Positions 1-64,000 of a stretch of 64,000 nucleotides of DNA are shown piece by piece. The notes beneath the pieces are model-generated. The model was not told the origin of the DNA. It did no database searches and saw only the letters and a program-made list of their open reading frames with translations. The first letter of the stretch is position 1, and every line of letters starts with the position of its first letter. The stretch is from Candidatus Woesearchaeota archaeon (GTDB taxonomy: Archaea; Nanobdellota; Nanobdellia; Woesearchaeales; JAHWIC01): contig JAHWIK010000015.1 in the NCBI GenBank assembly GCA_019322485.1, forward strand, positions 23,216 through 87,215, given 5' to 3'. Both the position numbers and the translations under genes were made by a program.

Positions 1-168
1 TGGTGGTTCTATAAGGAGATGGAATCTTGGTTCTTCATTAAAGATGGGAGATGTTATGCATGCATTGATTGGACTTGTAACACCTTATATGACTGGAAAG
101 CTAGACGGCAGAGAAATAACAGATCCAGGTATCTTAAAGGTACATAGAAAGTATAAGCTTCCTGGTTA
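1..168 (+). CDS. C-terminal fragment of an unidentified protein (...GDVMHALIGLVTPYMTGKLDGREITDPGILKVHRKYKLPG*), runs off the 5' edge of the window
   Basis: Open frame 2 from position 2 to the TAA at 166-168; no start codon in the window. Product not recognised. Confidence 0.25.
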
Positions 169-169
169 A

Positions 170-1408
170 CTACAGAACAGAATAATAATCTTCTAAAACA
201 ATCTTATCCATATTCTCCAGGTCTCTTACAACATATAATCTGCCATTTCCCAGTTCTGTAATCCTTTCTGCCAGGGCTTTTGCTTTTGGCTCTAGCTTTA
301 TTCCAATCAAAGAAATAGTTATTCCAGCATTTCTTGCTTCTGAGATTGCTCTTATTGTTGCGTTCTCAGGGTCACTACCAACAGTTGGCATTGCGTCTGT
401 TATAAGAATCAAATGCTTTGTTATGTTTTCATTCGGGAATAACTCAATTGCTTTCTCTATTGTCTTTACAATGTTTGTTTCTTTTGAGGCCCTTATCTTT
501 GTGATTTCTTTTAACAGCATTCCAAAGTCATTTGTTGGTTCAATAGCTGTTTTTACTTCTGAACCAAATACAATTAAGCCAACCTTGTCTTTTTCATTAA
601 GGGCTTTAAACGCTAATGCAACACCTGCTTTTTTGCAGACATCAATCTTTGCGCCTTTCATTGAGCCGGATGCATCTAGGGCATAGATGATTGATATGCG
701 GCCTTTTCTCTGCCTTTCAAATGTCCTTAGGTCCTCTTTGATTAACTCCTTATGAGACCTTCTTACTGCCAGCTTGATTGAATCCCTTATTGCCAAATCC
801 TTGTATCTATCTCCTTTCTTGTATAGCTTGACATCCATCTTGTCGCCGTAATGCGCAGCTTTTTTATGCACTTTCTCTCCTAGAATTCCTTTAGGCATTA
901 GATTGCTTAATTCTTCTGTGTAAAGAATTAATGATGCAAGCTCAACACCTTTTTCCAGAATATTCCCTCTGCTGTCAATTAATTTATTATCTTTTAATTT
1001 CTCAATGTTCTCTTCAATATTCTTTCTTATCTCTTTCTGGAACTCAGGGATATTTATGTTTTTCTGGATATAGCCTGGCTCGTAATTGCTTAATAACCTT
1101 AGAATTGTGGGGCCAAAGACCTTCTTAGCCATTGAATAGCTTTTAACAAGCTGCTCCATCATTAAATCAGGAGTAAAGCAGCTAAGGCCCTGGTTGATTG
1201 ATTCTCTTATAAGCTTGCCGTCCTTGACTGTTTTCTTGTCGTTCTCAAGAACAGAATGCATTAATTTATCTCCAACCTTGCCTCTTGATAGTTTACCAGA
1301 AAGTTCTGTTATATCAGCCAGCTTTTCTACTTTAGTTTGCCGGCTGTCAAAGGCCACCACCCTTCTTGACGGCCTCGCTCTTTGAGAAATCCTTAAACTC
1401 CTCAGCAA
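170..1408 (-). CDS. von Willebrand factor A (vWA) domain protein, partner of the adjacent MoxR/ChlI-like ATPase; true start may be internal (Met at ~1261)
   Basis: vWA MIDAS-type motif 'ISIIYALDASGSMKG' near the middle. It sits directly downstream of an AAA+ ATPase on the same strand, a pairing typical of ChlI/ChlD-like or MoxR-vWA gene pairs. The 62-nt overlap with the upstream ORF suggests the annotated start is too early. Confidence 0.6.
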   Translation of the reverse strand: MLRSLRISQRARPSRRVVAFDSRQTKVEKLADITELSGKLSRGKVGDKLMHSVLENDKKTVKDGKLIRESINQGLSCFTPDLMMEQLVKSYSMAKKVFGPTILRLLSNYEPGYIQKNINIPEFQKEIRKNIEENIEKLKDNKLIDSRGNILEKGVELASLILYTEELSNLMPKGILGEKVHKKAAHYGDKMDVKLYKKGDRYKDLAIRDSIKLAVRRSHKELIKEDLRTFERQRKGRISIIYALDASGSMKGAKIDVCKKAGVALAFKALNEKDKVGLIVFGSEVKTAIEPTNDFGMLLKEITKIRASKETNIVKTIEKAIELFPNENITKHLILITDAMPTVGSDPENATIRAISEARNAGITISLIGIKLEPKAKALAERITELGNGRLYVVRDLENMDKIVLEDYYSVL

Positions 1409-2369
1409 TGTATTCCGTCGGGCTTTTGAGGTATTTAGCAGAAGGCTTTAACTCAATGCGATGGCTCAAGACAGAGACAACAGCCTCGGCTATATCTTCA
1501 AAATCAATTTTTTGCCTGCCTTTTAATTTTGCATTAGCTTGTGCTCTTTCATACAAGCCAATAGAAGCTCTAACACTAGGCTTTTTGCTTAGTTTGCTGT
1601 CTTCCCTTAATAACCTTACAAAGTAGATTGCTAGGTTTAGTAAATTATCTGCAAATTCAACATCAATTTTCTTTCCTTTTTGTTTTACTATCCCTGTTTC
1701 AATCTCTATGCTTTCTGGGTAAGCCATATATAAAACATCAAACCTGTCAATGAAAACATCTGATATGCGTTCTGTTGATGTGTCCTCTGGATTCATTGTT
1801 GCTATTAGTATGAAATTAGCAGGGATATCAACGTCATAGCTGCTTATGGTTGCTTTTCCTTCCTGCAGAACTTGCAGCAAGGCATTCTGCAGTTTCTCAG
1901 GGCACCTGTTGACTTCATCAAAGAACAAGATGCCATTATTTGCTTTGAATATCTTTCCTGGTGTAAAGGCCTCCATGCTTAAAGGGCCGGATTTTAATGC
2001 CTTTACAGGGTCAATGTCTCCAAGTAAATCCTCAACAGTTAAATCAGGACTTCCCTGGATTCTTATGAATCTTTCAACTCCTTTTACTTTCTTTGATTTT
2101 AGCTGTTTATTTGATTTACAAGAAGGGCAAACAGGATTCTTTGGGTCACAGTGGAACTCACAGCCATCAACAACATCAATCTCTGGCAGTAGTTCTGCAA
2201 CATTCTTTGCTAAGGTAGTCTTTCCAATACCGGGCGGCCCAACAATAATGATATGCCTTCCCATCAATAGGGCTGATTTTAGGCCGTGTTTTACCTTATC
2301 CTGCCCAAGAATATCTATAAATGGGTCTTTTTCCTTCAGGAAAATTGCTTCTAATTGTTTTGAAATCAT
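1347..2369 (-). CDS. AAA+ ATPase of the MoxR/Mg-chelatase ChlI-like family with an inserted Cys4 zinc-ribbon
   Basis: Walker A 'VGPPGIGKTTLAKN'; Walker B 'ILFFDEVNRC'; inserted 'CEFHCDPKNPVCPSCK' cysteine cluster; 340 aa. Confidence 0.7.
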   Translation of the reverse strand: MISKQLEAIFLKEKDPFIDILGQDKVKHGLKSALLMGRHIIIVGPPGIGKTTLAKNVAELLPEIDVVDGCEFHCDPKNPVCPSCKSNKQLKSKKVKGVERFIRIQGSPDLTVEDLLGDIDPVKALKSGPLSMEAFTPGKIFKANNGILFFDEVNRCPEKLQNALLQVLQEGKATISSYDVDIPANFILIATMNPEDTSTERISDVFIDRFDVLYMAYPESIEIETGIVKQKGKKIDVEFADNLLNLAIYFVRLLREDSKLSKKPSVRASIGLYERAQANAKLKGRQKIDFEDIAEAVVSVLSHRIELKPSAKYLKSPTEYIAEEFKDFSKSEAVKKGGGL

Positions 2370-2407
2370 TCCAAAATAAGAAGGTAGAATTACTTATAAA
2401 GGTTTGG

Positions 2408-3421
2408 TTATCGTGACTTGTATGCCCCAGTAGCTTTTTCACCATTCATTCCGCTTCTCAACAGCAAATGGCCGTTGCAGCGGAAATCATAGTACCTATT
2501 AGCTACAGTCCTTAAGATTTCCATATCTATTAACAGGGCTTCAGCTTTTTTTCTTGCTGAATCTTCACCACCCAAGTGTTCACTCACATATTTTTCCATA
2601 AAATGGTCCATTGCAGAGAATGCTCCCTTTAAATAATCTGCTCTGATTCTGCCCCTTAAGGGAATTGCTCTGCTTAGGTTACTATCTACCTGAGCAATTG
2701 CTCCTCTAAATCCGCTAAATTCGTCTCGTTGTCCTTCGGGTTTTGCCCCCAGGACTTTATCCTTGTATATTGCATCTATGTGTCTGCTTACACTTTCTCT
2801 GTATATACCACTGATTATACCGCTAAAAACAGCCTCTACTTCAGCAGGTTCATTGCCATACTTACGCATTTCATAGACTCCTACTTTATCCCACAGCTTT
2901 CTTGTTACATTAGCAACCATCTGGATAGACCTATTTGCTTTTACAGTAGGATGGTCCATCTCCCCATCCATAATCAAACCAAAATCAGTGCCATAATTTT
3001 CATATGCATAGTTTGTTGTGAATATTCTCATAACTGTCCCTAAGACTACCTCAGCCAGTAACATCCTTCTTGCGGGATCTTTAACAGGCTCTTCTACAAC
3101 AGCTCTTTCACCAAGTGCATCTCTTTCAATTCTTATTGTCGGTTCTGGGTCTTCTTCAGGATGAATAGCTAAGTGGACTTTAGCTGCATATACTCTTAAT
3201 GTGTCTATATCAAGATCGTGTAAATAGAATTTTTCTTCACCTTCTTCATCTGTAAAACTACCTTCTGTTGCTTCTCTTACAGCTGCTTGGAACTTAGCTT
3301 CTAATTTAACAATATCACTAAGCTCCTTCCTACTGCTTTCTCTATTTGCTGGGCTTCCTTGCCCTGCTTTGTTTAGTTCTTGCGTCATTTTTCCATAACT
3401 GCGAGAAGTAATCTCGCGCAC
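2408..3421 (-). CDS. hypothetical protein (337 aa), possibly the third component of the ATPase/vWA module
   Basis: Long ORF with a plausible start after an AT-rich TATA-like upstream region. No motif I can assign. Confidence 0.4.
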   Translation of the reverse strand: MREITSRSYGKMTQELNKAGQGSPANRESSRKELSDIVKLEAKFQAAVREATEGSFTDEEGEEKFYLHDLDIDTLRVYAAKVHLAIHPEEDPEPTIRIERDALGERAVVEEPVKDPARRMLLAEVVLGTVMRIFTTNYAYENYGTDFGLIMDGEMDHPTVKANRSIQMVANVTRKLWDKVGVYEMRKYGNEPAEVEAVFSGIISGIYRESVSRHIDAIYKDKVLGAKPEGQRDEFSGFRGAIAQVDSNLSRAIPLRGRIRADYLKGAFSAMDHFMEKYVSEHLGGEDSARKKAEALLIDMEILRTVANRYYDFRCNGHLLLRSGMNGEKATGAYKSR

Positions 3422-3517
3422 AGTCTTTTCACTTATTGAGGTTTTTCATACATAATCTAGAAGATTATATAATTTATATAATACGGGAAAATTAGGTACT
3501 TTATAAACCTTTTGTTT

Positions 3518-4114
3518 CTATAGAGTAGAGATAATCCTTGTTAGTTTAATAACAACAGAAGCAACAATTGGCATTACTATGTTATCATCTACCCTGCGCA
3601 TTCCGAACTTTATTTCAATGCCTTCTGCAATCATGGCAAAGATAGCAGCAAAAAAGGCTTCTGCTGGCCTGACAAATATAACTGCAGCAAGAAAGCCGGT
3701 GATTATGCCCACTATTGCACCTTCAATGAACTTGGCGCTGTCCAACGGATGTTTTACCCTTCCAAAATGCACTCCAACAAACCTTGAAATTGGGTCAGCA
3801 ATTGCAAGGATTGCTATTGAAGCAAGAGCGATATCCTGCGGGAAAAGGAAGACTACAATAGTAATTCCAGTGATATAAAAGAATGCACCCTTTGCTGGAA
3901 ACTTTTTTATGTCTTTTTCACGGTCAAATTGCTGCAGAAACCAGTGCATAACAGGTATTCTATATCTTTTTGAAATTAATGACAGCGCTAAAAGAGCTAG
4001 GGTCAATGTTAACAACAGCCATTTTGTAAGAAATTCAAATTTTAGCAGTAATATGATTATTGTACCGCACGTAATGTGGAACAATCCCCTTCTAAATTCA
4101 AACTTGCTAGCCAT
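3518..4114 (-). CDS. polyprenol/dolichol kinase-like CTP-dependent membrane protein
   Basis: Six predicted TM helices. The C-terminal motif 'ADPISRFVGVHFGRVKH...SAKFIEGAIVG' resembles the dolichol-kinase/CarS-type 'GDxxASxIGxxxGxxK....K(S/T)xEG' signature. Confidence 0.45.
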   Translation of the reverse strand: MASKFEFRRGLFHITCGTIIILLLKFEFLTKWLLLTLTLALLALSLISKRYRIPVMHWFLQQFDREKDIKKFPAKGAFFYITGITIVVFLFPQDIALASIAILAIADPISRFVGVHFGRVKHPLDSAKFIEGAIVGIITGFLAAVIFVRPAEAFFAAIFAMIAEGIEIKFGMRRVDDNIVMPIVASVVIKLTRIISTL

Positions 4115-4115
4115 T

Positions 4116-4694
4116 TTATCTTCTGAATATCTTTATTCTTTGAAAAATTTTATGCTTTTTTTCAATAAAGACAAAAAAGTGTGCAACTGCAAAACCAAGC
4201 AAAGCACCACCAATAACATCGCTTAAGTAGTGCACATTTAAATAGATTCTGCTAAAAGCGACTATAACTGCAAAAAGAACCCAGAACCATTTGAGCTTCG
4301 GAAATTCTAAATCAAGGATCGGTATTGCTGTGAAAGAGGCGCTTGCATGCAGGCTGGGGAATGAGTAAACTGTTGATATTATGAAATGCGCTGCTACCAG
4401 GTCTTCTGGCCTTGGCCTTGCGATAATGGATTTAAGGATAAGGCACAATATTGACGAAGCCAGGAAACTTACCCATAGGACAGGGATCCATTCACGCTTG
4501 CGTTCCTGCCATAAGAACAAGGAGGTCATTACTATCAAGACTATGAATACAGAGCCGAAATGGGTTACTGAGCCTAGGGCATAGTCTAGGATTGGATTTC
4601 TTACCATGCTTACCAATACTAATTTGTCTAAAAAGAAACTGATTATGAGAAGTATGATTCCTGCACTGTAGAAGATAATGTTTTTTGTTTTCAT
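4116..4694 (-). CDS. PAP2-family lipid phosphatase (phosphatidic acid/undecaprenyl-PP phosphatase type 2)
   Basis: PAP2 signatures 'ARPRPED' (KxxxxxxRP), 'SFPSLHAS' (PSGH) and 'SRIYLNVHYLSDV' (SRxxxxxHxxxD); multi-pass membrane protein. Confidence 0.7.
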   Translation of the reverse strand: MKTKNIIFYSAGIILLIISFFLDKLVLVSMVRNPILDYALGSVTHFGSVFIVLIVMTSLFLWQERKREWIPVLWVSFLASSILCLILKSIIARPRPEDLVAAHFIISTVYSFPSLHASASFTAIPILDLEFPKLKWFWVLFAVIVAFSRIYLNVHYLSDVIGGALLGFAVAHFFVFIEKKHKIFQRIKIFRR

Positions 4695-5566
4695 TTGGAT
4701 TTCTTAGTTACAATTGTCGTCGATAAAATCCCCAAAGCAAGGAAGAGAAGCATTACAACAATATTTGATATTGTCCACGAGGTTGTGTTCTGGCATACTT
4801 TCTTTATTGGAATGCTTAAACAACCAATTACCAACCCTAATAGGACATAGAGTGTTTTGCACTTGTCCTTTCTGAATAAAAATGATACAGCTCTTGAGAT
4901 GCTGAACGCCCCTAATATTGCCCCTATAGTGAACGCCATGAAATAATCAAGTTTTCCTAAGATATCATGCAGAACACTTAGCATAAACTCATAGATGCCC
5001 AATATAAGGAGTATGAATGCACCTGAGATTCCAGGCAGGAACATAGCGCTGATTGCAAGGAAACCTCCAATAAAAATATATGCTATATTTGGCGTTATTG
5101 TTGCTGGGATAAGTATTGAAAGTGATATGCCTACCAACAACCCGAGAAGACCGAACATGATATTTTTTGTATGGTGCCTTTCGATGTGGTCAAAGATTGC
5201 TTTTGATGACGCTAGAATCAGGCCAATAAAGAATGATATTGTGTATGCGTAATGATTCTCTAATAGGTAGGTTATAATCCTTGAGCCAATCAGTAATGCA
5301 GTAGCTATGCCTGCTCCTAATGTTATAAGGAAGATAAGGTCCAGCTTTTTTACATCCTGCTTTAATGCGCTTAAGCCCTGCTTGTCTCTCTTTATGCTGT
5401 ATCTGAACAAATCACCAACCAGCTTAGGAGAGAAGCTCTTTACAGCATTTATCAGTCTTGTATAAATCCCTGTGATAAAGGCAATTGTTCCTCCTGAGAT
5501 TCCAGGGATTATATCGCATATTCCCATCAAAACTCCTTTTAGAAATAATAAGGTAGTTTGCTTCAC
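4691..5566 (-). CDS. DUF368-family integral membrane protein
   Basis: Internally duplicated polytopic membrane protein with a 'GISGGT...GIY' motif in each half, as in DUF368; start/stop overlaps the neighbouring genes. Confidence 0.5.
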   Translation of the reverse strand: MKQTTLLFLKGVLMGICDIIPGISGGTIAFITGIYTRLINAVKSFSPKLVGDLFRYSIKRDKQGLSALKQDVKKLDLIFLITLGAGIATALLIGSRIITYLLENHYAYTISFFIGLILASSKAIFDHIERHHTKNIMFGLLGLLVGISLSILIPATITPNIAYIFIGGFLAISAMFLPGISGAFILLILGIYEFMLSVLHDILGKLDYFMAFTIGAILGAFSISRAVSFLFRKDKCKTLYVLLGLVIGCLSIPIKKVCQNTTSWTISNIVVMLLFLALGILSTTIVTKKSK

Positions 5567-6555
5567 TTCTTGACAACTCCTTTTAGTTTTTTATTCTTTT
5601 TTTTGATATTTGGCCAGATTAAGGTTCCTGGCTGTATAATTACGTTTTTTGCAGTTACTTTATCACCGATAATTGCGCCAAGTTTAAGAACTTTTATTTT
5701 TTTATTTTTTATAATTGAGATTACATTTGATTTTGATTCTATCTTTCCTTTGAAATAAACACCTTCTCCAATTATTGAATCCTTTACTATTGAACCTTTT
5801 TCAATGATTGAATTGTCCATAATGATTGAATTGATTACTTTTCCTTTGATTTTGCAGTTCTTTCCTATTGAGTTTCCTTTTATCCTGAATAATTTCTTTA
5901 CATCAAACAGATTCCATGGATAGCCAACTGATATCCATTGTTTTGCTGCAACACATTTTACTTTTTCTTTTTTTGCCAATGCCCTTACAGAATCAGTTAG
6001 CTCGTATTCTCCTCTTGGAGACCTTTTTATTTTTTTGAGTTCATTGAAGATTTCTTTGTCTAGAACATAAAGTGCAGTATTTGCTAGGTTTGATACTGGC
6101 TTTTTCGGCTTTTCAACTAAATCTGTTACAAAGCCGTTCTTTACAGTATAAACACCAAACCTTGAAGGGTCTTTTACTTTCTTGGCTAGAACTGAATATT
6201 TGTGTTTTATGCATTTTTTTATATCATTTCTCGAGTATAAATCATCTGCCATCAATACTATGAATTTGTTTTTTATCTTGTTTTTTGCTACAGCCAGGGC
6301 ATGGCCTGTTCCTAATTGCGGTTTCTGCAGAACATAACTAATCTTTAATTTTTTGTATCTTTTCTTGAATTGTTTTTTAATTGAATTTGCTTTAAAGCCA
6401 ACTATAAGGATTACTTCTTTAACCAAGCCATTTAACTGGTCTAGATTATATTCTAATAATGTTTTATTTCCTATTTTTAACAACGGCTTTGGCTTGTTTA
6501 TAGTCAGAGGATAGGTTCTTGTTGATTTACCTGCTGCTAGAATTACTGCCTGCAT
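5563..6555 (-). CDS. sugar-1-phosphate nucleotidyltransferase with a C-terminal left-handed beta-helix (GlmU/RmlA-like)
   Basis: N-terminal 'AVILAAGKSTRTYPLTINKPKPLL' nucleotidyltransferase P-loop-like motif; C-terminal hexapeptide repeats (IxGxxVxI...). Confidence 0.7.
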   Translation of the reverse strand: MQAVILAAGKSTRTYPLTINKPKPLLKIGNKTLLEYNLDQLNGLVKEVILIVGFKANSIKKQFKKRYKKLKISYVLQKPQLGTGHALAVAKNKIKNKFIVLMADDLYSRNDIKKCIKHKYSVLAKKVKDPSRFGVYTVKNGFVTDLVEKPKKPVSNLANTALYVLDKEIFNELKKIKRSPRGEYELTDSVRALAKKEKVKCVAAKQWISVGYPWNLFDVKKLFRIKGNSIGKNCKIKGKVINSIIMDNSIIEKGSIVKDSIIGEGVYFKGKIESKSNVISIIKNKKIKVLKLGAIIGDKVTAKNVIIQPGTLIWPNIKKKNKKLKGVVKK

Positions 6556-6556
6556 T

Positions 6557-7807
6557 TTATAGGAGTCTTATCTGCTTAACCTTTTCTTTTATGTATGGCT
6601 CTTTTATTAATTTTTTAACCAGGTCTTCTGGCTTTGTGAATTCTCTCTTCACCTTTGCAAAGACCTTTTTGCCTTTTGTGAATGTGTTCTTGTGCTTTGC
6701 TTTGAATCTTTTAACATGGAATTTCTGCTTTAATGCAGGCCCTTCGTGGAGCTTGATATTTGGCAGAGGTTTTTTATCGCAGATAAAGAAAATCGTTGCT
6801 TTTAATTCCTTATCCCAATGCCAGCCTTTTTCTAATATCTTGAAATCATTTCTTAGCAGTTTATCTGCCATATATTCAAAGGATTTTACGAGTTTTGCTC
6901 CTGCGATGTCTTCTTTTCTTCTTATTGTTTTGATGTCTAAGGCAATTAATTTCTTGTTTTTTGCTTTCTTTTTTAGGTCATCGGTTGTCAATACCTTTTC
7001 CTTGAAGAGCTCTTTTGACGGTTTTTTTAGGAAATTCTTGCAAGCCAATCTGAAATTATCGAATTTTTCCTTGCTAAGGGCTGCTGCAGCATTCCTGTCA
7101 TGCTGTACAGGGTCTATTAAGATTAATGGTGAATAGGCCTTTGATTTGTTTAGCTCCTGCAGCACATCCTTTCCTTTGTAGTATTTCTTTATGTCAATTA
7201 TTACCTTATCAGGCCATTTTGCTGCATTCCTTGCTAGTTTTAGGAACGAGCCGTAGTGGGTTGTTAGAACCTCGCAGATATAACCTGAGAATCCTCTTAT
7301 GTAGGATTCTGCACCATAGGCATTATTTGCTTTGCAGAATTGTTTTGTCAGCCTTATCTCATCTTTTAAGGCTTTATTTGTGTTGGCTGCAACCCATTTT
7401 GCATGCAATGGGCTTACATCAGTTATATTAACTGCCTGCTTGGCATCCTTTATATCGAGGATAGGGACTATCTCAAAGGTAAAGTTTCCTTTTTTTAGCT
7501 GAAAATAATCCCTGCTACCATGCAATTTTGTAATTCTTGGGAAAATTTTTTTTAATTTCTTCTCCAGGATACCGGATAACTGGTCGCTTTTGTCTTTATA
7601 CTTCGAATATTTGAAGCAGACAAATATATCTGCATCATTTGCACGCTTTAACCAGGTTCCTTTTGCACCAGAACCGCCCAGGATTACTTTAGCCTCTTTT
7701 ACCTTCTTCTTTAATGCTGAAAGAACAGAATAAATCTTTCCAGAAACCTCTGTTTTTAGCTCTTCATCTGGCTTTATTTCCTCTAAAACCTCTTTTAGTA
7801 AATTCAT
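6557..7807 (-). CDS. cca: archaeal class I CCA-adding tRNA nucleotidyltransferase
   Basis: Motif 'GGSGAKGTWLKRANDADIFV' (GS..KGT......DIDIF-like) and ~416 aa length, typical of the archaeal CCA enzyme. Confidence 0.75.
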   Translation of the reverse strand: MNLLKEVLEEIKPDEELKTEVSGKIYSVLSALKKKVKEAKVILGGSGAKGTWLKRANDADIFVCFKYSKYKDKSDQLSGILEKKLKKIFPRITKLHGSRDYFQLKKGNFTFEIVPILDIKDAKQAVNITDVSPLHAKWVAANTNKALKDEIRLTKQFCKANNAYGAESYIRGFSGYICEVLTTHYGSFLKLARNAAKWPDKVIIDIKKYYKGKDVLQELNKSKAYSPLILIDPVQHDRNAAAALSKEKFDNFRLACKNFLKKPSKELFKEKVLTTDDLKKKAKNKKLIALDIKTIRRKEDIAGAKLVKSFEYMADKLLRNDFKILEKGWHWDKELKATIFFICDKKPLPNIKLHEGPALKQKFHVKRFKAKHKNTFTKGKKVFAKVKREFTKPEDLVKKLIKEPYIKEKVKQIRLL

Positions 7808-8663
7808 GGCGAGAATAAAAGATATTGAGTTTAAAAGGTTTATGTTTTTAAGGAAAAACTTAATAAACAGTAATTCTAATGCTTGCTGTATGATAAAAAT
7901 AGGTCCTGCCGGAACCTCAGGCTTGGGTTATCCTGATGGATTTATACACTGCAAGGAGATTGGCCTGGATGCTTTAGAGGTTGAGTTCACCCACAGCGTT
8001 CATATGAATAATGAAAAGGCAAAGCTTGCTGGACAGGCTGCCAGGAAGCTGAAGCTTGACCTTTCTGTTCATGCCCCTTATTTCATTAATTTAGCGTCTG
8101 AGGAAAAGCCGAAGATAACTGCTTCTAAGAAAAGGATTTTGATGAGCTGCGAAAGAGCGCATTATTTAGGTGCAAAATATGTTGTTTTTCATGCCGGCTT
8201 CTACGGCAAAAAAGACCATGAAGAGGTTTATTCTATTATTTCAAATGAGATAGCTGACATGCAAAAGACAATCAAAGCAAAGAAATGGAATGTTGTTTTA
8301 GCTCCTGAGACAACCGGCAAGCCGGTCCAGTTCTGCGGCTTGGATACTTTATTGAGGTTAAGGAAGGATGTTAAGTGTGAACTTTGCATTGATTTTGCAC
8401 ATATGAAAGCCAGAACCCAGGGCAAGATGTCATATGATGAGATGCTTGACAAGCTCAAAGGAATAAAGCACATACATTCACATTTTTCTGGAATAGAATG
8501 GACTCCTAAAGGAGAGAGAAGGCATTTACTGACGCAAGCTAAAGATATAAAAGAACTGCTTAGTTGCTTACTTAAACATAAGGTTGATGTTACTATAATA
8601 AATGAAAGTCCGGATCCAATTGGGGATGCTCTTAAGATGAAGAAGATTTTAGAAAAACTATGA
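7806..8663 (+). CDS. nfo: endonuclease IV-like AP endonuclease / xylose-isomerase-like TIM-barrel protein
   Basis: 'HAPYFINLAS' matches the Nfo 'HAPYLINL' signature; 285 aa TIM-barrel-sized protein. Confidence 0.55.
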   Translation: MARIKDIEFKRFMFLRKNLINSNSNACCMIKIGPAGTSGLGYPDGFIHCKEIGLDALEVEFTHSVHMNNEKAKLAGQAARKLKLDLSVHAPYFINLASEEKPKITASKKRILMSCERAHYLGAKYVVFHAGFYGKKDHEEVYSIISNEIADMQKTIKAKKWNVVLAPETTGKPVQFCGLDTLLRLRKDVKCELCIDFAHMKARTQGKMSYDEMLDKLKGIKHIHSHFSGIEWTPKGERRHLLTQAKDIKELLSCLLKHKVDVTIINESPDPIGDALKMKKILEKL

Positions 8664-9043
8664 AGAAAATAATCATTGACACAAACTTTTTAATGGCAGT
8701 AAGCCAGTTTAAGGTAGATATTTTCTCGGAGATAAGAAGGATTTGTGATTTTAGTTATCAATTATTTATCATCGACAAAACAATCAATGAACTCAAGTCA
8801 ATAATAGAAACCCAGAAGGGGAAGAATAAGGCTGCGGCCAAATTAGCATTATCAATAATAAAACTCAAAAAAATTAAAAAAATAAAAACAAAGGAAGGAA
8901 CTGTTGATGAGCTGATTCTAAAACTTCCGAAGAAAGACACAATTGTTGCGACGCAGGATATGGAATTAAAGGGCAGGCTGAGGAAAAAAGGAATTCCTCT
9001 TATTGTTTTAAGGCAGAAGAAGTATTTGGTTATAGTTGAGTAG
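8660..9043 (+). CDS. PIN-domain protein (Fcf1/Nob1-like small nuclease)
   Basis: N-terminal 'KIIIDTNFLM' followed by conserved acidic residues and a C-terminal 'TQDMELKGRLRKKGIPLI' motif, typical of PIN domains; overlaps the upstream stop. Confidence 0.5.
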   Translation: MKKIIIDTNFLMAVSQFKVDIFSEIRRICDFSYQLFIIDKTINELKSIIETQKGKNKAAAKLALSIIKLKKIKKIKTKEGTVDELILKLPKKDTIVATQDMELKGRLRKKGIPLIVLRQKKYLVIVE

Positions 9044-9059
9044 AAATTTAAATTATATG

Positions 9060-9893
9060 CTAGTATTTGCTAATCTTAGGAAATTCCCTCAATAAAAATC
9101 TTGTTAAAGGTGTTTGCGGTTTTTCTTCAACCTCTCTCCTATAGACATGATACGAATGTAATATCTCTCTTTTGAAAGATTCTCTGAGATTTGCTCTTTT
9201 CTTGAATGCTTTTATCTGGGCAGTATAGGCTTGAAGGTCATGGTAGACCTCAAATAAATCTCCATTAAGATTCAGAACTCTTCTTTGGAATTCTCTAAGT
9301 ACATCTGATTCCATCTCAATCTTACCCCCAGCAAATATCTCAACATGCCTGTATTCATGATCAACTAGCATACTCAAGAATTCATCTTCTGACTGCAAAC
9401 CCTTGAATGAGCCTCTGTATATTGTTGTTCTTAGCTTTTGAGCAACTCCTCTATAATTACTTGGAGCTATAAATTTTGTTCTCATAATCATTGCGCCAGA
9501 CTCGACTAGCGGATTTGGGTGATAATCACTCTTGTTGTCATATACAACCAATAGATCTCTTATTGGAGGGGGATTCTTTTTCACGACCTGTTTAATGTAT
9601 GTTTCTCTGTATGCCTCATTTGCTTTTGCTTCCAGGAATGAGAGTTCTCTGTTTGGAACGCTCTCTGGTTTAGAGTTCATTTCATATTGAGGCCTACTAG
9701 CTCTAGATGCATAATAAGCGTAAATAGATGTTCCAGTTATTGCTAAAGCTGCAAGCCCGCTTAAGCCCCATACCCAGAGTTTGCTTCTTTTTTGAGGAGC
9801 TTTAGCTTCTTGCTGAGCAGGCTGTTTCTTTTTTGCTTGCTTTCTTAGCCTTTTCTGCCTTTTGGTTAAACCCTTGTTTTTTTTCCTTCCCAT
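9060..9893 (-). CDS. membrane-anchored protein with an N-terminal basic tail, one TM helix and a conserved HExxH motif; short paralog of the next gene
   Basis: N-terminus 'MGRKKNKGLTKRQKRLRKQAKKK' is nearly identical to the N-terminus of the 864-aa neighbour; TM helix 'LWVWGLSGLAALAITG'; 'DHEYRH' = HExxH. Confidence 0.5.
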   Translation of the reverse strand: MGRKKNKGLTKRQKRLRKQAKKKQPAQQEAKAPQKRSKLWVWGLSGLAALAITGTSIYAYYASRASRPQYEMNSKPESVPNRELSFLEAKANEAYRETYIKQVVKKNPPPIRDLLVVYDNKSDYHPNPLVESGAMIMRTKFIAPSNYRGVAQKLRTTIYRGSFKGLQSEDEFLSMLVDHEYRHVEIFAGGKIEMESDVLREFQRRVLNLNGDLFEVYHDLQAYTAQIKAFKKRANLRESFKREILHSYHVYRREVEEKPQTPLTRFLLREFPKISKY

Positions 9894-9910
9894 TTTGCCT
9901 TAGTTAAGGT

Positions 9911-12505
9911 CTATTTAACATCCTTTACAGGACTTTCTCTAAAATCTTTAACACCGTCTCTTACAAGCTCAGCATACTTAACTGGATTCTGCATATAATC
10001 CTGGAGAACTGCTGCACGTCCTTGTTCTTCAACAAGTTTTAAGATGATAGGAACGCCTAAATAAAGATGGCTTTGATTCTCGCTAATCTCGCGGTCAATA
10101 GCTTTTTGCGATATGCCAAATCTCTCTTTGTTTTCTCTTATCCAGTGCCAGGCAAGGGCATGCACAATTGCTTCGTCTGTAATCTTGCTCATGTACTTAG
10201 CTTCTTCTAAATTCTCATATGTTATCTCATCTCCGTCTCTTGAAACTTTAATGAGACTTTCCATAATCTTCCCGCTGTAAGGACCGATTAGGCAATGCAG
10301 TGTCTCACAATACATTGAAAAGTGTGCCCCTCCTACGTCTTCTTCATGAGCTTTGACAAAGATATATTCAGGGTCTAGCTTGACCTTTCCGTCTTTAAGA
10401 TTGCCTGTTCCTCCTCCACGGCCTCCTTCTCCTGCATCTAAATCAAGTGGTGGCAGTTTATCTTTGCGACCATCTGCATGAACAGCATAGGTTTGTCCAA
10501 TTACTCTCCTCCCAACTTGATTTACAATATAGATTGGCATGGAATCTCCCTTAGTTTCAGCTAAATCATCAATACTTTGAACTGCCTTAAGATGAAAATT
10601 AGTTCTTAGACCAAGCTTATCATAATCTTCAACTACATGACCAAGTGCTTCTTGAAACATAGACGGTTCATACTTCTTCAATGGCTGAATATATGTTCTC
10701 GTCTTTAATGTCTCAAATGAAACCTCAGTCACATCACTAAAACGTCCTCTGTGTTTTGGATGCCTCAAACTTTTCCAGATCCAGTCTCTGACCTTTAGTA
10801 GCAGTCCATCTTCCCTTATAGAGTTTTCAAAATTTCCTTTAACAATCACACCTTCTTCAGGAATATAACGATAATCTCCAACTTTTTTTGCTTTTAGCCT
10901 CAACTGGACTCTTCCAGCCTGGATTCTATCTAAGCTTGTATATTCGAGAAGCAATTCAATACCTGCTCTTTGAGGGCTGTTCCTTGTATCTTCAAAAAGT
11001 TGATTTTTCATCTCCCTGTAATCGGCTAATGCAACGTCATAAGTAATACTGCTTACTTTTCTTCTTCCACTTACAATCATAAGTAAAGGATGTATAGAAC
11101 TATGGTATTCCTCGAGGAGTGCACCTAAGTCTCCATTACCTGGTTGCCACAAGGCATCGAATAAGGCTTTGATATGTTGTATCTCTTCTTCGCTCATATC
11201 CTTGATAATAGGCCAATCTAATTGCCTATGATGTTTAGTTGCCGCATGCACAGACTCATTATCAACAGCAGAAAGCAGGTCTTGTTCAGTTTGGAACCCA
11301 AACCCAAAAGCATGCTTGGTCACACATACAGTTGCTGGCTGTCCACTTGGCTGATTACGTTCAACGTACATAGCTGTCTTTCCACTAAACTTCTTAATCC
11401 CATCATTTTCTCGAGTATCATCTCCTACATACCTGAACTCTCTAATAGACTCAAATAGAGGATTCTCGTCTCCTAAATGCTCCAGCAATTCATCAAGATA
11501 CTGCTGCCTTAGATTCTCAGCAACTTTTGCTTCGTGGTAAGTAAGTAAGCGTTCTGGCGGGCCATCCTGTCCAGCCTTTGAAAGTCTTTTTCCTATGGCA
11601 CTTAAATGATGGGGAAGATTAAATCTTGTTTTTAGGGCGTCAACAACTCCTGGCCTTACTTCCTCCCAATTTCTTGCTTCCTCTAACTTGGAGAGATATT
11701 CAAGATGGGTTGTAAGTAAATGTTCGGCATATCTTAGAGATATTGTATCAGGCGGTATAAGCCCACCACTAGGGTCAATCTTGATATGTTTTCTAATCTG
11801 ATGCTCATAACAGTCAAGTTCCTCTACAATGTCAAGTAGTCTTGTTGAGAGCGTTCCTTCTGCAGTTAAGCAGTATTTAATCAAGTCATTCCGTCCTGAG
11901 GCATACTGTTTACCATGTCTGAATTCATGATCTCTTAGAGCACATATAAAATCAGCTGCAGTCTCCATACTGGATTTTTCAGTGCTAAATGCACGAGAAC
12001 TTATTTCAATTCTGCTATTCTTGCCCTCTACTTTTCCATCTATGAACCTTGAGTTCTCTGGAGTAAATGCCCTCATTGCTGCCCTAGTGTCCTTTTTGAA
12101 ATAATCTGAGTTTGGAGCATATTTCATACCCATAACATATTCAGGCAAACCAATCTGTTTCTTGACTAAATCAATAAAATGAGCTCTTCTGCCTTCATCC
12201 CTTTGAGCAAGCCTGAATTCCTTTTCTAAATCAACTTTTGCTTCCCTAACAATAGGTGGTTTTTCTGCTATTGGCCTAGAATCAACCGCAGGACTGCTTC
12301 TTGAGAGATACCAGCCAGCTAAACCAGCAACTATAGAAAATCCAGCTGCAGCAATTATTCCAGGAACAGCATAACTTCTTTGTTGCTGCGCCTCTTGAGC
12401 TGCTTGCTCAGCAGCTTCTCTTTCTGCAGCCTGCTTTTTTAGCCTTTCCTGCCTTTTGGTTAAACCCTTGTGTTTTTCTCTCTTCTTTCTGCTTTTTGAA
12501 CCCAT
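9911..12505 (-). CDS. large (864 aa) membrane-anchored protein with a conserved HExxH motif (putative zinc metallopeptidase-like ectodomain)
   Basis: N-terminus 'MGSKSRKKREKHKGLTKRQERLKKQA' followed by a TM helix; 'DHEFRHGKQY' aligns with 'DHEYRHVEIF' of the paralog. No other recognised domain. Confidence 0.5.
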   Translation of the reverse strand: MGSKSRKKREKHKGLTKRQERLKKQAAEREAAEQAAQEAQQQRSYAVPGIIAAAGFSIVAGLAGWYLSRSSPAVDSRPIAEKPPIVREAKVDLEKEFRLAQRDEGRRAHFIDLVKKQIGLPEYVMGMKYAPNSDYFKKDTRAAMRAFTPENSRFIDGKVEGKNSRIEISSRAFSTEKSSMETAADFICALRDHEFRHGKQYASGRNDLIKYCLTAEGTLSTRLLDIVEELDCYEHQIRKHIKIDPSGGLIPPDTISLRYAEHLLTTHLEYLSKLEEARNWEEVRPGVVDALKTRFNLPHHLSAIGKRLSKAGQDGPPERLLTYHEAKVAENLRQQYLDELLEHLGDENPLFESIREFRYVGDDTRENDGIKKFSGKTAMYVERNQPSGQPATVCVTKHAFGFGFQTEQDLLSAVDNESVHAATKHHRQLDWPIIKDMSEEEIQHIKALFDALWQPGNGDLGALLEEYHSSIHPLLMIVSGRRKVSSITYDVALADYREMKNQLFEDTRNSPQRAGIELLLEYTSLDRIQAGRVQLRLKAKKVGDYRYIPEEGVIVKGNFENSIREDGLLLKVRDWIWKSLRHPKHRGRFSDVTEVSFETLKTRTYIQPLKKYEPSMFQEALGHVVEDYDKLGLRTNFHLKAVQSIDDLAETKGDSMPIYIVNQVGRRVIGQTYAVHADGRKDKLPPLDLDAGEGGRGGGTGNLKDGKVKLDPEYIFVKAHEEDVGGAHFSMYCETLHCLIGPYSGKIMESLIKVSRDGDEITYENLEEAKYMSKITDEAIVHALAWHWIRENKERFGISQKAIDREISENQSHLYLGVPIILKLVEEQGRAAVLQDYMQNPVKYAELVRDGVKDFRESPVKDVK

Positions 12506-12661
12506 GGGAAAGGAGAATTTTTAACCTTATAAAAACCTTTGCTATGTTACTACTTATAAATAATCATAGAGTAAGCTTTTCTTTTATTCACTATTGAGCG
12601 AAACCTTTAAAAATCACCCATATTTCTTCTATAAGACATCAATTAATTAGGAGACTATAAT

Positions 12662-13294
12662 ATGTTTTACAAAGTTGAACTGAAAGACCACATAAGGGTG
12701 CCGCCTGATTTATTTGGCTTGCCTTTAGATGAAGCTGTGATAAAGAGGATAAAGACAAAGTACTCTGGGTTTATATCAAAGGACCTTGGTGTGGTTATTG
12801 ATGTTTCTGAAGTAGACAGCATAGGTGAAGGAATAATAGTGCCTGGTGATGGCGCTTCTTACTATGATGTTACATTCAAGCTTCTTACTTTTAGGCCGGA
12901 ATTGCAGGAAGTTGTTATGGGAAAGATAAGGGAAATAGCTGACTTTGGTGCTTTTATGACTCTAGGCCCAATAGACGGCATGATACACATTTCACAAACA
13001 ATGGATGATTTTGTAAGCTTTAGCAAGGATAAGACCCTGTCTGGAAAGGAAACAAAGAAATCCCTGAGTGTTAATGACGTTTGCAGGGGCAGGGTAATAG
13101 CTGTGTCCTATAAAGATCCAATGAATCCCAAGATTGGCCTGACAATGAGGCAAGGCGGCTTGGGAAGGCTTGACTGGATAGAAGCAGAGCATGAGAAGGA
13201 AGAAAAAGAAAAAGCTGAAGAAGAGCCTGAAGAAAAGAAAGGCAAGGAAAAGCCAAAAGAGAAGAAGAAGGCTAAAGGGAATAAGAAAAAATGA
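12662..13294 (+). CDS. rpoE: DNA-directed RNA polymerase subunit E' (Rpo7/Rpb7 homolog) with a Lys/Glu-rich C-terminal tail
   Basis: 'MFYKVELKDHIRVPPDLFG' N-terminus and an S1 domain, characteristic of Rpo7; followed by spt4, S24e and S27ae as in the conserved archaeal cluster. Confidence 0.85.
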   Translation: MFYKVELKDHIRVPPDLFGLPLDEAVIKRIKTKYSGFISKDLGVVIDVSEVDSIGEGIIVPGDGASYYDVTFKLLTFRPELQEVVMGKIREIADFGAFMTLGPIDGMIHISQTMDDFVSFSKDKTLSGKETKKSLSVNDVCRGRVIAVSYKDPMNPKIGLTMRQGGLGRLDWIEAEHEKEEKEKAEEEPEEKKGKEKPKEKKKAKGNKKK

Positions 13295-13341
13295 GCTTAG
13301 AAATCAAAGATTTCTGGCTCATTGAAATTCGGTGAATTTCA

Positions 13342-13527
13342 ATGAAGAAAAAGGTATGCAAGGAATGCAAGATATTTGTTGAAGGCAATGTATGTCCTGT
13401 TTGCAAAGGTAATCAGTTTTCTCCAAATTGGCAGGGTAGATTGCATATTCTTGACGCAGATAAGTCAATAGTAGCAAAGAAAGTAGGGCTAAAGGTACAC
13501 GGCGAGTATGCAATAAAGGTAAGGTGA
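13342..13527 (+). CDS. spt4: RNA polymerase subunit E'' / transcription elongation factor Spt4
   Basis: 61-aa Zn-ribbon 'CKECKIFVEGNVCPVCKG'; conserved position between rpoE and S24e. Confidence 0.75.
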   Translation: MKKKVCKECKIFVEGNVCPVCKGNQFSPNWQGRLHILDADKSIVAKKVGLKVHGEYAIKVR

Positions 13528-13531
13528 AACT

Positions 13532-13936
13532 ATGGATCTTAAGATTATTGAGAAGAAAGAACAACCTATGCTCTCTAGGATAGAGATAAAGGGAAAACTT
13601 GAGTTTCAGGGAGCAACCCCTTCAGCTAATGAGGTTAAAAAACAATTATCTTCAGAATTAAAGGTTGATGAAAAGCTTATTGCTGTTAAGAACATCTCCA
13701 CCTATTTTGGTGTTAACAATGCTGACTTAGTTGCTTATGCTTATCTTAACAAAGAAGATATGGACAAGGTAGAGCCAAAGCCAAAGGAAAAGGCTGGAGC
13801 AAAGCCTGCTGCTAAAGAAGCTCCTAAGGAAGCTGCTAAAGAGGCTCCTAAGGAAGCGCCAAAAGAAAAGCCTAAAGAAGAAGCTCCTAAAGAAAAGCCT
13901 AAAGAGGCACCAAAGGAAGAAAAGCCTAAGGAATAA
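13532..13936 (+). CDS. rps24e: 30S ribosomal protein S24e with a KEAP-repeat C-terminal tail
   Basis: 'KIIEKKEQPMLSRIEIKGKLEFQGATPS' matches the S24e N-terminal consensus; tail 'KEAPKEAAKEAPKEAPKEKPKEEAPKEKPKE'. Confidence 0.8.
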   Translation: MDLKIIEKKEQPMLSRIEIKGKLEFQGATPSANEVKKQLSSELKVDEKLIAVKNISTYFGVNNADLVAYAYLNKEDMDKVEPKPKEKAGAKPAAKEAPKEAAKEAPKEAPKEKPKEEAPKEKPKEAPKEEKPKE

Positions 13937-13938
13937 AA

Positions 13939-14160
13939 ATGGCAAAGAAAAAAGTAAAACCAAAGAGACCAAGCAAAAGATACTCATTATACGAGAAATC
14001 AGGAGAGAAGAAGAACAGGTTCTGCCCTAAGTGCGGCCCTGGAATTTTTATGGCAAAGCATAATGATAGAATAGTTTGCGGTACATGCCATTATACTGAA
14101 TTTATTAAGTCAGAAACACCAGCTGATAAAAAAGCAGATAAACCAGCTGAGAAAAAATAA
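13939..14160 (+). CDS. rps27ae: 30S ribosomal protein S27ae
   Basis: C4 zinc-ribbon 'CPKCGPGIFMAKHNDRIVCGTCHYTEF', typical of S27ae. Confidence 0.8.
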   Translation: MAKKKVKPKRPSKRYSLYEKSGEKKNRFCPKCGPGIFMAKHNDRIVCGTCHYTEFIKSETPADKKADKPAEKK

Positions 14161-14162
14161 TC

Positions 14163-15056
14163 CTATTTCTTTGATTCTGAGCCCTGAAAAATAAGCAAGT
14201 CCTCTGTTGTAAGCTTTTCTCTCTTTTTTATCTTTTCCTGGACAAGTTCTTCCTTATCCTTTAACATAGTTTCTACCTTTTTCTTTTTTGCTTCCCTGGT
14301 TTCAATGTTGTTTTTGTCCAGCTCTTCTTTTATCTTGCCCAGCTCTGCGAGTTTATGCTTCAATTCATTATTGACATCATTGAATTTAACCTTGAATTCA
14401 GTAAATTTCATAAATGCTTTTTCTTCCTCGAGCTTTAACTCATCAAGCTGCTTAACTGAGGTAACCATTTCCTCATGCCTTTTCTGGGATTCTTTTGCTG
14501 TGGTCTGTATCTTTTTATGGATGTCCTGCGCCTTATTTTTCGCTTCATCTGTTTTTACTGATATGCCCCCTATGTCTTCACTGAGCTTCTTTATCTCTTT
14601 TGATTCGTTATACTTCTTTTTTAGGGTGTTAATCTGTTTCATCAGTTTCTTTTCCTTCTCAAATGACATTGCCTCTGTTTCTATACTCCCCTCCAGCCTT
14701 TCTATGAGGGGCTTTAGATTAGACGGATCTTCTTCTATATGCAGTTTTTTCATCAGGTCTGTCTTCTGGGTCCTTAGGCCTTTTATCTTAGAAATATGCT
14801 TTTTTGTTTCCTTGTTGAGCTTATCGCGCTCTTTCTTATCCTTCTTGACCTGATCTGTTAGAGAATTACGCTGATCCTTATTTTCGTTTACACTTTTTCT
14901 GATGTCACTTATCTTGTTTTTGAACTCTTCTTTTTTCTTGAACCATTCCTCTTTTTGTTCATCTATCTGGTTCAATCTTTCTTTTAATACAGACAGTTCC
15001 TTCTTCTTCTCATCCAGTTTCCTAAATAGCTCTTTCTTCTGTTCTTGCGTTAACAT
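14163..15056 (-). CDS. coiled-coil protein (K/E-rich, 297 aa), function unknown
   Basis: Heptad-like K/E/L-rich sequence throughout; no catalytic motif. Confidence 0.4.
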   Translation of the reverse strand: MLTQEQKKELFRKLDEKKKELSVLKERLNQIDEQKEEWFKKKEEFKNKISDIRKSVNENKDQRNSLTDQVKKDKKERDKLNKETKKHISKIKGLRTQKTDLMKKLHIEEDPSNLKPLIERLEGSIETEAMSFEKEKKLMKQINTLKKKYNESKEIKKLSEDIGGISVKTDEAKNKAQDIHKKIQTTAKESQKRHEEMVTSVKQLDELKLEEEKAFMKFTEFKVKFNDVNNELKHKLAELGKIKEELDKNNIETREAKKKKVETMLKDKEELVQEKIKKREKLTTEDLLIFQGSESKK

Positions 15057-15106
15057 ACTTAGTCACGTTCACTATTTGTTGCATTTTAAATAAAAGACAA
15101 AAAAGT

Positions 15107-15427
15107 TTAGCCGAATAAGGCGCCTAGACCGGCAGCTGCTTTTTCTTCAGATTTTTTCTCTTCTTCTGCTGACTTTTTCTTCTCTTCTTTCTTTTCACCG
15201 CCTGCAGCAGGTGCTTCAGCAGCACTTGGAGCGGCAGCGGGTGCAGCAGCAACAGCAGCTGTTTCTATAGCCTTCTCTATATCAACACCTTCAAGGCTAG
15301 CAACCAGAGCTTTTATCCTGGCGTCATCAACTTTAACACCAGCAGCTTCCAGTACTTTCTTTACAGATGCTTCTTCAACTTTTTGTCCAGCTTTATGCAA
15401 CAACATAGCTGCATATATGTATTCCAT
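15107..15427 (-). CDS. rpl12: 50S ribosomal stalk protein P1 (L12e)
   Basis: '[31 protein letters not shown]' N-terminal dimerisation domain, Ala/Glu-rich hinge, C-terminal 'GLGALFG'. Confidence 0.85.
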
Positions 15428-15431
15428 TTTT

Positions 15432-17414
15432 CTACCTCCTTAAAGTACCTTTCTTGACAAGATCTTTAGCTAATTTCTCTACATCCTTACTTTCTGTTTT
15501 TTGTTTTCTTTCTGCTAATTCTTGAGCAGTAGGAACGTCACCTTTAAATTCTGCTTTTCCCTTATTTTCAGCCAATTCCTGGATACTAGGGACATCACCA
15601 GGCTCTTTTTCCTTCTTTTCTGCCAGTTCATGAGCAGAAGGGACATCCACCCTTGGCTTAAGCTTTCCTTTTTGTTTGGTTAACTCTTGAATACTAGGAA
15701 CATGAATTCTAGGCTTTGGTTCAGGTTTTGGAGGTTCTTTCTTTACTTCTTCTATTAATTTTTCTGCAGTTGGTTCTGTTCCTTGGGCAAACTGTGTTGC
15801 CTGCTCAACCATCTTTGCTGTTTTGTCTTCTGTTTTGATTGCCTTTTCAACCTGCTTTTCCTCTTTTTTAATCTCTTTTTCTAAAACCTCAGCTGCCTTT
15901 TCAATCTCTTCTTTTTTCTCCGGCTCTTTAATCTCTTCTTTCTTTGCTTCTTTTTTAATCTCTTTTATCGTTTCTTCGGCTTCTTTCTTGACCTCTTTTA
16001 TTTCAGCCTCTTTCTTTGGGAAAGCTGTTCCCATCACTTCAGGTTTTTGTGGCTCTTGTATGACTCTCTTCTCTTCTACCTTCTTTGCTATCTGCTCGTC
16101 TACCTGTATCTCTTTTTCAACCTGCTTCTCTTCCTTTTCAACCTCTTTCTTCAGCTCTTTTGCTTCTTCAGGCTTGATTTCTTCTTTTTTTGCCAGTCCA
16201 TCAATCTCTTCCTTTATCTCCTTTGCCTCTTGCTTTAGCTCTTTGATTACTTCTTCCTTTTTTTCCTCGGTTGGCTTCTCTTCTGGCTTTGGTTCTTCTT
16301 TTTTCTCCACTACTGGCATCTCTTTCTTTACTTCAACTTCTGTTGGTGGTTTTACCTCAACAGCCTTTTCCTCAACCTTAGGTTCAGGTTTCGGCTCTTC
16401 TTTTTTCTCTTCAGCCTTAGGCTTTTCTTCTGCTTTCGGCTCTTCCTTAGGTTTTTCCTCTGCCTTTGGAGGTTCTGGCTTAGGCTCTTCAGCAGGTTTC
16501 TCTTCAGGCTTCTTTTCCTCAGCCTTAGGCTCTTCTTTTTTCTCTTCAGCCTTTTCTGCTGTTTCAATGTTTGCACTTGATTTTAAGCCAAGCATTCCTC
16601 TTTCAGCCTTTGCCAGTAAATCATCAATAATCCCTTTATCAATAATACCTTCAGATAATCCTAAAGCCTTTGCCTCTCTGAATGCTTTTGCAAGCAATGG
16701 TTCAATAGTGGTTTTTGTTGGATAGCCAACATAAATAGCAACATTAAATGCACCGGATGCAGCTGCTCTCAAGTCAGCGTTGAATTTGTCTTCATCAATA
16801 GCAAGAACATCCTTTCCGAAGATTACCCCGTTTTCATATGTTGCAGTAAGGTCCAGGCCAACTTCCATTGGCTGTATATTGAATCTTATCAGCAACTCAG
16901 CTACTTTTGGCTTTATCTTCTCTCCTTCCTTAACAACAACAGAATCCTCTTTTACTGCTACTTTTCCGCCCTCAACACCGCATTTTATCCCTACTGCACC
17001 AAGTTCACCGATTATTGGTCCTGGCATGAATGATGTAGGGCCAGCAGGTATAACAATATCCTTTGGAGAGGTCTGTCCTGGCTTTGCAGGAGCAGTACTC
17101 TTGCTTTTTTGCAGTGTTTTGTATAATTTGAAAGGATTTTCATTTGTGAATAATAAAGCAGGCATTCCTTTTAGGTGAGGCACTAATTGTTCAATTCCTG
17201 GCTTCTTTTCTTTTGCATTCTCAATCGCTATCTTCATTATTCTCCTTTTTGTCATGAACATAGTGACCTTATCTCTTAACTGCTGCTTCATCTTCTGCAG
17301 CTGCGGAGCTGGAAGATTCTCCATATTAACAGCTCCAACAATAGGATACTTACTAATTAAATCAACAATCTCCTTTACAATCTTCTTCTTTTTGTCTGAT
17401 ACGTGAGCTTTCAT
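15432..17414 (-). CDS. rpl10: 50S ribosomal stalk protein P0 (L10e) with a ~330-aa K/E/P-rich low-complexity extension
   Basis: N-terminal ~280 aa match the P0/L10 family ('[42 protein letters not shown]'). It is in the conserved L1-L10-L12 order. 660 aa against the usual ~340 aa. Confidence 0.8.
15554..16544 (-). repeat. low-complexity coding repeat region ([10 protein letters not shown] / EVKKEAEE units, then 4x 'DVPS[IA][QH]ELAE') inside the P0 gene
   Basis: Visible periodicity of gaa/aag/cct codons on the minus strand; the antisense S/F-rich ORF 15823..16725 is an artefact of this. Confidence 0.6.
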
Positions 17415-18256
17415 TTTTTAGCTTCACTCTTTGGAGCTTCCTTAGGCGTTTCGGCCTTAGGCTCTTCTTTTTTCTCTTCAGCCTTGGGTTCTTTTTGAGA
17501 AGTCTCCGACTTCTCTAAACCTTTCTCACTTTCGTTCGAAAGCTCTTTAGGAGCTTCCTTTGCAGGCTTTGGCTTCTTTCCCTTCTTTGCTTCTTCTTCT
17601 GTCTTTTCTCCTATCTTGACCACAGGACCCATGCTGAGCTTTAAGCAGACATTCTTCACATTATTCTTTCCGTCTGGCAGGTGGTGTATGACCTGGTCAT
17701 AGATAGACATTATGTTATCTATGACTTCATCGTCTTTCATATCCTCTTTTCCCGCTAAACATCTTACAACAGGATCATTAATTGTTCTTAATCTTATAGT
17801 TCTCTTTAGCTTTTCAGCTAATGGCTTTAGGTTTGCATTTGGCGGAACAACACACCCTGCTTTTGGGTTTGGCATCTTTCCTTTTGGGCCGAATACCCGG
17901 CCAAAAGATGTTGCTATCTTTGGCATGATTGTTGCCTGTGCTATGAAATAATCATAAGAGTTAGCCAGTTTCTTTACTATTTTCTTGTCCTTGTATTTTG
18001 GGAAATTATCAACAAGAACTGCTTCATCGCAGTTAGCTTTGGCGCTTTCACTTAGTTCAGGACCAATCAAAGCGCAGATTTTAGCCTGCTTCCCGCTTGG
18101 ATGGCTTAACTGCATGAAGAAATCAACCTTCTCTTCAGATTTCTTTAAGTTAATATGTTTTAGATTAATGATTAGGTCAACACTCTGTTTAAAATTCCTT
18201 TTAGTAGAAGTTTGCTTTACTCTCTTTAATGCTTCTGTTACTTGATTCTTATCCAT
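17411..18256 (-). CDS. rpl1: 50S ribosomal protein L1 with a K/E/P-rich C-terminal tail
   Basis: 'MDKNQVTEALKRVKQTSTKRNFKQSVDLIINLK' and overall L1 family similarity; overlaps the P0 start by 4 nt. Confidence 0.85.
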   Translation of the reverse strand: MDKNQVTEALKRVKQTSTKRNFKQSVDLIINLKHINLKKSEEKVDFFMQLSHPSGKQAKICALIGPELSESAKANCDEAVLVDNFPKYKDKKIVKKLANSYDYFIAQATIMPKIATSFGRVFGPKGKMPNPKAGCVVPPNANLKPLAEKLKRTIRLRTINDPVVRCLAGKEDMKDDEVIDNIMSIYDQVIHHLPDGKNNVKNVCLKLSMGPVVKIGEKTEEEAKKGKKPKPAKEAPKELSNESEKGLEKSETSQKEPKAEEKKEEPKAETPKEAPKSEAKK

Positions 18257-18348
18257 TCTACCCTCCTACTTGATAAGTAGTTGTACGGGAACAATTATGA
18301 GTATAGGATTTTGAGGGGGTTTATAAATGTTGTGGTGAAGGGGCAAAT

Positions 18349-19614
18349 TTAATTTATCCAGCCTAATTCTTTAGCAGTTTGTTGGCAAATTACAATCTGG
18401 TTTAGATTGGCACCCTGTCCTCCTCCATCCTCAGACAACACGATACCACCACACATTAAACATGCCTTATTTTGAGGATATAAAGGTTCTTTATTGGGCT
18501 CAGGAATTCCTTCTGGTATGTTGCAGCAGGACATGTAGGGTCCCCTTGGACAAGGTGCTGTATATTTGTCCTTTACAAAAGAAAGACCACTAAAATAACC
18601 AAGATTATGAGCATTTTCATGTATAAATGTTTCCAACTTTTCATCTCGATACGCGGATGAAGTTTCGAGTGAAATGTAAATGTTTGGGAAAGGGGCAAAA
18701 CTTAAGAAACCTTGATAACCACCATTTTGATGGAAGTCATTTAAAAAAATTATCGTGATACTGTCATAATGACTTATATTGATTTTCTGTTTTTTAATTT
18801 CTTTATCAAAAAAATCTACTATATCTTGATTTGACCCTGTGCGCCTTCCTCTTTGTGGAGGATCTTCTTCCAGCTTATATGGTCCAAAAATTGAAACATT
18901 AAAGATGTCATTATCATAGCTATAGCCATACCTTGCTGCTTCTTTCTTGAAAAAGTCATTTATATAAAACAAAGAGTGGGGTCCTGGGCTTCTGGTTGGT
19001 ACCGACTCGTCTGCTGTTACCTCGAGACCAAAATATCCATTAGGATTATTCAATACTTCTAAGAATGAAAAAGATTTATCTTCAATATCACAGTTCAATT
19101 GGCCGTTTGTCCAAAAACATTCTCTTTCGCCACTTAAATAATGTGTTCTGCAACAATAATAAGCTCTGCCATATTCAAAATCATCCTTAGCTTTAAATTC
19201 AATAACTGCAATTTTAATTGGCCTTCTTAATGACCCTTTTATACATTTGCCACCCTCACAAACAGAAAGCCCAGAACATTTATCTTGACATGATTTTATA
19301 CAAGCTCCATCTCTACAACCGTTTTCGCATTCATAAGGTTCAATTCTTATTCTATTGTTGCTGCAATAGTACTCATAAAGAGTATTGTTATTTCTGCATC
19401 TATCGGTATATATCCTTGTTATGCTTTTGTTCAGCCTAAACCAAGTCTTATAGGTATAACTTACACTTCCTTTTGTAAAATAATTTTGGCCGTCACTATC
19501 TGAACAGGATTCAGAACTTAACCAAAAAAATCCTCCGGTAAAATCTTTTATTTCTGCTAAATATACGGCTAGGAGGAGTAAGACAACCACAAGGATAATT
19601 GTTGACTTTTTCAT
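18349..19614 (-). CDS. secreted Cys-rich protein with an HExxH motif (putative zinc metallopeptidase)
   Basis: Signal/anchor 'MKKSTIILVVVLLLLAVYLA'; many Cys; 'IHENAHNLGYFSGLSF' zincin-like motif near the C-terminus. Confidence 0.5.
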   Translation of the reverse strand: MKKSTIILVVVLLLLAVYLAEIKDFTGGFFWLSSESCSDSDGQNYFTKGSVSYTYKTWFRLNKSITRIYTDRCRNNNTLYEYYCSNNRIRIEPYECENGCRDGACIKSCQDKCSGLSVCEGGKCIKGSLRRPIKIAVIEFKAKDDFEYGRAYYCCRTHYLSGERECFWTNGQLNCDIEDKSFSFLEVLNNPNGYFGLEVTADESVPTRSPGPHSLFYINDFFKKEAARYGYSYDNDIFNVSIFGPYKLEEDPPQRGRRTGSNQDIVDFFDKEIKKQKINISHYDSITIIFLNDFHQNGGYQGFLSFAPFPNIYISLETSSAYRDEKLETFIHENAHNLGYFSGLSFVKDKYTAPCPRGPYMSCCNIPEGIPEPNKEPLYPQNKACLMCGGIVLSEDGGGQGANLNQIVICQQTAKELGWIN

Positions 19615-19636
19615 TGATTTAGATTATTTTTTTGGT

Positions 19637-19647
19637 TGTATATAAAT
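19637..19647 (-). promoter_or_regulatory. TATA-box-like element ~27 nt upstream of the 18349..19614 gene
   Basis: 'ttgtatataaa' in the divergent intergenic region. Confidence 0.3.
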
Positions 19648-19736
19648 TTTTTGACCCATTCAATCATTTTTTTGTTTATTGCTGACCTGCTTTAAGCGGC
19701 TCTTGCAGACTCAAAAATTGAATATGCTATAGAAAA

Positions 19737-19746
19737 CTATAAATAC
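19737..19746 (+). promoter_or_regulatory. TATA-box-like element ~25 nt upstream of the 19768 start
   Basis: 'actataaata' at archaeal BRE/TATA spacing. Confidence 0.3.
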
Positions 19747-19767
19747 CAATTCATTCAAAATAAGAGT

Positions 19768-20229
19768 ATGAAATACACAATATTATTGTCTTTATTGTCA
19801 ATTATAATAATAAGCGGTTGTTATGCTGAAAAATTAAATGAGGGGGATATTTATATCGATAGGATTGAAATAGTGAATCAGAGGTCTTGCGAAGAAATTG
19901 AAGCAGCTATGGAAACATCGGAATTAGCGAGACTTGATGGTTATAAAACAATGGCTGAAGTTTATACTTATGTAAGCCCTATAGAAGAATCGAGTGGACA
20001 AGATTATGCTTGCATTATCTTAAGAGAGGATCAGTATGATATGTATAAAAAAACTGGCAAGTTAGGATATACTGGTTGGAAACCTGGACTAAATAAAGCT
20101 GAAAGTCTACTTGGATTAGAACTAGATAAAACCACTAAAGTGTATTTTTGTTGTTATATTGTTGATGAGAATGGAGAGAAGATTTCTAATGATTTATGCA
20201 GTGAAAAGACATTTGAAAAAGTTTGTTAG
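19768..20229 (+). CDS. small secreted protein (153 aa), Cys-containing, unknown function
   Basis: N-terminal hydrophobic signal 'MKYTILLSLLSIIIISGC' (lipobox-like). Confidence 0.35.
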   Translation: MKYTILLSLLSIIIISGCYAEKLNEGDIYIDRIEIVNQRSCEEIEAAMETSELARLDGYKTMAEVYTYVSPIEESSGQDYACIILREDQYDMYKKTGKLGYTGWKPGLNKAESLLGLELDKTTKVYFCCYIVDENGEKISNDLCSEKTFEKVC

Positions 20230-20388
20230 TAACAAAAGAGCGATTAAATTAGCAGCAGACTTTATAGTTAAATTAATTCTTGCTTTAGTCTTATTCTTTT
20301 TGGGAATAGTTTTTGTAATAAGATGGATAGGGTTATTTTAGTGGATGAGCCGCCTATATGTTCTTTCTGAATTGGATATAGTTGATAT

Positions 20389-20739
20389 TTACCTTATCTC
20401 AACTTCACAGGTCTTCTTCGGCTCAACAGAAGCCTTTAGGACTCTTATTGTAAGTCCAAGAGCGCTTCTCTCTGTTCCTGTTGTTATGGTCAGGGTTTCT
20501 TCATCAACCCTTATCCTGCAGAAGGTTTCCTGCGGGCTGACATCAACAAGGATAAGATTTCTGCCTTCATGCTCAGTGATAAATCCTTTTCTAAGCACTA
20601 CAACAGGTTCTGGCTCAGGCTCTTTCTCTACTGCTGCTTCTTCTTCAGCTGCAGCCTCTGGTTCAGGAGCTTCCTCCTCAACAGGCTTAGCGCAGCCAAT
20701 AAGCAAAAACAAGATAAGAACTGAAATTATCTTTTTCAT
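20389..20739 (-). CDS. small lipoprotein-like secreted protein; paralog A (shared ~60-aa C-terminal two-Cys domain)
   Basis: 'MKKIISVLILFLLIGCAKP' lipobox-like signal, acidic/Pro-rich linker, C-terminal domain alignable to 20744..21232. Confidence 0.4.
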   Translation of the reverse strand: MKKIISVLILFLLIGCAKPVEEEAPEPEAAAEEEAAVEKEPEPEPVVVLRKGFITEHEGRNLILVDVSPQETFCRIRVDEETLTITTGTERSALGLTIRVLKASVEPKKTCEVEIR

Positions 20740-20743
20740 ATTA

Positions 20744-21232
20744 TCACCTCAACATAACTCTGCATGTTTCATCAGGGCTAAGGGATGGTTCAAGCACTTC
20801 TATGGTAATGCCCTGGATGCTTCTTGACTTTCCTTTGGTTATCAATATGCTCTCGCCATCTACCCTGAACGAGCAGTATGTTTTTTTTGGGCTTACATGG
20901 CTTAGAATAACATCCTTGCCCCTGAATTGAGTAACAATCCCAATTTCAAGCACTGTGCCAGGTTTTGGCGGCTCAGGCTCTGCCTCAACCTCTTCTATTT
21001 CCTCAACAACAGGCTCAAATTTAGGCTCTTCTTTTTTTCTTTCTGGTATTAACTCCTTGATGTTGCTTCTTACATCTTCGATAGAAATAAACTGCGATAG
21101 GTCTGGTCCAGCTAGAAACAGAAAAGCGAGAAGAAGCACAACCACAATAGCTATGTTAATCATGCGCGCCTTTCTTTGCTTCTCTAATTCATCTATGTCC
21201 TGTATTAACTTGGTTTCTGTTGTTTTCTTCAT
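20744..21232 (-). CDS. membrane-anchored/secreted protein; paralog B of the preceding gene
   Basis: TM helix, acidic/Pro-rich linker, and a C-terminal domain aligning with paralog A. Confidence 0.4.
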   Translation of the reverse strand: MKKTTETKLIQDIDELEKQRKARMINIAIVVVLLLAFLFLAGPDLSQFISIEDVRSNIKELIPERKKEEPKFEPVVEEIEEVEAEPEPPKPGTVLEIGIVTQFRGKDVILSHVSPKKTYCSFRVDGESILITKGKSRSIQGITIEVLEPSLSPDETCRVMLR

Positions 21233-21537
21233 AGTCTCTTGTATTCCTTCTTAACTCGTACCTTAATCTTGTTTATAGGAGCAAAGACTGGCCTCCCAAG
21301 GTGGTTAAACTCAACTCTTTTCTTCTCTTCATCTATATGCCTTACCTCTCCTTCTATATGGGGCTTGTCAGCTAGCCTAACCACATCGTGCATGGTTATT
21401 TGGTGTATACTGCGGACTGATTTCCAGCGGCCTCCCTTGCTTTTTACTCTGACCTGATGTATTTTAGCACTACTATCAGCTACTGATGAGCCAAATTTTT
21501 CGTGATGAGGCCTTCTCCTGGAAAATATTATTGACAT
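21229..21537 (-). CDS. small basic protein (102 aa), possibly an RNA-binding beta-barrel (Gar1-like?)
   Basis: Lys/Arg-rich; weak resemblance of 'LGRPVFAPINKIKV' to the Gar1 'GPINSPYISVK' motif; overlaps the upstream gene by 4 nt. Confidence 0.25.
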   Translation of the reverse strand: MSIIFSRRRPHHEKFGSSVADSSAKIHQVRVKSKGGRWKSVRSIHQITMHDVVRLADKPHIEGEVRHIDEEKKRVEFNHLGRPVFAPINKIKVRVKKEYKRL

Positions 21538-21585
21538 TTTTATTCCTTTTATGATATATGCAAAGCACTTATTTAAGTTTTACTG

Positions 21586-22830
21586 TTATTTCTTTTTGCT
21601 CTTTACCTTCTTTTTTCTTTTCAATTTTCTGCCGCATTTATAGCAGAATTTAGCGCCTGGCGCATTCCTGGCTTTGCATTTCCTGCATATGGTGAGCTTA
21701 GGCTTTGGCTGTTCTTTTAATTTTTTAGCTTTGATAATCCTGTAGATAATCCATCCAATTAAAATCAAAAAAGCCAGGCCTAAAGTTCCGAATGCAATTG
21801 TGTTCATAAAAGCCCTTAATTTCCATGCTTCCTGGGCCTCTTTTTTTATATCAGCTAATTCCTTTATGCGTTCTTCATCCTCTGTTCTTTTGCACTCACC
21901 GCAGTCAGCAGCACAGCCCCTACATGTTTCTCCAGGCTGGCAAACACCATCACCGCACCAGTCGCAATCCTCAGCACAAACACCCTGCTCTTCAACCTCA
22001 CAGATGCCATTTCCGCAGTATGTTTCACAAACACCTAAGGAGGTGCACCTTTCATAGGCGCCGCAGGCACAATCCTTTGCAGAATTCCTGCAGTTTTCGT
22101 TAACTCCAGCATCACAAAAGCCGTCATTTCTTATAAACGGCGAATGGCTGCATGCCTTATGCACGCAATAGCTCCCTTCGCACTCATCTGCTTCATTGCA
22201 GAATTGTCCATCACATTTGCCTACATCAACTGGGCAGTTGCTGCATGTCTCGTATTGTTTCTCTTTCACCTCATTGCCGCAGTAGGTTGCGCATTTACGC
22301 TCATCAACATCTCTTTTGGAATCGCCTTTATCATCTATACAGCTTTTATTTGGGTCACAGGAACAGTCATTTTCTGCGCTGATGCAGGATTCGTAGCTGT
22401 TCCTTGTAGTGCAGATGCCATCACCTTCATATCCAAAGTCAAAACTTATTGTCTTGGTCTCTGTCTTTGTTGGCGGTGATGTCGGCCATGGATAGCAGGT
22501 CCATGTCTGCTTGCCAACACAGTTTACAATCAGGGGGGTTGAAACATGCCCGAAAATACCCTTTGCTTCTACCCTAAACCCAAAATTCTTAGTCTGCCCC
22601 GCCACAAGGTCTTCGCCTATATCCCCATTATGGTCTTCAGTTTTCCAATTGCATGTAAGCTTGCAGATATTGCTAAGACCCATATTGATGTTAGAAGTAA
22701 GTTCTACAGTCTCCCCCTGGTAAGGAAGGGATGCAGGACTGGGAATAGAACCAATGGTATACTCATAGGCATATGCAGGCTGAAGACTTACTAATAAAAC
22801 AAACAAAATGCATAGCGGTGTTTTGAGCAT
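21586..22830 (-). CDS. secreted Cys-rich repeat protein with a C-terminal TM anchor and basic zinc-ribbon tail
   Basis: Signal peptide 'MLKTPLCILFVLLVSLQPAYA'; CGNGICE...CAEDCDWCGDGVCQPGETCRGCAADCGEC repeats; C-terminal TM plus 'CRKCKARNAPGAKFCYKCGRKLKRKKK'. Confidence 0.5.
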   Translation of the reverse strand: MLKTPLCILFVLLVSLQPAYAYEYTIGSIPSPASLPYQGETVELTSNINMGLSNICKLTCNWKTEDHNGDIGEDLVAGQTKNFGFRVEAKGIFGHVSTPLIVNCVGKQTWTCYPWPTSPPTKTETKTISFDFGYEGDGICTTRNSYESCISAENDCSCDPNKSCIDDKGDSKRDVDERKCATYCGNEVKEKQYETCSNCPVDVGKCDGQFCNEADECEGSYCVHKACSHSPFIRNDGFCDAGVNENCRNSAKDCACGAYERCTSLGVCETYCGNGICEVEEQGVCAEDCDWCGDGVCQPGETCRGCAADCGECKRTEDEERIKELADIKKEAQEAWKLRAFMNTIAFGTLGLAFLILIGWIIYRIIKAKKLKEQPKPKLTICRKCKARNAPGAKFCYKCGRKLKRKKKVKSKKK

Positions 22831-22869
22831 TTTTACTATACCTTGTCCTTTTGTAATTTAAAGTTTTCC

Positions 22870-24288
22870 TTAACCTGCTATAAACTCTATGATTCTGTCA
22901 TATACTTCCGGGGTAGTTAGAGGATACAGCATATAAGTGTGCTTAAACCTTTCTCCAGTGTAAGCCAGGTTCTTAGCGCCTTGTAAAGGCACGCTTGTAG
23001 AGCAGACAACATCATCATGGTATAGTTCAGTCTTGCCGCAGGGATAATAAGGCACTACACCAGCAACATGAATCATTCCTTTTTTTGCTTTTCCGGTTAT
23101 AGTCAGGTATCTTGTTCTACCTGGGGTTTCATCACCTGAGTTCAGCCTTGTCAGGAATGGACTTCCCTCAACCATGTCATAGCACTCCAGCCCAGGATGG
23201 GAAAAACTGCAGCCCACTGCAGGAGCTATTATATTTTCCCCGCCAATAATTCCGTGGTTTGGTGTTCCGATTGTAACAAGAACCTCAACACTCCCGCTTC
23301 CATATTTTCTTATATATTCTCTTGACACTAATCCGCCCATGGAATGGGCTATGATTATGACCTTGTTCTTTCCAGTGTAGTGCTTTAAGGTATCTATTGT
23401 CTTCTTAATCCTGTCTGAGTAGGCTGAGATATCCTTTTCATCCTCAACGCCAATTATCGAGCCCCTGTCATCATATACACCTAGGTAATAGGTTGTTCTT
23501 ACACAGACTGGTTTGTTTAGCTTTCCCCACAGTCCTGCTCCAACAGATTCCTCTCTTGCGCTTGGCAGCAGGATACCTTTGTTGATATAAAGGCCGTCTT
23601 TCTCAAGTTTATTCTGGAACTCTAAAAAATGATTTATGTTAGAATAATCTACATCCTCATTTTCTTTTGCAGAATGCCCATGGATAAGGATAATTGGTAA
23701 ATCAGTGTTGGGGTCAACGCTTTCTTGGGGTATGTATTCCTCTTTGCAGTCTGCAGGGCAATTCATTGGATTTTCATTAGCATCGCATCTTCCATTGCCG
23801 CAGGTTATAATCTCGCATCTTCTTGTTTTTGTGTTGCATCTTCCGTTAACACCACATCTGCAGTCATTAGGCGCTGTAACACAGTTTTCCCCAAGTTCAG
23901 ATTCACAGAGGCCGTCCTGGCAGTCAACTAAACCGCAGTCCTTGTCGCAGCCAAGCCCACACTCCCCAGGATTGCAGATTAGGTCGCCGCAATAAGAGTC
24001 TGCCTCGCAGCTTCCGCAGTCTTTTGCGCATGCAGAACAGCTTTCTTCTGCCTGGCAGAAATAATCCCCGCACCAGTCGCAGTCTAAGGAACATATGCCT
24101 CCCTCGTCTTCCTGGCAGATTCCGTCACCGCACCAGTCGCAATCAGCAAAACACAGTTCAACCTCATTTTCCTGGCAGATTCCATCACCGCAATAAGGCT
24201 TATTTGCAATGAAGAATAAATAACCAGAACCGCTTACCAAAAGGACAATGATGAACACCACAACTATTTCATTTTCAGATATTTTCAT
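22870..24288 (-). CDS. membrane-anchored alpha/beta-hydrolase (lipase/esterase, PGAP1/lipase class 2-like) with an N-terminal Cys-rich CGDGxC repeat stalk
   Basis: TM anchor; three 'CGDGICQE.E...C..DCDWC' repeats; hydrolase motifs 'ILIHGHSAKE' and nucleophile elbow 'IIIAHSMGGLVSREY'. Confidence 0.6.
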   Translation of the reverse strand: MKISENEIVVVFIIVLLVSGSGYLFFIANKPYCGDGICQENEVELCFADCDWCGDGICQEDEGGICSLDCDWCGDYFCQAEESCSACAKDCGSCEADSYCGDLICNPGECGLGCDKDCGLVDCQDGLCESELGENCVTAPNDCRCGVNGRCNTKTRRCEIITCGNGRCDANENPMNCPADCKEEYIPQESVDPNTDLPIILIHGHSAKENEDVDYSNINHFLEFQNKLEKDGLYINKGILLPSAREESVGAGLWGKLNKPVCVRTTYYLGVYDDRGSIIGVEDEKDISAYSDRIKKTIDTLKHYTGKNKVIIIAHSMGGLVSREYIRKYGSGSVEVLVTIGTPNHGIIGGENIIAPAVGCSFSHPGLECYDMVEGSPFLTRLNSGDETPGRTRYLTITGKAKKGMIHVAGVVPYYPCGKTELYHDDVVCSTSVPLQGAKNLAYTGERFKHTYMLYPLTTPEVYDRIIEFIAG

Positions 24289-24484
24289 AGGTGTGAGTTG
24301 GGGATTATCCTATTTAAGTTTTTGCTAAATTTAAAAAAACTTATAAAGAGGTTTGGACTTCCGGCAGTTATATGGCTCCTCTAGAAGTATCGGAAATGGC
24401 CCTGAGAATTGGTGTTCCTGTGTTGATGGGTATTACAGCTAGTGTCTATATTTTTGACTATTTTCTTAGAAGAAGGCAGTATGA

Positions 24485-24838
24485 TTAGTCTTTTGTGATT
24501 AGCTCATCAGCCTCAATATAAGGCTTTGTTCCTGCAAAAGGAATCTCACCATAACGGATTGTCCCCCTTACAACATAATCAACCTCATACTCAAATGTTT
24601 GCTGCGCTACTGCTTTCTTTACATAAAGATAAGGGCCACCGCTTACCTTAGCCCATTCCCGCTTTGCTGTTCCATCTATGATGCCCCTTATCTCAACTTC
24701 CATGCCTTCATACTTTTCAGGATTATCATTTATTGCTTTAATCAATGCACCATCACTTGCTTTTCTTACAATAATCTCATAGCCACCAAACTGGCAGCCG
24801 CATAAAAAAATTAAAAATAAAACTAATAGTTTTTTCAT
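24485..24838 (-). CDS. small secreted/lipoprotein-like protein (117 aa), last gene of the giant-protein operon
   Basis: 'MKKLLVLFLIFLCGCQFGG' signal; start overlaps the stop of the upstream gene by 4 nt. Confidence 0.4.
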   Translation of the reverse strand: MKKLLVLFLIFLCGCQFGGYEIIVRKASDGALIKAINDNPEKYEGMEVEIRGIIDGTAKREWAKVSGGPYLYVKKAVAQQTFEYEVDYVVRGTIRYGEIPFAGTKPYIEADELITKD

Positions 24839-26016
24839 TTTTTCTTCCTCTTTTTAGGCTTTAGTTTCTTTATCATTATTATCAATGCTGCAGCTATAAT
24901 AGCTAAGGCAACTGCCACATACAACAATGGAGATACCTTTCTTTCTGCTTCGTGCAGCTCTATTGTAAACTCCCTTTCAAAGGTTTTATCTTTATAGTAA
25001 GCCTTTGCCTTTAGTTCATAAGATCCAAGCTCCAGCTCATGCGCTTCCCAATGAAGCCTTACAGAGCTGTTCCTGTTTGGTTCGATATCAATCCTGTTTG
25101 CTTCCATAGCTGCAATTACTGTGCCATTCCTGATAATATCTGCAGTCAGGTTAACATCCTCAAGCTCTTTATTCCAGTTTGACCCTAAGAACATATTTAT
25201 CCTGTTGATTTTATCAACAACAGCAGTTCTTGTTCCTAAGAAAATCAGCACCCCTTCTTCACCAATCCTAAAACTTCCAGTTTCTTCTACTGCTTTTCCG
25301 GAAAACTTAATGATTGATTCTGCATCATACTCACCAGGCTTGAACAGGAACTTCTTTATGGTTAATTGGTTTTCATGACTTTTTCCAGGCTCAATAGTAA
25401 ATGTTGCTTTTGGCAGGGATAGTATCTTCTTCTCTGTATTTCCCAGAATCTTATAACCAAGCACTACATCATGGAATCCATTTACAAGTGCAGCTTTGTA
25501 CAGGCTTGCAACTTTCTCTTTATTCTCATATATGTTAAGGTCATTCTCTATTCCTCCAATTGTTATTGCGCCTTTGTTTTCCATTACTGTTGTAAATTTC
25601 ATAAGATATTGGCTGTCATCAATAACCAAAAGCTCTGTTTTAAGGTATTCCTCAGGATACGGAACAAATAAATTAACCGTATGATGTACTGATGGCTTTG
25701 TTGTTACTGTTCCTGAACCTGCTGGTTCTTCATATACAACTATCTTAGCCTGATGCTCGCCAGGCCCGAAAGGCCCTGATAGGTTAAAGCTGAATTCTTT
25801 TGGGCCTATTACAACCCCTTCACGCGCAATCTCCACGTCAAGCTCACCTTCAACACCAATTGTAATCCTTGTTGGAAGGTTTGATGAAGGTATAACTGTA
25901 AAAACACCTGAATGCTCTTTATTCCCAAAGAAATCTGTCTTTGCGGGCATTGCCCCTAAAGCAAACACAGCGTCTATTGAAAGCACCAATATAATAAATA
26001 AAATCCATTTTTTCAT
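24835..26016 (-). CDS. secreted protein with an N-terminal signal peptide and a C-terminal TM anchor plus KKRKKK tail (393 aa)
   Basis: Signal 'MKKWILFIILVLSIDAVFALG'; C-terminal 'PLLYVAVALAIIAAALIIMIKKLKPKKRKKK'; start overlaps the giant gene's stop. Confidence 0.45.
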   Translation of the reverse strand: MKKWILFIILVLSIDAVFALGAMPAKTDFFGNKEHSGVFTVIPSSNLPTRITIGVEGELDVEIAREGVVIGPKEFSFNLSGPFGPGEHQAKIVVYEEPAGSGTVTTKPSVHHTVNLFVPYPEEYLKTELLVIDDSQYLMKFTTVMENKGAITIGGIENDLNIYENKEKVASLYKAALVNGFHDVVLGYKILGNTEKKILSLPKATFTIEPGKSHENQLTIKKFLFKPGEYDAESIIKFSGKAVEETGSFRIGEEGVLIFLGTRTAVVDKINRINMFLGSNWNKELEDVNLTADIIRNGTVIAAMEANRIDIEPNRNSSVRLHWEAHELELGSYELKAKAYYKDKTFEREFTIELHEAERKVSPLLYVAVALAIIAAALIIMIKKLKPKKRKKK

Positions 26017-29000
26017 GTTGTTCTCACCAATATAGTTGAATTCTTCTGCCCCGAGGGCTCAAGCAACGGCACAGTTGCGTTCAAATCAATCTCTGCTGTG
26101 TCTGAGGCATCTTCCCAGTTTAGATTATATATTGCCGGCGTGCTGTTTGAAGGCATTGGAGTTAATGTTGTCGTTGCTGAAGTGAATGAGCCGGATTCAT
26201 TCACGCCTATTGCGAATTGATATGACTCATTTGGATTAGGCACTGTCTCAAACAAGTCAGTTGCATTTATTGATATGTTGACAATTAAATTGCCTACATT
26301 TTCCAATAGGAGCGGCAGTGGGCTGTCATCTTCTGTGGATTCACTAAAGCCAGGTATTACCACCCCAAAGTCAACTACATCCCTTGTCAGGTTTATTGCT
26401 ATGTATGAGCTTAATGTAAAGTTCCATACATCGCTCCATTCTCCTGAGATAATGGAGTGATAAGCCCTTACTCTCCAGAAATATGTCTTGTCAAGCTCGA
26501 GGTCGCTTATTAGTGTGTGGCTGGTTTCATTATTGCTTCCTTCTGATAGATTTCCTCTTGAGTAATCTAATGATGTAAAGATTGGCGAATCATCTATCTC
26601 TATCTCGTATTTTGCAGTTGTTGAGCCATTGTAGGTTGCATTGTACCAAGTGAATGTTGGCCTTAGCTCTGTTGTGGTGTTTCCGCTTTCCGGGCTTTTG
26701 AGGATAACCTTTGACGGCCTGTTGGCTTCTTCTCTTTCACATGCGTCTTTGCATGTGTAGCCATTGTATGTCTGGGTATAATCACAGACCCATATGTTCT
26801 CTTTGCTGTTTCCATTGCTCCAAGGCAGTTCTCCTGATACTGTTCTTGTGTCATTGTCATCTCTTAACTCAACCTCAACAGTATAGTATCCTTCACTCAA
26901 GCCGCTTAAACTGACTGTGCCATTGCACATTCCTGTTGATGCAAGCGGAACACTTCCGAGAGATATCCTGCTGCCAGGGCTGTTCTTTTCTGCATAAACA
27001 ACACAGCCAGAGGCATTAGCAGTAAATCCATAAGTGCTTGTGAAATTAACTGCTACATTCAGTGTTTCTGTTGGCACGTAATAATCCTTTGTTGGGTATG
27101 AAGTACTGCAGTTTGTGTCTATGCAGAAGAATCCTGTTGTTTGTTTTGGCAAGGTTCTTACATCAATGGTCAGGCTTGTGTTTGGACCAATATTGCCGAC
27201 ACCATCAACTGCCCTTGCATAGATTGTATTTAAGCCGTCAGATAATGTGAGGGCATACCTGCAGTCATAAGCTGATGTTTCATTTACCCATCCAGTGCCG
27301 TCATTAAACTGGCAAAGTTCAACGCCGGAATTCCATGTGCCAGAGTCAGTTGCATTTACTCTTACATAAACAGTGTCTGAGGCGCTTAATCTGGTAACTG
27401 TATTGTCTGTTTTTATCATTCTTAGCCTGGAGGTTGTGTAATCATCATCTGCAGGAGTTGTTTTTACAAATACTGGTGCTTGCGGCGGCTCTGTTTCAAG
27501 GATGTACTGCGTAACATCTGCATTTTGCTCTACTCCGCCTATACTTGTTGAGACATAATACGAGAAACTCGAGTTTTGTACAATTGTGTCATTATCAGGG
27601 ACAGTTATCCAGAATGTTAGGTTTAAAATCTGGTTTGGATATGCTCCGCTGTATTCTATAAGGACAGCCTGGTAATGATATCCTGATTGAGCACTGTACT
27701 GCACATTGAAATTACCAGAGTCTGTTCCATAGATTCCAGAGTTTGATGCATTCATCTCATAATCTAATGGCACATAGGTTGCGCTTGCACTTCCAAGATA
27801 AATCTGGATTGTTTTTCCGTTTACATTTGTGGCTGAGTCTGTGAATGTGAATGTAAGGTTTTTTCCTCTCCAATGATATTCTGTGTATGTCAGGTCAGGT
27901 GTTCCGCCGCCCCAGTTTGTGTTTACTGAGTAATCTGGGGGCTCTCCGCCTATGTAGCTGACTGCTGCTGCATCAGAGCATTTTAGCGTGCATGCTGCTA
28001 AACTATTTGTATACGGGGCCAGGCATGAAGCACCTGATGAACAATCTGAGTCTTCGCAGTCAACTGAATTGTCAAAATCATTGTCATAGCTGTCTGTGCA
28101 TGCTGATTCTGTTGTTCTATACCCTGTTCCTGCACTAGCCGAGTTGCAGATTCCTTGGCTTGTAGACCACACACCAACGATTCCATCACAGTCTGAATCC
28201 CTGCAGTCATAAACACCATCATTAAGGCTGGCGTTTATCTCATTAGGGTCATAATTTGTCTTTGAGATGTATTCATCTTGGTATTCATACTCATTGTTTA
28301 AGCCATCCATGCACGAATCTAGCGTTACATTCTCTTCTGGAGGACAGACCCTGCATAATCCTTGATGATAACATCCTGTATCATAACAGTTTGCAAGATT
28401 ATCGCCATCATTATCCATTGAGTAAGCTGTTGTTCCGCTTGAATTATAATCACCGCAAAGAGTATCATCAAAAGGATCAAAGTACATCTCTTCAAATAAT
28501 GCACATAAAATATCTCCTGGGCCCAGCAGGCCATTGCAGTCAGGGTCGCCACAATCTGTTCCTGAAGCATCATTTGTCTCGTATTCTGTTCCATTCCATG
28601 TGTAGGCATCTAGGTCATTGTCTAATGTGTCATTGCAGGTCTGCTCTACTATTGATAATCCTGAGCCGTCATCTGTACAGACATACAGGCCAGATTCCTG
28701 CACAGCATAGCAGTTATAATCATCACAATCTTCACCTGTATTTGCACCGGCATGTGCGCTTCCTGACTCTCCAACATAATAGGTTCCTAGGTCTTGGTCA
28801 TTGTCAACTCCATCAGAACAGTTGTATTCCCATCTTATTGTGCATAAGCCGATATTTCCTGAGTCATTTATGTAAGTGTTATTGCAGTCAGAGTCATAAT
28901 TATTCCATGCACAGTCAATTCCTGCTCCAGCTGCAGTACTTAGATTAATACCATCTGACAAATAATTATCAAGGTCATTGTCAATGCTGTCAAGGCACCA

Positions 29001-32000
29001 GTTTTGTGTGCTGTTGCAGCCAGTTGGTGAGCATGTATAGTTTTCCCGGCCAGGGCAGGCAGAATTGTTATAACAGCTGTAATCATTGCAGTCACCATCT
29101 TGCAGGTAGGTGTTTGCTCCAAAGTGGTATTGATATGATGCATTTGTCCATCCAGGGTTCTGCATCTGGCTGATGTAATAATCCTGGTCATTATCAAAAA
29201 CATCTGTACAGTTTCTTTCAATAATTAATTCACAGTTTTGTCCTGACGGGCCGATAGCTGTATCATTGCAGTCTTGGTCATATCTATAGCTGTCATAAGC
29301 AATAGCATACGGCCAGAATTGGTTTGGAGTGAGACCATATGCATAATAGATGCAGTCTATTCCGCCTGATAGGTTTTCCACTCTGTTTGAATCTAATAAA
29401 TAATCAGTTATGTTGTAGACATACCTGTCTAGGTCATTGTCAACTCCATCAGTGCACAATGATGCTGTTTCTGTTGTAGGGCATGCAGAGTCATTTGCAC
29501 AGTCATAATCATCACAATCATAGCCGCCAGAGGCGCTTGTCCTATTCCCGCCAGGATTGTATGCATTATCTAAGTCATTGTCATAACCATCTGTACAGTT
29601 TATCTCGTGGCCTAGCTCACATTTTCCAGGACCCATATCAACACCATCACAGTCTGCATCAGGGTAGTGGTTTCCATCATAGTTATATCTGCAGTCCATT
29701 CCACCGCCATACTGGTTGTTTGTTGCACTATATTGTGTTCCTGTCCAGCCGGTTATTGTATAATAATCAAGGTCATTATCCTTGTTGTCAGAACAGTTTG
29801 CTCCATCATTTTCCCAATAGTTTGTTACATTGCATGTTGATTGGCAGTCATACTCTCCATGTGCAATGTTGCTTCCACCTGCACCATATTGATAATTTGG
29901 GTTTGTTGTTGAGGCTCCTGTTGAGGTCGTATTGCAGTCAAGTTCCCCATCCTGGTCATTATCAAATCCATCTGAGCAGCTTGTTTCAAAGATTAATTGG
30001 CATGTTCCTGCTGGCAATACAGAACTATTGCAGTCTATATCATACTCTACCATCCTGCAGTCAGCTCCTGCTCCTGGCAAGCCCGAGTAAAAGTCTAGGT
30101 CATTGTCCTTTCCGTCAATGCATGTTATTCCTGACTCATTTATGGGACAGTTTGAATCATTGAAACAATCATATTCTCCATGAGGATAAGTTCCTCCACC
30201 AGAATAGGTTGACCTGGGGTTAGTTGGATTGCTTAAGTACTGGATTACCCCGCCTGTAAAGAATGCTGTTGTGTTGCAGTCAAATGCTCTGTCACGGTCA
30301 TTATCAAACAAGTCATTACATATTGTTTCTACCCCTAATTCGCATGTGCCATTGATTCCTCCAACATTATAGCTGAGCCAGCTTGAGTTTAGGATGTATG
30401 TGTTGTTGCAGTCAGTGTCCCATGTACCTGCATTATAATGGCAGTCTGTATCACCATCATCGTCATTGTCAAAGCCGTCTGTGCAGGAGTTATTTGTTGC
30501 AGCATATTTGCTTTCATTCTGGTAAGCGCATAAAGGATAGGTTCCGTCAGGGTTTGCCGATGTTGAACCAATATAAGCGTCGCAATCAATGTCAATACAG
30601 TCTGTTGTATAATCCAAGTCATTGTCATATGAGTCTGCACAAGATATATCATGTTCATCTCTTACGCCGTCATCTGAAATATTTATGTTAAATTTAAAGT
30701 CATATGCTGAACCATTAAATATCCTGTTCAAGACTAAGCCATACATTCCATAGAAGTTGTTTGTTGTATTCATCATTGCTTTTAGGACATTATCTAATGT
30801 GCTTTGGGTGTAAGGTGTTGGGTCAGAAGGAGGATTTGGGCCAGACTGGGCAATTATTGAGTTAGCACTTGTTGTTTTTCCGCTTAGACCGGTTGTTGCG
30901 GAGTAGTTTAATATCCAGAAATCACCAGGGTTTTCCTGCCATAATGATGTATTGAACTGCCACACCTTGAAATAAGCTGTATAGCCTGTTATTTGCGAGG
31001 TTTGATACAGCCTCATACTAAACAATGCTTCTGGCTGTATCTTGTATGTGTAAGTGACTGCTGTGTTCGATGCTGTTCCAGTGCATAAGTTTGGTGCGCA
31101 TGAAGCATCACAGGTTCCACCGTCTATGCATTGAAGTGACCCATCTAAATCACCTGGGTCATATGGCGGGTCATCTCTCCAGCCAGCTGCTGTTTTGTTG
31201 CAAGTCCATGCAGGAGTGCCCTGCTTGTTTGTATTAGAGCCCCCTACAATATAATATTCTCCGTAGACAATTGAAGCGCAGTCTGAATCCTCACAATCTA
31301 TTTTACCATCTCCATCATCATCTGCATTATTAGCACAGTGCGTCTCCACAACGTCAGGGGTATTCTTTTTCTTTATTGAGAAGTCAACGTCTTTTGCACC
31401 ATAATAATATGATGAGTCTGCGGGATTATAGAAAACACTTGAACAGGTGTTGTTTTCAAGGAAGTAGTTTGAGTTATCTACGCCGGCTGCACAGTTTGCT
31501 GCCCTGGTCACATAACCTACATACCATGCATAGTTGAGGGCAGCTTTACCCTCGTAGAAAGCAAGTTGCACTGTTCCGTTTAATCTTCTGCCAGATGTTA
31601 CAGGTATTGTGCATGTCCTGTGGCATTCTTCACCAACAGGGCATGTTGAATCCTCAGAGTTATTGACATTAGTCACTGTATTGCTTTGGCTTATTGTATA
31701 GGATATAGAGTAATTATTTCCTGCTGTGTTGGTAACTGTTTCTGCTCCATCTGCATAGTTCGAGTCCATGCAGGAGAAATTAGCTTTTAGGTTTTCGATT
31801 ATTCCTTCTCCGATTACTGTCAGATTTATTACTGAACCATCTTCGTAGAACACCCTTCTCCTGTAATTATTTGAGGTATCTGCCACTCTCAACAGGAAGA
31901 ATCCTACTGTTCCTGATGAGCTAGCTCCTCCTGTTATTTCTGTAATAGATGATAACTCTTTTCCATCAGGGATTATGAAGAAGTTTAGTGAACTGACAAG

Positions 32001-32063
32001 TAAGAGGATAATACAAAGTACTAATTTAATAATTTCAGATATCTTTTTTGTTTTATCTTTCAT
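26013..32063 (-). CDS. giant (2016 aa) cell-surface protein with ~14 MopE-like putative metal/Ca-binding repeats (C[ST]DGxDND[LQD]D...DC); N/T/S/D/G/Y-rich with many N-glycosylation sequons
   Basis: Uninterrupted 6051-nt ORF. N-terminal signal-anchor 'IIKLVLCIILLLVSSLNFFIIP'. Repeated motifs such as 'CTDGFDNDDDGDTDC', 'CSDGFDNDQDGELDC', 'CTDGYDNDLDN' and 'CANNADDDGDGKIDCEDSDC'. Almost no K/R/E in the mature region. Confidence 0.7.
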   Translation of the reverse strand: MKDKTKKISEIIKLVLCIILLLVSSLNFFIIPDGKELSSITEITGGASSSGTVGFFLLRVADTSNNYRRRVFYEDGSVINLTVIGEGIIENLKANFSCMDSNYADGAETVTNTAGNNYSISYTISQSNTVTNVNNSEDSTCPVGEECHRTCTIPVTSGRRLNGTVQLAFYEGKAALNYAWYVGYVTRAANCAAGVDNSNYFLENNTCSSVFYNPADSSYYYGAKDVDFSIKKKNTPDVVETHCANNADDDGDGKIDCEDSDCASIVYGEYYIVGGSNTNKQGTPAWTCNKTAAGWRDDPPYDPGDLDGSLQCIDGGTCDASCAPNLCTGTASNTAVTYTYKIQPEALFSMRLYQTSQITGYTAYFKVWQFNTSLWQENPGDFWILNYSATTGLSGKTTSANSIIAQSGPNPPSDPTPYTQSTLDNVLKAMMNTTNNFYGMYGLVLNRIFNGSAYDFKFNINISDDGVRDEHDISCADSYDNDLDYTTDCIDIDCDAYIGSTSANPDGTYPLCAYQNESKYAATNNSCTDGFDNDDDGDTDCHYNAGTWDTDCNNTYILNSSWLSYNVGGINGTCELGVETICNDLFDNDRDRAFDCNTTAFFTGGVIQYLSNPTNPRSTYSGGGTYPHGEYDCFNDSNCPINESGITCIDGKDNDLDFYSGLPGAGADCRMVEYDIDCNSSVLPAGTCQLIFETSCSDGFDNDQDGELDCNTTSTGASTTNPNYQYGAGGSNIAHGEYDCQSTCNVTNYWENDGANCSDNKDNDLDYYTITGWTGTQYSATNNQYGGGMDCRYNYDGNHYPDADCDGVDMGPGKCELGHEINCTDGYDNDLDNAYNPGGNRTSASGGYDCDDYDCANDSACPTTETASLCTDGVDNDLDRYVYNITDYLLDSNRVENLSGGIDCIYYAYGLTPNQFWPYAIAYDSYRYDQDCNDTAIGPSGQNCELIIERNCTDVFDNDQDYYISQMQNPGWTNASYQYHFGANTYLQDGDCNDYSCYNNSACPGRENYTCSPTGCNSTQNWCLDSIDNDLDNYLSDGINLSTAAGAGIDCAWNNYDSDCNNTYINDSGNIGLCTIRWEYNCSDGVDNDQDLGTYYVGESGSAHAGANTGEDCDDYNCYAVQESGLYVCTDDGSGLSIVEQTCNDTLDNDLDAYTWNGTEYETNDASGTDCGDPDCNGLLGPGDILCALFEEMYFDPFDDTLCGDYNSSGTTAYSMDNDGDNLANCYDTGCYHQGLCRVCPPEENVTLDSCMDGLNNEYEYQDEYISKTNYDPNEINASLNDGVYDCRDSDCDGIVGVWSTSQGICNSASAGTGYRTTESACTDSYDNDFDNSVDCEDSDCSSGASCLAPYTNSLAACTLKCSDAAAVSYIGGEPPDYSVNTNWGGGTPDLTYTEYHWRGKNLTFTFTDSATNVNGKTIQIYLGSASATYVPLDYEMNASNSGIYGTDSGNFNVQYSAQSGYHYQAVLIEYSGAYPNQILNLTFWITVPDNDTIVQNSSFSYYVSTSIGGVEQNADVTQYILETEPPQAPVFVKTTPADDDYTTSRLRMIKTDNTVTRLSASDTVYVRVNATDSGTWNSGVELCQFNDGTGWVNETSAYDCRYALTLSDGLNTIYARAVDGVGNIGPNTSLTIDVRTLPKQTTGFFCIDTNCSTSYPTKDYYVPTETLNVAVNFTSTYGFTANASGCVVYAEKNSPGSRISLGSVPLASTGMCNGTVSLSGLSEGYYTVEVELRDDNDTRTVSGELPWSNGNSKENIWVCDYTQTYNGYTCKDACEREEANRPSKVILKSPESGNTTTELRPTFTWYNATYNGSTTAKYEIEIDDSPIFTSLDYSRGNLSEGSNNETSHTLISDLELDKTYFWRVRAYHSIISGEWSDVWNFTLSSYIAINLTRDVVDFGVVIPGFSESTEDDSPLPLLLENVGNLIVNISINATDLFETVPNPNESYQFAIGVNESGSFTSATTTLTPMPSNSTPAIYNLNWEDASDTAEIDLNATVPLLEPSGQKNSTILVRTT

Positions 32064-32212
32064 TATTCTATTAACACCACTTTTACTTTTTTGTTAGCCC
32101 AGTGTTTAGGAACGTAGATTTGAGCACCGTTGCCGCTGTGTTTTGCGGTCTTCTCAATAACCTCATAACCTTCCATTTCCATTTGAATCGGCTTTCTCTT
32201 TAGGCGTTTCAT
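32063..32212 (-). CDS. DUF2080-like small protein, copy 1 (49 aa; MKRLKRKPIQMEMEGYEVIEKTAKHSGNGAQIYVPKHWANKKVKVVLIE); stop overlaps the giant gene's ATG (TAATG)
   Basis: Translated by hand from the minus strand; below the 60-aa cutoff of the ORF track. '...GNxAxIxVPKxWxxKxVKVxLxE' matches my recollection of the archaeal DUF2080 ('putative transposon-encoded') family. Confidence 0.5.
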   Translation of the reverse strand: MKRLKRKPIQMEMEGYEVIEKTAKHSGNGAQIYVPKHWANKKVKVVLIE

Positions 32213-32352
32213 TATTCTATTAACACCACCTTGACTTTTTTGTTAGCCCAGTGTTTAGGAACGTAGATTTGAGCACCGTTGCCGCTGTGTTTTGCAGTCT
32301 TCTCAACTACCTCATGCCCTTCTATTTTCATCTGAATTGGCTTACTTTTCAT
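32064..32352. repeat. tandem direct duplication (2 x ~145 bp, the first ~100 nt nearly identical) carrying the two DUF2080-like genes
   Basis: 'ttctattaacaccac(c)tt(t/g)acttttttgttagcccagtgtttaggaacgtagatttgagcaccgttgccgctgtgttttgc' occurs at 32066 and 32215. Confidence 0.8.
32212..32352 (-). CDS. DUF2080-like small protein, copy 2 (46 aa; MKSKPIQMKIEGHEVVEKTAKHSGNGAQIYVPKHWANKKVKVVLIE); stop overlaps the copy-1 ATG
   Basis: Tandem duplicate of copy 1; the 3' two-thirds are near-identical at nucleotide level and the N-terminal coding part has diverged. Confidence 0.5.
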   Translation of the reverse strand: MKSKPIQMKIEGHEVVEKTAKHSGNGAQIYVPKHWANKKVKVVLIE

Positions 32353-32388
32353 GTAGCTACAATGTAGCTACATCACTTTATAAAGATT
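32351..32388 (-). promoter_or_regulatory. putative promoter/operator of the DUF2080-giant-protein operon: TATA-like 'TTTATAAA' (32378-32385) plus duplicated palindrome 'ATGTAGCTAC-A-ATGTAGCTAC' (32351-32371) abutting the start codon
   Basis: The TATA-like element is ~29 nt upstream of the minus-strand ATG at 32352. GTAGCTAC is self-complementary and occurs twice in tandem. Confidence 0.4.
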
Positions 32389-32436
32389 TCGGTATTTTAG
32401 AAGATATTTTGAGAAAGAACGTCAGAAAGAAACTAT

Positions 32437-32715
32437 TTACTGAATATCCTCAATCCTAATTATATGATATCCAAACTGAGTCTTTACGGGGCCGACAATG
32501 TCTCCTTTCTTTGCATTGAAGCAGGCATTCTCAAACTCTTTTGCCATTTGACCTCTTTTAAACCATCCAAGATTTCCTCCCTTTTTTCTTGAAGGGCACA
32601 TTGATTTCTCTTTAGCAACCTCTGCAAAGTCCTTTCCATGAGTCACATCATAAGAAACAACAAGAGCTTCCTGCTCTGTTTTAACTAAGATATGCGATGC
32701 ATTGACTTTTTTCAT
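32437..32715 (-). CDS. parvulin-type peptidyl-prolyl cis-trans isomerase (Par10/PinA-like)
   Basis: 92 aa; 'ASHILVK...CPSRKKGGNLGWFKRGQMAKEFENACF...GYHIIRIE' parvulin signature. Confidence 0.75.
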   Translation of the reverse strand: MKKVNASHILVKTEQEALVVSYDVTHGKDFAEVAKEKSMCPSRKKGGNLGWFKRGQMAKEFENACFNAKKGDIVGPVKTQFGYHIIRIEDIQ

Positions 32716-32729
32716 AAAACACCCCTGAT

Positions 32730-33452
32730 TTATTCAACATAAACCTTTTCCTTTCCTAGATTCTTAAATGGAATCTCACCAAATCTGCAATTTCTGCAGG
32801 TTGCATCCAAATCAACCCAGTGGTCCATTGATTTATAGCTTTTCAGGGCATCTGGAAGATAAGCCTGGACATAAACATGCCTTGGAATGAAAACTAACCT
32901 TGTGTTTACACCAATTGCTTCTAAGAGAGTTGCTAATAGAACAGCAGCATCATCGCAGTCACCACCCTGAACAGAAAGAGATTCTTTGGCTGTCTTAACA
33001 TACTCAAACTCATTTGGGTCAGAGACATAATTGAAATTATCACGAATAAAATAATAGAGGGCTTTTGCATGGCATACGCGATTAGTAGGGCAGCCCATAA
33101 CTGAAACCCTGTCAGCAGTCTGCTTGATTAAAGGGTCTGTTGGGTCTATTAACTCCAAGAAATCGTATTTGTTGGTCACATTATGTTTTGTAAGGTTTAA
33201 TGAGAATTCTGGAACAACCTCGCTGATTGTTGGAATATAATTAGGTGCAGGATCAATCTTTATAGAATAAGAAGGAACCAGCCATAGCACAACTAATAAT
33301 AACAGAAATATTGCCATAATCCATTTTATAGGGCCTCTCCACCATGGCTCTTGCTCAATATCCTCATGAACTTCGTGTTCTTCTTCCATATTGATTGTTT
33401 TTTCTTCTATGTTTATATTGTTTTTGTTTGAGGAAAGCTTTATAAATCGCAT
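32730..33452 (-). CDS. membrane-anchored transglutaminase-like cysteine protease domain protein
   Basis: TM helix, then 'VQGGDCDDAAVLLATLLEAIGVNTRLV' (transglutaminase-core Cys motif) and downstream His/Asp. Confidence 0.55.
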   Translation of the reverse strand: MRFIKLSSNKNNINIEEKTINMEEEHEVHEDIEQEPWWRGPIKWIMAIFLLLLVVLWLVPSYSIKIDPAPNYIPTISEVVPEFSLNLTKHNVTNKYDFLELIDPTDPLIKQTADRVSVMGCPTNRVCHAKALYYFIRDNFNYVSDPNEFEYVKTAKESLSVQGGDCDDAAVLLATLLEAIGVNTRLVFIPRHVYVQAYLPDALKSYKSMDHWVDLDATCRNCRFGEIPFKNLGKEKVYVE

Positions 33453-33472
33453 AAAAATCCTGCGCTGGAAAA

Positions 33473-33925
33473 ATGGACTATGCTGAATCAGATAGGGAAC
33501 ATTTGGAGAGCACCTTAGCAGCTGCTACTTCGCCAGTATTAGCTTATTATAGAACTGGCTCAACAGTGAATGGCCAAGCTTTGCCTCACTCTGATATAGA
33601 TTATATTATAATAAATGACATGGATACACATACTCCTTATGGGCATGTTGCCCGTGTCTGGGACCCAAATGCTGCAAAGTTTGTTGATTTTGTTCATTTT
33701 ACAAGAAAGGACCTGGAGTCTCCATCAACAATACCAGATGAGCAGGGCAGAGATGGCAAAATTAAGTATTTGATGAGAGAATTAGTGCGTGAGAGGATAC
33801 TTCTTCATGGTGGAGATGCTTTTCTTGCTTTATTAAATGAAGGAGACCTAAAAAGAGTAGCAGAACAATTAGGGATAGATTCTAGTTCAATGGCAAGGCT
33901 GAAAAATGCAGTATCCTGGGAATAG
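33473..33925 (+). CDS. Pol-beta-superfamily nucleotidyltransferase domain protein (MNT-like)
   Basis: 'GSTVNGQALPHSDIDYIIIND' matches the GS...G...SDIDL nucleotidyltransferase motif. Confidence 0.5.
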   Translation: MDYAESDREHLESTLAAATSPVLAYYRTGSTVNGQALPHSDIDYIIINDMDTHTPYGHVARVWDPNAAKFVDFVHFTRKDLESPSTIPDEQGRDGKIKYLMRELVRERILLHGGDAFLALLNEGDLKRVAEQLGIDSSSMARLKNAVSWE

Positions 33926-33954
33926 GTTTTTCTTTTTATCCCGAAATTAAAACA

Positions 33955-33965
33955 ACCTTTATAAA
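33955..33965 (+). promoter_or_regulatory. TATA-box-like element upstream of dxs
   Basis: 'cctttataaac' ~35 nt upstream of the dxs ATG. Confidence 0.25.
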
Positions 33966-33996
33966 CAATAATTCTTAACTTTTTCTGGGGGAAATA

Positions 33997-35889
33997 ATGG
34001 TTAAAGAGGAGTTAGATAGAAGTCACTTTCTTGATTTAGTCAGTAGTCCGAAGGATTTGAGGCTGTTGAATAAGCAGCAGTTAGATATGCTTGCTGAGGA
34101 ATTAAGAAGGCTAATAATTGAAACTGTAAGCAAGACAGGCGGCCACTTAGCGTCCAGCCTTGGTGTTATTGAATTAACTATTGCTTTGCATTATGTTTTT
34201 GACTCACCAAATGACAAGATAGTATGGGATGTTGGACATCAGGCTTATGCACATAAGCTGTTAACAGGAAGAAAAAATAAGTTCCATACCTTAAGGCAGC
34301 ACAAGGGCATAGCTGGTTTTCCAAAATCAAAGGAGAGCCCTCACGATGCCTTTGATACTGGACACAGCTCAACAGCAATATCAGCAGCTTTAGGAATAGC
34401 AGCTGCTCGCGATTTAAAGCATGAAAAAAACAAGGTGATAGCTGTTATTGGAGACGGAGCTTTAACTGGCGGAATGTCTTTTGAAGCCTTAAATCATGCT
34501 GGCTCATTAAAGAAAGACCTCATAGTAATCCTTAATGATAATGAGATGTCAATAAGCAAGAATGTAGGTGCTTTATCCTCTTATCTTTCAAAGCTGGTAT
34601 CAAAGCCTGGTTATGTCGACAGAAGAAAGAAAGTAGAAAGGATTTTAAGGGGGATACCTGGCCTGAGAAGGCAGGCTGCTAAGGTTTTTGGAATCGAGGA
34701 TACAATAAGGGCTTTAGCAGCTACAACTCCTGGCCTGATATTCAGGGAGCTTGGTTTTAGGTATTTTGGACCTGTTGATGGCCATAATATCGAGCAGATG
34801 ATAAAAACATTAGAGAACATAGAACAGCTTAAAGGTCCTATATTGCTTCATGTCATAACAAAAAAAGGGAAAGGCTATAGCTATGCAGAAGCTGACAGGA
34901 CAAGGTTTCATGGCATTGCGCCATTCAACATAGAGAATGGTGAAAAGAAGCACAAGAGCAGCGTTACATACACAACAGCATTCTCAAGATGTTTGACAAA
35001 GCTTGCAAAGCAGGACAAAAGGGTAGTTGCAATAACAGCAGCAATGAAGCCTGGAACAGGATTAGACCAGTTTGCAGGAATGTTTCCAGACAGGTTATTT
35101 GACGTCGGCATAGCAGAGCAGCATGCAGTTACATTTGCAGCTGGCTTGGCTAAGAACGGCTATAAGCCGGTATGCGCGATTTATTCTACTTTCCTGCAAA
35201 GGGCTTATGACCAGATTGTGCACGATGTTTGTTTGCAGAACCTGCCTGTTGTCTTTGCAATTGATAGAGCTGGCTTGGTCGGAGAGGACGGACCAACACA
35301 TCATGGAAGTTTTGATTTATCTTATCTGAGGCATATACCAAACATGACTGTAATGGCTCCAAAGGACGAGAATGAACTGGGGCATATGCTAAAAACAGCT
35401 TTAGAGATTGACGGGCCGGTTGCAGTAAGATACCCAAGAGGTACGGGCTTGGGGGTTGCAATACAGAACCCATACCACCCAATAGAATTAGGAAAAGCAG
35501 AAGTAATGCAGAAAGGAAAAGATTTGGCAATATTAGCAGTTGGTTCTTGCGTTGATATGGCGAATAAGGCTGCTGAGAAACTGGGGAAGAATAAAATAAA
35601 TGCAACCGTTGTTAATGTAAGGTTTGTAAAGCCTCTGGACGAGAAACTAATACTGAACCTAGCAAAGAAACACAGGAAACTGATTACTATAGAGGAGAAT
35701 GCATTAGATGGCGGTTTTGGTTCTGGTGTGCTGGAATTGTTGGAGCAGTATAACACCAAGGCAACGGTAAAAAGAATTGGAATACCTGATAAATTTGTAG
35801 AGCACGGTTCAATGTCAATCTTAAGAGAAAAAATTGGATTAACTGAGGATAATATAGTGAAGGAAGCGAAGTCGTTGATGGCAAAATGA
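33997..35889 (+). CDS. dxs: 1-deoxy-D-xylulose-5-phosphate synthase
   Basis: Signature 'GGHLASSLGVIELTIALHYVFDSPNDKIVWDVGHQAYAHKLLTGR', ThDP-binding 'GDGALTGGMSFEALNHAG', 630 aa. Confidence 0.9.
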   Translation: MVKEELDRSHFLDLVSSPKDLRLLNKQQLDMLAEELRRLIIETVSKTGGHLASSLGVIELTIALHYVFDSPNDKIVWDVGHQAYAHKLLTGRKNKFHTLRQHKGIAGFPKSKESPHDAFDTGHSSTAISAALGIAAARDLKHEKNKVIAVIGDGALTGGMSFEALNHAGSLKKDLIVILNDNEMSISKNVGALSSYLSKLVSKPGYVDRRKKVERILRGIPGLRRQAAKVFGIEDTIRALAATTPGLIFRELGFRYFGPVDGHNIEQMIKTLENIEQLKGPILLHVITKKGKGYSYAEADRTRFHGIAPFNIENGEKKHKSSVTYTTAFSRCLTKLAKQDKRVVAITAAMKPGTGLDQFAGMFPDRLFDVGIAEQHAVTFAAGLAKNGYKPVCAIYSTFLQRAYDQIVHDVCLQNLPVVFAIDRAGLVGEDGPTHHGSFDLSYLRHIPNMTVMAPKDENELGHMLKTALEIDGPVAVRYPRGTGLGVAIQNPYHPIELGKAEVMQKGKDLAILAVGSCVDMANKAAEKLGKNKINATVVNVRFVKPLDEKLILNLAKKHRKLITIEENALDGGFGSGVLELLEQYNTKATVKRIGIPDKFVEHGSMSILREKIGLTEDNIVKEAKSLMAK

Positions 35890-36923
35890 GAAGCAAAACA
35901 AAAGAAATCAGGATTGGAAAACTGAAGATTGGCGGAGATAATCCTATTGCAATACAGTCAATGACTAATACTGATACAAAAGACGAGGAAGCAACAATAA
36001 AACAGATTCATGAGCTAGAGGAGAATGGCTGCGAGATAGTTAGGGTTTCTGTTCCTGACAAGGAATCGTTGCTTTCATTAAGAGCAATAAAAGAAAACAT
36101 AAGCATTCCATTGGTTGCTGATATTCATTTTGACCATAAATTAGCTGTAGAAGCTGCAAGGATTGCAGACAAGATAAGGATTAACCCAGGAAATATTGGG
36201 AAAGAGAACCTGAAAGAGGTTGTTGATGCTGTTATGGATTCAAATATTCCGATGAGGGTGGGGATTAACCTAGGTTCTTTGGAAAAAGACATTGAGAAGA
36301 AGTTTGGCCTTACTGCATTAGGTATGGTTGAGAGCGCAATGAGGTCTGTGAAAGAGATAGAAAGGCTTGGCTTCTACAATATGGTTATTTCATTAAAGGC
36401 TTCTGATGTGTTAAAGACAATAGAAGCTTACAGATTGTTTTCACAGAGGTCACAATACCCTTTACACGTCGGTATAACCGAGTCTGGGAGCAGTTTTACA
36501 GGAACTGTTAATTCATCAGTTGGAATTGGAGCTTTATTATTGCAGGGAATTGGAGATACAATCCGCGTTTCATTATCAGCTGAGCCTGTTGAAGAGGTTA
36601 AAGTTGGCTGGCAGATTCTGAAAGCACTTAGGCTTAGGAAGAGGGGGATTGACATAACAAGCTGCCCAACGTGCGCAAGAAAAGGCATAGATGTTATCAA
36701 TATTGTCAAGGAGCTTGAGCAAAGAACCTCAAAAATGAACAAGCCTTTGCATATTGCAGTTATGGGCTGCGGTGTTAATGGTCCAGGAGAAGCTAAAGAA
36801 GCTGATATTGGTGTTGTCGGCGGAAAAGGAAATGTTTTGCTTTACAAGAATGGAATGATGGTCGGCAATATTGAGGGAGATGTTCTTGAAAGGTTGATGA
36901 AGGAGATAGAGAATTCAAAATGA
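35886..36923 (+). CDS. ispG: 4-hydroxy-3-methylbut-2-en-1-yl diphosphate synthase (GcpE/IspG)
   Basis: 'IRIGKLKIGGDNPIAIQSMTNTDTKD' N-terminal TIM-barrel signature; C-terminal [4Fe-4S] ligands 'CPTCAR...MGCGVNGPGE'; start overlaps the dxs stop. Confidence 0.9.
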   Translation: MRSKTKEIRIGKLKIGGDNPIAIQSMTNTDTKDEEATIKQIHELEENGCEIVRVSVPDKESLLSLRAIKENISIPLVADIHFDHKLAVEAARIADKIRINPGNIGKENLKEVVDAVMDSNIPMRVGINLGSLEKDIEKKFGLTALGMVESAMRSVKEIERLGFYNMVISLKASDVLKTIEAYRLFSQRSQYPLHVGITESGSSFTGTVNSSVGIGALLLQGIGDTIRVSLSAEPVEEVKVGWQILKALRLRKRGIDITSCPTCARKGIDVINIVKELEQRTSKMNKPLHIAVMGCGVNGPGEAKEADIGVVGGKGNVLLYKNGMMVGNIEGDVLERLMKEIENSK

Positions 36924-38305
36924 GCTGGAAATTAATCACATTAAAACAGTATCCGATGTTCTCGAGATGGTGGATACATGAAGCGTTTCTCCACGATATG
37001 AAAGATACTTTAGGTATGAATTTTAAAATGTACAAATCGCTCTATAGCGGGACTTATGCTGATAGTGATGAGGTTGAAAAGTTAAGGTCTATGTTAATAT
37101 CTAAACTTGAAAAAGATATTGATTCAATTAGGAAATTATGTGAGAATTGGAAACATGATTGTGATGAGCTTATTAGATTTACAAAAGAATTAGAAAAATC
37201 GGACTTCTCAAAAAACTCTGATGAGGAATTAGTTAATTTATCAGAGAATTGCATTAAAAAATTAAGAAGAAGCGCTTCATATATTTATCTGTCAGTTGTT
37301 TTGGATGAATATTTTCAGAATTGGCTGAATAAAATACTTGAAGCTAAGGTTCAGGACCAGAATGAGAGGACAAAATACTTCCAAATTCTTACATCTCCAA
37401 CAAAAAATACTAAATTAATTGACGCTAAGAAGGTATTAATTGAGATTTCTAAAGTTGTTAAAGAGAAAGGTCTTGAGGGAGCAGAGGACTTAATCAAAGA
37501 TTATGTATCTAAATTTAAATGGCTTGGATATGATACTGGAATTGGAAGTGATTTAACTATAGAACAAACAAAGGATAAGATTTCTAATATTCTTGAGCAA
37601 AAACAGCACGACTCTGATGTTAAAAATAGGGATGAGGTCTTGTCTGAGTTGGATCTCAATGAAAAAGATAAAGAATTACTTGACTTGATGGACGAACTTA
37701 TTTTCCTAAGGACTTATAGGGCTGAAAGCAATATGGTTGCAGGAGCTGATATAAGGCCTATTCTTGAAGAACTTGCAAAAAGAGCCAATACAAATTATGA
37801 TAATCTAGTTCAATTAACCATTGATGAAATAAAAGACTCAATAAAGTCAAAAAAAGTAGACTTGAAGAAGATTGAGGAGAGAAAGAATAAGTATGGCTTG
37901 TTAATGGTCGATGGAAAGAATACAATCTACAGTGGAGATGAAGTGGATAAAGTAGAGGAAAAGGTTGAAGTTCCTGAAGGATTGACAGAGTTAAAAGGAT
38001 TAGTAGCACACCATGGAAATAAGAGGGGCCATGTTAAGATTGTTTTGAGGCATAAAGACTTTGATAAGATTGAATTTGGAGATATTTTGGTAACAAAGAT
38101 GACTAATCCTGATTTTATAGTTGTTTTAGAACAGTGTTCTGGAATAATTACAGACATTGGAGGGATAACCTCTCATGCAGCGATTGTTGCACGAGAACTA
38201 AACAAGCCATGCATTACAGGAACTCAATATGCTACAAAAGTCTTGAAAGATGGTGACTTAGTTGAGCTTGATACAGATAAAGGCATTGTAAAGATAATAA
38301 AATGA
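36920..38305 (+). CDS. PEP-utilising-enzyme mobile (phosphohistidine swivel) domain protein with a ~340-aa helical N-terminal region of unknown function
   Basis: C-terminal 'GIITDIGGITSHAAIVARELNKPCITGT' is the PpsA/PPDK/rifampin-phosphotransferase His-domain signature. There is no ATP-grasp or PEP-binding TIM-barrel domain. Start and stop overlap ispG and ispDF by 4 nt each. Confidence 0.6.
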   Translation: MSWKLITLKQYPMFSRWWIHEAFLHDMKDTLGMNFKMYKSLYSGTYADSDEVEKLRSMLISKLEKDIDSIRKLCENWKHDCDELIRFTKELEKSDFSKNSDEELVNLSENCIKKLRRSASYIYLSVVLDEYFQNWLNKILEAKVQDQNERTKYFQILTSPTKNTKLIDAKKVLIEISKVVKEKGLEGAEDLIKDYVSKFKWLGYDTGIGSDLTIEQTKDKISNILEQKQHDSDVKNRDEVLSELDLNEKDKELLDLMDELIFLRTYRAESNMVAGADIRPILEELAKRANTNYDNLVQLTIDEIKDSIKSKKVDLKKIEERKNKYGLLMVDGKNTIYSGDEVDKVEEKVEVPEGLTELKGLVAHHGNKRGHVKIVLRHKDFDKIEFGDILVTKMTNPDFIVVLEQCSGIITDIGGITSHAAIVARELNKPCITGTQYATKVLKDGDLVELDTDKGIVKIIK

Positions 38306-39453
38306 ACATAGCAATCATAACAGCAGCTGGAAAAGGAACAAGGATGAATGAAAAAGTCAATAAAATATTGTTATCTTTAGTCGATAAATCAATAATTGAA
38401 GAAACAATCGAGGTTTTTGAGGCGTGTAAAGATATTGATGAGATAATTATTGTTGGAAACAGCGATGATATTGAATCATTAAACAAAATCAATGAAAAAA
38501 ATAATTATAAAAAAATTAAAAAAATCATTGAAGGCGGAGAACAACGGCAGGATTCAGTGTTTAATGGAATAAAATCCATTGAAAATGCGAGTAATGATGA
38601 TATTTTATTGATTCATAATGGTGCAAACCCCCTTGTAGACGAGAAAACGATTCTTGAATGTATTAAAGAAGCAAAGGAGCATGGGGCAGCTGTTGCTGCA
38701 ATGCCTGCAAAAGATACAATAAAACAGGTTGAGAATGGTTTTGTTGCTAAAACATTGGATAGAAAGCAGCTCTGGCAGATGCAGACACCGCAAACAATCC
38801 AGTTTGGGCTTGCGAAAGAGGCTTTTGAAAAGGCATTTGCTGATAATTTCTATGGAACTGATGATGTTGGGCTTGTAGAAAGGCTTGGAAAAAAGGTTAA
38901 GATTGTTGAGTGCAATACTGAGAACGTAAAAATCACAACAAAGAATGATTTAGAACAAGCAAGACTCTTGCTTAATGCTTCTGTTGTTGGAATCGGACAG
39001 GATTCCCACAAATTTACCGACGAGAAAAAGGATTTAGTTTTGGGTGGTGTAGTAATTCCAAATGAGCAGGGCTTAGAAGCAAACTCTGATGGTGATGTCA
39101 TCCTGCATGCCTTGTTTAATGCTTTAAGCCAGGCAGCTGGAGAAAAATCATTGGGAAATTATGCAGATTCAATGTGTGAGAATGGAATAAAAGACAGCAG
39201 AGAGTATCTAAGAGTGATTTTAGACATAATCAACAAGAAAAATTACAAGATAAATAATGTTGGCTTTATGATAGAAGCAAAAAAGCCAAGGCTAGGGGCT
39301 AATGAAGACAGAATAAAAGAGAATATTGCAAATTTATTGGGAATAACTAAAGATAAAGTTGGAATAACAGCAACCTCAGGAGAGGAATTAACTCCATTTG
39401 GCCAGGGCAAGGCAATACAGGTATTTTCAGTTGCAAGCTTAACAAGAAAATAA
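38302..39453 (+). CDS. ispDF: bifunctional IspD/IspF (MEP cytidylyltransferase / MEcPP synthase)
   Basis: N-terminal 'MNIAIITAAGKGTRM' (IspD); C-terminal 'GIGQDSHKFTD' and 'SDGDVILHALFNALSQAAG' (IspF metal/CDP-binding motifs). Confidence 0.9.
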   Translation: MNIAIITAAGKGTRMNEKVNKILLSLVDKSIIEETIEVFEACKDIDEIIIVGNSDDIESLNKINEKNNYKKIKKIIEGGEQRQDSVFNGIKSIENASNDDILLIHNGANPLVDEKTILECIKEAKEHGAAVAAMPAKDTIKQVENGFVAKTLDRKQLWQMQTPQTIQFGLAKEAFEKAFADNFYGTDDVGLVERLGKKVKIVECNTENVKITTKNDLEQARLLLNASVVGIGQDSHKFTDEKKDLVLGGVVIPNEQGLEANSDGDVILHALFNALSQAAGEKSLGNYADSMCENGIKDSREYLRVILDIINKKNYKINNVGFMIEAKKPRLGANEDRIKENIANLLGITKDKVGITATSGEELTPFGQGKAIQVFSVASLTRK

Positions 39454-39474
39454 TGAAAATCAAAGATTTTCAGT

Positions 39475-40344
39475 ATGTCAAAAACCAAGGTTTTTAACAT
39501 GATCCAGCTAAAAGCACACGCAAAGATAAACCTGACCTTAGATGTACTTGCAAGGCTGGATGACGGCTATCATCGGATAGAATCTATAAAACAGCAGGTT
39601 GGTTTGCACGATAAAATCTCATTAGGGCCATTGGATGATATAAAGGTAATCTGCAGCCATCCTAACATAACCACAAAAGAAAATCTTGTCTTTAAAACAG
39701 CATTGTTGCTAAAAAATGAATTTAATGTAGCAGAGGGAGCGAAGATAACAATAGAAAAAAATATTCCATTAGCTGCTGGCTTGGCTGGAGGCTCATCAGA
39801 CGCAGCAGCAACCCTGGTAGGATTAAACAAGCTTTGGAAACTTGAGCTTGATGAGCAGGAACTGACAAAATTAGCTGCAGAGATTGGAATGGATGTTCCT
39901 TTTTCTGTTGTTGGCGGTTCTTGTTTTGCAGAGGGCAAAGGCACTAAACTAAGCAGGATAGAGCTGCCTGAGATGCATGTGCTGTTAATCAACCCTGGTT
40001 TTGAAGTCTCTACAAGAACAGCTTACCAAAGCCTTGACTTGTCAAGAACAGGAAAGGCAATGGCAACAAAGAAACTATTGGAAGTAAGGAACATGGGTGT
40101 GAGAGAAATATCAAAGGTCATGCATAATGACTTTGAAGCTGTGGTGCTGGGGAAGCATTCTATTCTGAAAGAGATAAAGGGCAAATTAATGGAGAATAAT
40201 GCCTTGAATGCAATAGTATCTGGCTCAGGGCCAACTGTTTTTGGCTTGTTTGAGGATGAATCAACTATAAGCAAGGCTTACGAATCTCTTAAAGAAACTT
40301 ATCCATTTGTATTCATGACAAAAACAGTAGCGAGGAAAGAATGA
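39475..40344 (+). CDS. ispE: 4-diphosphocytidyl-2-C-methyl-D-erythritol kinase (GHMP kinase)
   Basis: 'AHAKINLTLDV' and GHMP motif 'PLAAGLAGGSSDAAATLVGLNKLW'. Confidence 0.85.
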   Translation: MSKTKVFNMIQLKAHAKINLTLDVLARLDDGYHRIESIKQQVGLHDKISLGPLDDIKVICSHPNITTKENLVFKTALLLKNEFNVAEGAKITIEKNIPLAAGLAGGSSDAAATLVGLNKLWKLELDEQELTKLAAEIGMDVPFSVVGGSCFAEGKGTKLSRIELPEMHVLLINPGFEVSTRTAYQSLDLSRTGKAMATKKLLEVRNMGVREISKVMHNDFEAVVLGKHSILKEIKGKLMENNALNAIVSGSGPTVFGLFEDESTISKAYESLKETYPFVFMTKTVARKE

Positions 40345-41153
40345 GAATTAAAAAAGCAAAGCACTCTGGATTTTGTTTTGGTGTTAAGAGGGCAGTAGAG
40401 TCAGCGCTGGGCACAGAGGGGGAAGTAAAGACATTAGGCCCATTAATACATAATCCTCAGTTTATAGCAGAGCTTGAGAAAAAGGGAATAAAATCTGTTG
40501 ATTCTGTCGATGAGGTTGAAAAAGGCTCTTTGATAATAAGGGCGCATGGTGTCCCGGATTCTGTTATAGAAAAGGCCAGGGGAAAAGGGCTTAATGTAAC
40601 TGATTTAACATGTCCTTTTGTCAGGAAGGTGCATGATTATGCTAAGGAATTCTACAAACAAGGCTATAGTGTGGTTGTGGTTGGAGAGAAAAACCATCCT
40701 GAGGTTGTAGGAATAATTGGCAACATTGATGGTATTGTTGTGGGCAATGCAGATGATGCAAGGAAACTTGGCAGGTTCGAAAAGATTGGAGTGGTTGCAC
40801 AAACAACACAATCACTTGAGAACTTTAACAATGTTGTTGATGAGCTGAAAAAGCATACAGATGAGTTAAAGGTACATAATACCATATGCTCTGAAACAGA
40901 TTCAAGGCAGAAACACGCTATTGAGCTGGCAAAAGAGGTTGACTTGATGATAGTTATTGGGGGGAGAAACTCTGGAAATACCAGAAGGCTTGCCCAGCTT
41001 TGCTCTAAATTAACTGAAACAAAGCATATTGAGTCTGAGGATGAGTTAAAGGAGGGGTGGTTTGCAGGCAAGGGTTGTGTTGGGATAACAGCTGGCGCTT
41101 CAACACCGGACAGCACAATCAAGAAGATTGAGGATAGAATCAGGGAGATATGA
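40341..41153 (+). CDS. ispH: 4-hydroxy-3-methylbut-2-enyl diphosphate reductase (LytB/IspH)
   Basis: 'HSGFCFGVKRAVE', 'LTCPFVRKVH', 'ICSETDSRQ' and 'VIGGRNSGNTRRL' LytB motifs. Confidence 0.85.
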   Translation: MRIKKAKHSGFCFGVKRAVESALGTEGEVKTLGPLIHNPQFIAELEKKGIKSVDSVDEVEKGSLIIRAHGVPDSVIEKARGKGLNVTDLTCPFVRKVHDYAKEFYKQGYSVVVVGEKNHPEVVGIIGNIDGIVVGNADDARKLGRFEKIGVVAQTTQSLENFNNVVDELKKHTDELKVHNTICSETDSRQKHAIELAKEVDLMIVIGGRNSGNTRRLAQLCSKLTETKHIESEDELKEGWFAGKGCVGITAGASTPDSTIKKIEDRIREI

Positions 41154-41157
41154 GATT

Positions 41158-42246
41158 ATGGAATTCATACAAGCAGTAGGGCAATACAAGGGAATAGTCA
41201 ATAAGACTTTAAGCACGTTCTTTGATAATCATATCAATAAAACACAGGATGGCTTTCTAAAATTTAATTATTCTACACTTAGGGATTATGTTTTGCGGGA
41301 CGGCAAGAGATTAAGGCCAATCACACTGATAATGGCTTACAAGTCAATAACTGATAATGATGAGCAGAAGATTTACATGCCTTCTTTGAGTATGGAACTG
41401 TTCCATGCTTCCTCATTAATACATGATGATATAATGGATGAGGATGATTTAAGGAGGGGAAAAGAGAGCATGCATACCCTGTTTAACCAGTGGTTTGTTG
41501 ATAATCACGGCCAGGCAGGCTATAATGGGCCTATATTTAACCAGTTATCTACTAAGTTTGGGGTTTCTATGGCAATACTGCAGGGAAATATACTGATTGC
41601 TTTAGGTGAGTCCTGCTTGTCAGGCTCCTCATTTGCCCCGGAACAGATAAAGGCTGCTTTAATGGTGTGCAATAACACAAACAAGGTAGTTAATGAAGGC
41701 CAGATACAGGACATTGTTCTGGAGACAAAGAGGGAGTTTACTGAAAATGATTATTTGAGTATGATTGCTAAGAAAACAGGCAAATTATTCAGCACATCTC
41801 TTGAGATAGGTGCAGTATTTGCAGGTGCAACAGATTCTCAGAGAAAAGCGCTTGATAATTATGCATTATCTGCAGCAACAACATTCCAGATACAGGACGA
41901 TATAATGGACATAAGCCCTGATATGAAAAAGGGGCATGAGGTTGGCTCTGATATAAAGCAGGGAAAAAGAACCTTGCTTGTTATGAAGGCCCTGGAAAAA
42001 GGGGATGAAGGCCAAAAAAAGGTTTTGTTTGATGCTCTTGGCAATGAGAAAGCAACACCAGAAGAAATAGAGATTGCTATCGATGTTATGCACGCTACAG
42101 GGGCAGTTGATTATGCAAAGAATCTTGCAGCTGATATGATTAAGAAAGGAAAGGATGCGCTTAAGGAAGCAGACCCTGCTTTATCTTCTGATGGATTGAA
42201 GTTCTTTAATGATTTAGCAGATTATATGGTAAATAGAAATGTCTAG
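41158..42246 (+). CDS. idsA: trans-polyprenyl diphosphate synthase (probable GGPP synthase); start moved to the Met after the ispH stop
   Basis: FARM 'LIHDDIMDEDDLRRGKES' and SARM 'FQIQDDIMD'; last gene of the MEP cluster. Confidence 0.8.
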   Translation: MEFIQAVGQYKGIVNKTLSTFFDNHINKTQDGFLKFNYSTLRDYVLRDGKRLRPITLIMAYKSITDNDEQKIYMPSLSMELFHASSLIHDDIMDEDDLRRGKESMHTLFNQWFVDNHGQAGYNGPIFNQLSTKFGVSMAILQGNILIALGESCLSGSSFAPEQIKAALMVCNNTNKVVNEGQIQDIVLETKREFTENDYLSMIAKKTGKLFSTSLEIGAVFAGATDSQRKALDNYALSAATTFQIQDDIMDISPDMKKGHEVGSDIKQGKRTLLVMKALEKGDEGQKKVLFDALGNEKATPEEIEIAIDVMHATGAVDYAKNLAADMIKKGKDALKEADPALSSDGLKFFNDLADYMVNRNV

Positions 42247-42764
42247 GATTTGATTAGTTTCTCTAGCTTGTCCCAATTGTCTGCTGAGTTTTCTTCGCAG
42301 TTATAGGTTGCCAGCTTGACTCCTTGAGGTATGACCTTGACTTTGTATGCATGAGCTCCTTTAGAGTTTACTTTCTCATTTCTTATGCTTTTTTTAATCT
42401 CTTCAGAGCAGGCAAAGCCAATAACTCCTCTTGGCTTGTGTTTCTTTATAATCCTCTTCATGAAGTTAAGAGAAGGAACAACAAAGAATTTAGAGCCAAG
42501 GCCTTCGCTTAATTTTCTTATGTCCCCTATCTTACACAGTCCGCAGCTGATGCACTTAACCCCTTCTAATGAATCAAGCCTTGCAGGACATTTAGGATTT
42601 CTTAAGCAGTGAGGCAGAAAAACGGCTCTTTCATTCTTAGGTATTTTCCTGAAGTCTTCCTCATAATATTTGTTGATAGCATCTAGGATATCATGTTTTA
42701 TTCCTAATAGCTTTCTAAGTGGATATAACGATACTGTCAGGAAGAATTTCACTTTTTTATTCAT
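42243..42764 (-). CDS. Cys-rich protein, possibly DUF116-like (173 aa)
   Basis: Conserved cysteines 'LPHCLRNPKCPARL...CISCGLCKIG...GFAC'; convergent with the GGPP synthase gene. Confidence 0.3.
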   Translation of the reverse strand: MNKKVKFFLTVSLYPLRKLLGIKHDILDAINKYYEEDFRKIPKNERAVFLPHCLRNPKCPARLDSLEGVKCISCGLCKIGDIRKLSEGLGSKFFVVPSLNFMKRIIKKHKPRGVIGFACSEEIKKSIRNEKVNSKGAHAYKVKVIPQGVKLATYNCEENSADNWDKLEKLIKS

Positions 42765-42788
42765 TTTTTTGAATAAAAATAAAAAAAT

Positions 42789-43244
42789 TTATTCTAACAA
42801 CATTCTTGCTCTTGATGGATCATATTTCCACTCAGAGGATAATTTTCCAGTTCTCTTGTAGTACTTTACAAGCCTGTTTATCTTTGACGAGGTTAACAAC
42901 AAGCCTCTTTTTGCAGTTGAGTCTCTTGTGTTTGCCTCAAGATGCTTGTGTATCTTAACTGCCCTCCTTATGAGGCTTTGCAGGTCCTCAGGCATAGCTG
43001 GCAGAATTTTCTTTTCTTTTAGAATCTGCGTAATGTCCTTTTTTGTTAACAGCTTAACATTAGGAACACCGTAAGTATCTCTTAGTGAAATGCCTATCTG
43101 GGAAGGTGTTTTGCCTTCTTTTGCCAGCCTTACAATCAATAATTCTATTTCCTTTCCTTTGTACCTTGTCCATGTGGGTGTTGTTGTCTGTAATGGTTTT
43201 TTGCTTTTAGCTTTACCTTTCCTTCTTGAATACATTCTTGCCAT
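42789..43244 (-). CDS. rps15: 30S ribosomal protein S15P/S13e
   Basis: 151 aa; 'MARMYSRRKGKAKSKKP...' N-terminal extension and the C-terminal S15 fold motif 'RDSTAKRGLLLTSSKINRLVKYYK'. Confidence 0.85.
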   Translation of the reverse strand: MARMYSRRKGKAKSKKPLQTTTPTWTRYKGKEIELLIVRLAKEGKTPSQIGISLRDTYGVPNVKLLTKKDITQILKEKKILPAMPEDLQSLIRRAVKIHKHLEANTRDSTAKRGLLLTSSKINRLVKYYKRTGKLSSEWKYDPSRARMLLE

Positions 43245-43382
43245 AGTATCACCTTTAGTCTATTTTATTTGGAAACAAATGAGAATTCATTTTGTCTCCA
43301 GTATAAGCGAGCCATTATTGACCTGCTTATCTCTCGATATAATATAGGAATGATAATTGGTTTAAAAACCTTACTATATGAA

Positions 43383-43554
43383 GAAATAATCAATAGCCCC
43401 GGGCAGATTCGAACTGCCGTCCCCGGCTGTTTTCGATGGAAATCGCAAAACTGTTGGAAATCTTTGATTTCCACCACCAAAAGCAGGGATGATTTGTCGG
43501 AAATCGGAGATTTCTGAGCAAATTGAAAATCTCCGATTTTCAATTGACCACTAC
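43383..43554 (-). tRNA. tRNA-like gene (acceptor AGCCCCG/CGGGGCU-A, canonical D-loop start, canonical T-arm GGCAG-UUCGAAU-CUGCC) interrupted by ~100 nt of structured insert; isotype unresolved (5' end resembles archaeal tRNA-Gln)
   Basis: Hand reverse-complement gives a 7-bp acceptor stem, 'UAGUGUAGUGGUC' D-region and a perfect T-arm. The 99 nt in between contain long hairpins with recurring GAAAUC/GAUUUC motifs. A contiguous anticodon arm could not be placed. Confidence 0.4.
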
Positions 43555-43644
43555 ACTACGGGGCTCTAAAGCTAAGAAACTCCTCGCGAATATATAAAAG
43601 TTGTGATAAACTAAATCAAAAATTATTTATACCAGTGTTTTAGA

Positions 43645-44247
43645 TTGTTAGTCATGGCACTATTGACCAGTATGTTGGAGGCCTTGAATCAGATAGGGGC
43701 TTCTTTTACTCAGGATTATAGTTTGTGGTGGTATCTTGCACCTGTTTTTTTGCTGTGGACCCTATTGGAGCTTTATTTTGGCAAATATAAGAGGGAAAAG
43801 CTTGGTTGGAACACCTCTCTCGGTAATGGGATTACTTTAACCTGGATTAGTGTTGAGTCAATGCGTTTCCTGTTTGAAAAGCAGCCCTCAAATTTTTGGT
43901 TTAAATTTGGAATTATAATGGCAATATTGCTTTATGCAATGTTGATAGTTTATTTTGCATTCTCACATAAATTATCTGCTAAGGTCACTTATACCCTGGC
44001 AAGCCCTAGTCCGGTGTATTTTCTGAGCGCTGTTACGATTTTATGGGGCCATGGAGTTTTGATTGTGACCTGGTGGGTTCTGCTTGACCTGGTCATTATA
44101 TATATCCTCTTGGCGATTATTTTTTTAATTATCAAAAAGATTATGCCAGAGTCAACAAGGGATATGGAAGGAGAACAGCCTCCAGGGTTAGGGGGCATGG
44201 GTAAAGAGGATTTAGGTTTGAAAGATCTCAAAGATTTAAAGATCTAA
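43645..44247 (+). CDS. polytopic membrane protein (200 aa), unknown
   Basis: Four to five hydrophobic helices; acidic/Gly-rich C-terminus. Confidence 0.4.
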   Translation: MLVMALLTSMLEALNQIGASFTQDYSLWWYLAPVFLLWTLLELYFGKYKREKLGWNTSLGNGITLTWISVESMRFLFEKQPSNFWFKFGIIMAILLYAMLIVYFAFSHKLSAKVTYTLASPSPVYFLSAVTILWGHGVLIVTWWVLLDLVIIYILLAIIFLIIKKIMPESTRDMEGEQPPGLGGMGKEDLGLKDLKDLKI

Positions 44248-44255
44248 TTTTCAAC

Positions 44256-44558
44256 ATGAAAAAAATTATTTTATTTTGTTTGGTGCTTCTAGTAGTGCTA
44301 GCTGGCTGCAGGCCAAAGGAAAAGATAGTTATTGCAGACAAAACAGGAGCTATGACTAAATCTATGGGAGGGCCTTCCTTGAACTGCCAGGACAGTGACG
44401 GAGGAAATACTCCAGAAGTAAAGGGAACTGTTACAGTGACTGGAGCTGAGGAAACTGACTCCTGCCTTGGAGATTTCCTGGTAGAGTATTACTGCGAGAA
44501 TGGAAGGAAAACACATACGAATATAAGATGCGATTGTGAAGACGGCGCTTGTTCTTAG
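44256..44558 (+). CDS. small secreted lipoprotein-like Cys-containing protein (100 aa)
   Basis: 'MKKIILFCLVLLVVLAGC' lipobox-like signal; C-terminal 'CENGRKTHTNIRCDCEDGAC'. Confidence 0.35.
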   Translation: MKKIILFCLVLLVVLAGCRPKEKIVIADKTGAMTKSMGGPSLNCQDSDGGNTPEVKGTVTVTGAEETDSCLGDFLVEYYCENGRKTHTNIRCDCEDGACS

Positions 44559-45286
44559 CTGTAAAGCTTAAGTGATTCTTCTTCCATGAAATGCAGATTT
44601 CCCGGTATGATTAAACACTGAGGATATTTTTCAATCTTTAGATTCTTAATGTCTCTCAATTTAGCTGATTTGATAAAGGGAGCATCAGAGCCGAGCTGTG
44701 CGCAGGCAACAGCTAGTTTGTCACTCTCAACACCTTCTTTTATCAGATATTTAGCTGCATCACCTATAGTTAGGAACTTGTTGTTTTTGGGGTCTAAGTC
44801 TAATAGAAACAAAGTATGGAACCCAATTGACTGGTTGCTTTTCAATACACTAACTGGTGATTTAATATCTTTATTATTGAATGGAATGGAGGTTGTTTTT
44901 CCGAATTTATACAGCTCTAAACCAGTTATGCCAACAGCAGTCAGTATAGAGGCATTATGGATTATTTTTGTCTTAACTCCAGCTTTCTTTGCTCTCATAA
45001 GAATGTCAATATGTGTTGTCGCTCCAAACACATCGCCAATTATCAATAAAGCAGTTTCCTTGGTTTTTGCATCTTTGAGTATGGTTTCTTCAGCTTTTTT
45101 CTCTACTAGGTCTCTATCAGCCACTATAATCTTCTTTCCGTAGACTTTCTCTAGAGCTCCTACAGAACAATTAAGCTTAGATGTGTAGCTTTCCAAGTAA
45201 ACTGATTCACATTTCCTTACAGCTTCCAAGCCTTTAACACTGATATCTTTCTCATCATTAAGGCCGATTCCTATTAGGTATAACAT
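44555..45286 (-). CDS. dph5: diphthine synthase (tetrapyrrole-methylase-fold SAM methyltransferase)
   Basis: 'MLYLIGIGLNDEKDISVKGLEAVRKCESVYLESYTS' closely matches the Dph5 N-terminus; 243 aa. Confidence 0.8.
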   Translation of the reverse strand: MLYLIGIGLNDEKDISVKGLEAVRKCESVYLESYTSKLNCSVGALEKVYGKKIIVADRDLVEKKAEETILKDAKTKETALLIIGDVFGATTHIDILMRAKKAGVKTKIIHNASILTAVGITGLELYKFGKTTSIPFNNKDIKSPVSVLKSNQSIGFHTLFLLDLDPKNNKFLTIGDAAKYLIKEGVESDKLAVACAQLGSDAPFIKSAKLRDIKNLKIEKYPQCLIIPGNLHFMEEESLKLYS

Positions 45287-45448
45287 GGGAAAGGAAAATT
45301 AAGGCTGTTTTATAAACATTATTAAAAATAAAAAAAGAAAAAAAATCCCCGCTATGCGCAGGGGATTCAAGGCCTTCATCCTAAAACGCGTTGGGGGGTG
45401 GTTTAAAAGATGAAGGCAGAATTTCACCGAACTGGTGAATATGATGCC

Positions 45449-46522
45449 TTACCTCACTACGTCTATTCCAAGCTCTTCGCTTATCTGCATAGCTTGAGGG
45501 CTTGCTTTTGTGTAGTCAATCTTGCCTAGGATCCATGGAGACTTTACTCCAGTTATTATAGTCATAACTGTTAACTTGCCTTTTAGTGTGTCATCAACTC
45601 TTGCTCCCCAGATAACATTTGCATCAGGGTCAAGGCTTTCAGTTACTTGTTCTCCAACCTTGTTGATTTCATCCAAGGTCATATCTGGACCACCAGCTAT
45701 ATGTATTAATGCGCCTGTTGCTCCTTTGTAGCTTATGTCAAGCAAAGGATTGCTTAATGCTCCCTTTACTGCTTCATCTACTCTGTTGTTTGTGTCAGAA
45801 GCACCAACTCCGATAGCTGCTACTCCGCCGTTTGTCATTATTGTTTTAACATCTGCATAATCAAGGTTAACCAAGCTAGGTATTGCTATTGTCTCAACAA
45901 TTCCTTTTATCATTGTAGCTATTAGTTCGTTAGCTACGGCAAACGCTTGTTTTATAGGCAGGTTACCTGCTATATTTACCAGCCTGTTGTTATCAATGAC
46001 TATAACTGTGTCTGCAACTTGTCTTAATTGCTGCAAGCCAAATTCAGCTTTGTCTACTCTCGCGCGCTCAATCTTAAATGGCATTGTCACTGTTCCTATT
46101 ACTATGGAACCAGTGTCTTTTGCTACTTGTGCTATTATTGGGGCTCCGCCTGTACCTGTGCCGCCACCCATGCCTGCGCAGACAAATACCATGTCTGAGC
46201 TTTTTAGCACTTCTTTTATCTCCTGTATGCTTTCCTGTGCTGCTTCAGCACCTTTCTCTGGATAGCCTCCACAGCCTAGGCCACGAGTTACTTCTTTCCC
46301 AACCAGGAACTTGCGGTCAGAATCAGTTATATCTAAGTGCTGTCTGTCAGTGTTGGCTGCGATTATTTCAGCACCTTTTATACCCTTTTGGTATAGCCAG
46401 CCAACCATGTTATTGCCAGCTCCGCCAATACCAATTACCTTTATATTTGCTTGACCTATGTCAAGTTCTTTTGTTCCCTGTTCTTCTGCGTGTTTTAACG
46501 CACTATCTATTATAAAGTCCAT
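45449..46522 (-). CDS. ftsZ: cell division GTPase FtsZ
   Basis: 'IKVIGIGGAGNNMV' and tubulin signature 'GGGTGTGGAPIIAQVAKD'. Confidence 0.85.
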   Translation of the reverse strand: MDFIIDSALKHAEEQGTKELDIGQANIKVIGIGGAGNNMVGWLYQKGIKGAEIIAANTDRQHLDITDSDRKFLVGKEVTRGLGCGGYPEKGAEAAQESIQEIKEVLKSSDMVFVCAGMGGGTGTGGAPIIAQVAKDTGSIVIGTVTMPFKIERARVDKAEFGLQQLRQVADTVIVIDNNRLVNIAGNLPIKQAFAVANELIATMIKGIVETIAIPSLVNLDYADVKTIMTNGGVAAIGVGASDTNNRVDEAVKGALSNPLLDISYKGATGALIHIAGGPDMTLDEINKVGEQVTESLDPDANVIWGARVDDTLKGKLTVMTIITGVKSPWILGKIDYTKASPQAMQISEELGIDVVR

Positions 46523-46565
46523 TTTTTCTCCCCCATTTTTGTTTTTGTGGTTTTCATAATATATT

Positions 46566-46593
46566 TTTCGATATATACATCGAATTATCGAAA
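46566..46593 (-). promoter_or_regulatory. palindromic AT-rich element 'TTTCGATATATACATCGAATTATCGAAA' 44-72 nt upstream of ftsZ (TATA-like core inside an inverted repeat)
   Basis: Inverted repeat ttcgata/tatcgaa flanking 'atatata'; two further 'TTTCGCCAAAA' direct repeats at 46687 and 46747. Confidence 0.3.
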
Positions 46594-46839
46594 TATTTAA
46601 ATAGGAGCTTATACTATATACTCCTTAGAACGGGTTTAACACTTGCGCCAACAGGTGTTTAAGCTTGTGCACGGCGGTTTGACTATCTTTCGCCAAAAGG
46701 ATTCCAAAAACCGCTTTTTTCAACCAACAAACGTTTTTAATTGAGTTTTTCGCCAAAAAAACCCAATAGACACGATTTCTATTTTATTATACACATATGT
46801 ATACTAGTATTTAAATTTTTCTATTATAGATTATATAAA

Positions 46840-47499
46840 TCAACGTTTGAGCTTTTCCTTAACTTTCTCAGAAATCTTTTCATGCAGTTTCTTTAGGCTT
46901 TTTACTCCTTCTTTTAGGTATATCTCTGTTCTCTTGGACCACCAGCCCCAGGATGAAGGAGGTATATGCTTTCTTGATCCCCATCTGTTCACAAAGAATA
47001 TTGCAAAGGCCCTGTTCTTTGGTGGCGGCTCTGGTTCTTCAGCAGCATAACCCACTGTAATAATAGCCTGAGGTATCACTTCCTCTGGCAGGCCTAAAGC
47101 CCTGCGCATCATGTCTTCATCAAAGGCACTAACCCAGCAGGCACCTAAGCCAAGTGCATGGGCTGCTATTAACATGTTTTCTGCAGCAGCAGCACAATTC
47201 TGTATTGCGTATAAACGCTCGCCTCTGACACCATAGAATCTTTTTACTTTCTCAGGCACTGCTATGATAGCAAAGTGTACTGGCGCTTGAACCATCCATG
47301 TTTGTTGCAAGGCGGCTTCAGCTACCTGTTTCCTTACTGCCTCTTCCCTGATGATTATAAATTTCCAGCTTTGTATATTTCCTGAAGAAGGAGCCAGCCT
47401 TCCGGAATCTAGGATAGTTGCTATCATATCCCAAGGCACTGCCTTATCCTTGTACTTCCTTACAGACCTTCTTGTAATAATACATTCAATTGCATCCAT
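46840..47499 (-). CDS. nitroreductase-family NAD(P)H-flavin oxidoreductase
   Basis: 'ITRRSVRKYKDKAVPWDMIATILDSGRLAPSSGNIQSWKFIII' nitroreductase N-terminal signature. Confidence 0.7.
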   Translation of the reverse strand: MDAIECIITRRSVRKYKDKAVPWDMIATILDSGRLAPSSGNIQSWKFIIIREEAVRKQVAEAALQQTWMVQAPVHFAIIAVPEKVKRFYGVRGERLYAIQNCAAAAENMLIAAHALGLGACWVSAFDEDMMRRALGLPEEVIPQAIITVGYAAEEPEPPPKNRAFAIFFVNRWGSRKHIPPSSWGWWSKRTEIYLKEGVKSLKKLHEKISEKVKEKLKR

Positions 47500-47541
47500 C
47501 TAACAAGTTTTTTATACTTACTTATATTTATATCTAACGGT

Positions 47542-49299
47542 ATGAAGTATCAAAATCTGGTTAATGTTTATCAAAAACTTGAAGCAACAACAAAGCGCTT
47601 AGAGAAGACCCATATTATCTCTGAGTTTTTGAAAACAATTGAAGCAGAGGATTTACCTAAGGTTATTCTGCTGCTGCAGGGAAAGCTATTTCCAAATTGG
47701 GATCCAAGCAAGATTGGTGTTGCTTCCAGGCTGATTTTGAAGGCTATTGCAATTTCTACTGGAATTGATACGAGCAAGGTTGAGAATAGCTGGAAGCGAA
47801 GCGGTGACCTGGGAAAAACTGCTGAAGAGCTTGTTGTGCTCAAGAAACAGGCAACACTCTTTTCAAAAGAGTTGGATGTAAAGAAGGTCTTTGATAACCT
47901 GAGAAAACTTGCAACCTTGGAAGGAGCAGGCACTGTTGAAAGAAAGATTCAATTAATTGCTGAGTTGCTGACAAGTGCAGAGCCGTTAGAAGCAAGATAT
48001 ATAGTACGGACTGTTTTAGGTGAGCTAAGGGTTGGTGTTGGAGAAGGAAGCTTGCGTGATGCAGTTGTTTGGGCATTCTTTACAGATGAGATAGGCTTTA
48101 CATATAATACTAAAGAAAATAATATTGAGATTGAGAACAGGGATGATTATAACAAGTATGCAAATGCTGTTCAGCAGGCTTACGATTTGACAAATGATTT
48201 TTCTTCTGTTGCTAAGGTTGCTAAGACTGCTGGCATTGATGGCTTGTTGAATATGGAGCTTGAGGTTAACAGGCCTGTTAAGGTTATGCTTGCCATAAAG
48301 GTAAAGGATATTGGTGATGGCTTTGAAAGGGTTGGAAAGCCAGCTGCTGTTGAGTTTAAGTATGACGGCTTTAGGATGCAGATACATAAAGCGCATGATA
48401 AGATAACTATATTTACCCGGCGTTTAGAGGATGTCACAAGACAGTTTCCTGAGGTTGTTAAGTATGTTAAGGATAATGTTAAGGGCAAGGAATTTATTAT
48501 TGATTCTGAGGCTGTTGGTTACGACCCTAAAACAGATAAGTATCTGCCTTTCCAGAGTGTTTCCCAGAGAATAAAAAGAAAGTATGATATTGAGAAGATG
48601 GCTAAGGATTTCCCTGTTGAGCTTAATGTTTTTGATATAATCTATTTTGAGGGAAAGAATCTGATAAAAGAAGGATTTGGCAGAAGACGAGAGGTTCTCT
48701 GGAAGATTGTAAACCAGGTTCCTAAGAGGATAGTTCTTGCAAAGAATCTGATAACCTCTAGTGAGGATGAGGTTAGGGCTTTTTATAATGAATCTTTAGA
48801 GGCTGGCAATGAGGGGATTATGTTTAAGACTCTTGATGCTCCCTACAAGCCTGGTGCTCGTGTTGGCCATATGGTAAAGTTAAAGCCTACAATGGAAACA
48901 CTTGATTTAGTCATAGTTGGTGCTGACTGGGGCGAGGGTAAAAGAGCTTCATGGCTTTCAAGCTTTACAATTGCATGCATTGATGATAATGGAAATTTTC
49001 TTGAGGTTGGAAAGGTTGGCACTGGTATAAAGGAAAAAGAAACTGAAGAAGGGGTAACGTTTAAGCAGCTTACTGAATTGCTTAAGCCTTTGATAATTGC
49101 AGAGAAAGGCAAAGAGGTTAAGATACAGCCGAAGATTGTTATTGAGATAACCTATGAAGAGATACAGAAAAGTCCTACTTATGCTTCTGGTTATGCTTTA
49201 AGGTTTCCTAGGCTGCTTAATATTCGTGAAGACCGTTCTGCTGAGGATATAAGCACTTTAGAGATGGTTGAGGAGTTTTATCTTGGACAGAAGAAATAA
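47542..49299 (+). CDS. lig: ATP-dependent DNA ligase (archaeal Lig)
   Basis: Adenylation motif I 'EFKYDGFRMQIH' (KxDGxR); OB-fold and DNA-binding domain lengths consistent (585 aa). Confidence 0.85.
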   Translation: MKYQNLVNVYQKLEATTKRLEKTHIISEFLKTIEAEDLPKVILLLQGKLFPNWDPSKIGVASRLILKAIAISTGIDTSKVENSWKRSGDLGKTAEELVVLKKQATLFSKELDVKKVFDNLRKLATLEGAGTVERKIQLIAELLTSAEPLEARYIVRTVLGELRVGVGEGSLRDAVVWAFFTDEIGFTYNTKENNIEIENRDDYNKYANAVQQAYDLTNDFSSVAKVAKTAGIDGLLNMELEVNRPVKVMLAIKVKDIGDGFERVGKPAAVEFKYDGFRMQIHKAHDKITIFTRRLEDVTRQFPEVVKYVKDNVKGKEFIIDSEAVGYDPKTDKYLPFQSVSQRIKRKYDIEKMAKDFPVELNVFDIIYFEGKNLIKEGFGRRREVLWKIVNQVPKRIVLAKNLITSSEDEVRAFYNESLEAGNEGIMFKTLDAPYKPGARVGHMVKLKPTMETLDLVIVGADWGEGKRASWLSSFTIACIDDNGNFLEVGKVGTGIKEKETEEGVTFKQLTELLKPLIIAEKGKEVKIQPKIVIEITYEEIQKSPTYASGYALRFPRLLNIREDRSAEDISTLEMVEEFYLGQKK

Positions 49300-50502
49300 T
49301 TATTTATTCGGAACAAAATACATTATTCCTAATCCTATAACAAAGAATCCCATCAACAGCCATAAAGCTGGCTGGTAGCCTGCTCTGACAACAATAAAAC
49401 CAAACAGTACAGGTCCAATCAAGCCAGAGAATTTCTCTGTTAAACCTTGGAAGCCGAAGAATTGCGCCAACTTGTTCTTTGGGCTTAGGTGTACTAACAT
49501 TGGCCTGTTTAAGGTCCAGATTGCACCTAAGGCTGCTCCGCCAAGGCAGCCAGCTATTATGAATGTAACTACATTGTTAACCTTCATTAATAAGTATATG
49601 ATTCCAATCCAAAGAAACAAAGCAGTAACTATAGATCTCTTTGAGCCGATCTTGTCTCCAAGTTTTCCGAATATTAAAGCACCTAAAGCAGAGGTTAAAG
49701 CCATTCCTGCATAAGCATAAAAGAAATTAACCATACTGATTCCTATTTGCTCGCGGCCGTAAAGATAAAGGAATACAATTGCAGTATTCATTCCGTCTGT
49801 ATATAACAAACAAGCTATTAAGAAAATGAATAAGCTCTTGTGTTTTCTTGCCTCCCTGAAGGTTGATTTAATTGCTGAATAGGCTTTTTTAATCCCTTCT
49901 TTTAGGCTTACTGTTGCTTTTCTTACTTTGTCTTTGACAAGGATGAAGGTGATTATTGAAAAACCTAGGAAGAAAATTGCTGTTGCTGGAAAGATTGATT
50001 TTACTGCTGCTTCTGTTTCCCAGCCAAGCATACTCATTAATATGTATGCCATGACCAGGCTTAGGATTGTTCCAACATAACCCATTGCAACACCATAGCC
50101 AGAGATCTTTGACATATTCTTTTTTGTCGAGATATCTGTTAGTATTGCATCATAGACATCCAGGCATGCATGGAAGGTAAGTGTTGCAAATACTCCAAGA
50201 ATTAAGGCACCATACAATCCAATATAAGGTGTTAATGCTGTTGCAGTAACGCAAAGCAGGGTAAAGAAAATAACATAAGGCATCTTCCTTCCAGTTGAGT
50301 CAGATAAAGCACCAATAAAAGGAACAAATACGCCAGCAAGGAATATTCCAAGGCTTGTTACTAAGCCCACATGGAATTCATTCCCGCCCAAGAAAACCTT
50401 GATTAAAACAGGAAAGAAGAATGTTACATATAAAGCAGAGAAAGCAGTATTTGCTAAGTCATATATTGTCCAGCCAAAGATTTTTTTTGTTAGTTTCTTC
50501 AC
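49300..50502 (-). CDS. MFS-type transporter (12 TM)
   Basis: Twelve hydrophobic segments with a central loop; starts 1 nt after the ligase stop on the opposite strand. Confidence 0.6.
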   Translation of the reverse strand: MKKLTKKIFGWTIYDLANTAFSALYVTFFFPVLIKVFLGGNEFHVGLVTSLGIFLAGVFVPFIGALSDSTGRKMPYVIFFTLLCVTATALTPYIGLYGALILGVFATLTFHACLDVYDAILTDISTKKNMSKISGYGVAMGYVGTILSLVMAYILMSMLGWETEAAVKSIFPATAIFFLGFSIITFILVKDKVRKATVSLKEGIKKAYSAIKSTFREARKHKSLFIFLIACLLYTDGMNTAIVFLYLYGREQIGISMVNFFYAYAGMALTSALGALIFGKLGDKIGSKRSIVTALFLWIGIIYLLMKVNNVVTFIIAGCLGGAALGAIWTLNRPMLVHLSPKNKLAQFFGFQGLTEKFSGLIGPVLFGFIVVRAGYQPALWLLMGFFVIGLGIMYFVPNK

Positions 50503-50619
50503 AAGCTTCTTTCTGATATAATAGTATAAAATCTTTTTGGTTTACTATCTCTATTGTTTACTATTTTGTAGTGGTAAAATTGAAAAGCTTTATATATAAA
50601 AAACCATTTTGGTCCTATT

Positions 50620-52584
50620 ATGGTACCAGATAATGGAGAAAAGGATACTGGTAACTCTACAGAAGGACCTCCAGAGGACACCCAAGGAGAACCTACAGAG
50701 AGCCCTACAGAAGCCTCTACAGAAGAACCTGAAGAAGAAAAGCTTCTAGTAATAAGACCTTTTGATGAGGTTAAGGCGGATTTGATAAGGCTATCTGAAT
50801 CAACGGATGATGCTGAGAAGGAAGTGATTCGTGGTAGGTTACATGAGGACTTCGATTCTGTCTATCCTATGTTAAAGGGACTGCCTCGCGGGGAAGATGC
50901 TACACTTCTTTCCTACCCTGGGCAAGAGAATATGGTTTCTGCTGTGGATATGGTTGCTAAAAAACCCAAAAAGAAATATGTAGATATGGCAAGCCAACAA
51001 CTAGGCAGGCTTTATGAATCGTATCAGGCAGAGGTTCTTCAAGCGAAATGGAATACTGAAGCTGAGAAACTGCAGTCAGCAGTAGCAAACCCACAAGAGA
51101 CAATAACCCATCTAAGAACTTCCCTTTCTTCTCATCTGTCAGGGCTTCATAGAGATGTTCGTGCTTGTACCATCGACCTATTAATAAAATATAGGGACTT
51201 TAAAATAGGGGAAGATCCTGCTCGGGATGAGGAGAGGATCACTGATAGTTTGCTTGACCCTGAAGATGGGTATTACATCTTAGGTTATACCATAAGGATT
51301 TTTGAGGATGTAAGCGCTAGATATAATGATGTCCGGCTTAAGCAACTTGCACTGAATCCAAGTATTGCTGATACAGCCCGTACCTTATTGCAGATAGTTA
51401 ATGAGGCTCGAAAGATAACTGGGGAGGCTGGCCTTAGTTTAGAAATCTCGTGCAGGGAAGAACTTGAAGCTATGCTGGAGAAAGGAGAGCCTTCTCCTGC
51501 TGATTCAGAGAGGATACTTGCCACTAATAACGAAATACTAATACAACTTGGTAATTTCTTGCTTGATGCTGTTCAAGGCACAAGTTTAGAAGGTAAGTTG
51601 GATTATAAGAAACAAGACTTGCCTGAGAGAGAGCAGGCAGATAAACCAAAAGCGCCACGCAGGGAATATAAAAGGTCTGCTCCGAGCAGGGTATTTTCAA
51701 ATGAATCTCACTCTGAACTTGCAGGTCTTATTTGCACGCTTTCTGCTTCAGAGAATAACGAGGAGTGGGCAGAGATGAGGGGGTGTATAAAAGGAATGCT
51801 GAGTGAGGCGTATAGAGCAATAGGGATAACAGAGGCACATGTGAACGAAATACGTTTGACCTATCCTAAAGAGGAGGAGTTATGTTCTTTGGCTGATAAA
51901 ATTCCTGAACAAAAGGAGACAACTTATGAATTAACTGCTAAGGTGAGAGCTCTTTATGAAGCTGGCACTGCTTACACTGCCCTGGCTTTTTGGAAGAGAT
52001 GGGTGGCTTCATTAAAGGAAGAGTTGGCAACTGAATCTATGGTATATGATACCTGGAAAGGTGCTTTATCAACTTATATGAAGCATTGCGCACCTGAATC
52101 TAGGGACGAAGTTAATAAACGTTTGATAGCGCGTAGAAGGTCAGTCATGGGAGAAGAAGAAAGCCAGAAGTATAGTGATGAGGAAATACTTTTAGCAGTA
52201 AATTCCGAGCTGGATGACAGAGGTAGGCCTGATTTAATGTTAGATCATTCTGCAATATTTTTTGAGGTTGCTATAGAAGATTACGCTCGTTTAGCAAATG
52301 ATGTATGTAAGAAATGGAGGGGCACAACTGAGTTTATTGGTGCTATGCTTAGGTTTTGTGGCGGTGTTTCTCCTTTGGCAGGCTCGTTAGGTATAACTGC
52401 AGATGATTCAGACAGCACCAAACTTAAGGAGTCGTATGAAAAAGGGCTGGGCTATGTTATGGAAGATGAGCATGACCCAAAAGATGTTGCTAATACTTTA
52501 GGTACTTCAAAGAATGTATTGAAGCAGTACGGGGAAATTTATATTAAAATTCTTGAGAAGGTTGCTGAAGAGAAACAGAAATAA
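50620..52584 (+). CDS. hypothetical acidic protein (654 aa) with an N-terminal low-complexity T/E/P region
   Basis: Long ORF, no recognisable domain; its stop codon directly abuts a convergent tRNA gene. Confidence 0.4.
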   Translation: MVPDNGEKDTGNSTEGPPEDTQGEPTESPTEASTEEPEEEKLLVIRPFDEVKADLIRLSESTDDAEKEVIRGRLHEDFDSVYPMLKGLPRGEDATLLSYPGQENMVSAVDMVAKKPKKKYVDMASQQLGRLYESYQAEVLQAKWNTEAEKLQSAVANPQETITHLRTSLSSHLSGLHRDVRACTIDLLIKYRDFKIGEDPARDEERITDSLLDPEDGYYILGYTIRIFEDVSARYNDVRLKQLALNPSIADTARTLLQIVNEARKITGEAGLSLEISCREELEAMLEKGEPSPADSERILATNNEILIQLGNFLLDAVQGTSLEGKLDYKKQDLPEREQADKPKAPRREYKRSAPSRVFSNESHSELAGLICTLSASENNEEWAEMRGCIKGMLSEAYRAIGITEAHVNEIRLTYPKEEELCSLADKIPEQKETTYELTAKVRALYEAGTAYTALAFWKRWVASLKEELATESMVYDTWKGALSTYMKHCAPESRDEVNKRLIARRRSVMGEEESQKYSDEEILLAVNSELDDRGRPDLMLDHSAIFFEVAIEDYARLANDVCKKWRGTTEFIGAMLRFCGGVSPLAGSLGITADDSDSTKLKESYEKGLGYVMEDEHDPKDVANTLGTSKNVLKQYGEIYIKILEKVAEEKQK

Positions 52585-52700
52585 TGCCCCTGCCGAGAAT
52601 CGAACTCGGGTCTTCAGGTTTTTGCAAAATTGCCGCAACCTAATATTCTTTTTGGCTATGCCGAACCTTGTTCAGCAAGTATCCACTATACTACAGGGGC
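52585..52700 (-). tRNA. intron-containing tRNA (116 nt; acceptor GCCCCUG/CAGGGGC-A, canonical T-arm CCGAG-UUCGAUU-CUCGG); anticodon not confidently assigned
   Basis: Hand fold gives a 7-bp acceptor, a D-arm with GG in the loop, an intact T-arm and ~40 extra nt containing a BHB-like hairpin (AGGUUGC...GCAAAAACCU). Confidence 0.5.
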
Positions 52701-52712
52701 AATAATTTGTTT

Positions 52713-53264
52713 TTAATCTGACTCTTTTAATAAACCTTTCTTAACTTTGAGGAAGAAATCCTGGTTTTCTTTTAGTTTGTAATCAGCAAAGGTATGGTTA
52801 AATTCAATAATCTCATCACCATTAAATCCCAGAACTTTATGCAAGAATATTCCATCTCCAATCTCTGTTTTAAACGGCCTGTGCTTTAAGCTTGCCATGA
52901 AAACTCCTTCTTCAGAAATATATCCAGGATCAATGTTAACTGTTCTTTTGTTATCAATTCTAAATTTGTCTTCAATCTTTCCGGTTTGGATTCTTATTTT
53001 TGCTAATTCTTCATCATTAATTATTTTTTTAAAAGAAATAAACCTCTTTTTTAGATTCTTTCCAGATTCTTTTTCGTAATAATCGGTAAAAGTAAAATCA
53101 TACTCTCCACTTTCATCATCAATTTCTCCAAATTGATTTTTCAATTCAATAACTGCTTTATCAAGAGCTTCTTTTTCTGAGTACATTACAGCCATTAATA
53201 GTTTCATCTTAACCATTATTTCAATCTTAATAAAAATAAATCTGAAAATTCCTTTCACAATCAC
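52713..53264 (-). CDS. hypothetical protein (start possibly at the internal Met 'MKLLMAV')
   Basis: ORF only; no motif recognised. Confidence 0.35.
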   Translation of the reverse strand: MIVKGIFRFIFIKIEIMVKMKLLMAVMYSEKEALDKAVIELKNQFGEIDDESGEYDFTFTDYYEKESGKNLKKRFISFKKIINDEELAKIRIQTGKIEDKFRIDNKRTVNIDPGYISEEGVFMASLKHRPFKTEIGDGIFLHKVLGFNGDEIIEFNHTFADYKLKENQDFFLKVKKGLLKESD

Positions 53265-53375
53265 TATAAAGGAATTTTCATCTGCTTAATTTACTTCATG
53301 ACATATGATGAGTTTTGCTTTAAAGGATGGAAGAAGGCAAAACTCAGATTTATTTCTTTTTATTGATTATTTTTC

Positions 53376-54944
53376 TCATTGATTCCAATCTTTAAGACTA
53401 ATCTGTCCTTTTCTCTTGCGTTCAGGAACTTTTGATTTATCTATGTCCTCGCCAACCTGCTTCTTGACGTCAATCGCAACCTTTTTCCCAAGTATTTGGA
53501 CTAGTTTTGTGATGTCAGCTTTCTTCACACCTGAAACATCCTTAATCTTGTTTCTGAATAAAGCTCTTGCACGCACTCTTCCAACATTCTTTATCCTAAG
53601 CAGAGGCAGCAGCTCTTCCTTAACACCATACTTAAGCCTTAACCTAAGCTTTATTATCTCGCTTATCAAAGATTTCAGCTTAAGAATCCTGCACAGCTCT
53701 TCTGCTGCATAAAGAAGCCAGTCCGCATTATCCACTTTAACCCGCAATTCACCAGGCCTTACATTAAACTCTTCAAGAATAAATTCCTCATCCTTTTCAT
53801 CTATCCAGTTCTGCATGAATAAGGCAGTCTTAACTGAGCTGAGAAAATCCTCATATTCTGGGTCATACATAGATGGAATCTCTTCCAGTATAGAGTCATG
53901 GTATGTCACCAAAGCTTCTTCTATTTTCTCGTATTCCTTTACCCTTACCTTGAGCAGGGGCCTTATTTCTAGTGTGTGCGATACCATCTGCAGGAATGAA
54001 AATGCTTCTGTCCTGTTATGGGCCTTTTTTAGACATTCAATAAAGAAATGCGCTGTCAGAGGGTCAATATAAAGCTCAGCAACCCTTTTTCCTAGGATTG
54101 TTGCCTTGTACTTTTCATTTCCAAATTCATCAGCTGTTTGGAAGTCAGCACTTTTGCTTGTGGATGTTAAGAATCCCCAGTCCTCAAGCAGGGTCAGCAT
54201 CCTCATGATAATCTCTTCAAGCTTTTCCATATCCTTGAACTGATAAGCCCAGAATGTTTTTTCAAAAAAATCAAGAATGCTTTTCTTGTCATTGATAAAG
54301 TTAGCAGCAATCAATGACAGCAGATAAGTCCTGAGAACAGGCTCGACTGCAAGCTTTGAATAGATGTCTTCCGGCTCTCCCAGGATATATTTCTCATGAA
54401 TCTTTTTTTTCTCAGGCTTTGTTGCAGCTATTGCTATTGCCTGGCCTTCCTTGTCATAATTAGGACGGCCGGCACGGCCAGCCATCTGCAGATATTCTAG
54501 GACAGGGATAAACTGCATTCCACGATGACCGTAACGCCTTAAATCCTTGAGGATAGCCCTGAATGCAGGCAAATCAACTCCTAAGGCGAGTGTTGGTGTG
54601 GCACAGATAATCTTTATTGTTCTGTCCCTGAAAGAATTCTCAATTAATTCTTTTTGCTTATGGGTTAAGCCTGCGTGATGGAATGCAATGCCTTTCTTGA
54701 CGCATGAAGCCAGCCTTTCACACTGCCTTGTTGGCCTTGAAAGAACTTTTAGTACAGCTTCAGAAAGTTCTTGAAGTTTTTTATCACTTATTTTGGCTTT
54801 TTTAGAAATCTCTTCTGCAGTTTTTTCAGCAGAGCGCTTTGTATTCACGAATACAATCGCCTGTTTATTTTTATTTATAGTATCTAATGCAAGGTTTATT
54901 GTTGCATCATCAGCATTCCCGCTAATCTTTACTGTTTTATCCAT
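53376..54944 (-). CDS. hel308: Hel308/Ski2-like DNA helicase, C-terminal portion only (RecA2 + winged-helix + ratchet + HLH domains); the RecA1/Walker domain is absent
   Basis: Motif IV 'AIVFVNTKRSAE', motif V 'ATPTLALGVDLPA' and motif VI 'YLQMAGRAGRP' are present. No Walker A/DEAH motifs. The ORF begins ~200 aa into the expected protein. Confidence 0.65.
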   Translation of the reverse strand: MDKTVKISGNADDATINLALDTINKNKQAIVFVNTKRSAEKTAEEISKKAKISDKKLQELSEAVLKVLSRPTRQCERLASCVKKGIAFHHAGLTHKQKELIENSFRDRTIKIICATPTLALGVDLPAFRAILKDLRRYGHRGMQFIPVLEYLQMAGRAGRPNYDKEGQAIAIAATKPEKKKIHEKYILGEPEDIYSKLAVEPVLRTYLLSLIAANFINDKKSILDFFEKTFWAYQFKDMEKLEEIIMRMLTLLEDWGFLTSTSKSADFQTADEFGNEKYKATILGKRVAELYIDPLTAHFFIECLKKAHNRTEAFSFLQMVSHTLEIRPLLKVRVKEYEKIEEALVTYHDSILEEIPSMYDPEYEDFLSSVKTALFMQNWIDEKDEEFILEEFNVRPGELRVKVDNADWLLYAAEELCRILKLKSLISEIIKLRLRLKYGVKEELLPLLRIKNVGRVRARALFRNKIKDVSGVKKADITKLVQILGKKVAIDVKKQVGEDIDKSKVPERKRKGQISLKDWNQ

Positions 54945-54976
54945 GAAAAAACAAGAAGAAATACGAATATAAATAG

Positions 54977-57130
54977 TTATACCTTTTCTGTTACAACGTA
55001 CGTCTTGTAAGTATACTGCCTTGGTGGTATTGGTTGAGGTGCGGGTTGAGGTGTTGGTTCTGGTGCAGGCTGTGGTGCTGGTGCAGGCGCTGGTGTTGGC
55101 TCAGGAGTAGGCTCCGGAGCTGGTTCTGGTGCAGGCTGTGGTGCTGGTGCAGGTGTTATTGGTGTTGGTTGCGGTGCGCTTGTAACAACCATTTGAGGAA
55201 GGGTTTGCCGTTCTATTACACTAACAATCCATCTGACACTTACAGCAGCTTTGCCATCAGAGATAATAACTCTCACCTCTTTTTTTCCAGGAGAAGTAAA
55301 CCAACGTCTATGCAGCGGGCCCCCTTTGTAGCGCGCAAGTGGACCAAATATCCATTCATAGCTTAGTGCATCACCATCAGGGTCCTGGGCAGATGCTTGG
55401 AACAAAACAGAGCTGTTGACATAAACACCAAATTGACCCACCATTGGGCTGACATTCCATACAACAGGCTCCCTGTTTGTGTTGTGCACAAGGACTACTG
55501 CATCTTCGCTTGAATTTAAGTCACCATCTGAAGCTGTAAAGGTGACTGTATATTGTTTTGCTTCCAGCCTTCTTGTCTCATCATGGCTGGGGGTCCAGCT
55601 AAACCCGTCTGCATCAAAACTTGAGCCGGCAGGCACATCTTCTGCAGATGTGACAATCCTGTCATTATCTGGGTCATAGGAATTAACATTAAAGTGTAAA
55701 ACTGCTCCTTCATCTACATCCTGCTGAGGTATTTCCTCAAGAACAGGCGGCCTGTTAACATTATTTACAACAACTGTTACGTTCTTCTCAACAGAGGTTT
55801 TGCTGTCAGATAATTTAATAAATACTGTGTAGGTGCCTGCATCATCATAACCAGTCCCTTTCACAGCTTTGTTCATCCAGCCGCTATATCTATAAGATAC
55901 CTTATCACCATCAAGGTCATATCCATTAGGCTCTAATACAAGGGTTTCCCCTTCATTCATGACTATTGTTCCCATATCTTCAAGCACAGGGGCCCTATTC
56001 TCTTCCATGACCCTAATCTTTATGGTTTTGGTTGTGCTAAATTCATTGCTTTCAGCCAGGAATGTTATAGTTTGAGTTCTGCTGAGTAAGTGGAAATTGT
56101 CAAGGAAATATGTAAAGAGGTTTGTTTTTTTAACAAAATCCTTGCTTGGTGTCCATTTAAAGACATTGCCATCAAATCCTGAATTTTCCGGCGCTTCAAG
56201 AACTGTGATTATTATATCATCGCCATCTGGGTCGCTGGCATTTACTACTAAGTTTACTTCCTCACCTTCTCTTACAGTTATATCATGGAGTGGTTCAATT
56301 ATCGGTTCGCGGTCTACATCATAAACTACAAGGTCTACCTTTTTTGAATATTCAAAATCCCTGTCCCTTATTGTTATTGTTACCATGTATTCACCATCAT
56401 CCTCATAGGTGGTTTGCCAGAAATTTTCATTGCCTATTGGCTCTGATATCTCATATTCAAGATGGTAGGCTCCTAAATCAGGAAGCTCGATACTTACTAT
56501 GTCTGTTTCATCTACTTCAATATAGCTTATGTTATCCAGGAGTTGTGCCCTGTCAACATCCTCAATATCCATAGTCCATTCCTGGGATGTTTTAAGCGTG
56601 CTGTCAGATACAACTACTTTTATGGTATGCGTTCCCTGGTCAAAATAGTCTGCGTAATACTCAATCTCTTGCTCCCTGCCTAAGAATTCATCATCAATGA
56701 ACCATTTGTAGGTTAGTTCATCTTCGTTTATGTCAGAGGCCTCAGCCCTGAAGTAGAGGCTTTCACCCTCTTCAATTGACAAAGAGGTATCTTCTGGGTA
56801 GAAATCATATATTTCAGGCTGTTCTTCTTTTTTGTTAACAACGATTATGACCTCTTCTTCTGTGATAAGGTCGCCGTCAGAAGCAGTGACTGAGGCAATA
56901 TAATTTCCAGCATCTCCATAGGTAGTTTGCCATTCTCCCTCGCTGTTTAAGGGGTATGTGTAGGAATATTCTAATGTATCACCGTCAGGATCATCAAAAG
57001 AAGGTTTTATGGAGACAAGGTCAGTCTCATTAACTATCATATTAGTTAGAGAATAAGTTATTGGCAATACAATAATTAGAACTAATACTAAAATTAACCA
57101 TTTCTTATCCATTAACCCAACCCCCAACAT
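54977..57130 (-). CDS. secreted multi-domain surface protein with repeated ~90-aa DPDGD-containing Ig/PKD-like modules and a Pro-rich (PAPEPTPE) C-terminal stalk
   Basis: Signal anchor 'WLILVLVLIIVLPITYS'; repeated '..DPDGD.L.Y.Y......W.T.YGD.G.Y...V..SDG' modules; C-terminal 'PAPAPQPAPEPAPEPTPEPTPAPAP'. Confidence 0.5.
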   Translation of the reverse strand: MLGVGLMDKKWLILVLVLIIVLPITYSLTNMIVNETDLVSIKPSFDDPDGDTLEYSYTYPLNSEGEWQTTYGDAGNYIASVTASDGDLITEEEVIIVVNKKEEQPEIYDFYPEDTSLSIEEGESLYFRAEASDINEDELTYKWFIDDEFLGREQEIEYYADYFDQGTHTIKVVVSDSTLKTSQEWTMDIEDVDRAQLLDNISYIEVDETDIVSIELPDLGAYHLEYEISEPIGNENFWQTTYEDDGEYMVTITIRDRDFEYSKKVDLVVYDVDREPIIEPLHDITVREGEEVNLVVNASDPDGDDIIITVLEAPENSGFDGNVFKWTPSKDFVKKTNLFTYFLDNFHLLSRTQTITFLAESNEFSTTKTIKIRVMEENRAPVLEDMGTIVMNEGETLVLEPNGYDLDGDKVSYRYSGWMNKAVKGTGYDDAGTYTVFIKLSDSKTSVEKNVTVVVNNVNRPPVLEEIPQQDVDEGAVLHFNVNSYDPDNDRIVTSAEDVPAGSSFDADGFSWTPSHDETRRLEAKQYTVTFTASDGDLNSSEDAVVLVHNTNREPVVWNVSPMVGQFGVYVNSSVLFQASAQDPDGDALSYEWIFGPLARYKGGPLHRRWFTSPGKKEVRVIISDGKAAVSVRWIVSVIERQTLPQMVVTSAPQPTPITPAPAPQPAPEPAPEPTPEPTPAPAPAPQPAPEPTPQPAPQPIPPRQYTYKTYVVTEKV

Positions 57131-57156
57131 TAAAAATTAAAAAAATAAAAAAGAAA

Positions 57157-58272
57157 TTATCTTTGTTCTATTCCTAGGAATACAGGTGCCCTGTTAACGT
57201 TTTCAACAGCCACGTTTATCTGCTGGCTTACTGAAAGGTCACCGTCGCTTACTGTTATTGTTACATCATAGCTGCCTGAATCATCATAGGTTGTATCCCA
57301 CGCAAAGACATTCCCTTCCTGCTCAAATTTGTCGCTATCTGCTGCAAAGGATAGGCCGTCTCCATCTAGGTCAGAGGCTTCTACAACAATTATTACAGGC
57401 TCATTTTCATTAACTATGATGTTGTCTAGTTCTTCCATTTCAGGCGGCCTGTTAACATTTTCAACTGTAATAGCCCATATCTGTGATGTCTCAAGTGTGC
57501 CGTCGGTTATTGATAACTTAATAGTGTGTGAACCAGCACTGTCATAGCCTAGGTCAAATGCGAATGAGGTGTCGGTTGATACTTCCTCGCCATCAATCTT
57601 CCATTCATAATCCAGGTAATCACCATTAAGGTCTGATGCTGATACGCTGAATTCTATGATGTTATCCTCTGCTATGATTAATTCTGTATCTGCTGGATTA
57701 GCAAACTCAATTATTGGGGCCTCTTCTTTTCTGTTTACAATTATTAATACATCCTGTGAAGCAGAAAGGTCTCCATCAGATGCGGTTATTGTTACTGTGT
57801 ATTCACCCTCATCTCCATAAGTAGTTTGCCAATCACCTATGCCATCAAGAGGTGATGTGAATGCGTAAGTTAAAGGGTCTCCATCAGGGTCAGTTGCGTC
57901 AGGTTCTAAGCTGACAAGCTCTGTTTCTTCTACTATGATAACAACTGCTTGCTGGTCAACAACGTCTACATCTTCTAATACTACTTCCTCCTCTTCCTCA
58001 ATAATCTCAATGACCTCTTCAATGTCTTCCTCGACCTCTTCTTCCTCTTCCTCATCTCTTCTGAAGATGTCAAGAGGGCTTGTTCTTTCTTCCTCCTCTT
58101 CCACTTCTTCTTCCTCTTCTGCAACCTCCTCATCTTCTTCACCCTCAACAACAATATCATCCATGCTTATTGTAGAAACATCAGATTTGCCATATATATC
58201 TTCATAGATTTGACATCCACTCAATAAGAACAAGACTATCACACCAATTACAAGTAAATATTTCTTAAACAT
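57157..58272 (-). CDS. secreted protein with a poly-Glu acidic region and three DPDGD Ig/PKD-like modules; paralog of the upstream gene
   Basis: Signal 'LLVIGVIVLFLLSGC'; 'EEDEEVAEEEEEVEEEEE' run; modules alignable to those in 54977..57130. Confidence 0.5.
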   Translation of the reverse strand: MFKKYLLVIGVIVLFLLSGCQIYEDIYGKSDVSTISMDDIVVEGEEDEEVAEEEEEVEEEEERTSPLDIFRRDEEEEEEVEEDIEEVIEIIEEEEEVVLEDVDVVDQQAVVIIVEETELVSLEPDATDPDGDPLTYAFTSPLDGIGDWQTTYGDEGEYTVTITASDGDLSASQDVLIIVNRKEEAPIIEFANPADTELIIAEDNIIEFSVSASDLNGDYLDYEWKIDGEEVSTDTSFAFDLGYDSAGSHTIKLSITDGTLETSQIWAITVENVNRPPEMEELDNIIVNENEPVIIVVEASDLDGDGLSFAADSDKFEQEGNVFAWDTTYDDSGSYDVTITVSDGDLSVSQQINVAVENVNRAPVFLGIEQR

Positions 58273-58456
58273 ATACCAACACCTCCAGGTTTTTGTGTTT
58301 TTATTATTTTTATCATTATAAAATGGGAACTTCTATATAAACTTTATGGTAGTCAAAGCTATAAAACCATTTTTTTTTTACCACTGTTTCCGACGACAAA
58401 CTTAGACTTTTTTCGTAACTGGGTTTGGACGAATCGGAAAAATTTGCTGAAAAATC

Positions 58457-58480
58457 TGAAAAAAATGGGCCCGCTGTGAC
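58457..58480. repeat. direct repeat copy 1 'TGAAAAAAATGGGCCCGCTGTGAC'
   Basis: Identical to 58573-58596 except one C/T; GC-rich island in an AT-rich intergenic region. Confidence 0.6.
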
Positions 58481-58572
58481 CTAAGGGTTTCACCCGATAG
58501 ACCCCTGTAGGGAACATAAAGTTCCCTGCCGCAATTTGCTGTATAGTTAAGATTGCGGATTGTTAAGTTTTT

Positions 58573-58596
58573 GAAAAAAATGGGCCCGCCGTGACT
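58573..58596. repeat. direct repeat copy 2 'TGAAAAAAATGGGCCCGCCGTGAC'
   Basis: See copy 1; a partial inverted copy (cacgggccca) lies at 58704-58713. Confidence 0.6.
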
Positions 58597-58728
58597 TTCT
58601 AGCCACAAGTTTTAGAACTTGATGACATTTGAACACGGGACCACTCGATGTCTGTATTTCGCTTGCGCGAAATGTATCAGTCGAGCGCGCCACCAGACTA
58701 TGCCACGGGCCCACTATCATAACAAAAA

Positions 58729-58856
58729 CGCCTCTGGGCAGATTTTCCCGCCATAAATCTTTCGGATTTAATGCGTCTCGAACTGCCGACCTTGTGATTT
58801 CTTCACCAAAGAATTGGTGTAACAGTCACACGCTCTACCTGCTAAGCTACAGAGGC
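58729..58856 (-). tRNA. tRNA-Asn (anticodon GUU) with two introns: a 21-nt intron in the anticodon loop (after nt 37) and a ~34-nt intron in the T-loop (after nt 58)
   Basis: Hand fold: GCCUCUG-UA-GCUU-AGCAGGUA-GAGC-G-UGUGA-CUGUUA[CACCAAUUCUUUGGUGAAGAA]A-UCACA-AGGUC-GGCAG-UUCGA[GACGCAUUAAAUCCGAAAGAUUUAUGGCGGGAAA]AU-CUGCC-CAGAGGC-G. All stems pair, GG sits in the D-loop, U33 and A37 are present, and the discriminator is G73 as expected for Asn. Confidence 0.6.
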
Positions 58857-58900
58857 ATTAAGTTCAAGAATTGATACTATATTTATATAATTTTCTATGG

Positions 58901-59395
58901 CTATGATTTCTTTTTCTTGAGTATAATATATACTATTATTGCAGCTAGAATTGCTGAAGCAAGAATAATGGGGATTGTTATAGTTAACCTTTTTTCCCTT
59001 AAATCAGCTGTCAACACATTTTCTTCTTTTTCATTGTATATGTTTATCTGCTTTGCATCTGGCAGCGAGGGCAGGATTAATGCAAAATCTGTATTATCTA
59101 CCCTAACAAGGCCCCCCTGGGTTTTGCCGTCCATATGAATATCTGTGTAATGTTCTAATGGAACCTCAAATCTGAATGAATATATGACATCATCATCTAC
59201 GGAAATTATTTCTGCCTTATAGCCTGCATCAGGCTGTATCTTTCTGTCGGGATAGTATCCATATGTTTCTATCTCGTCAATAATAGAGACTTTGCCATTA
59301 TCGTAATTGAGATTTAAGATTAATATTTTTTCAGCGCATGCTGCCTGCGCAAATAATAACAGCATTATCATTAAGATAAGTTTTTTAGTTTTCAT
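58901..59395 (-). CDS. secreted/membrane-anchored protein (signal peptide plus C-terminal TM and KKKKS tail)
   Basis: 'MKTKKLILMIMLLLFAQAACA' signal; C-terminal 'IPIILASAILAAIIVYIILKKKKS'. Confidence 0.35.
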   Translation of the reverse strand: MKTKKLILMIMLLLFAQAACAEKILILNLNYDNGKVSIIDEIETYGYYPDRKIQPDAGYKAEIISVDDDVIYSFRFEVPLEHYTDIHMDGKTQGGLVRVDNTDFALILPSLPDAKQINIYNEKEENVLTADLREKRLTITIPIILASAILAAIIVYIILKKKKS

Positions 59396-60546
59396 CTTTC
59401 GTACACGCTTAATTTTTCTATTATTGCTTCTTCATTAATTGGGCCGTAATATTCTGCGTAGAGGCTCCTCATCAATGAGTTTTCTGTTCCACGGTAATAT
59501 CCATCTGTTGAGCAGCCCTTTAAGCAGTCAGTTCCTTCTGTACCAGCCCATTTTGAGCATTGGCTGTTGTCACAATTCGGATACTCCTCTCCATCAAATT
59601 TTATTTGCAGGTAATAATCATCAACATATTCATCAGCCAGGTCACCAAAGCTGTGGCCAAACTCATGCATTAGTACAGATGGGTTGTCAGCTGTGTTGAT
59701 GTTTGCTATGTTTGCTATAGCGCTTGACCTGATTGGTATTACAAGATCCTTAATCTTGTTCCTTTCTATTAAAATAAAAATAAATTCATGAGGACATCTT
59801 GATGCAATCCTCTTCACCTTAAAATTATTGCACAAGACATAATTATTGAATGTACAGCTTAGGTCCTGGAAGTCATCCACCATATAGAAATTGAATTTGT
59901 CTCTGTTTGCGTGGAATGGCTCAAGCTTGAAGAAAACATTGTTTATATAATTATAAACCTCATCTTTGAATTCTTCTGTTGTCTTATATGCCTGGCCTAA
60001 AAAGACAATATCAATTCCATCATCTGGTTCTGAGGTATAGAAAACAGAGACACATTCTTCTCTTTCATCCTCTTCTGAAAAACCATCGATAGTTGAGGTT
60101 CCGAGCTTGCTTGTTAGTTTTAATCTAACCTTGCCATTAACTGCTTTGATGCATAGGGGGCTTCTGTCAATCTCAAAGTTTTCAAGTTTTTCTGCTCTGA
60201 GTTCTTCTGAAGGTAAAACAAAGAAATTTGAGTCTGGATAATTATCAATATTCATTGTAAGCTCGTTATTGGCAAAATCATCGAATTCTTTTGAGCGGTC
60301 AACAAAGCAAATAGAGGTTATATCCTTTGGTACAGCCATGGTCCTGTCTACATAGCTTCCATAGCCTTGCTTGCTTTGGACGCCTATAGCACTTTTGACA
60401 CTCTCAATAAATATTGCAACCTCTCTTTTCTGCGCAGATTCTTCAAGCTCCCTGATATAAACAAAACCAAATGATAGAACAAGTACTGCTAAAATAGCTG
60501 TTACAGCGAAGATAAATGGTTTTGCCGCTACCTGAGCTTTTGTCAT
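59392..60546 (-). CDS. membrane-anchored zinc metallopeptidase, M64 (IgA-peptidase)-like
   Basis: N-terminal TM; 'VLMHEFGHSFGDLADEYVDDYY' matches the M64 'HExGHxFGxLADEY' signature. Confidence 0.6.
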   Translation of the reverse strand: MTKAQVAAKPFIFAVTAILAVLVLSFGFVYIRELEESAQKREVAIFIESVKSAIGVQSKQGYGSYVDRTMAVPKDITSICFVDRSKEFDDFANNELTMNIDNYPDSNFFVLPSEELRAEKLENFEIDRSPLCIKAVNGKVRLKLTSKLGTSTIDGFSEEDEREECVSVFYTSEPDDGIDIVFLGQAYKTTEEFKDEVYNYINNVFFKLEPFHANRDKFNFYMVDDFQDLSCTFNNYVLCNNFKVKRIASRCPHEFIFILIERNKIKDLVIPIRSSAIANIANINTADNPSVLMHEFGHSFGDLADEYVDDYYLQIKFDGEEYPNCDNSQCSKWAGTEGTDCLKGCSTDGYYRGTENSLMRSLYAEYYGPINEEAIIEKLSVYER

Positions 60547-60578
60547 AATCTATTTTCTTGAGGAATTTATATATAAAC

Positions 60579-62030
60579 TTATTGCTTGACTCTAGCGATA
60601 ATGCTTCTCAACATATGCCCGATAACTTCAATATCATAGAATTTGTTTAATTCAAGCCTTTCTTTGACCCCTATGATTAAAGGATAGGTGCCAATCTGCC
60701 TTCCAAAGGTTGTTTTGCCGTCATAAATTTCCATTCTTACATCCTTGATAACAGTTCCTTCTGGAACAAGTTTCTTTAGCATAGGTGAATCAATCTCCTG
60801 CCTTATCTGGTTGCGCCATTTCCAGTAATATTTCTTGTTCTTTTTTATGAACTTGTTTCCAACAGTATTATATAGCTGGGTTCCTTCAAAAATATCAACC
60901 TGCCTGACATTGATTCTTCTTAGTAATAAGCCCTCACCCATAAAGCGCTTTAGCCATTGGATGTTATGCTCATTTGTGGATTTGCTCTCTCCAATCAGCC
61001 CAAACAGCAAGTTGATTCCAGGCAGGAATTTAGGCATGCCATTCTTGCCTCTTTCCTGGCCATATTTATTCAGTATTCTTCCAGCCTCGTAAGTAACCTC
61101 AGGGTCAGCGTTAAGGTTGTTTTGCTTTACAACCTCTGGGTCAAAGCTTTCAACGCCAAATGCAGCTGTATTGCCTGCTGTACCATACTTAACAATAGCT
61201 TTTGTTATCTCAATTCCTTTTTTTGACACAACATTTACAGGATTTACATTATCAATATGCAAAACCTTTGGCTCGCATTCTTTTCTAATGCCTTCAATAA
61301 TACCAATGGCTTCTGGGTGAGAATAGTAGTCAGACTGTTTTCCTAGTCTAAAATATTTTACACCAAGCTTGTCGAATGCTTTTGCTTCTTTTAGGATATC
61401 TTTTTTTGGTCTGAATGAGATGCTGTTTTTTATTGGCTCTGTGCAAAAGCTGCAATGTGTTTTTCTTGAGCAGCCTTTTGAGGTCTCTAGCTCAATTATT
61501 CTTAAGCTCGGGATTTGTTTTATCAATTCTGTTCCTTTGACTGCAAAATCTTCTACCTCTTCATAGCTGAAATTGAAATCTTTTATCTCGTTGAAATTTG
61601 AAAGGTCTGCCTTTTCAAAGAATCTTCCTCCCTCTGTTGATGTTCCGTAAACAGCAGGTCCAGTTAATATTTTTCTGCAGTTTAGGTCTTTTGTCAGCTG
61701 TATAATCTCCTTTAAAGTACCAGGAACAGCACTTAGGTATTTTCCAGGAGTATGAACACCAGCGATTATAATTAGTTCAGAAGTGGAGTTTAAGATTCCC
61801 TTTATTTCATCACTAGTTCTTGTGGTGTTATATTTTTTAATATTTGTTTTTTGAATTGATTTCTTTTCATTGATACTTTTTAGTAATCTTAAATCGTCTA
61901 TTGTAATATAGTTTGGAATCTTTTCTAAAGAACCGGCAATATATCTAGGATAAGTGCCCAAGTAAGGCGGAACACCTAGACCAGCTGGTTCATCTGTGTA
62001 GCAGTCTAATATTGTGAATACCATAGGCAT
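60579..62030 (-). CDS. radical-SAM-like TIM-barrel protein with a non-canonical Cx5Cx2C cluster motif (483 aa)
   Basis: 'TSKGCSRKTHCSFCTEP' Cys triad followed by Gly-rich SAM-binding-like segments; identity uncertain. Confidence 0.4.
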   Translation of the reverse strand: MPMVFTILDCYTDEPAGLGVPPYLGTYPRYIAGSLEKIPNYITIDDLRLLKSINEKKSIQKTNIKKYNTTRTSDEIKGILNSTSELIIIAGVHTPGKYLSAVPGTLKEIIQLTKDLNCRKILTGPAVYGTSTEGGRFFEKADLSNFNEIKDFNFSYEEVEDFAVKGTELIKQIPSLRIIELETSKGCSRKTHCSFCTEPIKNSISFRPKKDILKEAKAFDKLGVKYFRLGKQSDYYSHPEAIGIIEGIRKECEPKVLHIDNVNPVNVVSKKGIEITKAIVKYGTAGNTAAFGVESFDPEVVKQNNLNADPEVTYEAGRILNKYGQERGKNGMPKFLPGINLLFGLIGESKSTNEHNIQWLKRFMGEGLLLRRINVRQVDIFEGTQLYNTVGNKFIKKNKKYYWKWRNQIRQEIDSPMLKKLVPEGTVIKDVRMEIYDGKTTFGRQIGTYPLIIGVKERLELNKFYDIEVIGHMLRSIIARVKQ

Positions 62031-62057
62031 AGAATATTATTTCTTGTTATTAAAGCT

Positions 62058-62585
62058 TTACTTAGAACTCTTAATCATTTTAACGCCAATCATAAAATAT
62101 TGGATTGTAGTTAGAAGGCTGAGGATTATTGTTGCAGCTAACAGAAAATCCTTAAACTGATAATTAATGATAAATGATGCTATTACAACCACCTGTAAAA
62201 AGGTTGTTACTTTTCCCAGCTTACTTGCCTTCCAGACTGCTTTTCGTTTTATATGTGCAAGGAGTGAACCGCATAGTGAGATAATATCCCTGGAAAAAAT
62301 CAACAGCCCGTATAAAGGAAAATTGAATCCAATAATAAGTGCTATGACAGCTAGAGTAACCATAAACTTATCAGCCATGGGGTCAAGGAATTCACCAAAC
62401 TTTGTTCTTTGTTTTATGCGCCTGGCTACAAACCCGTCAACCCAATCAGTTAATGCAACAATAAGGAAAACAGTCAGCCCCAGAATGATTTTTGATTTTA
62501 GAAGTAGAATGAAAAATATTGGTGATGCAAGTATGCGAAGTATTGTCAGAACATTTGGGATTAACAGGATTTTTTTTAGTTTCAT
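62058..62585 (-). CDS. CDP-alcohol phosphatidyltransferase (start taken at the internal Met 'MKLKKILL')
   Basis: Signature 'DWVDGFVARRIKQRTKFGEFLDPMADK' (D-G-x2-A-R-x8-G-x3-D-x3-D). Confidence 0.75.
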   Translation of the reverse strand: MKLKKILLIPNVLTILRILASPIFFILLLKSKIILGLTVFLIVALTDWVDGFVARRIKQRTKFGEFLDPMADKFMVTLAVIALIIGFNFPLYGLLIFSRDIISLCGSLLAHIKRKAVWKASKLGKVTTFLQVVVIASFIINYQFKDFLLAATIILSLLTTIQYFMIGVKMIKSSK

Positions 62586-62586
62586 T

Positions 62587-63534
62587 TTAGAATAGATGCT
62601 TAAAATGCATATGATGTTTGGATTCTTTTTTAAGTTCTTTATGGTGGGCATGCACATGGAAATGGAATTCTTCTTTTTTCATCTTATTTTTAAGATGCTC
62701 CATTTCATTTTGATAGTGTGTTTTCAACCATAACAGCCCCTCATGCTTTTTTATGGCGCGCTTAAAATAAAATTTTTCCTTTACTATCTGGTGTATTGCG
62801 TCTGTAAAGAAGCATTCCTCTTTTCCTATGGCAATAGAATTGCCCCTGATTAGAGATTTGAGGAACGATTCAATGTCATTTCCATGAGCTAATGAAATAT
62901 CCAGGCCTAACTCAGCAGTTGTATGGCCGTCTGTTCCAGCAGTCATGCCTTTCTTTAGTTTGTTAGCCCAGTTTATAGCTTTTATGTTCATTCCTCTCAG
63001 GCAAACACCGTTAATACCTTCAATTAAATCTATCTTTTTTATTGTTTTTGGAGGGACATTTATTTTATTGATGCCTGTTACTCCAGGACCAAATGGATGC
63101 GACGCACAAATGACGCAGTTATATTTACTTGCAGCTTCAATTAAGTCTGCTATTTTTGTAGGGATAAAGAAAGGGTTTATTTTTTTCTGAAACAGGATTT
63201 CTTTTTTATAGAACTCCTTGCATTCTGATAATGAATAAAAATAAAGAAGCAGATGCGCGCCTTCATGACAGCTGACTTCTACTCCAGGTATAATGAATTC
63301 TTTTTTCTTAAGCTTAAAGGCTTTTATAACACCGCCAATCTCATTATGGTCTGTTATTGCAACACCAGTGTTAAGTTTCCTGCATCGCTTTAGAACGTTA
63401 TTTATTTTTGATATCCCATCCATGCTGAATTCTGTATGAAAGTGCATGTCAGCTGATGTATAGCCCTCTTTTTCCAGCAGTGATAATACTGGCCCGTAAA
63501 CACCAGCTGGGTTTTCAAGTACGATATCAGTCAT
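62587..63534 (-). CDS. PHP-domain metal-dependent phosphoesterase
   Basis: 'ADMHFHTEFSMDG' N-terminal His motif and further His/Asp ligands typical of the PHP family; C-terminal His-rich tail. Confidence 0.6.
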   Translation of the reverse strand: MTDIVLENPAGVYGPVLSLLEKEGYTSADMHFHTEFSMDGISKINNVLKRCRKLNTGVAITDHNEIGGVIKAFKLKKKEFIIPGVEVSCHEGAHLLLYFYSLSECKEFYKKEILFQKKINPFFIPTKIADLIEAASKYNCVICASHPFGPGVTGINKINVPPKTIKKIDLIEGINGVCLRGMNIKAINWANKLKKGMTAGTDGHTTAELGLDISLAHGNDIESFLKSLIRGNSIAIGKEECFFTDAIHQIVKEKFYFKRAIKKHEGLLWLKTHYQNEMEHLKNKMKKEEFHFHVHAHHKELKKESKHHMHFKHLF

Positions 63535-63631
63535 AAGTATAATCTTGTTAGATTAATATTTAAATCTACCGATATAAAACAAAATTTTTTAAATAGAACC
63601 ATTTCGTGATTATTAAAAGAGGGAATATAGA

Positions 63632-64000
63632 ATGATGTACCCAATAGCTAACCATACCTTATTTGCCTTTTTTAGGTTATTTGTGCGGAAGGTTGAAGGA
63701 CGGAAGAACATTCCAAAGAGTAAGCCGTTTATAATGGCTGCAAATCATGATAGTATTCTTGACCCTCTGATTTTATGCTCTACTATACTGCCCTGGATTG
63801 ACCGTAAGATACATTGGCTTGCGATGAAGGGAAGGTTCTGGAATCTTTTTGGGGACAGGATTTCTAGGAATTGGGCTGGCTGTGTTCCTTTTAATGAAGG
63901 CAAGAAAAAAGCTGTAAACACATTAATAGATTTTTTAAAAAAGGGAGATAATGTTGGCATATTCCCTGGCGGTCCAAGAAGCCTTAATGGAAGCCTGACA
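63632..64000 (+). CDS. PlsC-like lysophospholipid (glycerol-3-phosphate) acyltransferase, 5' part (runs off the 3' edge)
   Basis: Hand-translated open frame MMYPIANH... with acyltransferase motif I 'AANHDSILDP' (HxxxxD) and motif III 'IFPGGPRS' (FPEGTR-like). Absent from the ORF track because it has no stop in the window. Confidence 0.55.
   Translation, partial: MMYPIANHTLFAFFRLFVRKVEGRKNIPKSKPFIMAANHDSILDPLILCSTILPWIDRKIHWLAMKGRFWNLFGDRISRNWAGCVPFNEGKKKAVNTLIDFLKKGDNVGIFPGGPRSLNGSLT

What the first reader, a model, noticed from the sequence alone, without database searches (positions are those of the whole stretch)
58729..58856. tRNA-Asn(GUU) with two introns, one at the canonical 37/38 site and one inside the T-loop
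The gene folds into a perfect cloverleaf only after removing a 21-nt hairpin insert after position 37 and a ~34-nt insert between T-loop positions 58 and 59. T-loop introns are rare non-canonical archaeal introns. They point to a relaxed-specificity splicing endonuclease, as in Thermoproteales and some DPANN/ARMAN lineages. Both introns carry AAAUC/GAUUU hairpins similar to those in the insert of the tRNA-like gene at 43383-43554.
Basis: seen in the sequence. Interest (0 to 1): 0.55.

Follow-up and report, generated by a model that had tools for sequence, protein, structure and literature searches.

The report
Two-intron tRNA-Asn gene in Woesearchaeota
This is a real asparagine tRNA gene of a tiny DPANN archaeon, interrupted by two short introns, one after the anticodon and one in the T-loop at the known 59/60 hotspot (not 58/59); it is a known kind of gene that standard tRNA finders miss.

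Summary
On the minus strand of 58729-58856, removing a 21-nt and a 34-nt insert gives a perfect 73-nt tRNA-Asn(GUU). ARAGORN's default mode and Rfam find no tRNA anywhere in the window.

One detail is wrong. The T-loop intron lies at 59/60, not 58/59, so the mature loop is UUCGAGU. Three things show this: bulge-helix-bulge (BHB) geometry fits only that register, all 11 orthologues have G59, and seven further T-loop introns (window tRNA-Ile and six in related DPANN loci) use the same register.

The window comes from a Woesearchaeota (DPANN) genome. A close metagenomic relative (L159) has the same two introns, identical exons, and four intron changes, all at unpaired positions. Other orthologues carry no intron, only 37/38, D-loop only, D-loop plus 37/38, or four inserts, so introns turn over quickly. 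All four tRNA genes in the window have two introns each.

The 59/60 site and multi-intron tRNAs are already documented for ARMAN-2 and Thermoproteales, and tRNA gene disruption has been noted for DPANN including a Woesearchaeota genome. This is a new member of a known kind. The splicing endonuclease is not in the window and no RNA data exist, so splicing is inferred.

The parts
58820..58856 (-). tRNA-Asn exon 1 (positions 1-37): GCCUCUGUAGCUUAGCAGGUAGAGCGUGUGACUGUUA
   Evidence: identical in L159; stem positions covary among orthologues
58799..58819 (-). Intron 1, 21 nt, at 37/38: CACCAAUUCUUUGGUGAAGAA. Relaxed hBHBh': outer helix is the anticodon stem; H is C32-G, U33-A, G34xA, U35.G; bulges are UA|C and AA|A; h' is ACCAA/UUGGU
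   Evidence: the one L159 difference lies in the hairpin loop; L135 has the same GAAGAA|A 3' end
58777..58798 (-). tRNA-Asn exon 2 (positions 38-59): AUCACAAGGUCGGCAGUUCGAG
   Evidence: contiguous with exon 3 in nine orthologous loci, giving UUCGAGU
58743..58776 (-). Intron 2, 34 nt, at 59/60 in the T-loop: ACGCAUUAAAUCCGAAAGAUUUAUGGCGGGAAAA. hBHBh': outer helix is the T-stem; H is U54-A, U55-A, C56-G, G57xG; bulges are AG|A and AA|U; h' is CGC/GCG followed by the hairpin UAAAUC-CGAAA-GAUUUA
   Evidence: the three L159 differences are all at unpaired positions
58729..58742 (-). tRNA-Asn exon 3 (positions 60-73): UCUGCCCAGAGGCG. The discriminator is G73 and no CCA is encoded
58883..58890 (-). 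TATA-box-like TTATATAA at -34 to -27, preceded by an A-rich BRE-like stretch
   Evidence: conserved in L159, and most orthologues have a TATA-like element at about the same distance
58724..58728 (-). T5 run directly after the gene, an archaeal terminator-like signal, followed 11 nt later by tRNA-Ile
58581..58712 (-). Neighbouring tRNA-Ile(GAU) with the same layout: a 25-nt intron at 37/38 (58650-58674) and a 33-nt intron at 59/60 (58595-58627). Its D-stem has an A12xC23 mismatch
6557..7807 (-). Archaeal class I CCA-adding enzyme, needed because these tRNA genes encode no CCA

Best explanation
Window 58729-58856 (minus strand) is a functional tRNA-Asn(GUU) gene of a Woesearchaeota (DPANN) archaeon. 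It is interrupted by two protein-spliced BHB introns: 21 nt at 37/38 and 34 nt at 59/60.

Shown from sequence: the exon and intron boundaries, the BHB geometry, conservation of the exons, and presence or absence of the introns among orthologues.

Inferred mechanism:
1. The gene is transcribed from a BRE/TATA promoter about 30 nt upstream, possibly together with the adjacent tRNA-Ile.
2. In the precursor, the anticodon stem and the T-stem each serve as the outer helix of a bulge-helix-bulge motif. Loop nucleotides 32-35 and 54-57 pair with the four intron nucleotides that lie two nucleotides before the 3' splice site.
3. The splicing endonuclease (EndA) cuts after the second nucleotide of each 3-nt bulge.
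4. An RtcB-type ligase joins the three exons.
5. The CCA-adding enzyme encoded at 6557-7807 adds CCA.

Intron 2 sequesters U54, U55 and C56. The T-loop/D-loop elbow and the T-loop modifications therefore cannot form until that intron is removed.
For: - Spliced product: a perfect 73-nt cloverleaf with anticodon GUU, accepted by ARAGORN. From sequence, it also has discriminator G73, U33 and A58.
- BHB motifs fall exactly at the two junctions. The chance of both is about 1e-5.
- Orthologues in 11 related loci differ from the spliced sequence mostly by compensating changes in stems, and all have G59.
- In nine loci exon 2 and exon 3 are contiguous, and in four exon 1 and exon 2 are contiguous. The inserts are therefore dispensable for the mature RNA.
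- L159, an independent metagenome contig that is 88.7% identical in the flanks, has both introns at the same sites, 73/73 identical exon positions, and 4/55 intron differences, all unpaired in the BHB model.
- Seven further introns use the same 59/60 register with the T-stem as outer helix: window tRNA-Ile and L159, L129, L002, L004, L048 and L056.
- Reciprocal control: the L002 59/60 intron splices to UUCGAUU, which is the uninterrupted loop of its window orthologue at 52584-52701.
- A TATA-like element and a T-run flank the gene.
- Literature: a 59/60 intron was cleaved in vitro by ARMAN-2 EndA (PMC3239211), and DPANN EndAs with the L3 loop go with disrupted tRNA genes (PMC5829648).
Against: - There is no RNA evidence, so splicing is inferred.
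- No EndA or RtcB gene is in the window or in any fetched locus.
- Both central helices have one mismatch (G34xA, G57xG).
- The explicit BHB conformation is about 10 kcal/mol less stable than the MFE fold, which prefers symmetric 3x3 and 7x7 internal loops. BHB formation would have to be helped by the enzyme.
- Only 64 kb of the genome is visible, so an intact second tRNA-Asn copy elsewhere cannot be excluded.
Confidence: 0.85

Rival explanations
1. One reading: the T-loop intron lies between 58 and 59 and the mature loop is UUCGAAU.
For: Removing 34 nt in this register also gives a cloverleaf that ARAGORN accepts. DNA alone cannot formally fix a cleavage site.
Against: This register forms no BHB (h .x-, H x..-, h' x-x). 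All 11 orthologues have G59, including nine with an uninterrupted T-loop. Seven other T-loop introns (window tRNA-Ile and six in relatives) fit 59/60.
Confidence: 0.04
2. It is a decaying pseudogene: a former tRNA-Asn gene disrupted by small palindromic hairpin insertions that are not spliced, with function supplied by another copy elsewhere in the genome.
For: The AAAUC/GAUUU hairpins behave like a dispersed element: 6 copies against 0.9 expected, two of them outside tRNA genes. The BHB central helices are imperfect, and the MFE fold does not adopt the BHB. The neighbouring Ile and Gln genes have one stem mismatch each.
Against: Exons are 100% conserved against L159 while the introns and flanks diverge, and the intron changes avoid the helices. 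The promoter-like and terminator-like signals are kept. The inserts sit precisely at BHB-competent registers. All four tRNA genes in the window are interrupted and none is uninterrupted, so they cannot all be pseudogenes.
Confidence: 0.08
3. It is an assembly or sequencing artefact that created spurious insertions.
For: The source is probably a metagenome-assembled genome.
Against: The same two inserts are present in an independent metagenome contig (L159) with a few substitutions. Analogous introns occur in many independent assemblies.
Confidence: 0.01

Closest known systems
ARMAN-2 (Ca. Micrarchaeum) pre-tRNA-Cys(GCA) with a 59/60 intron and pre-tRNA-Pro(GGG) with 53/54 + 59/60 introns (Fujishima et al. 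2011, PMC3239211)
   Same: A DPANN host; a BHB-type intron at exactly 59/60 in the T-loop; multi-intron tRNA genes missed by default tools; the T-stem serves as the outer helix.
   Different: ARMAN-2 uses an epsilon2 three-unit EndA with the L2 loop, and its 59/60 intron in tRNA-Cys is 13 nt and of the hBH type. Here the host is a Woesearchaeon, for which the alpha4 + L3 type is reported (PMC5829648), and the intron is 34 nt with both bulges and an inner helix. There is no in vitro cleavage for this lineage.
Multi-intron tRNA genes of Thermoproteales (Sugahara et al. 2008; Fujishima et al. 2010, as cited in PMC4033280 and PMC8450103)
   Same: Up to several BHB introns per gene at non-canonical sites; fast gain and loss; similar introns in different tRNA genes, suggesting intron transposition. 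Here the Asn and Ile 59/60 introns are about 60% identical with compensating stem changes.
   Different: Those hosts are hyperthermophilic Crenarchaeota with (alpha-beta)2 EndA carrying the L1/CSL loop. Here the genome is a 38% GC DPANN genome from marine or sediment metagenomes.
Canonical archaeal 37/38 hBHBh' intron (Marck & Grosjean 2003, as cited in PMC8450103)
   Same: Intron 1 has the canonical position and geometry. Intron 2 copies that geometry exactly in the T-arm, where 54-57 play the role of 32-35.
   Different: The central helices have 3 of 4 pairs instead of 4.

Membership tests
Archaeal BHB (EndA-spliced) tRNA intron | Removing the insert restores a canonical cloverleaf tRNA | tested here: met
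   ARAGORN calls tRNA-Asn(GUU), 73 nt, only after both inserts are removed
Archaeal BHB (EndA-spliced) tRNA intron | Two 3-nt bulges separated by a 4-bp helix at the exon-intron junctions, with cleavage after the second bulge nucleotide | tested here: met
   Both junctions have 3-nt bulges, a 3/3 outer helix and a 3/3 inner helix. The central helix has 3 of 4 pairs in each, so the motif is relaxed rather than strict
Archaeal BHB (EndA-spliced) tRNA intron | Intron-less orthologues show the predicted exon-exon junction | tested here: met
   UUCGAG-UCUGCC is contiguous in L002, L106, L128/L143, L135, L146, L154 and L157, with the same loop in L032 and L061. CUGUUA-AUCAC is contiguous in L128/L143, L146, L154 and L157
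Archaeal BHB (EndA-spliced) tRNA intron | The host encodes the splicing endonuclease EndA and an RtcB-type ligase | not testable with these tools
   Neither is in the window (Pfam) nor in 1.7 Mb of fetched loci (tblastn probe). The rest of the genome is not available
Archaeal BHB (EndA-spliced) tRNA intron | The spliced mature RNA and the excised or circular intron are observed | not testable with these tools
   No transcriptome data
Non-canonical intron at position 59/60 (T-loop hotspot) | Junction between nucleotides 59 and 60, with the T-stem as outer helix and 54-57 in the central helix | tested here: met
   G59 in all orthologues; the 58/59 register fails
Group I self-splicing intron in tRNA (reported in archaea including Woesearchaeota, PMC6125680) | An intron of a few hundred nt with a conserved catalytic core | tested here: not met
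   The inserts are 21 and 34 nt. There is no Rfam intron hit at gathering or at E<=10
Split or permuted tRNA gene | Exons at separate loci or in permuted order | tested here: not met
   All three exons are collinear within 128 nt

The most novel reading that the evidence does not exclude
This Woesearchaeal lineage may carry one of the densest and fastest-changing tRNA intron loads known.
- All four tRNA genes detectable in the 64-kb window have two introns each, 2.0 per gene. The published figures are 0.84 on average for Thermoproteales and 71 introns in 46 genes (about 1.5 per gene) for the record holder (PMC8450103).
- Orthologous tRNA-Asn genes with near-identical exons carry zero, one, two or four introns in different combinations.
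- One relative (L129) needs four inserts removed from a single tRNA gene, above the published maximum of three.

If the lineage's EndA is the alpha4 type with the L3 loop, as reported for DPANN, this would be an independent, third route to rampant tRNA gene disruption. It would also be a systematic cause of the 'missing tRNAs' in DPANN MAGs.
Probability: 0.45. Interest if true: 0.5.

Novelty: new member of a known kind. Interest (0 to 1): 0.33.

Why it matters
Practical value. Default ARAGORN and Rfam report no tRNA at all in 64 kb that in fact holds at least four tRNA genes. The BHB models of tRNAscan-SE 2.0 were trained on Crenarchaeota, Euryarchaeota and Thaumarchaeota only (PMC8450103). 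Interrupted genes like these are therefore a likely reason why DPANN genomes appear to lack tRNAs (PMC5829648). That affects completeness estimates and claims that these organisms depend on a host.

Biological value. The set of orthologues with 0, 1, 2 and 4 introns and near-identical exons is a clean natural series for studying intron gain and loss. It also allows a test of how an EndA copes with an intron that locks up U54-U55-C56.

The phenomenon itself, BHB introns at 59/60 and multi-intron tRNA genes, is already established.

Tried and rejected
- Default ARAGORN and Rfam, at gathering and at E<=10, found no tRNA or tRNA fragment. They are uninformative for interrupted genes.
- ARAGORN -i places the anticodon-loop intron at 35/36 and calls Tyr(GUA). 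I rejected this because ARAGORN ignores BHB geometry, orthologues are Asn(GUU), and the BHB fixes 37/38.
- My relaxed BHB filter produces about 0.3% chance candidates and many ARAGORN artefacts at the ends of intact tRNAs. I kept only clusters that could not be called without removing an intron, and inspected those by hand.
- The look-up of encoding contigs with the DNA ligase found no exact match.
- The EndA search failed: Pfam on 50 ORFs and a tblastn probe with an M. jannaschii EndA sequence recalled from memory gave nothing.
- I considered the L159 tRNA-Ile truncation as an integrated element. The adjacent ORF looks like part of an aldehyde:ferredoxin oxidoreductase (judged by eye from the translation, no integrase), so a chimeric join is more likely. 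This is unresolved.
- Most metagenome hits to the exon-2 pattern were bacterial tRNA-Asn genes and were discarded.
- A clean BHB for the D-loop inserts of the 43394-43565 and 52584-52701 genes, and for the 31/32 insert of L129, was not found. Only an HBh'-like arrangement fits for tRNA-Gln.

Full report
**1. What is in the sequence**

The feature is on the minus strand. Read 5'->3', window 58856-58729 is GCCUCUGUAGCUUAGCAGGUAGAGCGUGUGACUGUUA / CACCAAUUCUUUGGUGAAGAA / AUCACAAGGUCGGCAGUUCGAG / ACGCAUUAAAUCCGAAAGAUUUAUGGCGGGAAAA / UCUGCCCAGAGGCG. ARAGORN in default mode and Rfam, both at gathering thresholds and at E<=10, find no tRNA anywhere in the 64-kb window. After the 21-nt and the 34-nt segments are removed, ARAGORN calls a 73-nt tRNA-Asn(GUU) with all four stems intact. 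Read directly from the sequence, it also has U33, A58 and discriminator G73.

**2. Where the introns are**

I coded the hBHBh' geometry as a 3-bp outer helix, a 4-bp central helix, two 3-nt bulges cut after their second nucleotide, and a 3-bp inner helix. I checked this geometry against the canonical 37/38 case and against the rule that nucleotide 32 pairs with the intron base three positions before the 3' splice site.

Scanning the precursor recovers the 21-nt intron exactly at 37/38. There H is C32-G, U33-A, G34xA, U35.G, the bulges are UA|C and AA|A, and h' is ACC/GGU.

The scan puts the 34-nt intron at 59/60, not 58/59. The T-stem is the outer helix, H is U54-A, U55-A, C56-G, G57xG, the bulges are AG|A and AA|U, and h' is CGC/GCG. 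The two registers remove the same number of bases and differ only in mature position 59, which is G or A.

BHB candidates at my thresholds occur at 0.29% of (position, length) pairs in the window. Two of them landing on the two junctions that restore the cloverleaf has a chance of about 1e-5.

**3. Comparative test**

The DNA ligase at 47542-49299 places the window in the Woesearchaeota (GTDB Nanoarchaeota). The best genome hit is a Yap Trench MAG at 84% identity. From the 80 syntenic loci and one metagenome pattern scan I recovered 11 orthologous tRNA-Asn genes.

Their mature sequences differ from the window's spliced sequence mostly by compensating changes in stems: 27/43, 5/68, 4/69, 6/67, 7/66, 29/41, 31/39, 49/65 and 50/64. 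Every one has G59. That settles the 59/60 register.

The intron content of these orthologues varies:

| Loci | Introns in tRNA-Asn |
|---|---|
| L061, L062, L128/L143, L154, L157 | none |
| L032, L135 | 37/38 only |
| L146 | D-loop only |
| L002/L106 | D-loop + 37/38 |
| window, L159 | 37/38 + 59/60 |
| L129 | four inserts |

L159 is an independent metagenome contig, 88.7% identical over 520 bp of flank. It has the same two introns, 73/73 identical exon positions and 4/55 intron differences. All four differences lie at unpaired positions of the BHB model. This excludes an assembly artefact. It also shows the pattern expected of spliced introns: exons are more constrained than intron helices, which are more constrained than intron loops.

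**4. A habit of the lineage**

A SPLITS-style scan (list BHB candidates, splice each in silico, then run ARAGORN -i) finds four tRNA genes in the window. All are on the minus strand and all have two introns:

| Window coordinates | Gene | Introns |
|---|---|---|
| 58729-58856 | tRNA-Asn(GUU) | 21 nt at 37/38; 34 nt at 59/60 |
| 58581-58712 | tRNA-Ile(GAU) | 25 nt at 37/38; 33 nt at 59/60 |
| 43394-43565 | tRNA-Gln(UUG) | about 51 nt in the D-loop; 48 nt at 37/38 |
| 52584-52701 | tRNA with anticodon GCG (Arg) by my reading | about 32 nt in the D-loop; 13 nt at 37/38 |

In the related loci, further introns use the same 59/60 register: L002 (31 nt), L004 tRNA-Gly (about 70 nt), L048 tRNA-Tyr of an Aenigmarchaeote (35 nt), L056 tRNA-Arg (153 nt) and L129 tRNA-Asn (21 nt, unrelated in sequence to the window's intron).

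The L002 gene is the orthologue of the window gene at 52584-52701. It splices to UUCGAUU, which is exactly the window's uninterrupted T-loop. This is a reciprocal control.

The Asn and Ile 59/60 introns of the window align at about 60% identity. They have the same architecture and double, compensating changes in the hairpin stem. That fits duplication of an intron between neighbouring genes, as described for Thermoproteales (PMC4033280).

**5. Mechanism**

Shown: exon and intron boundaries, BHB geometry, conservation, and signals around the gene. Those signals are a TTATATAA element at -34 to -27, conserved in L159 with TATA-like elements at a similar distance in most orthologues, and a T5 run after the gene. 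A class I CCA-adding enzyme is encoded at 6557-7807, in keeping with the absence of an encoded CCA.

Inferred: cleavage by EndA at the two BHBs, ligation by RtcB, and CCA addition. Intron 2 pairs with U54-U55-C56. The T-loop/D-loop elbow therefore cannot form before it is removed, and T-loop modification and probably end-processing must follow splicing.

The relaxed central helices (3 of 4 pairs), and the D-loop introns of neighbouring genes that lack an outer helix, agree with a broad-specificity enzyme. For DPANN this is reported to be alpha4-type EndA with the L3 loop (PMC5829648).

Caveats:
- No EndA or RtcB is present in the window or in any fetched sequence.
- The explicit BHB conformation is about 10 kcal/mol above the MFE.
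- There is no RNA evidence.

**6. Comparison with what is known**

- Position 59/60 is an established major insertion site. ARMAN-2 pre-tRNA-Cys has a 59/60 intron that its EndA cleaves in vitro, and ARMAN-2 tRNA-Pro has 53/54 + 59/60 introns (PMC3239211).
- Multi-intron tRNA genes are classic in Thermoproteales (PMC4033280, PMC8450103).
- Kaneta et al. 2018 (PMC5829648) surveyed a Woesearchaeota genome, linked DPANN EndAs carrying L3 to increased tRNA gene disruption, and noted that incomplete tRNA sets imply disrupted genes still to be found.

The finding is therefore a new member of a known kind. It is not a group I intron, because the inserts are too short and there is no Rfam hit. It is not a split or permuted gene either.

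**7.

AAATC-N3-6-GATTT occurs 6 times in the window against 0.9 expected, and no shuffle out of 100 reached 6. Three copies are in the tRNA-Gln introns and one is in Asn intron 2. Two lie directly after stop codons at 13301 and 39457. Asn intron 1 has no such hairpin. The motif is real, but it is not a shared feature of both Asn introns.

**8. Verdict**

This is a real, well-supported two-intron tRNA-Asn gene. The T-loop junction is corrected to 59/60. The gene is ordinary in kind but typical of a class that annotation under-detects. The most interesting loose end is the intron density and turnover in this lineage, including a probable four-intron tRNA-Asn in L129, which exceeds the published maximum of three.

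Noticed in passing
L129 (Ga0209541_10052855), minus strand of the locus, gene starting GCCCCAGTAGCTTAG: This orthologous tRNA-Asn(GUU) needs four inserts removed to give a perfect 73-nt tRNA accepted by ARAGORN: 21 nt in the D-loop, 16 nt at 31/32, 14 nt at 37/38 and 21 nt at 59/60. The published maximum is three introns per archaeal tRNA gene (PMC3239211, PMC8450103). I could not resolve a BHB for the 31/32 insert.
   Followed up: partly
window 58581-58712 (-): tRNA-Ile(GAU) lies 16 nt downstream of tRNA-Asn and has the same layout: a 25-nt intron at 37/38 and a 33-nt intron at 59/60. Its D-stem has an A12xC23 mismatch, where the L032 orthologue has A12-U23. Its 59/60 intron is about 60% identical to that of tRNA-Asn, with compensating stem changes.
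   Followed up: partly
window 43394-43565 (-): I read this as tRNA-Gln(UUG) with A1-U72. It has an insert of about 51 nt in the D-loop (HBh'-like, no outer helix) and a 48-nt intron at 37/38 with a near-perfect BHB (10-bp inner helix), plus a U29xC41 mismatch. The nearest relatives L001 and L054 have only a D-loop intron of about 21 nt. L040 has a homologous 50-nt D-loop intron.
   Followed up: partly
window 52584-52701 (-): A tRNA that I read as Arg(GCG), with a 13-nt BHL-type intron at 37/38 (H 4/4) and a D-loop insert of about 32 nt holding an 8-bp hairpin. ARAGORN -i mislabels it as Pro(AGG). The L002 orthologue (7094-7212) has the same 13-nt intron, no D-loop insert and a 59/60 intron instead.
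   Followed up: partly
window 33997-42246 (+): A contiguous bacterial-type MEP/DOXP isoprenoid operon sits in an archaeal genome: Dxs, IspG/GcpE, an ORF with a PEP-utiliser domain, an IspD-IspF fusion, an IspE-like GHMP kinase, IspH/LytB and a polyprenyl synthetase. Archaea normally use the mevalonate pathway, and no Dxr hit was seen.
   Followed up: no
window 13301-13313 and 39457-39469 (+); also 43458, 43501, 43527 and 58755: A hairpin family (G/A)AAAUC-AAA-GAUUU(C/U) is enriched, 6 copies against 0.9 expected. Two copies lie directly after stop codons of plus-strand genes and four lie in tRNA introns. It may be a small palindromic element, a terminator or a protein-binding hairpin.
   Followed up: partly
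L159 (Ga0209427_10274810), tRNA-Ile next to tRNA-Asn: The gene breaks off inside the T-loop (…CCGTGTTC|CACAATG…) and runs into about 790 nt of GC-rich DNA. By eye, from the translation only, this encodes an aldehyde:ferredoxin-oxidoreductase-like C-terminus. It is either a chimeric assembly join or a rearrangement.
   Followed up: partly
window 15432-17414 (-): A 660-aa ORF matches ribosomal protein L10P/P0 only in its first 180 residues, so it is unusually long for P0.
   Followed up: no
window 26013-32063 (-) and 54977-58272 (-): There is a 2016-aa ORF that I did not annotate, and two surface-type proteins with PKD, Big_9 and cadherin-like repeats directly downstream of the tRNA pair.
   Followed up: no
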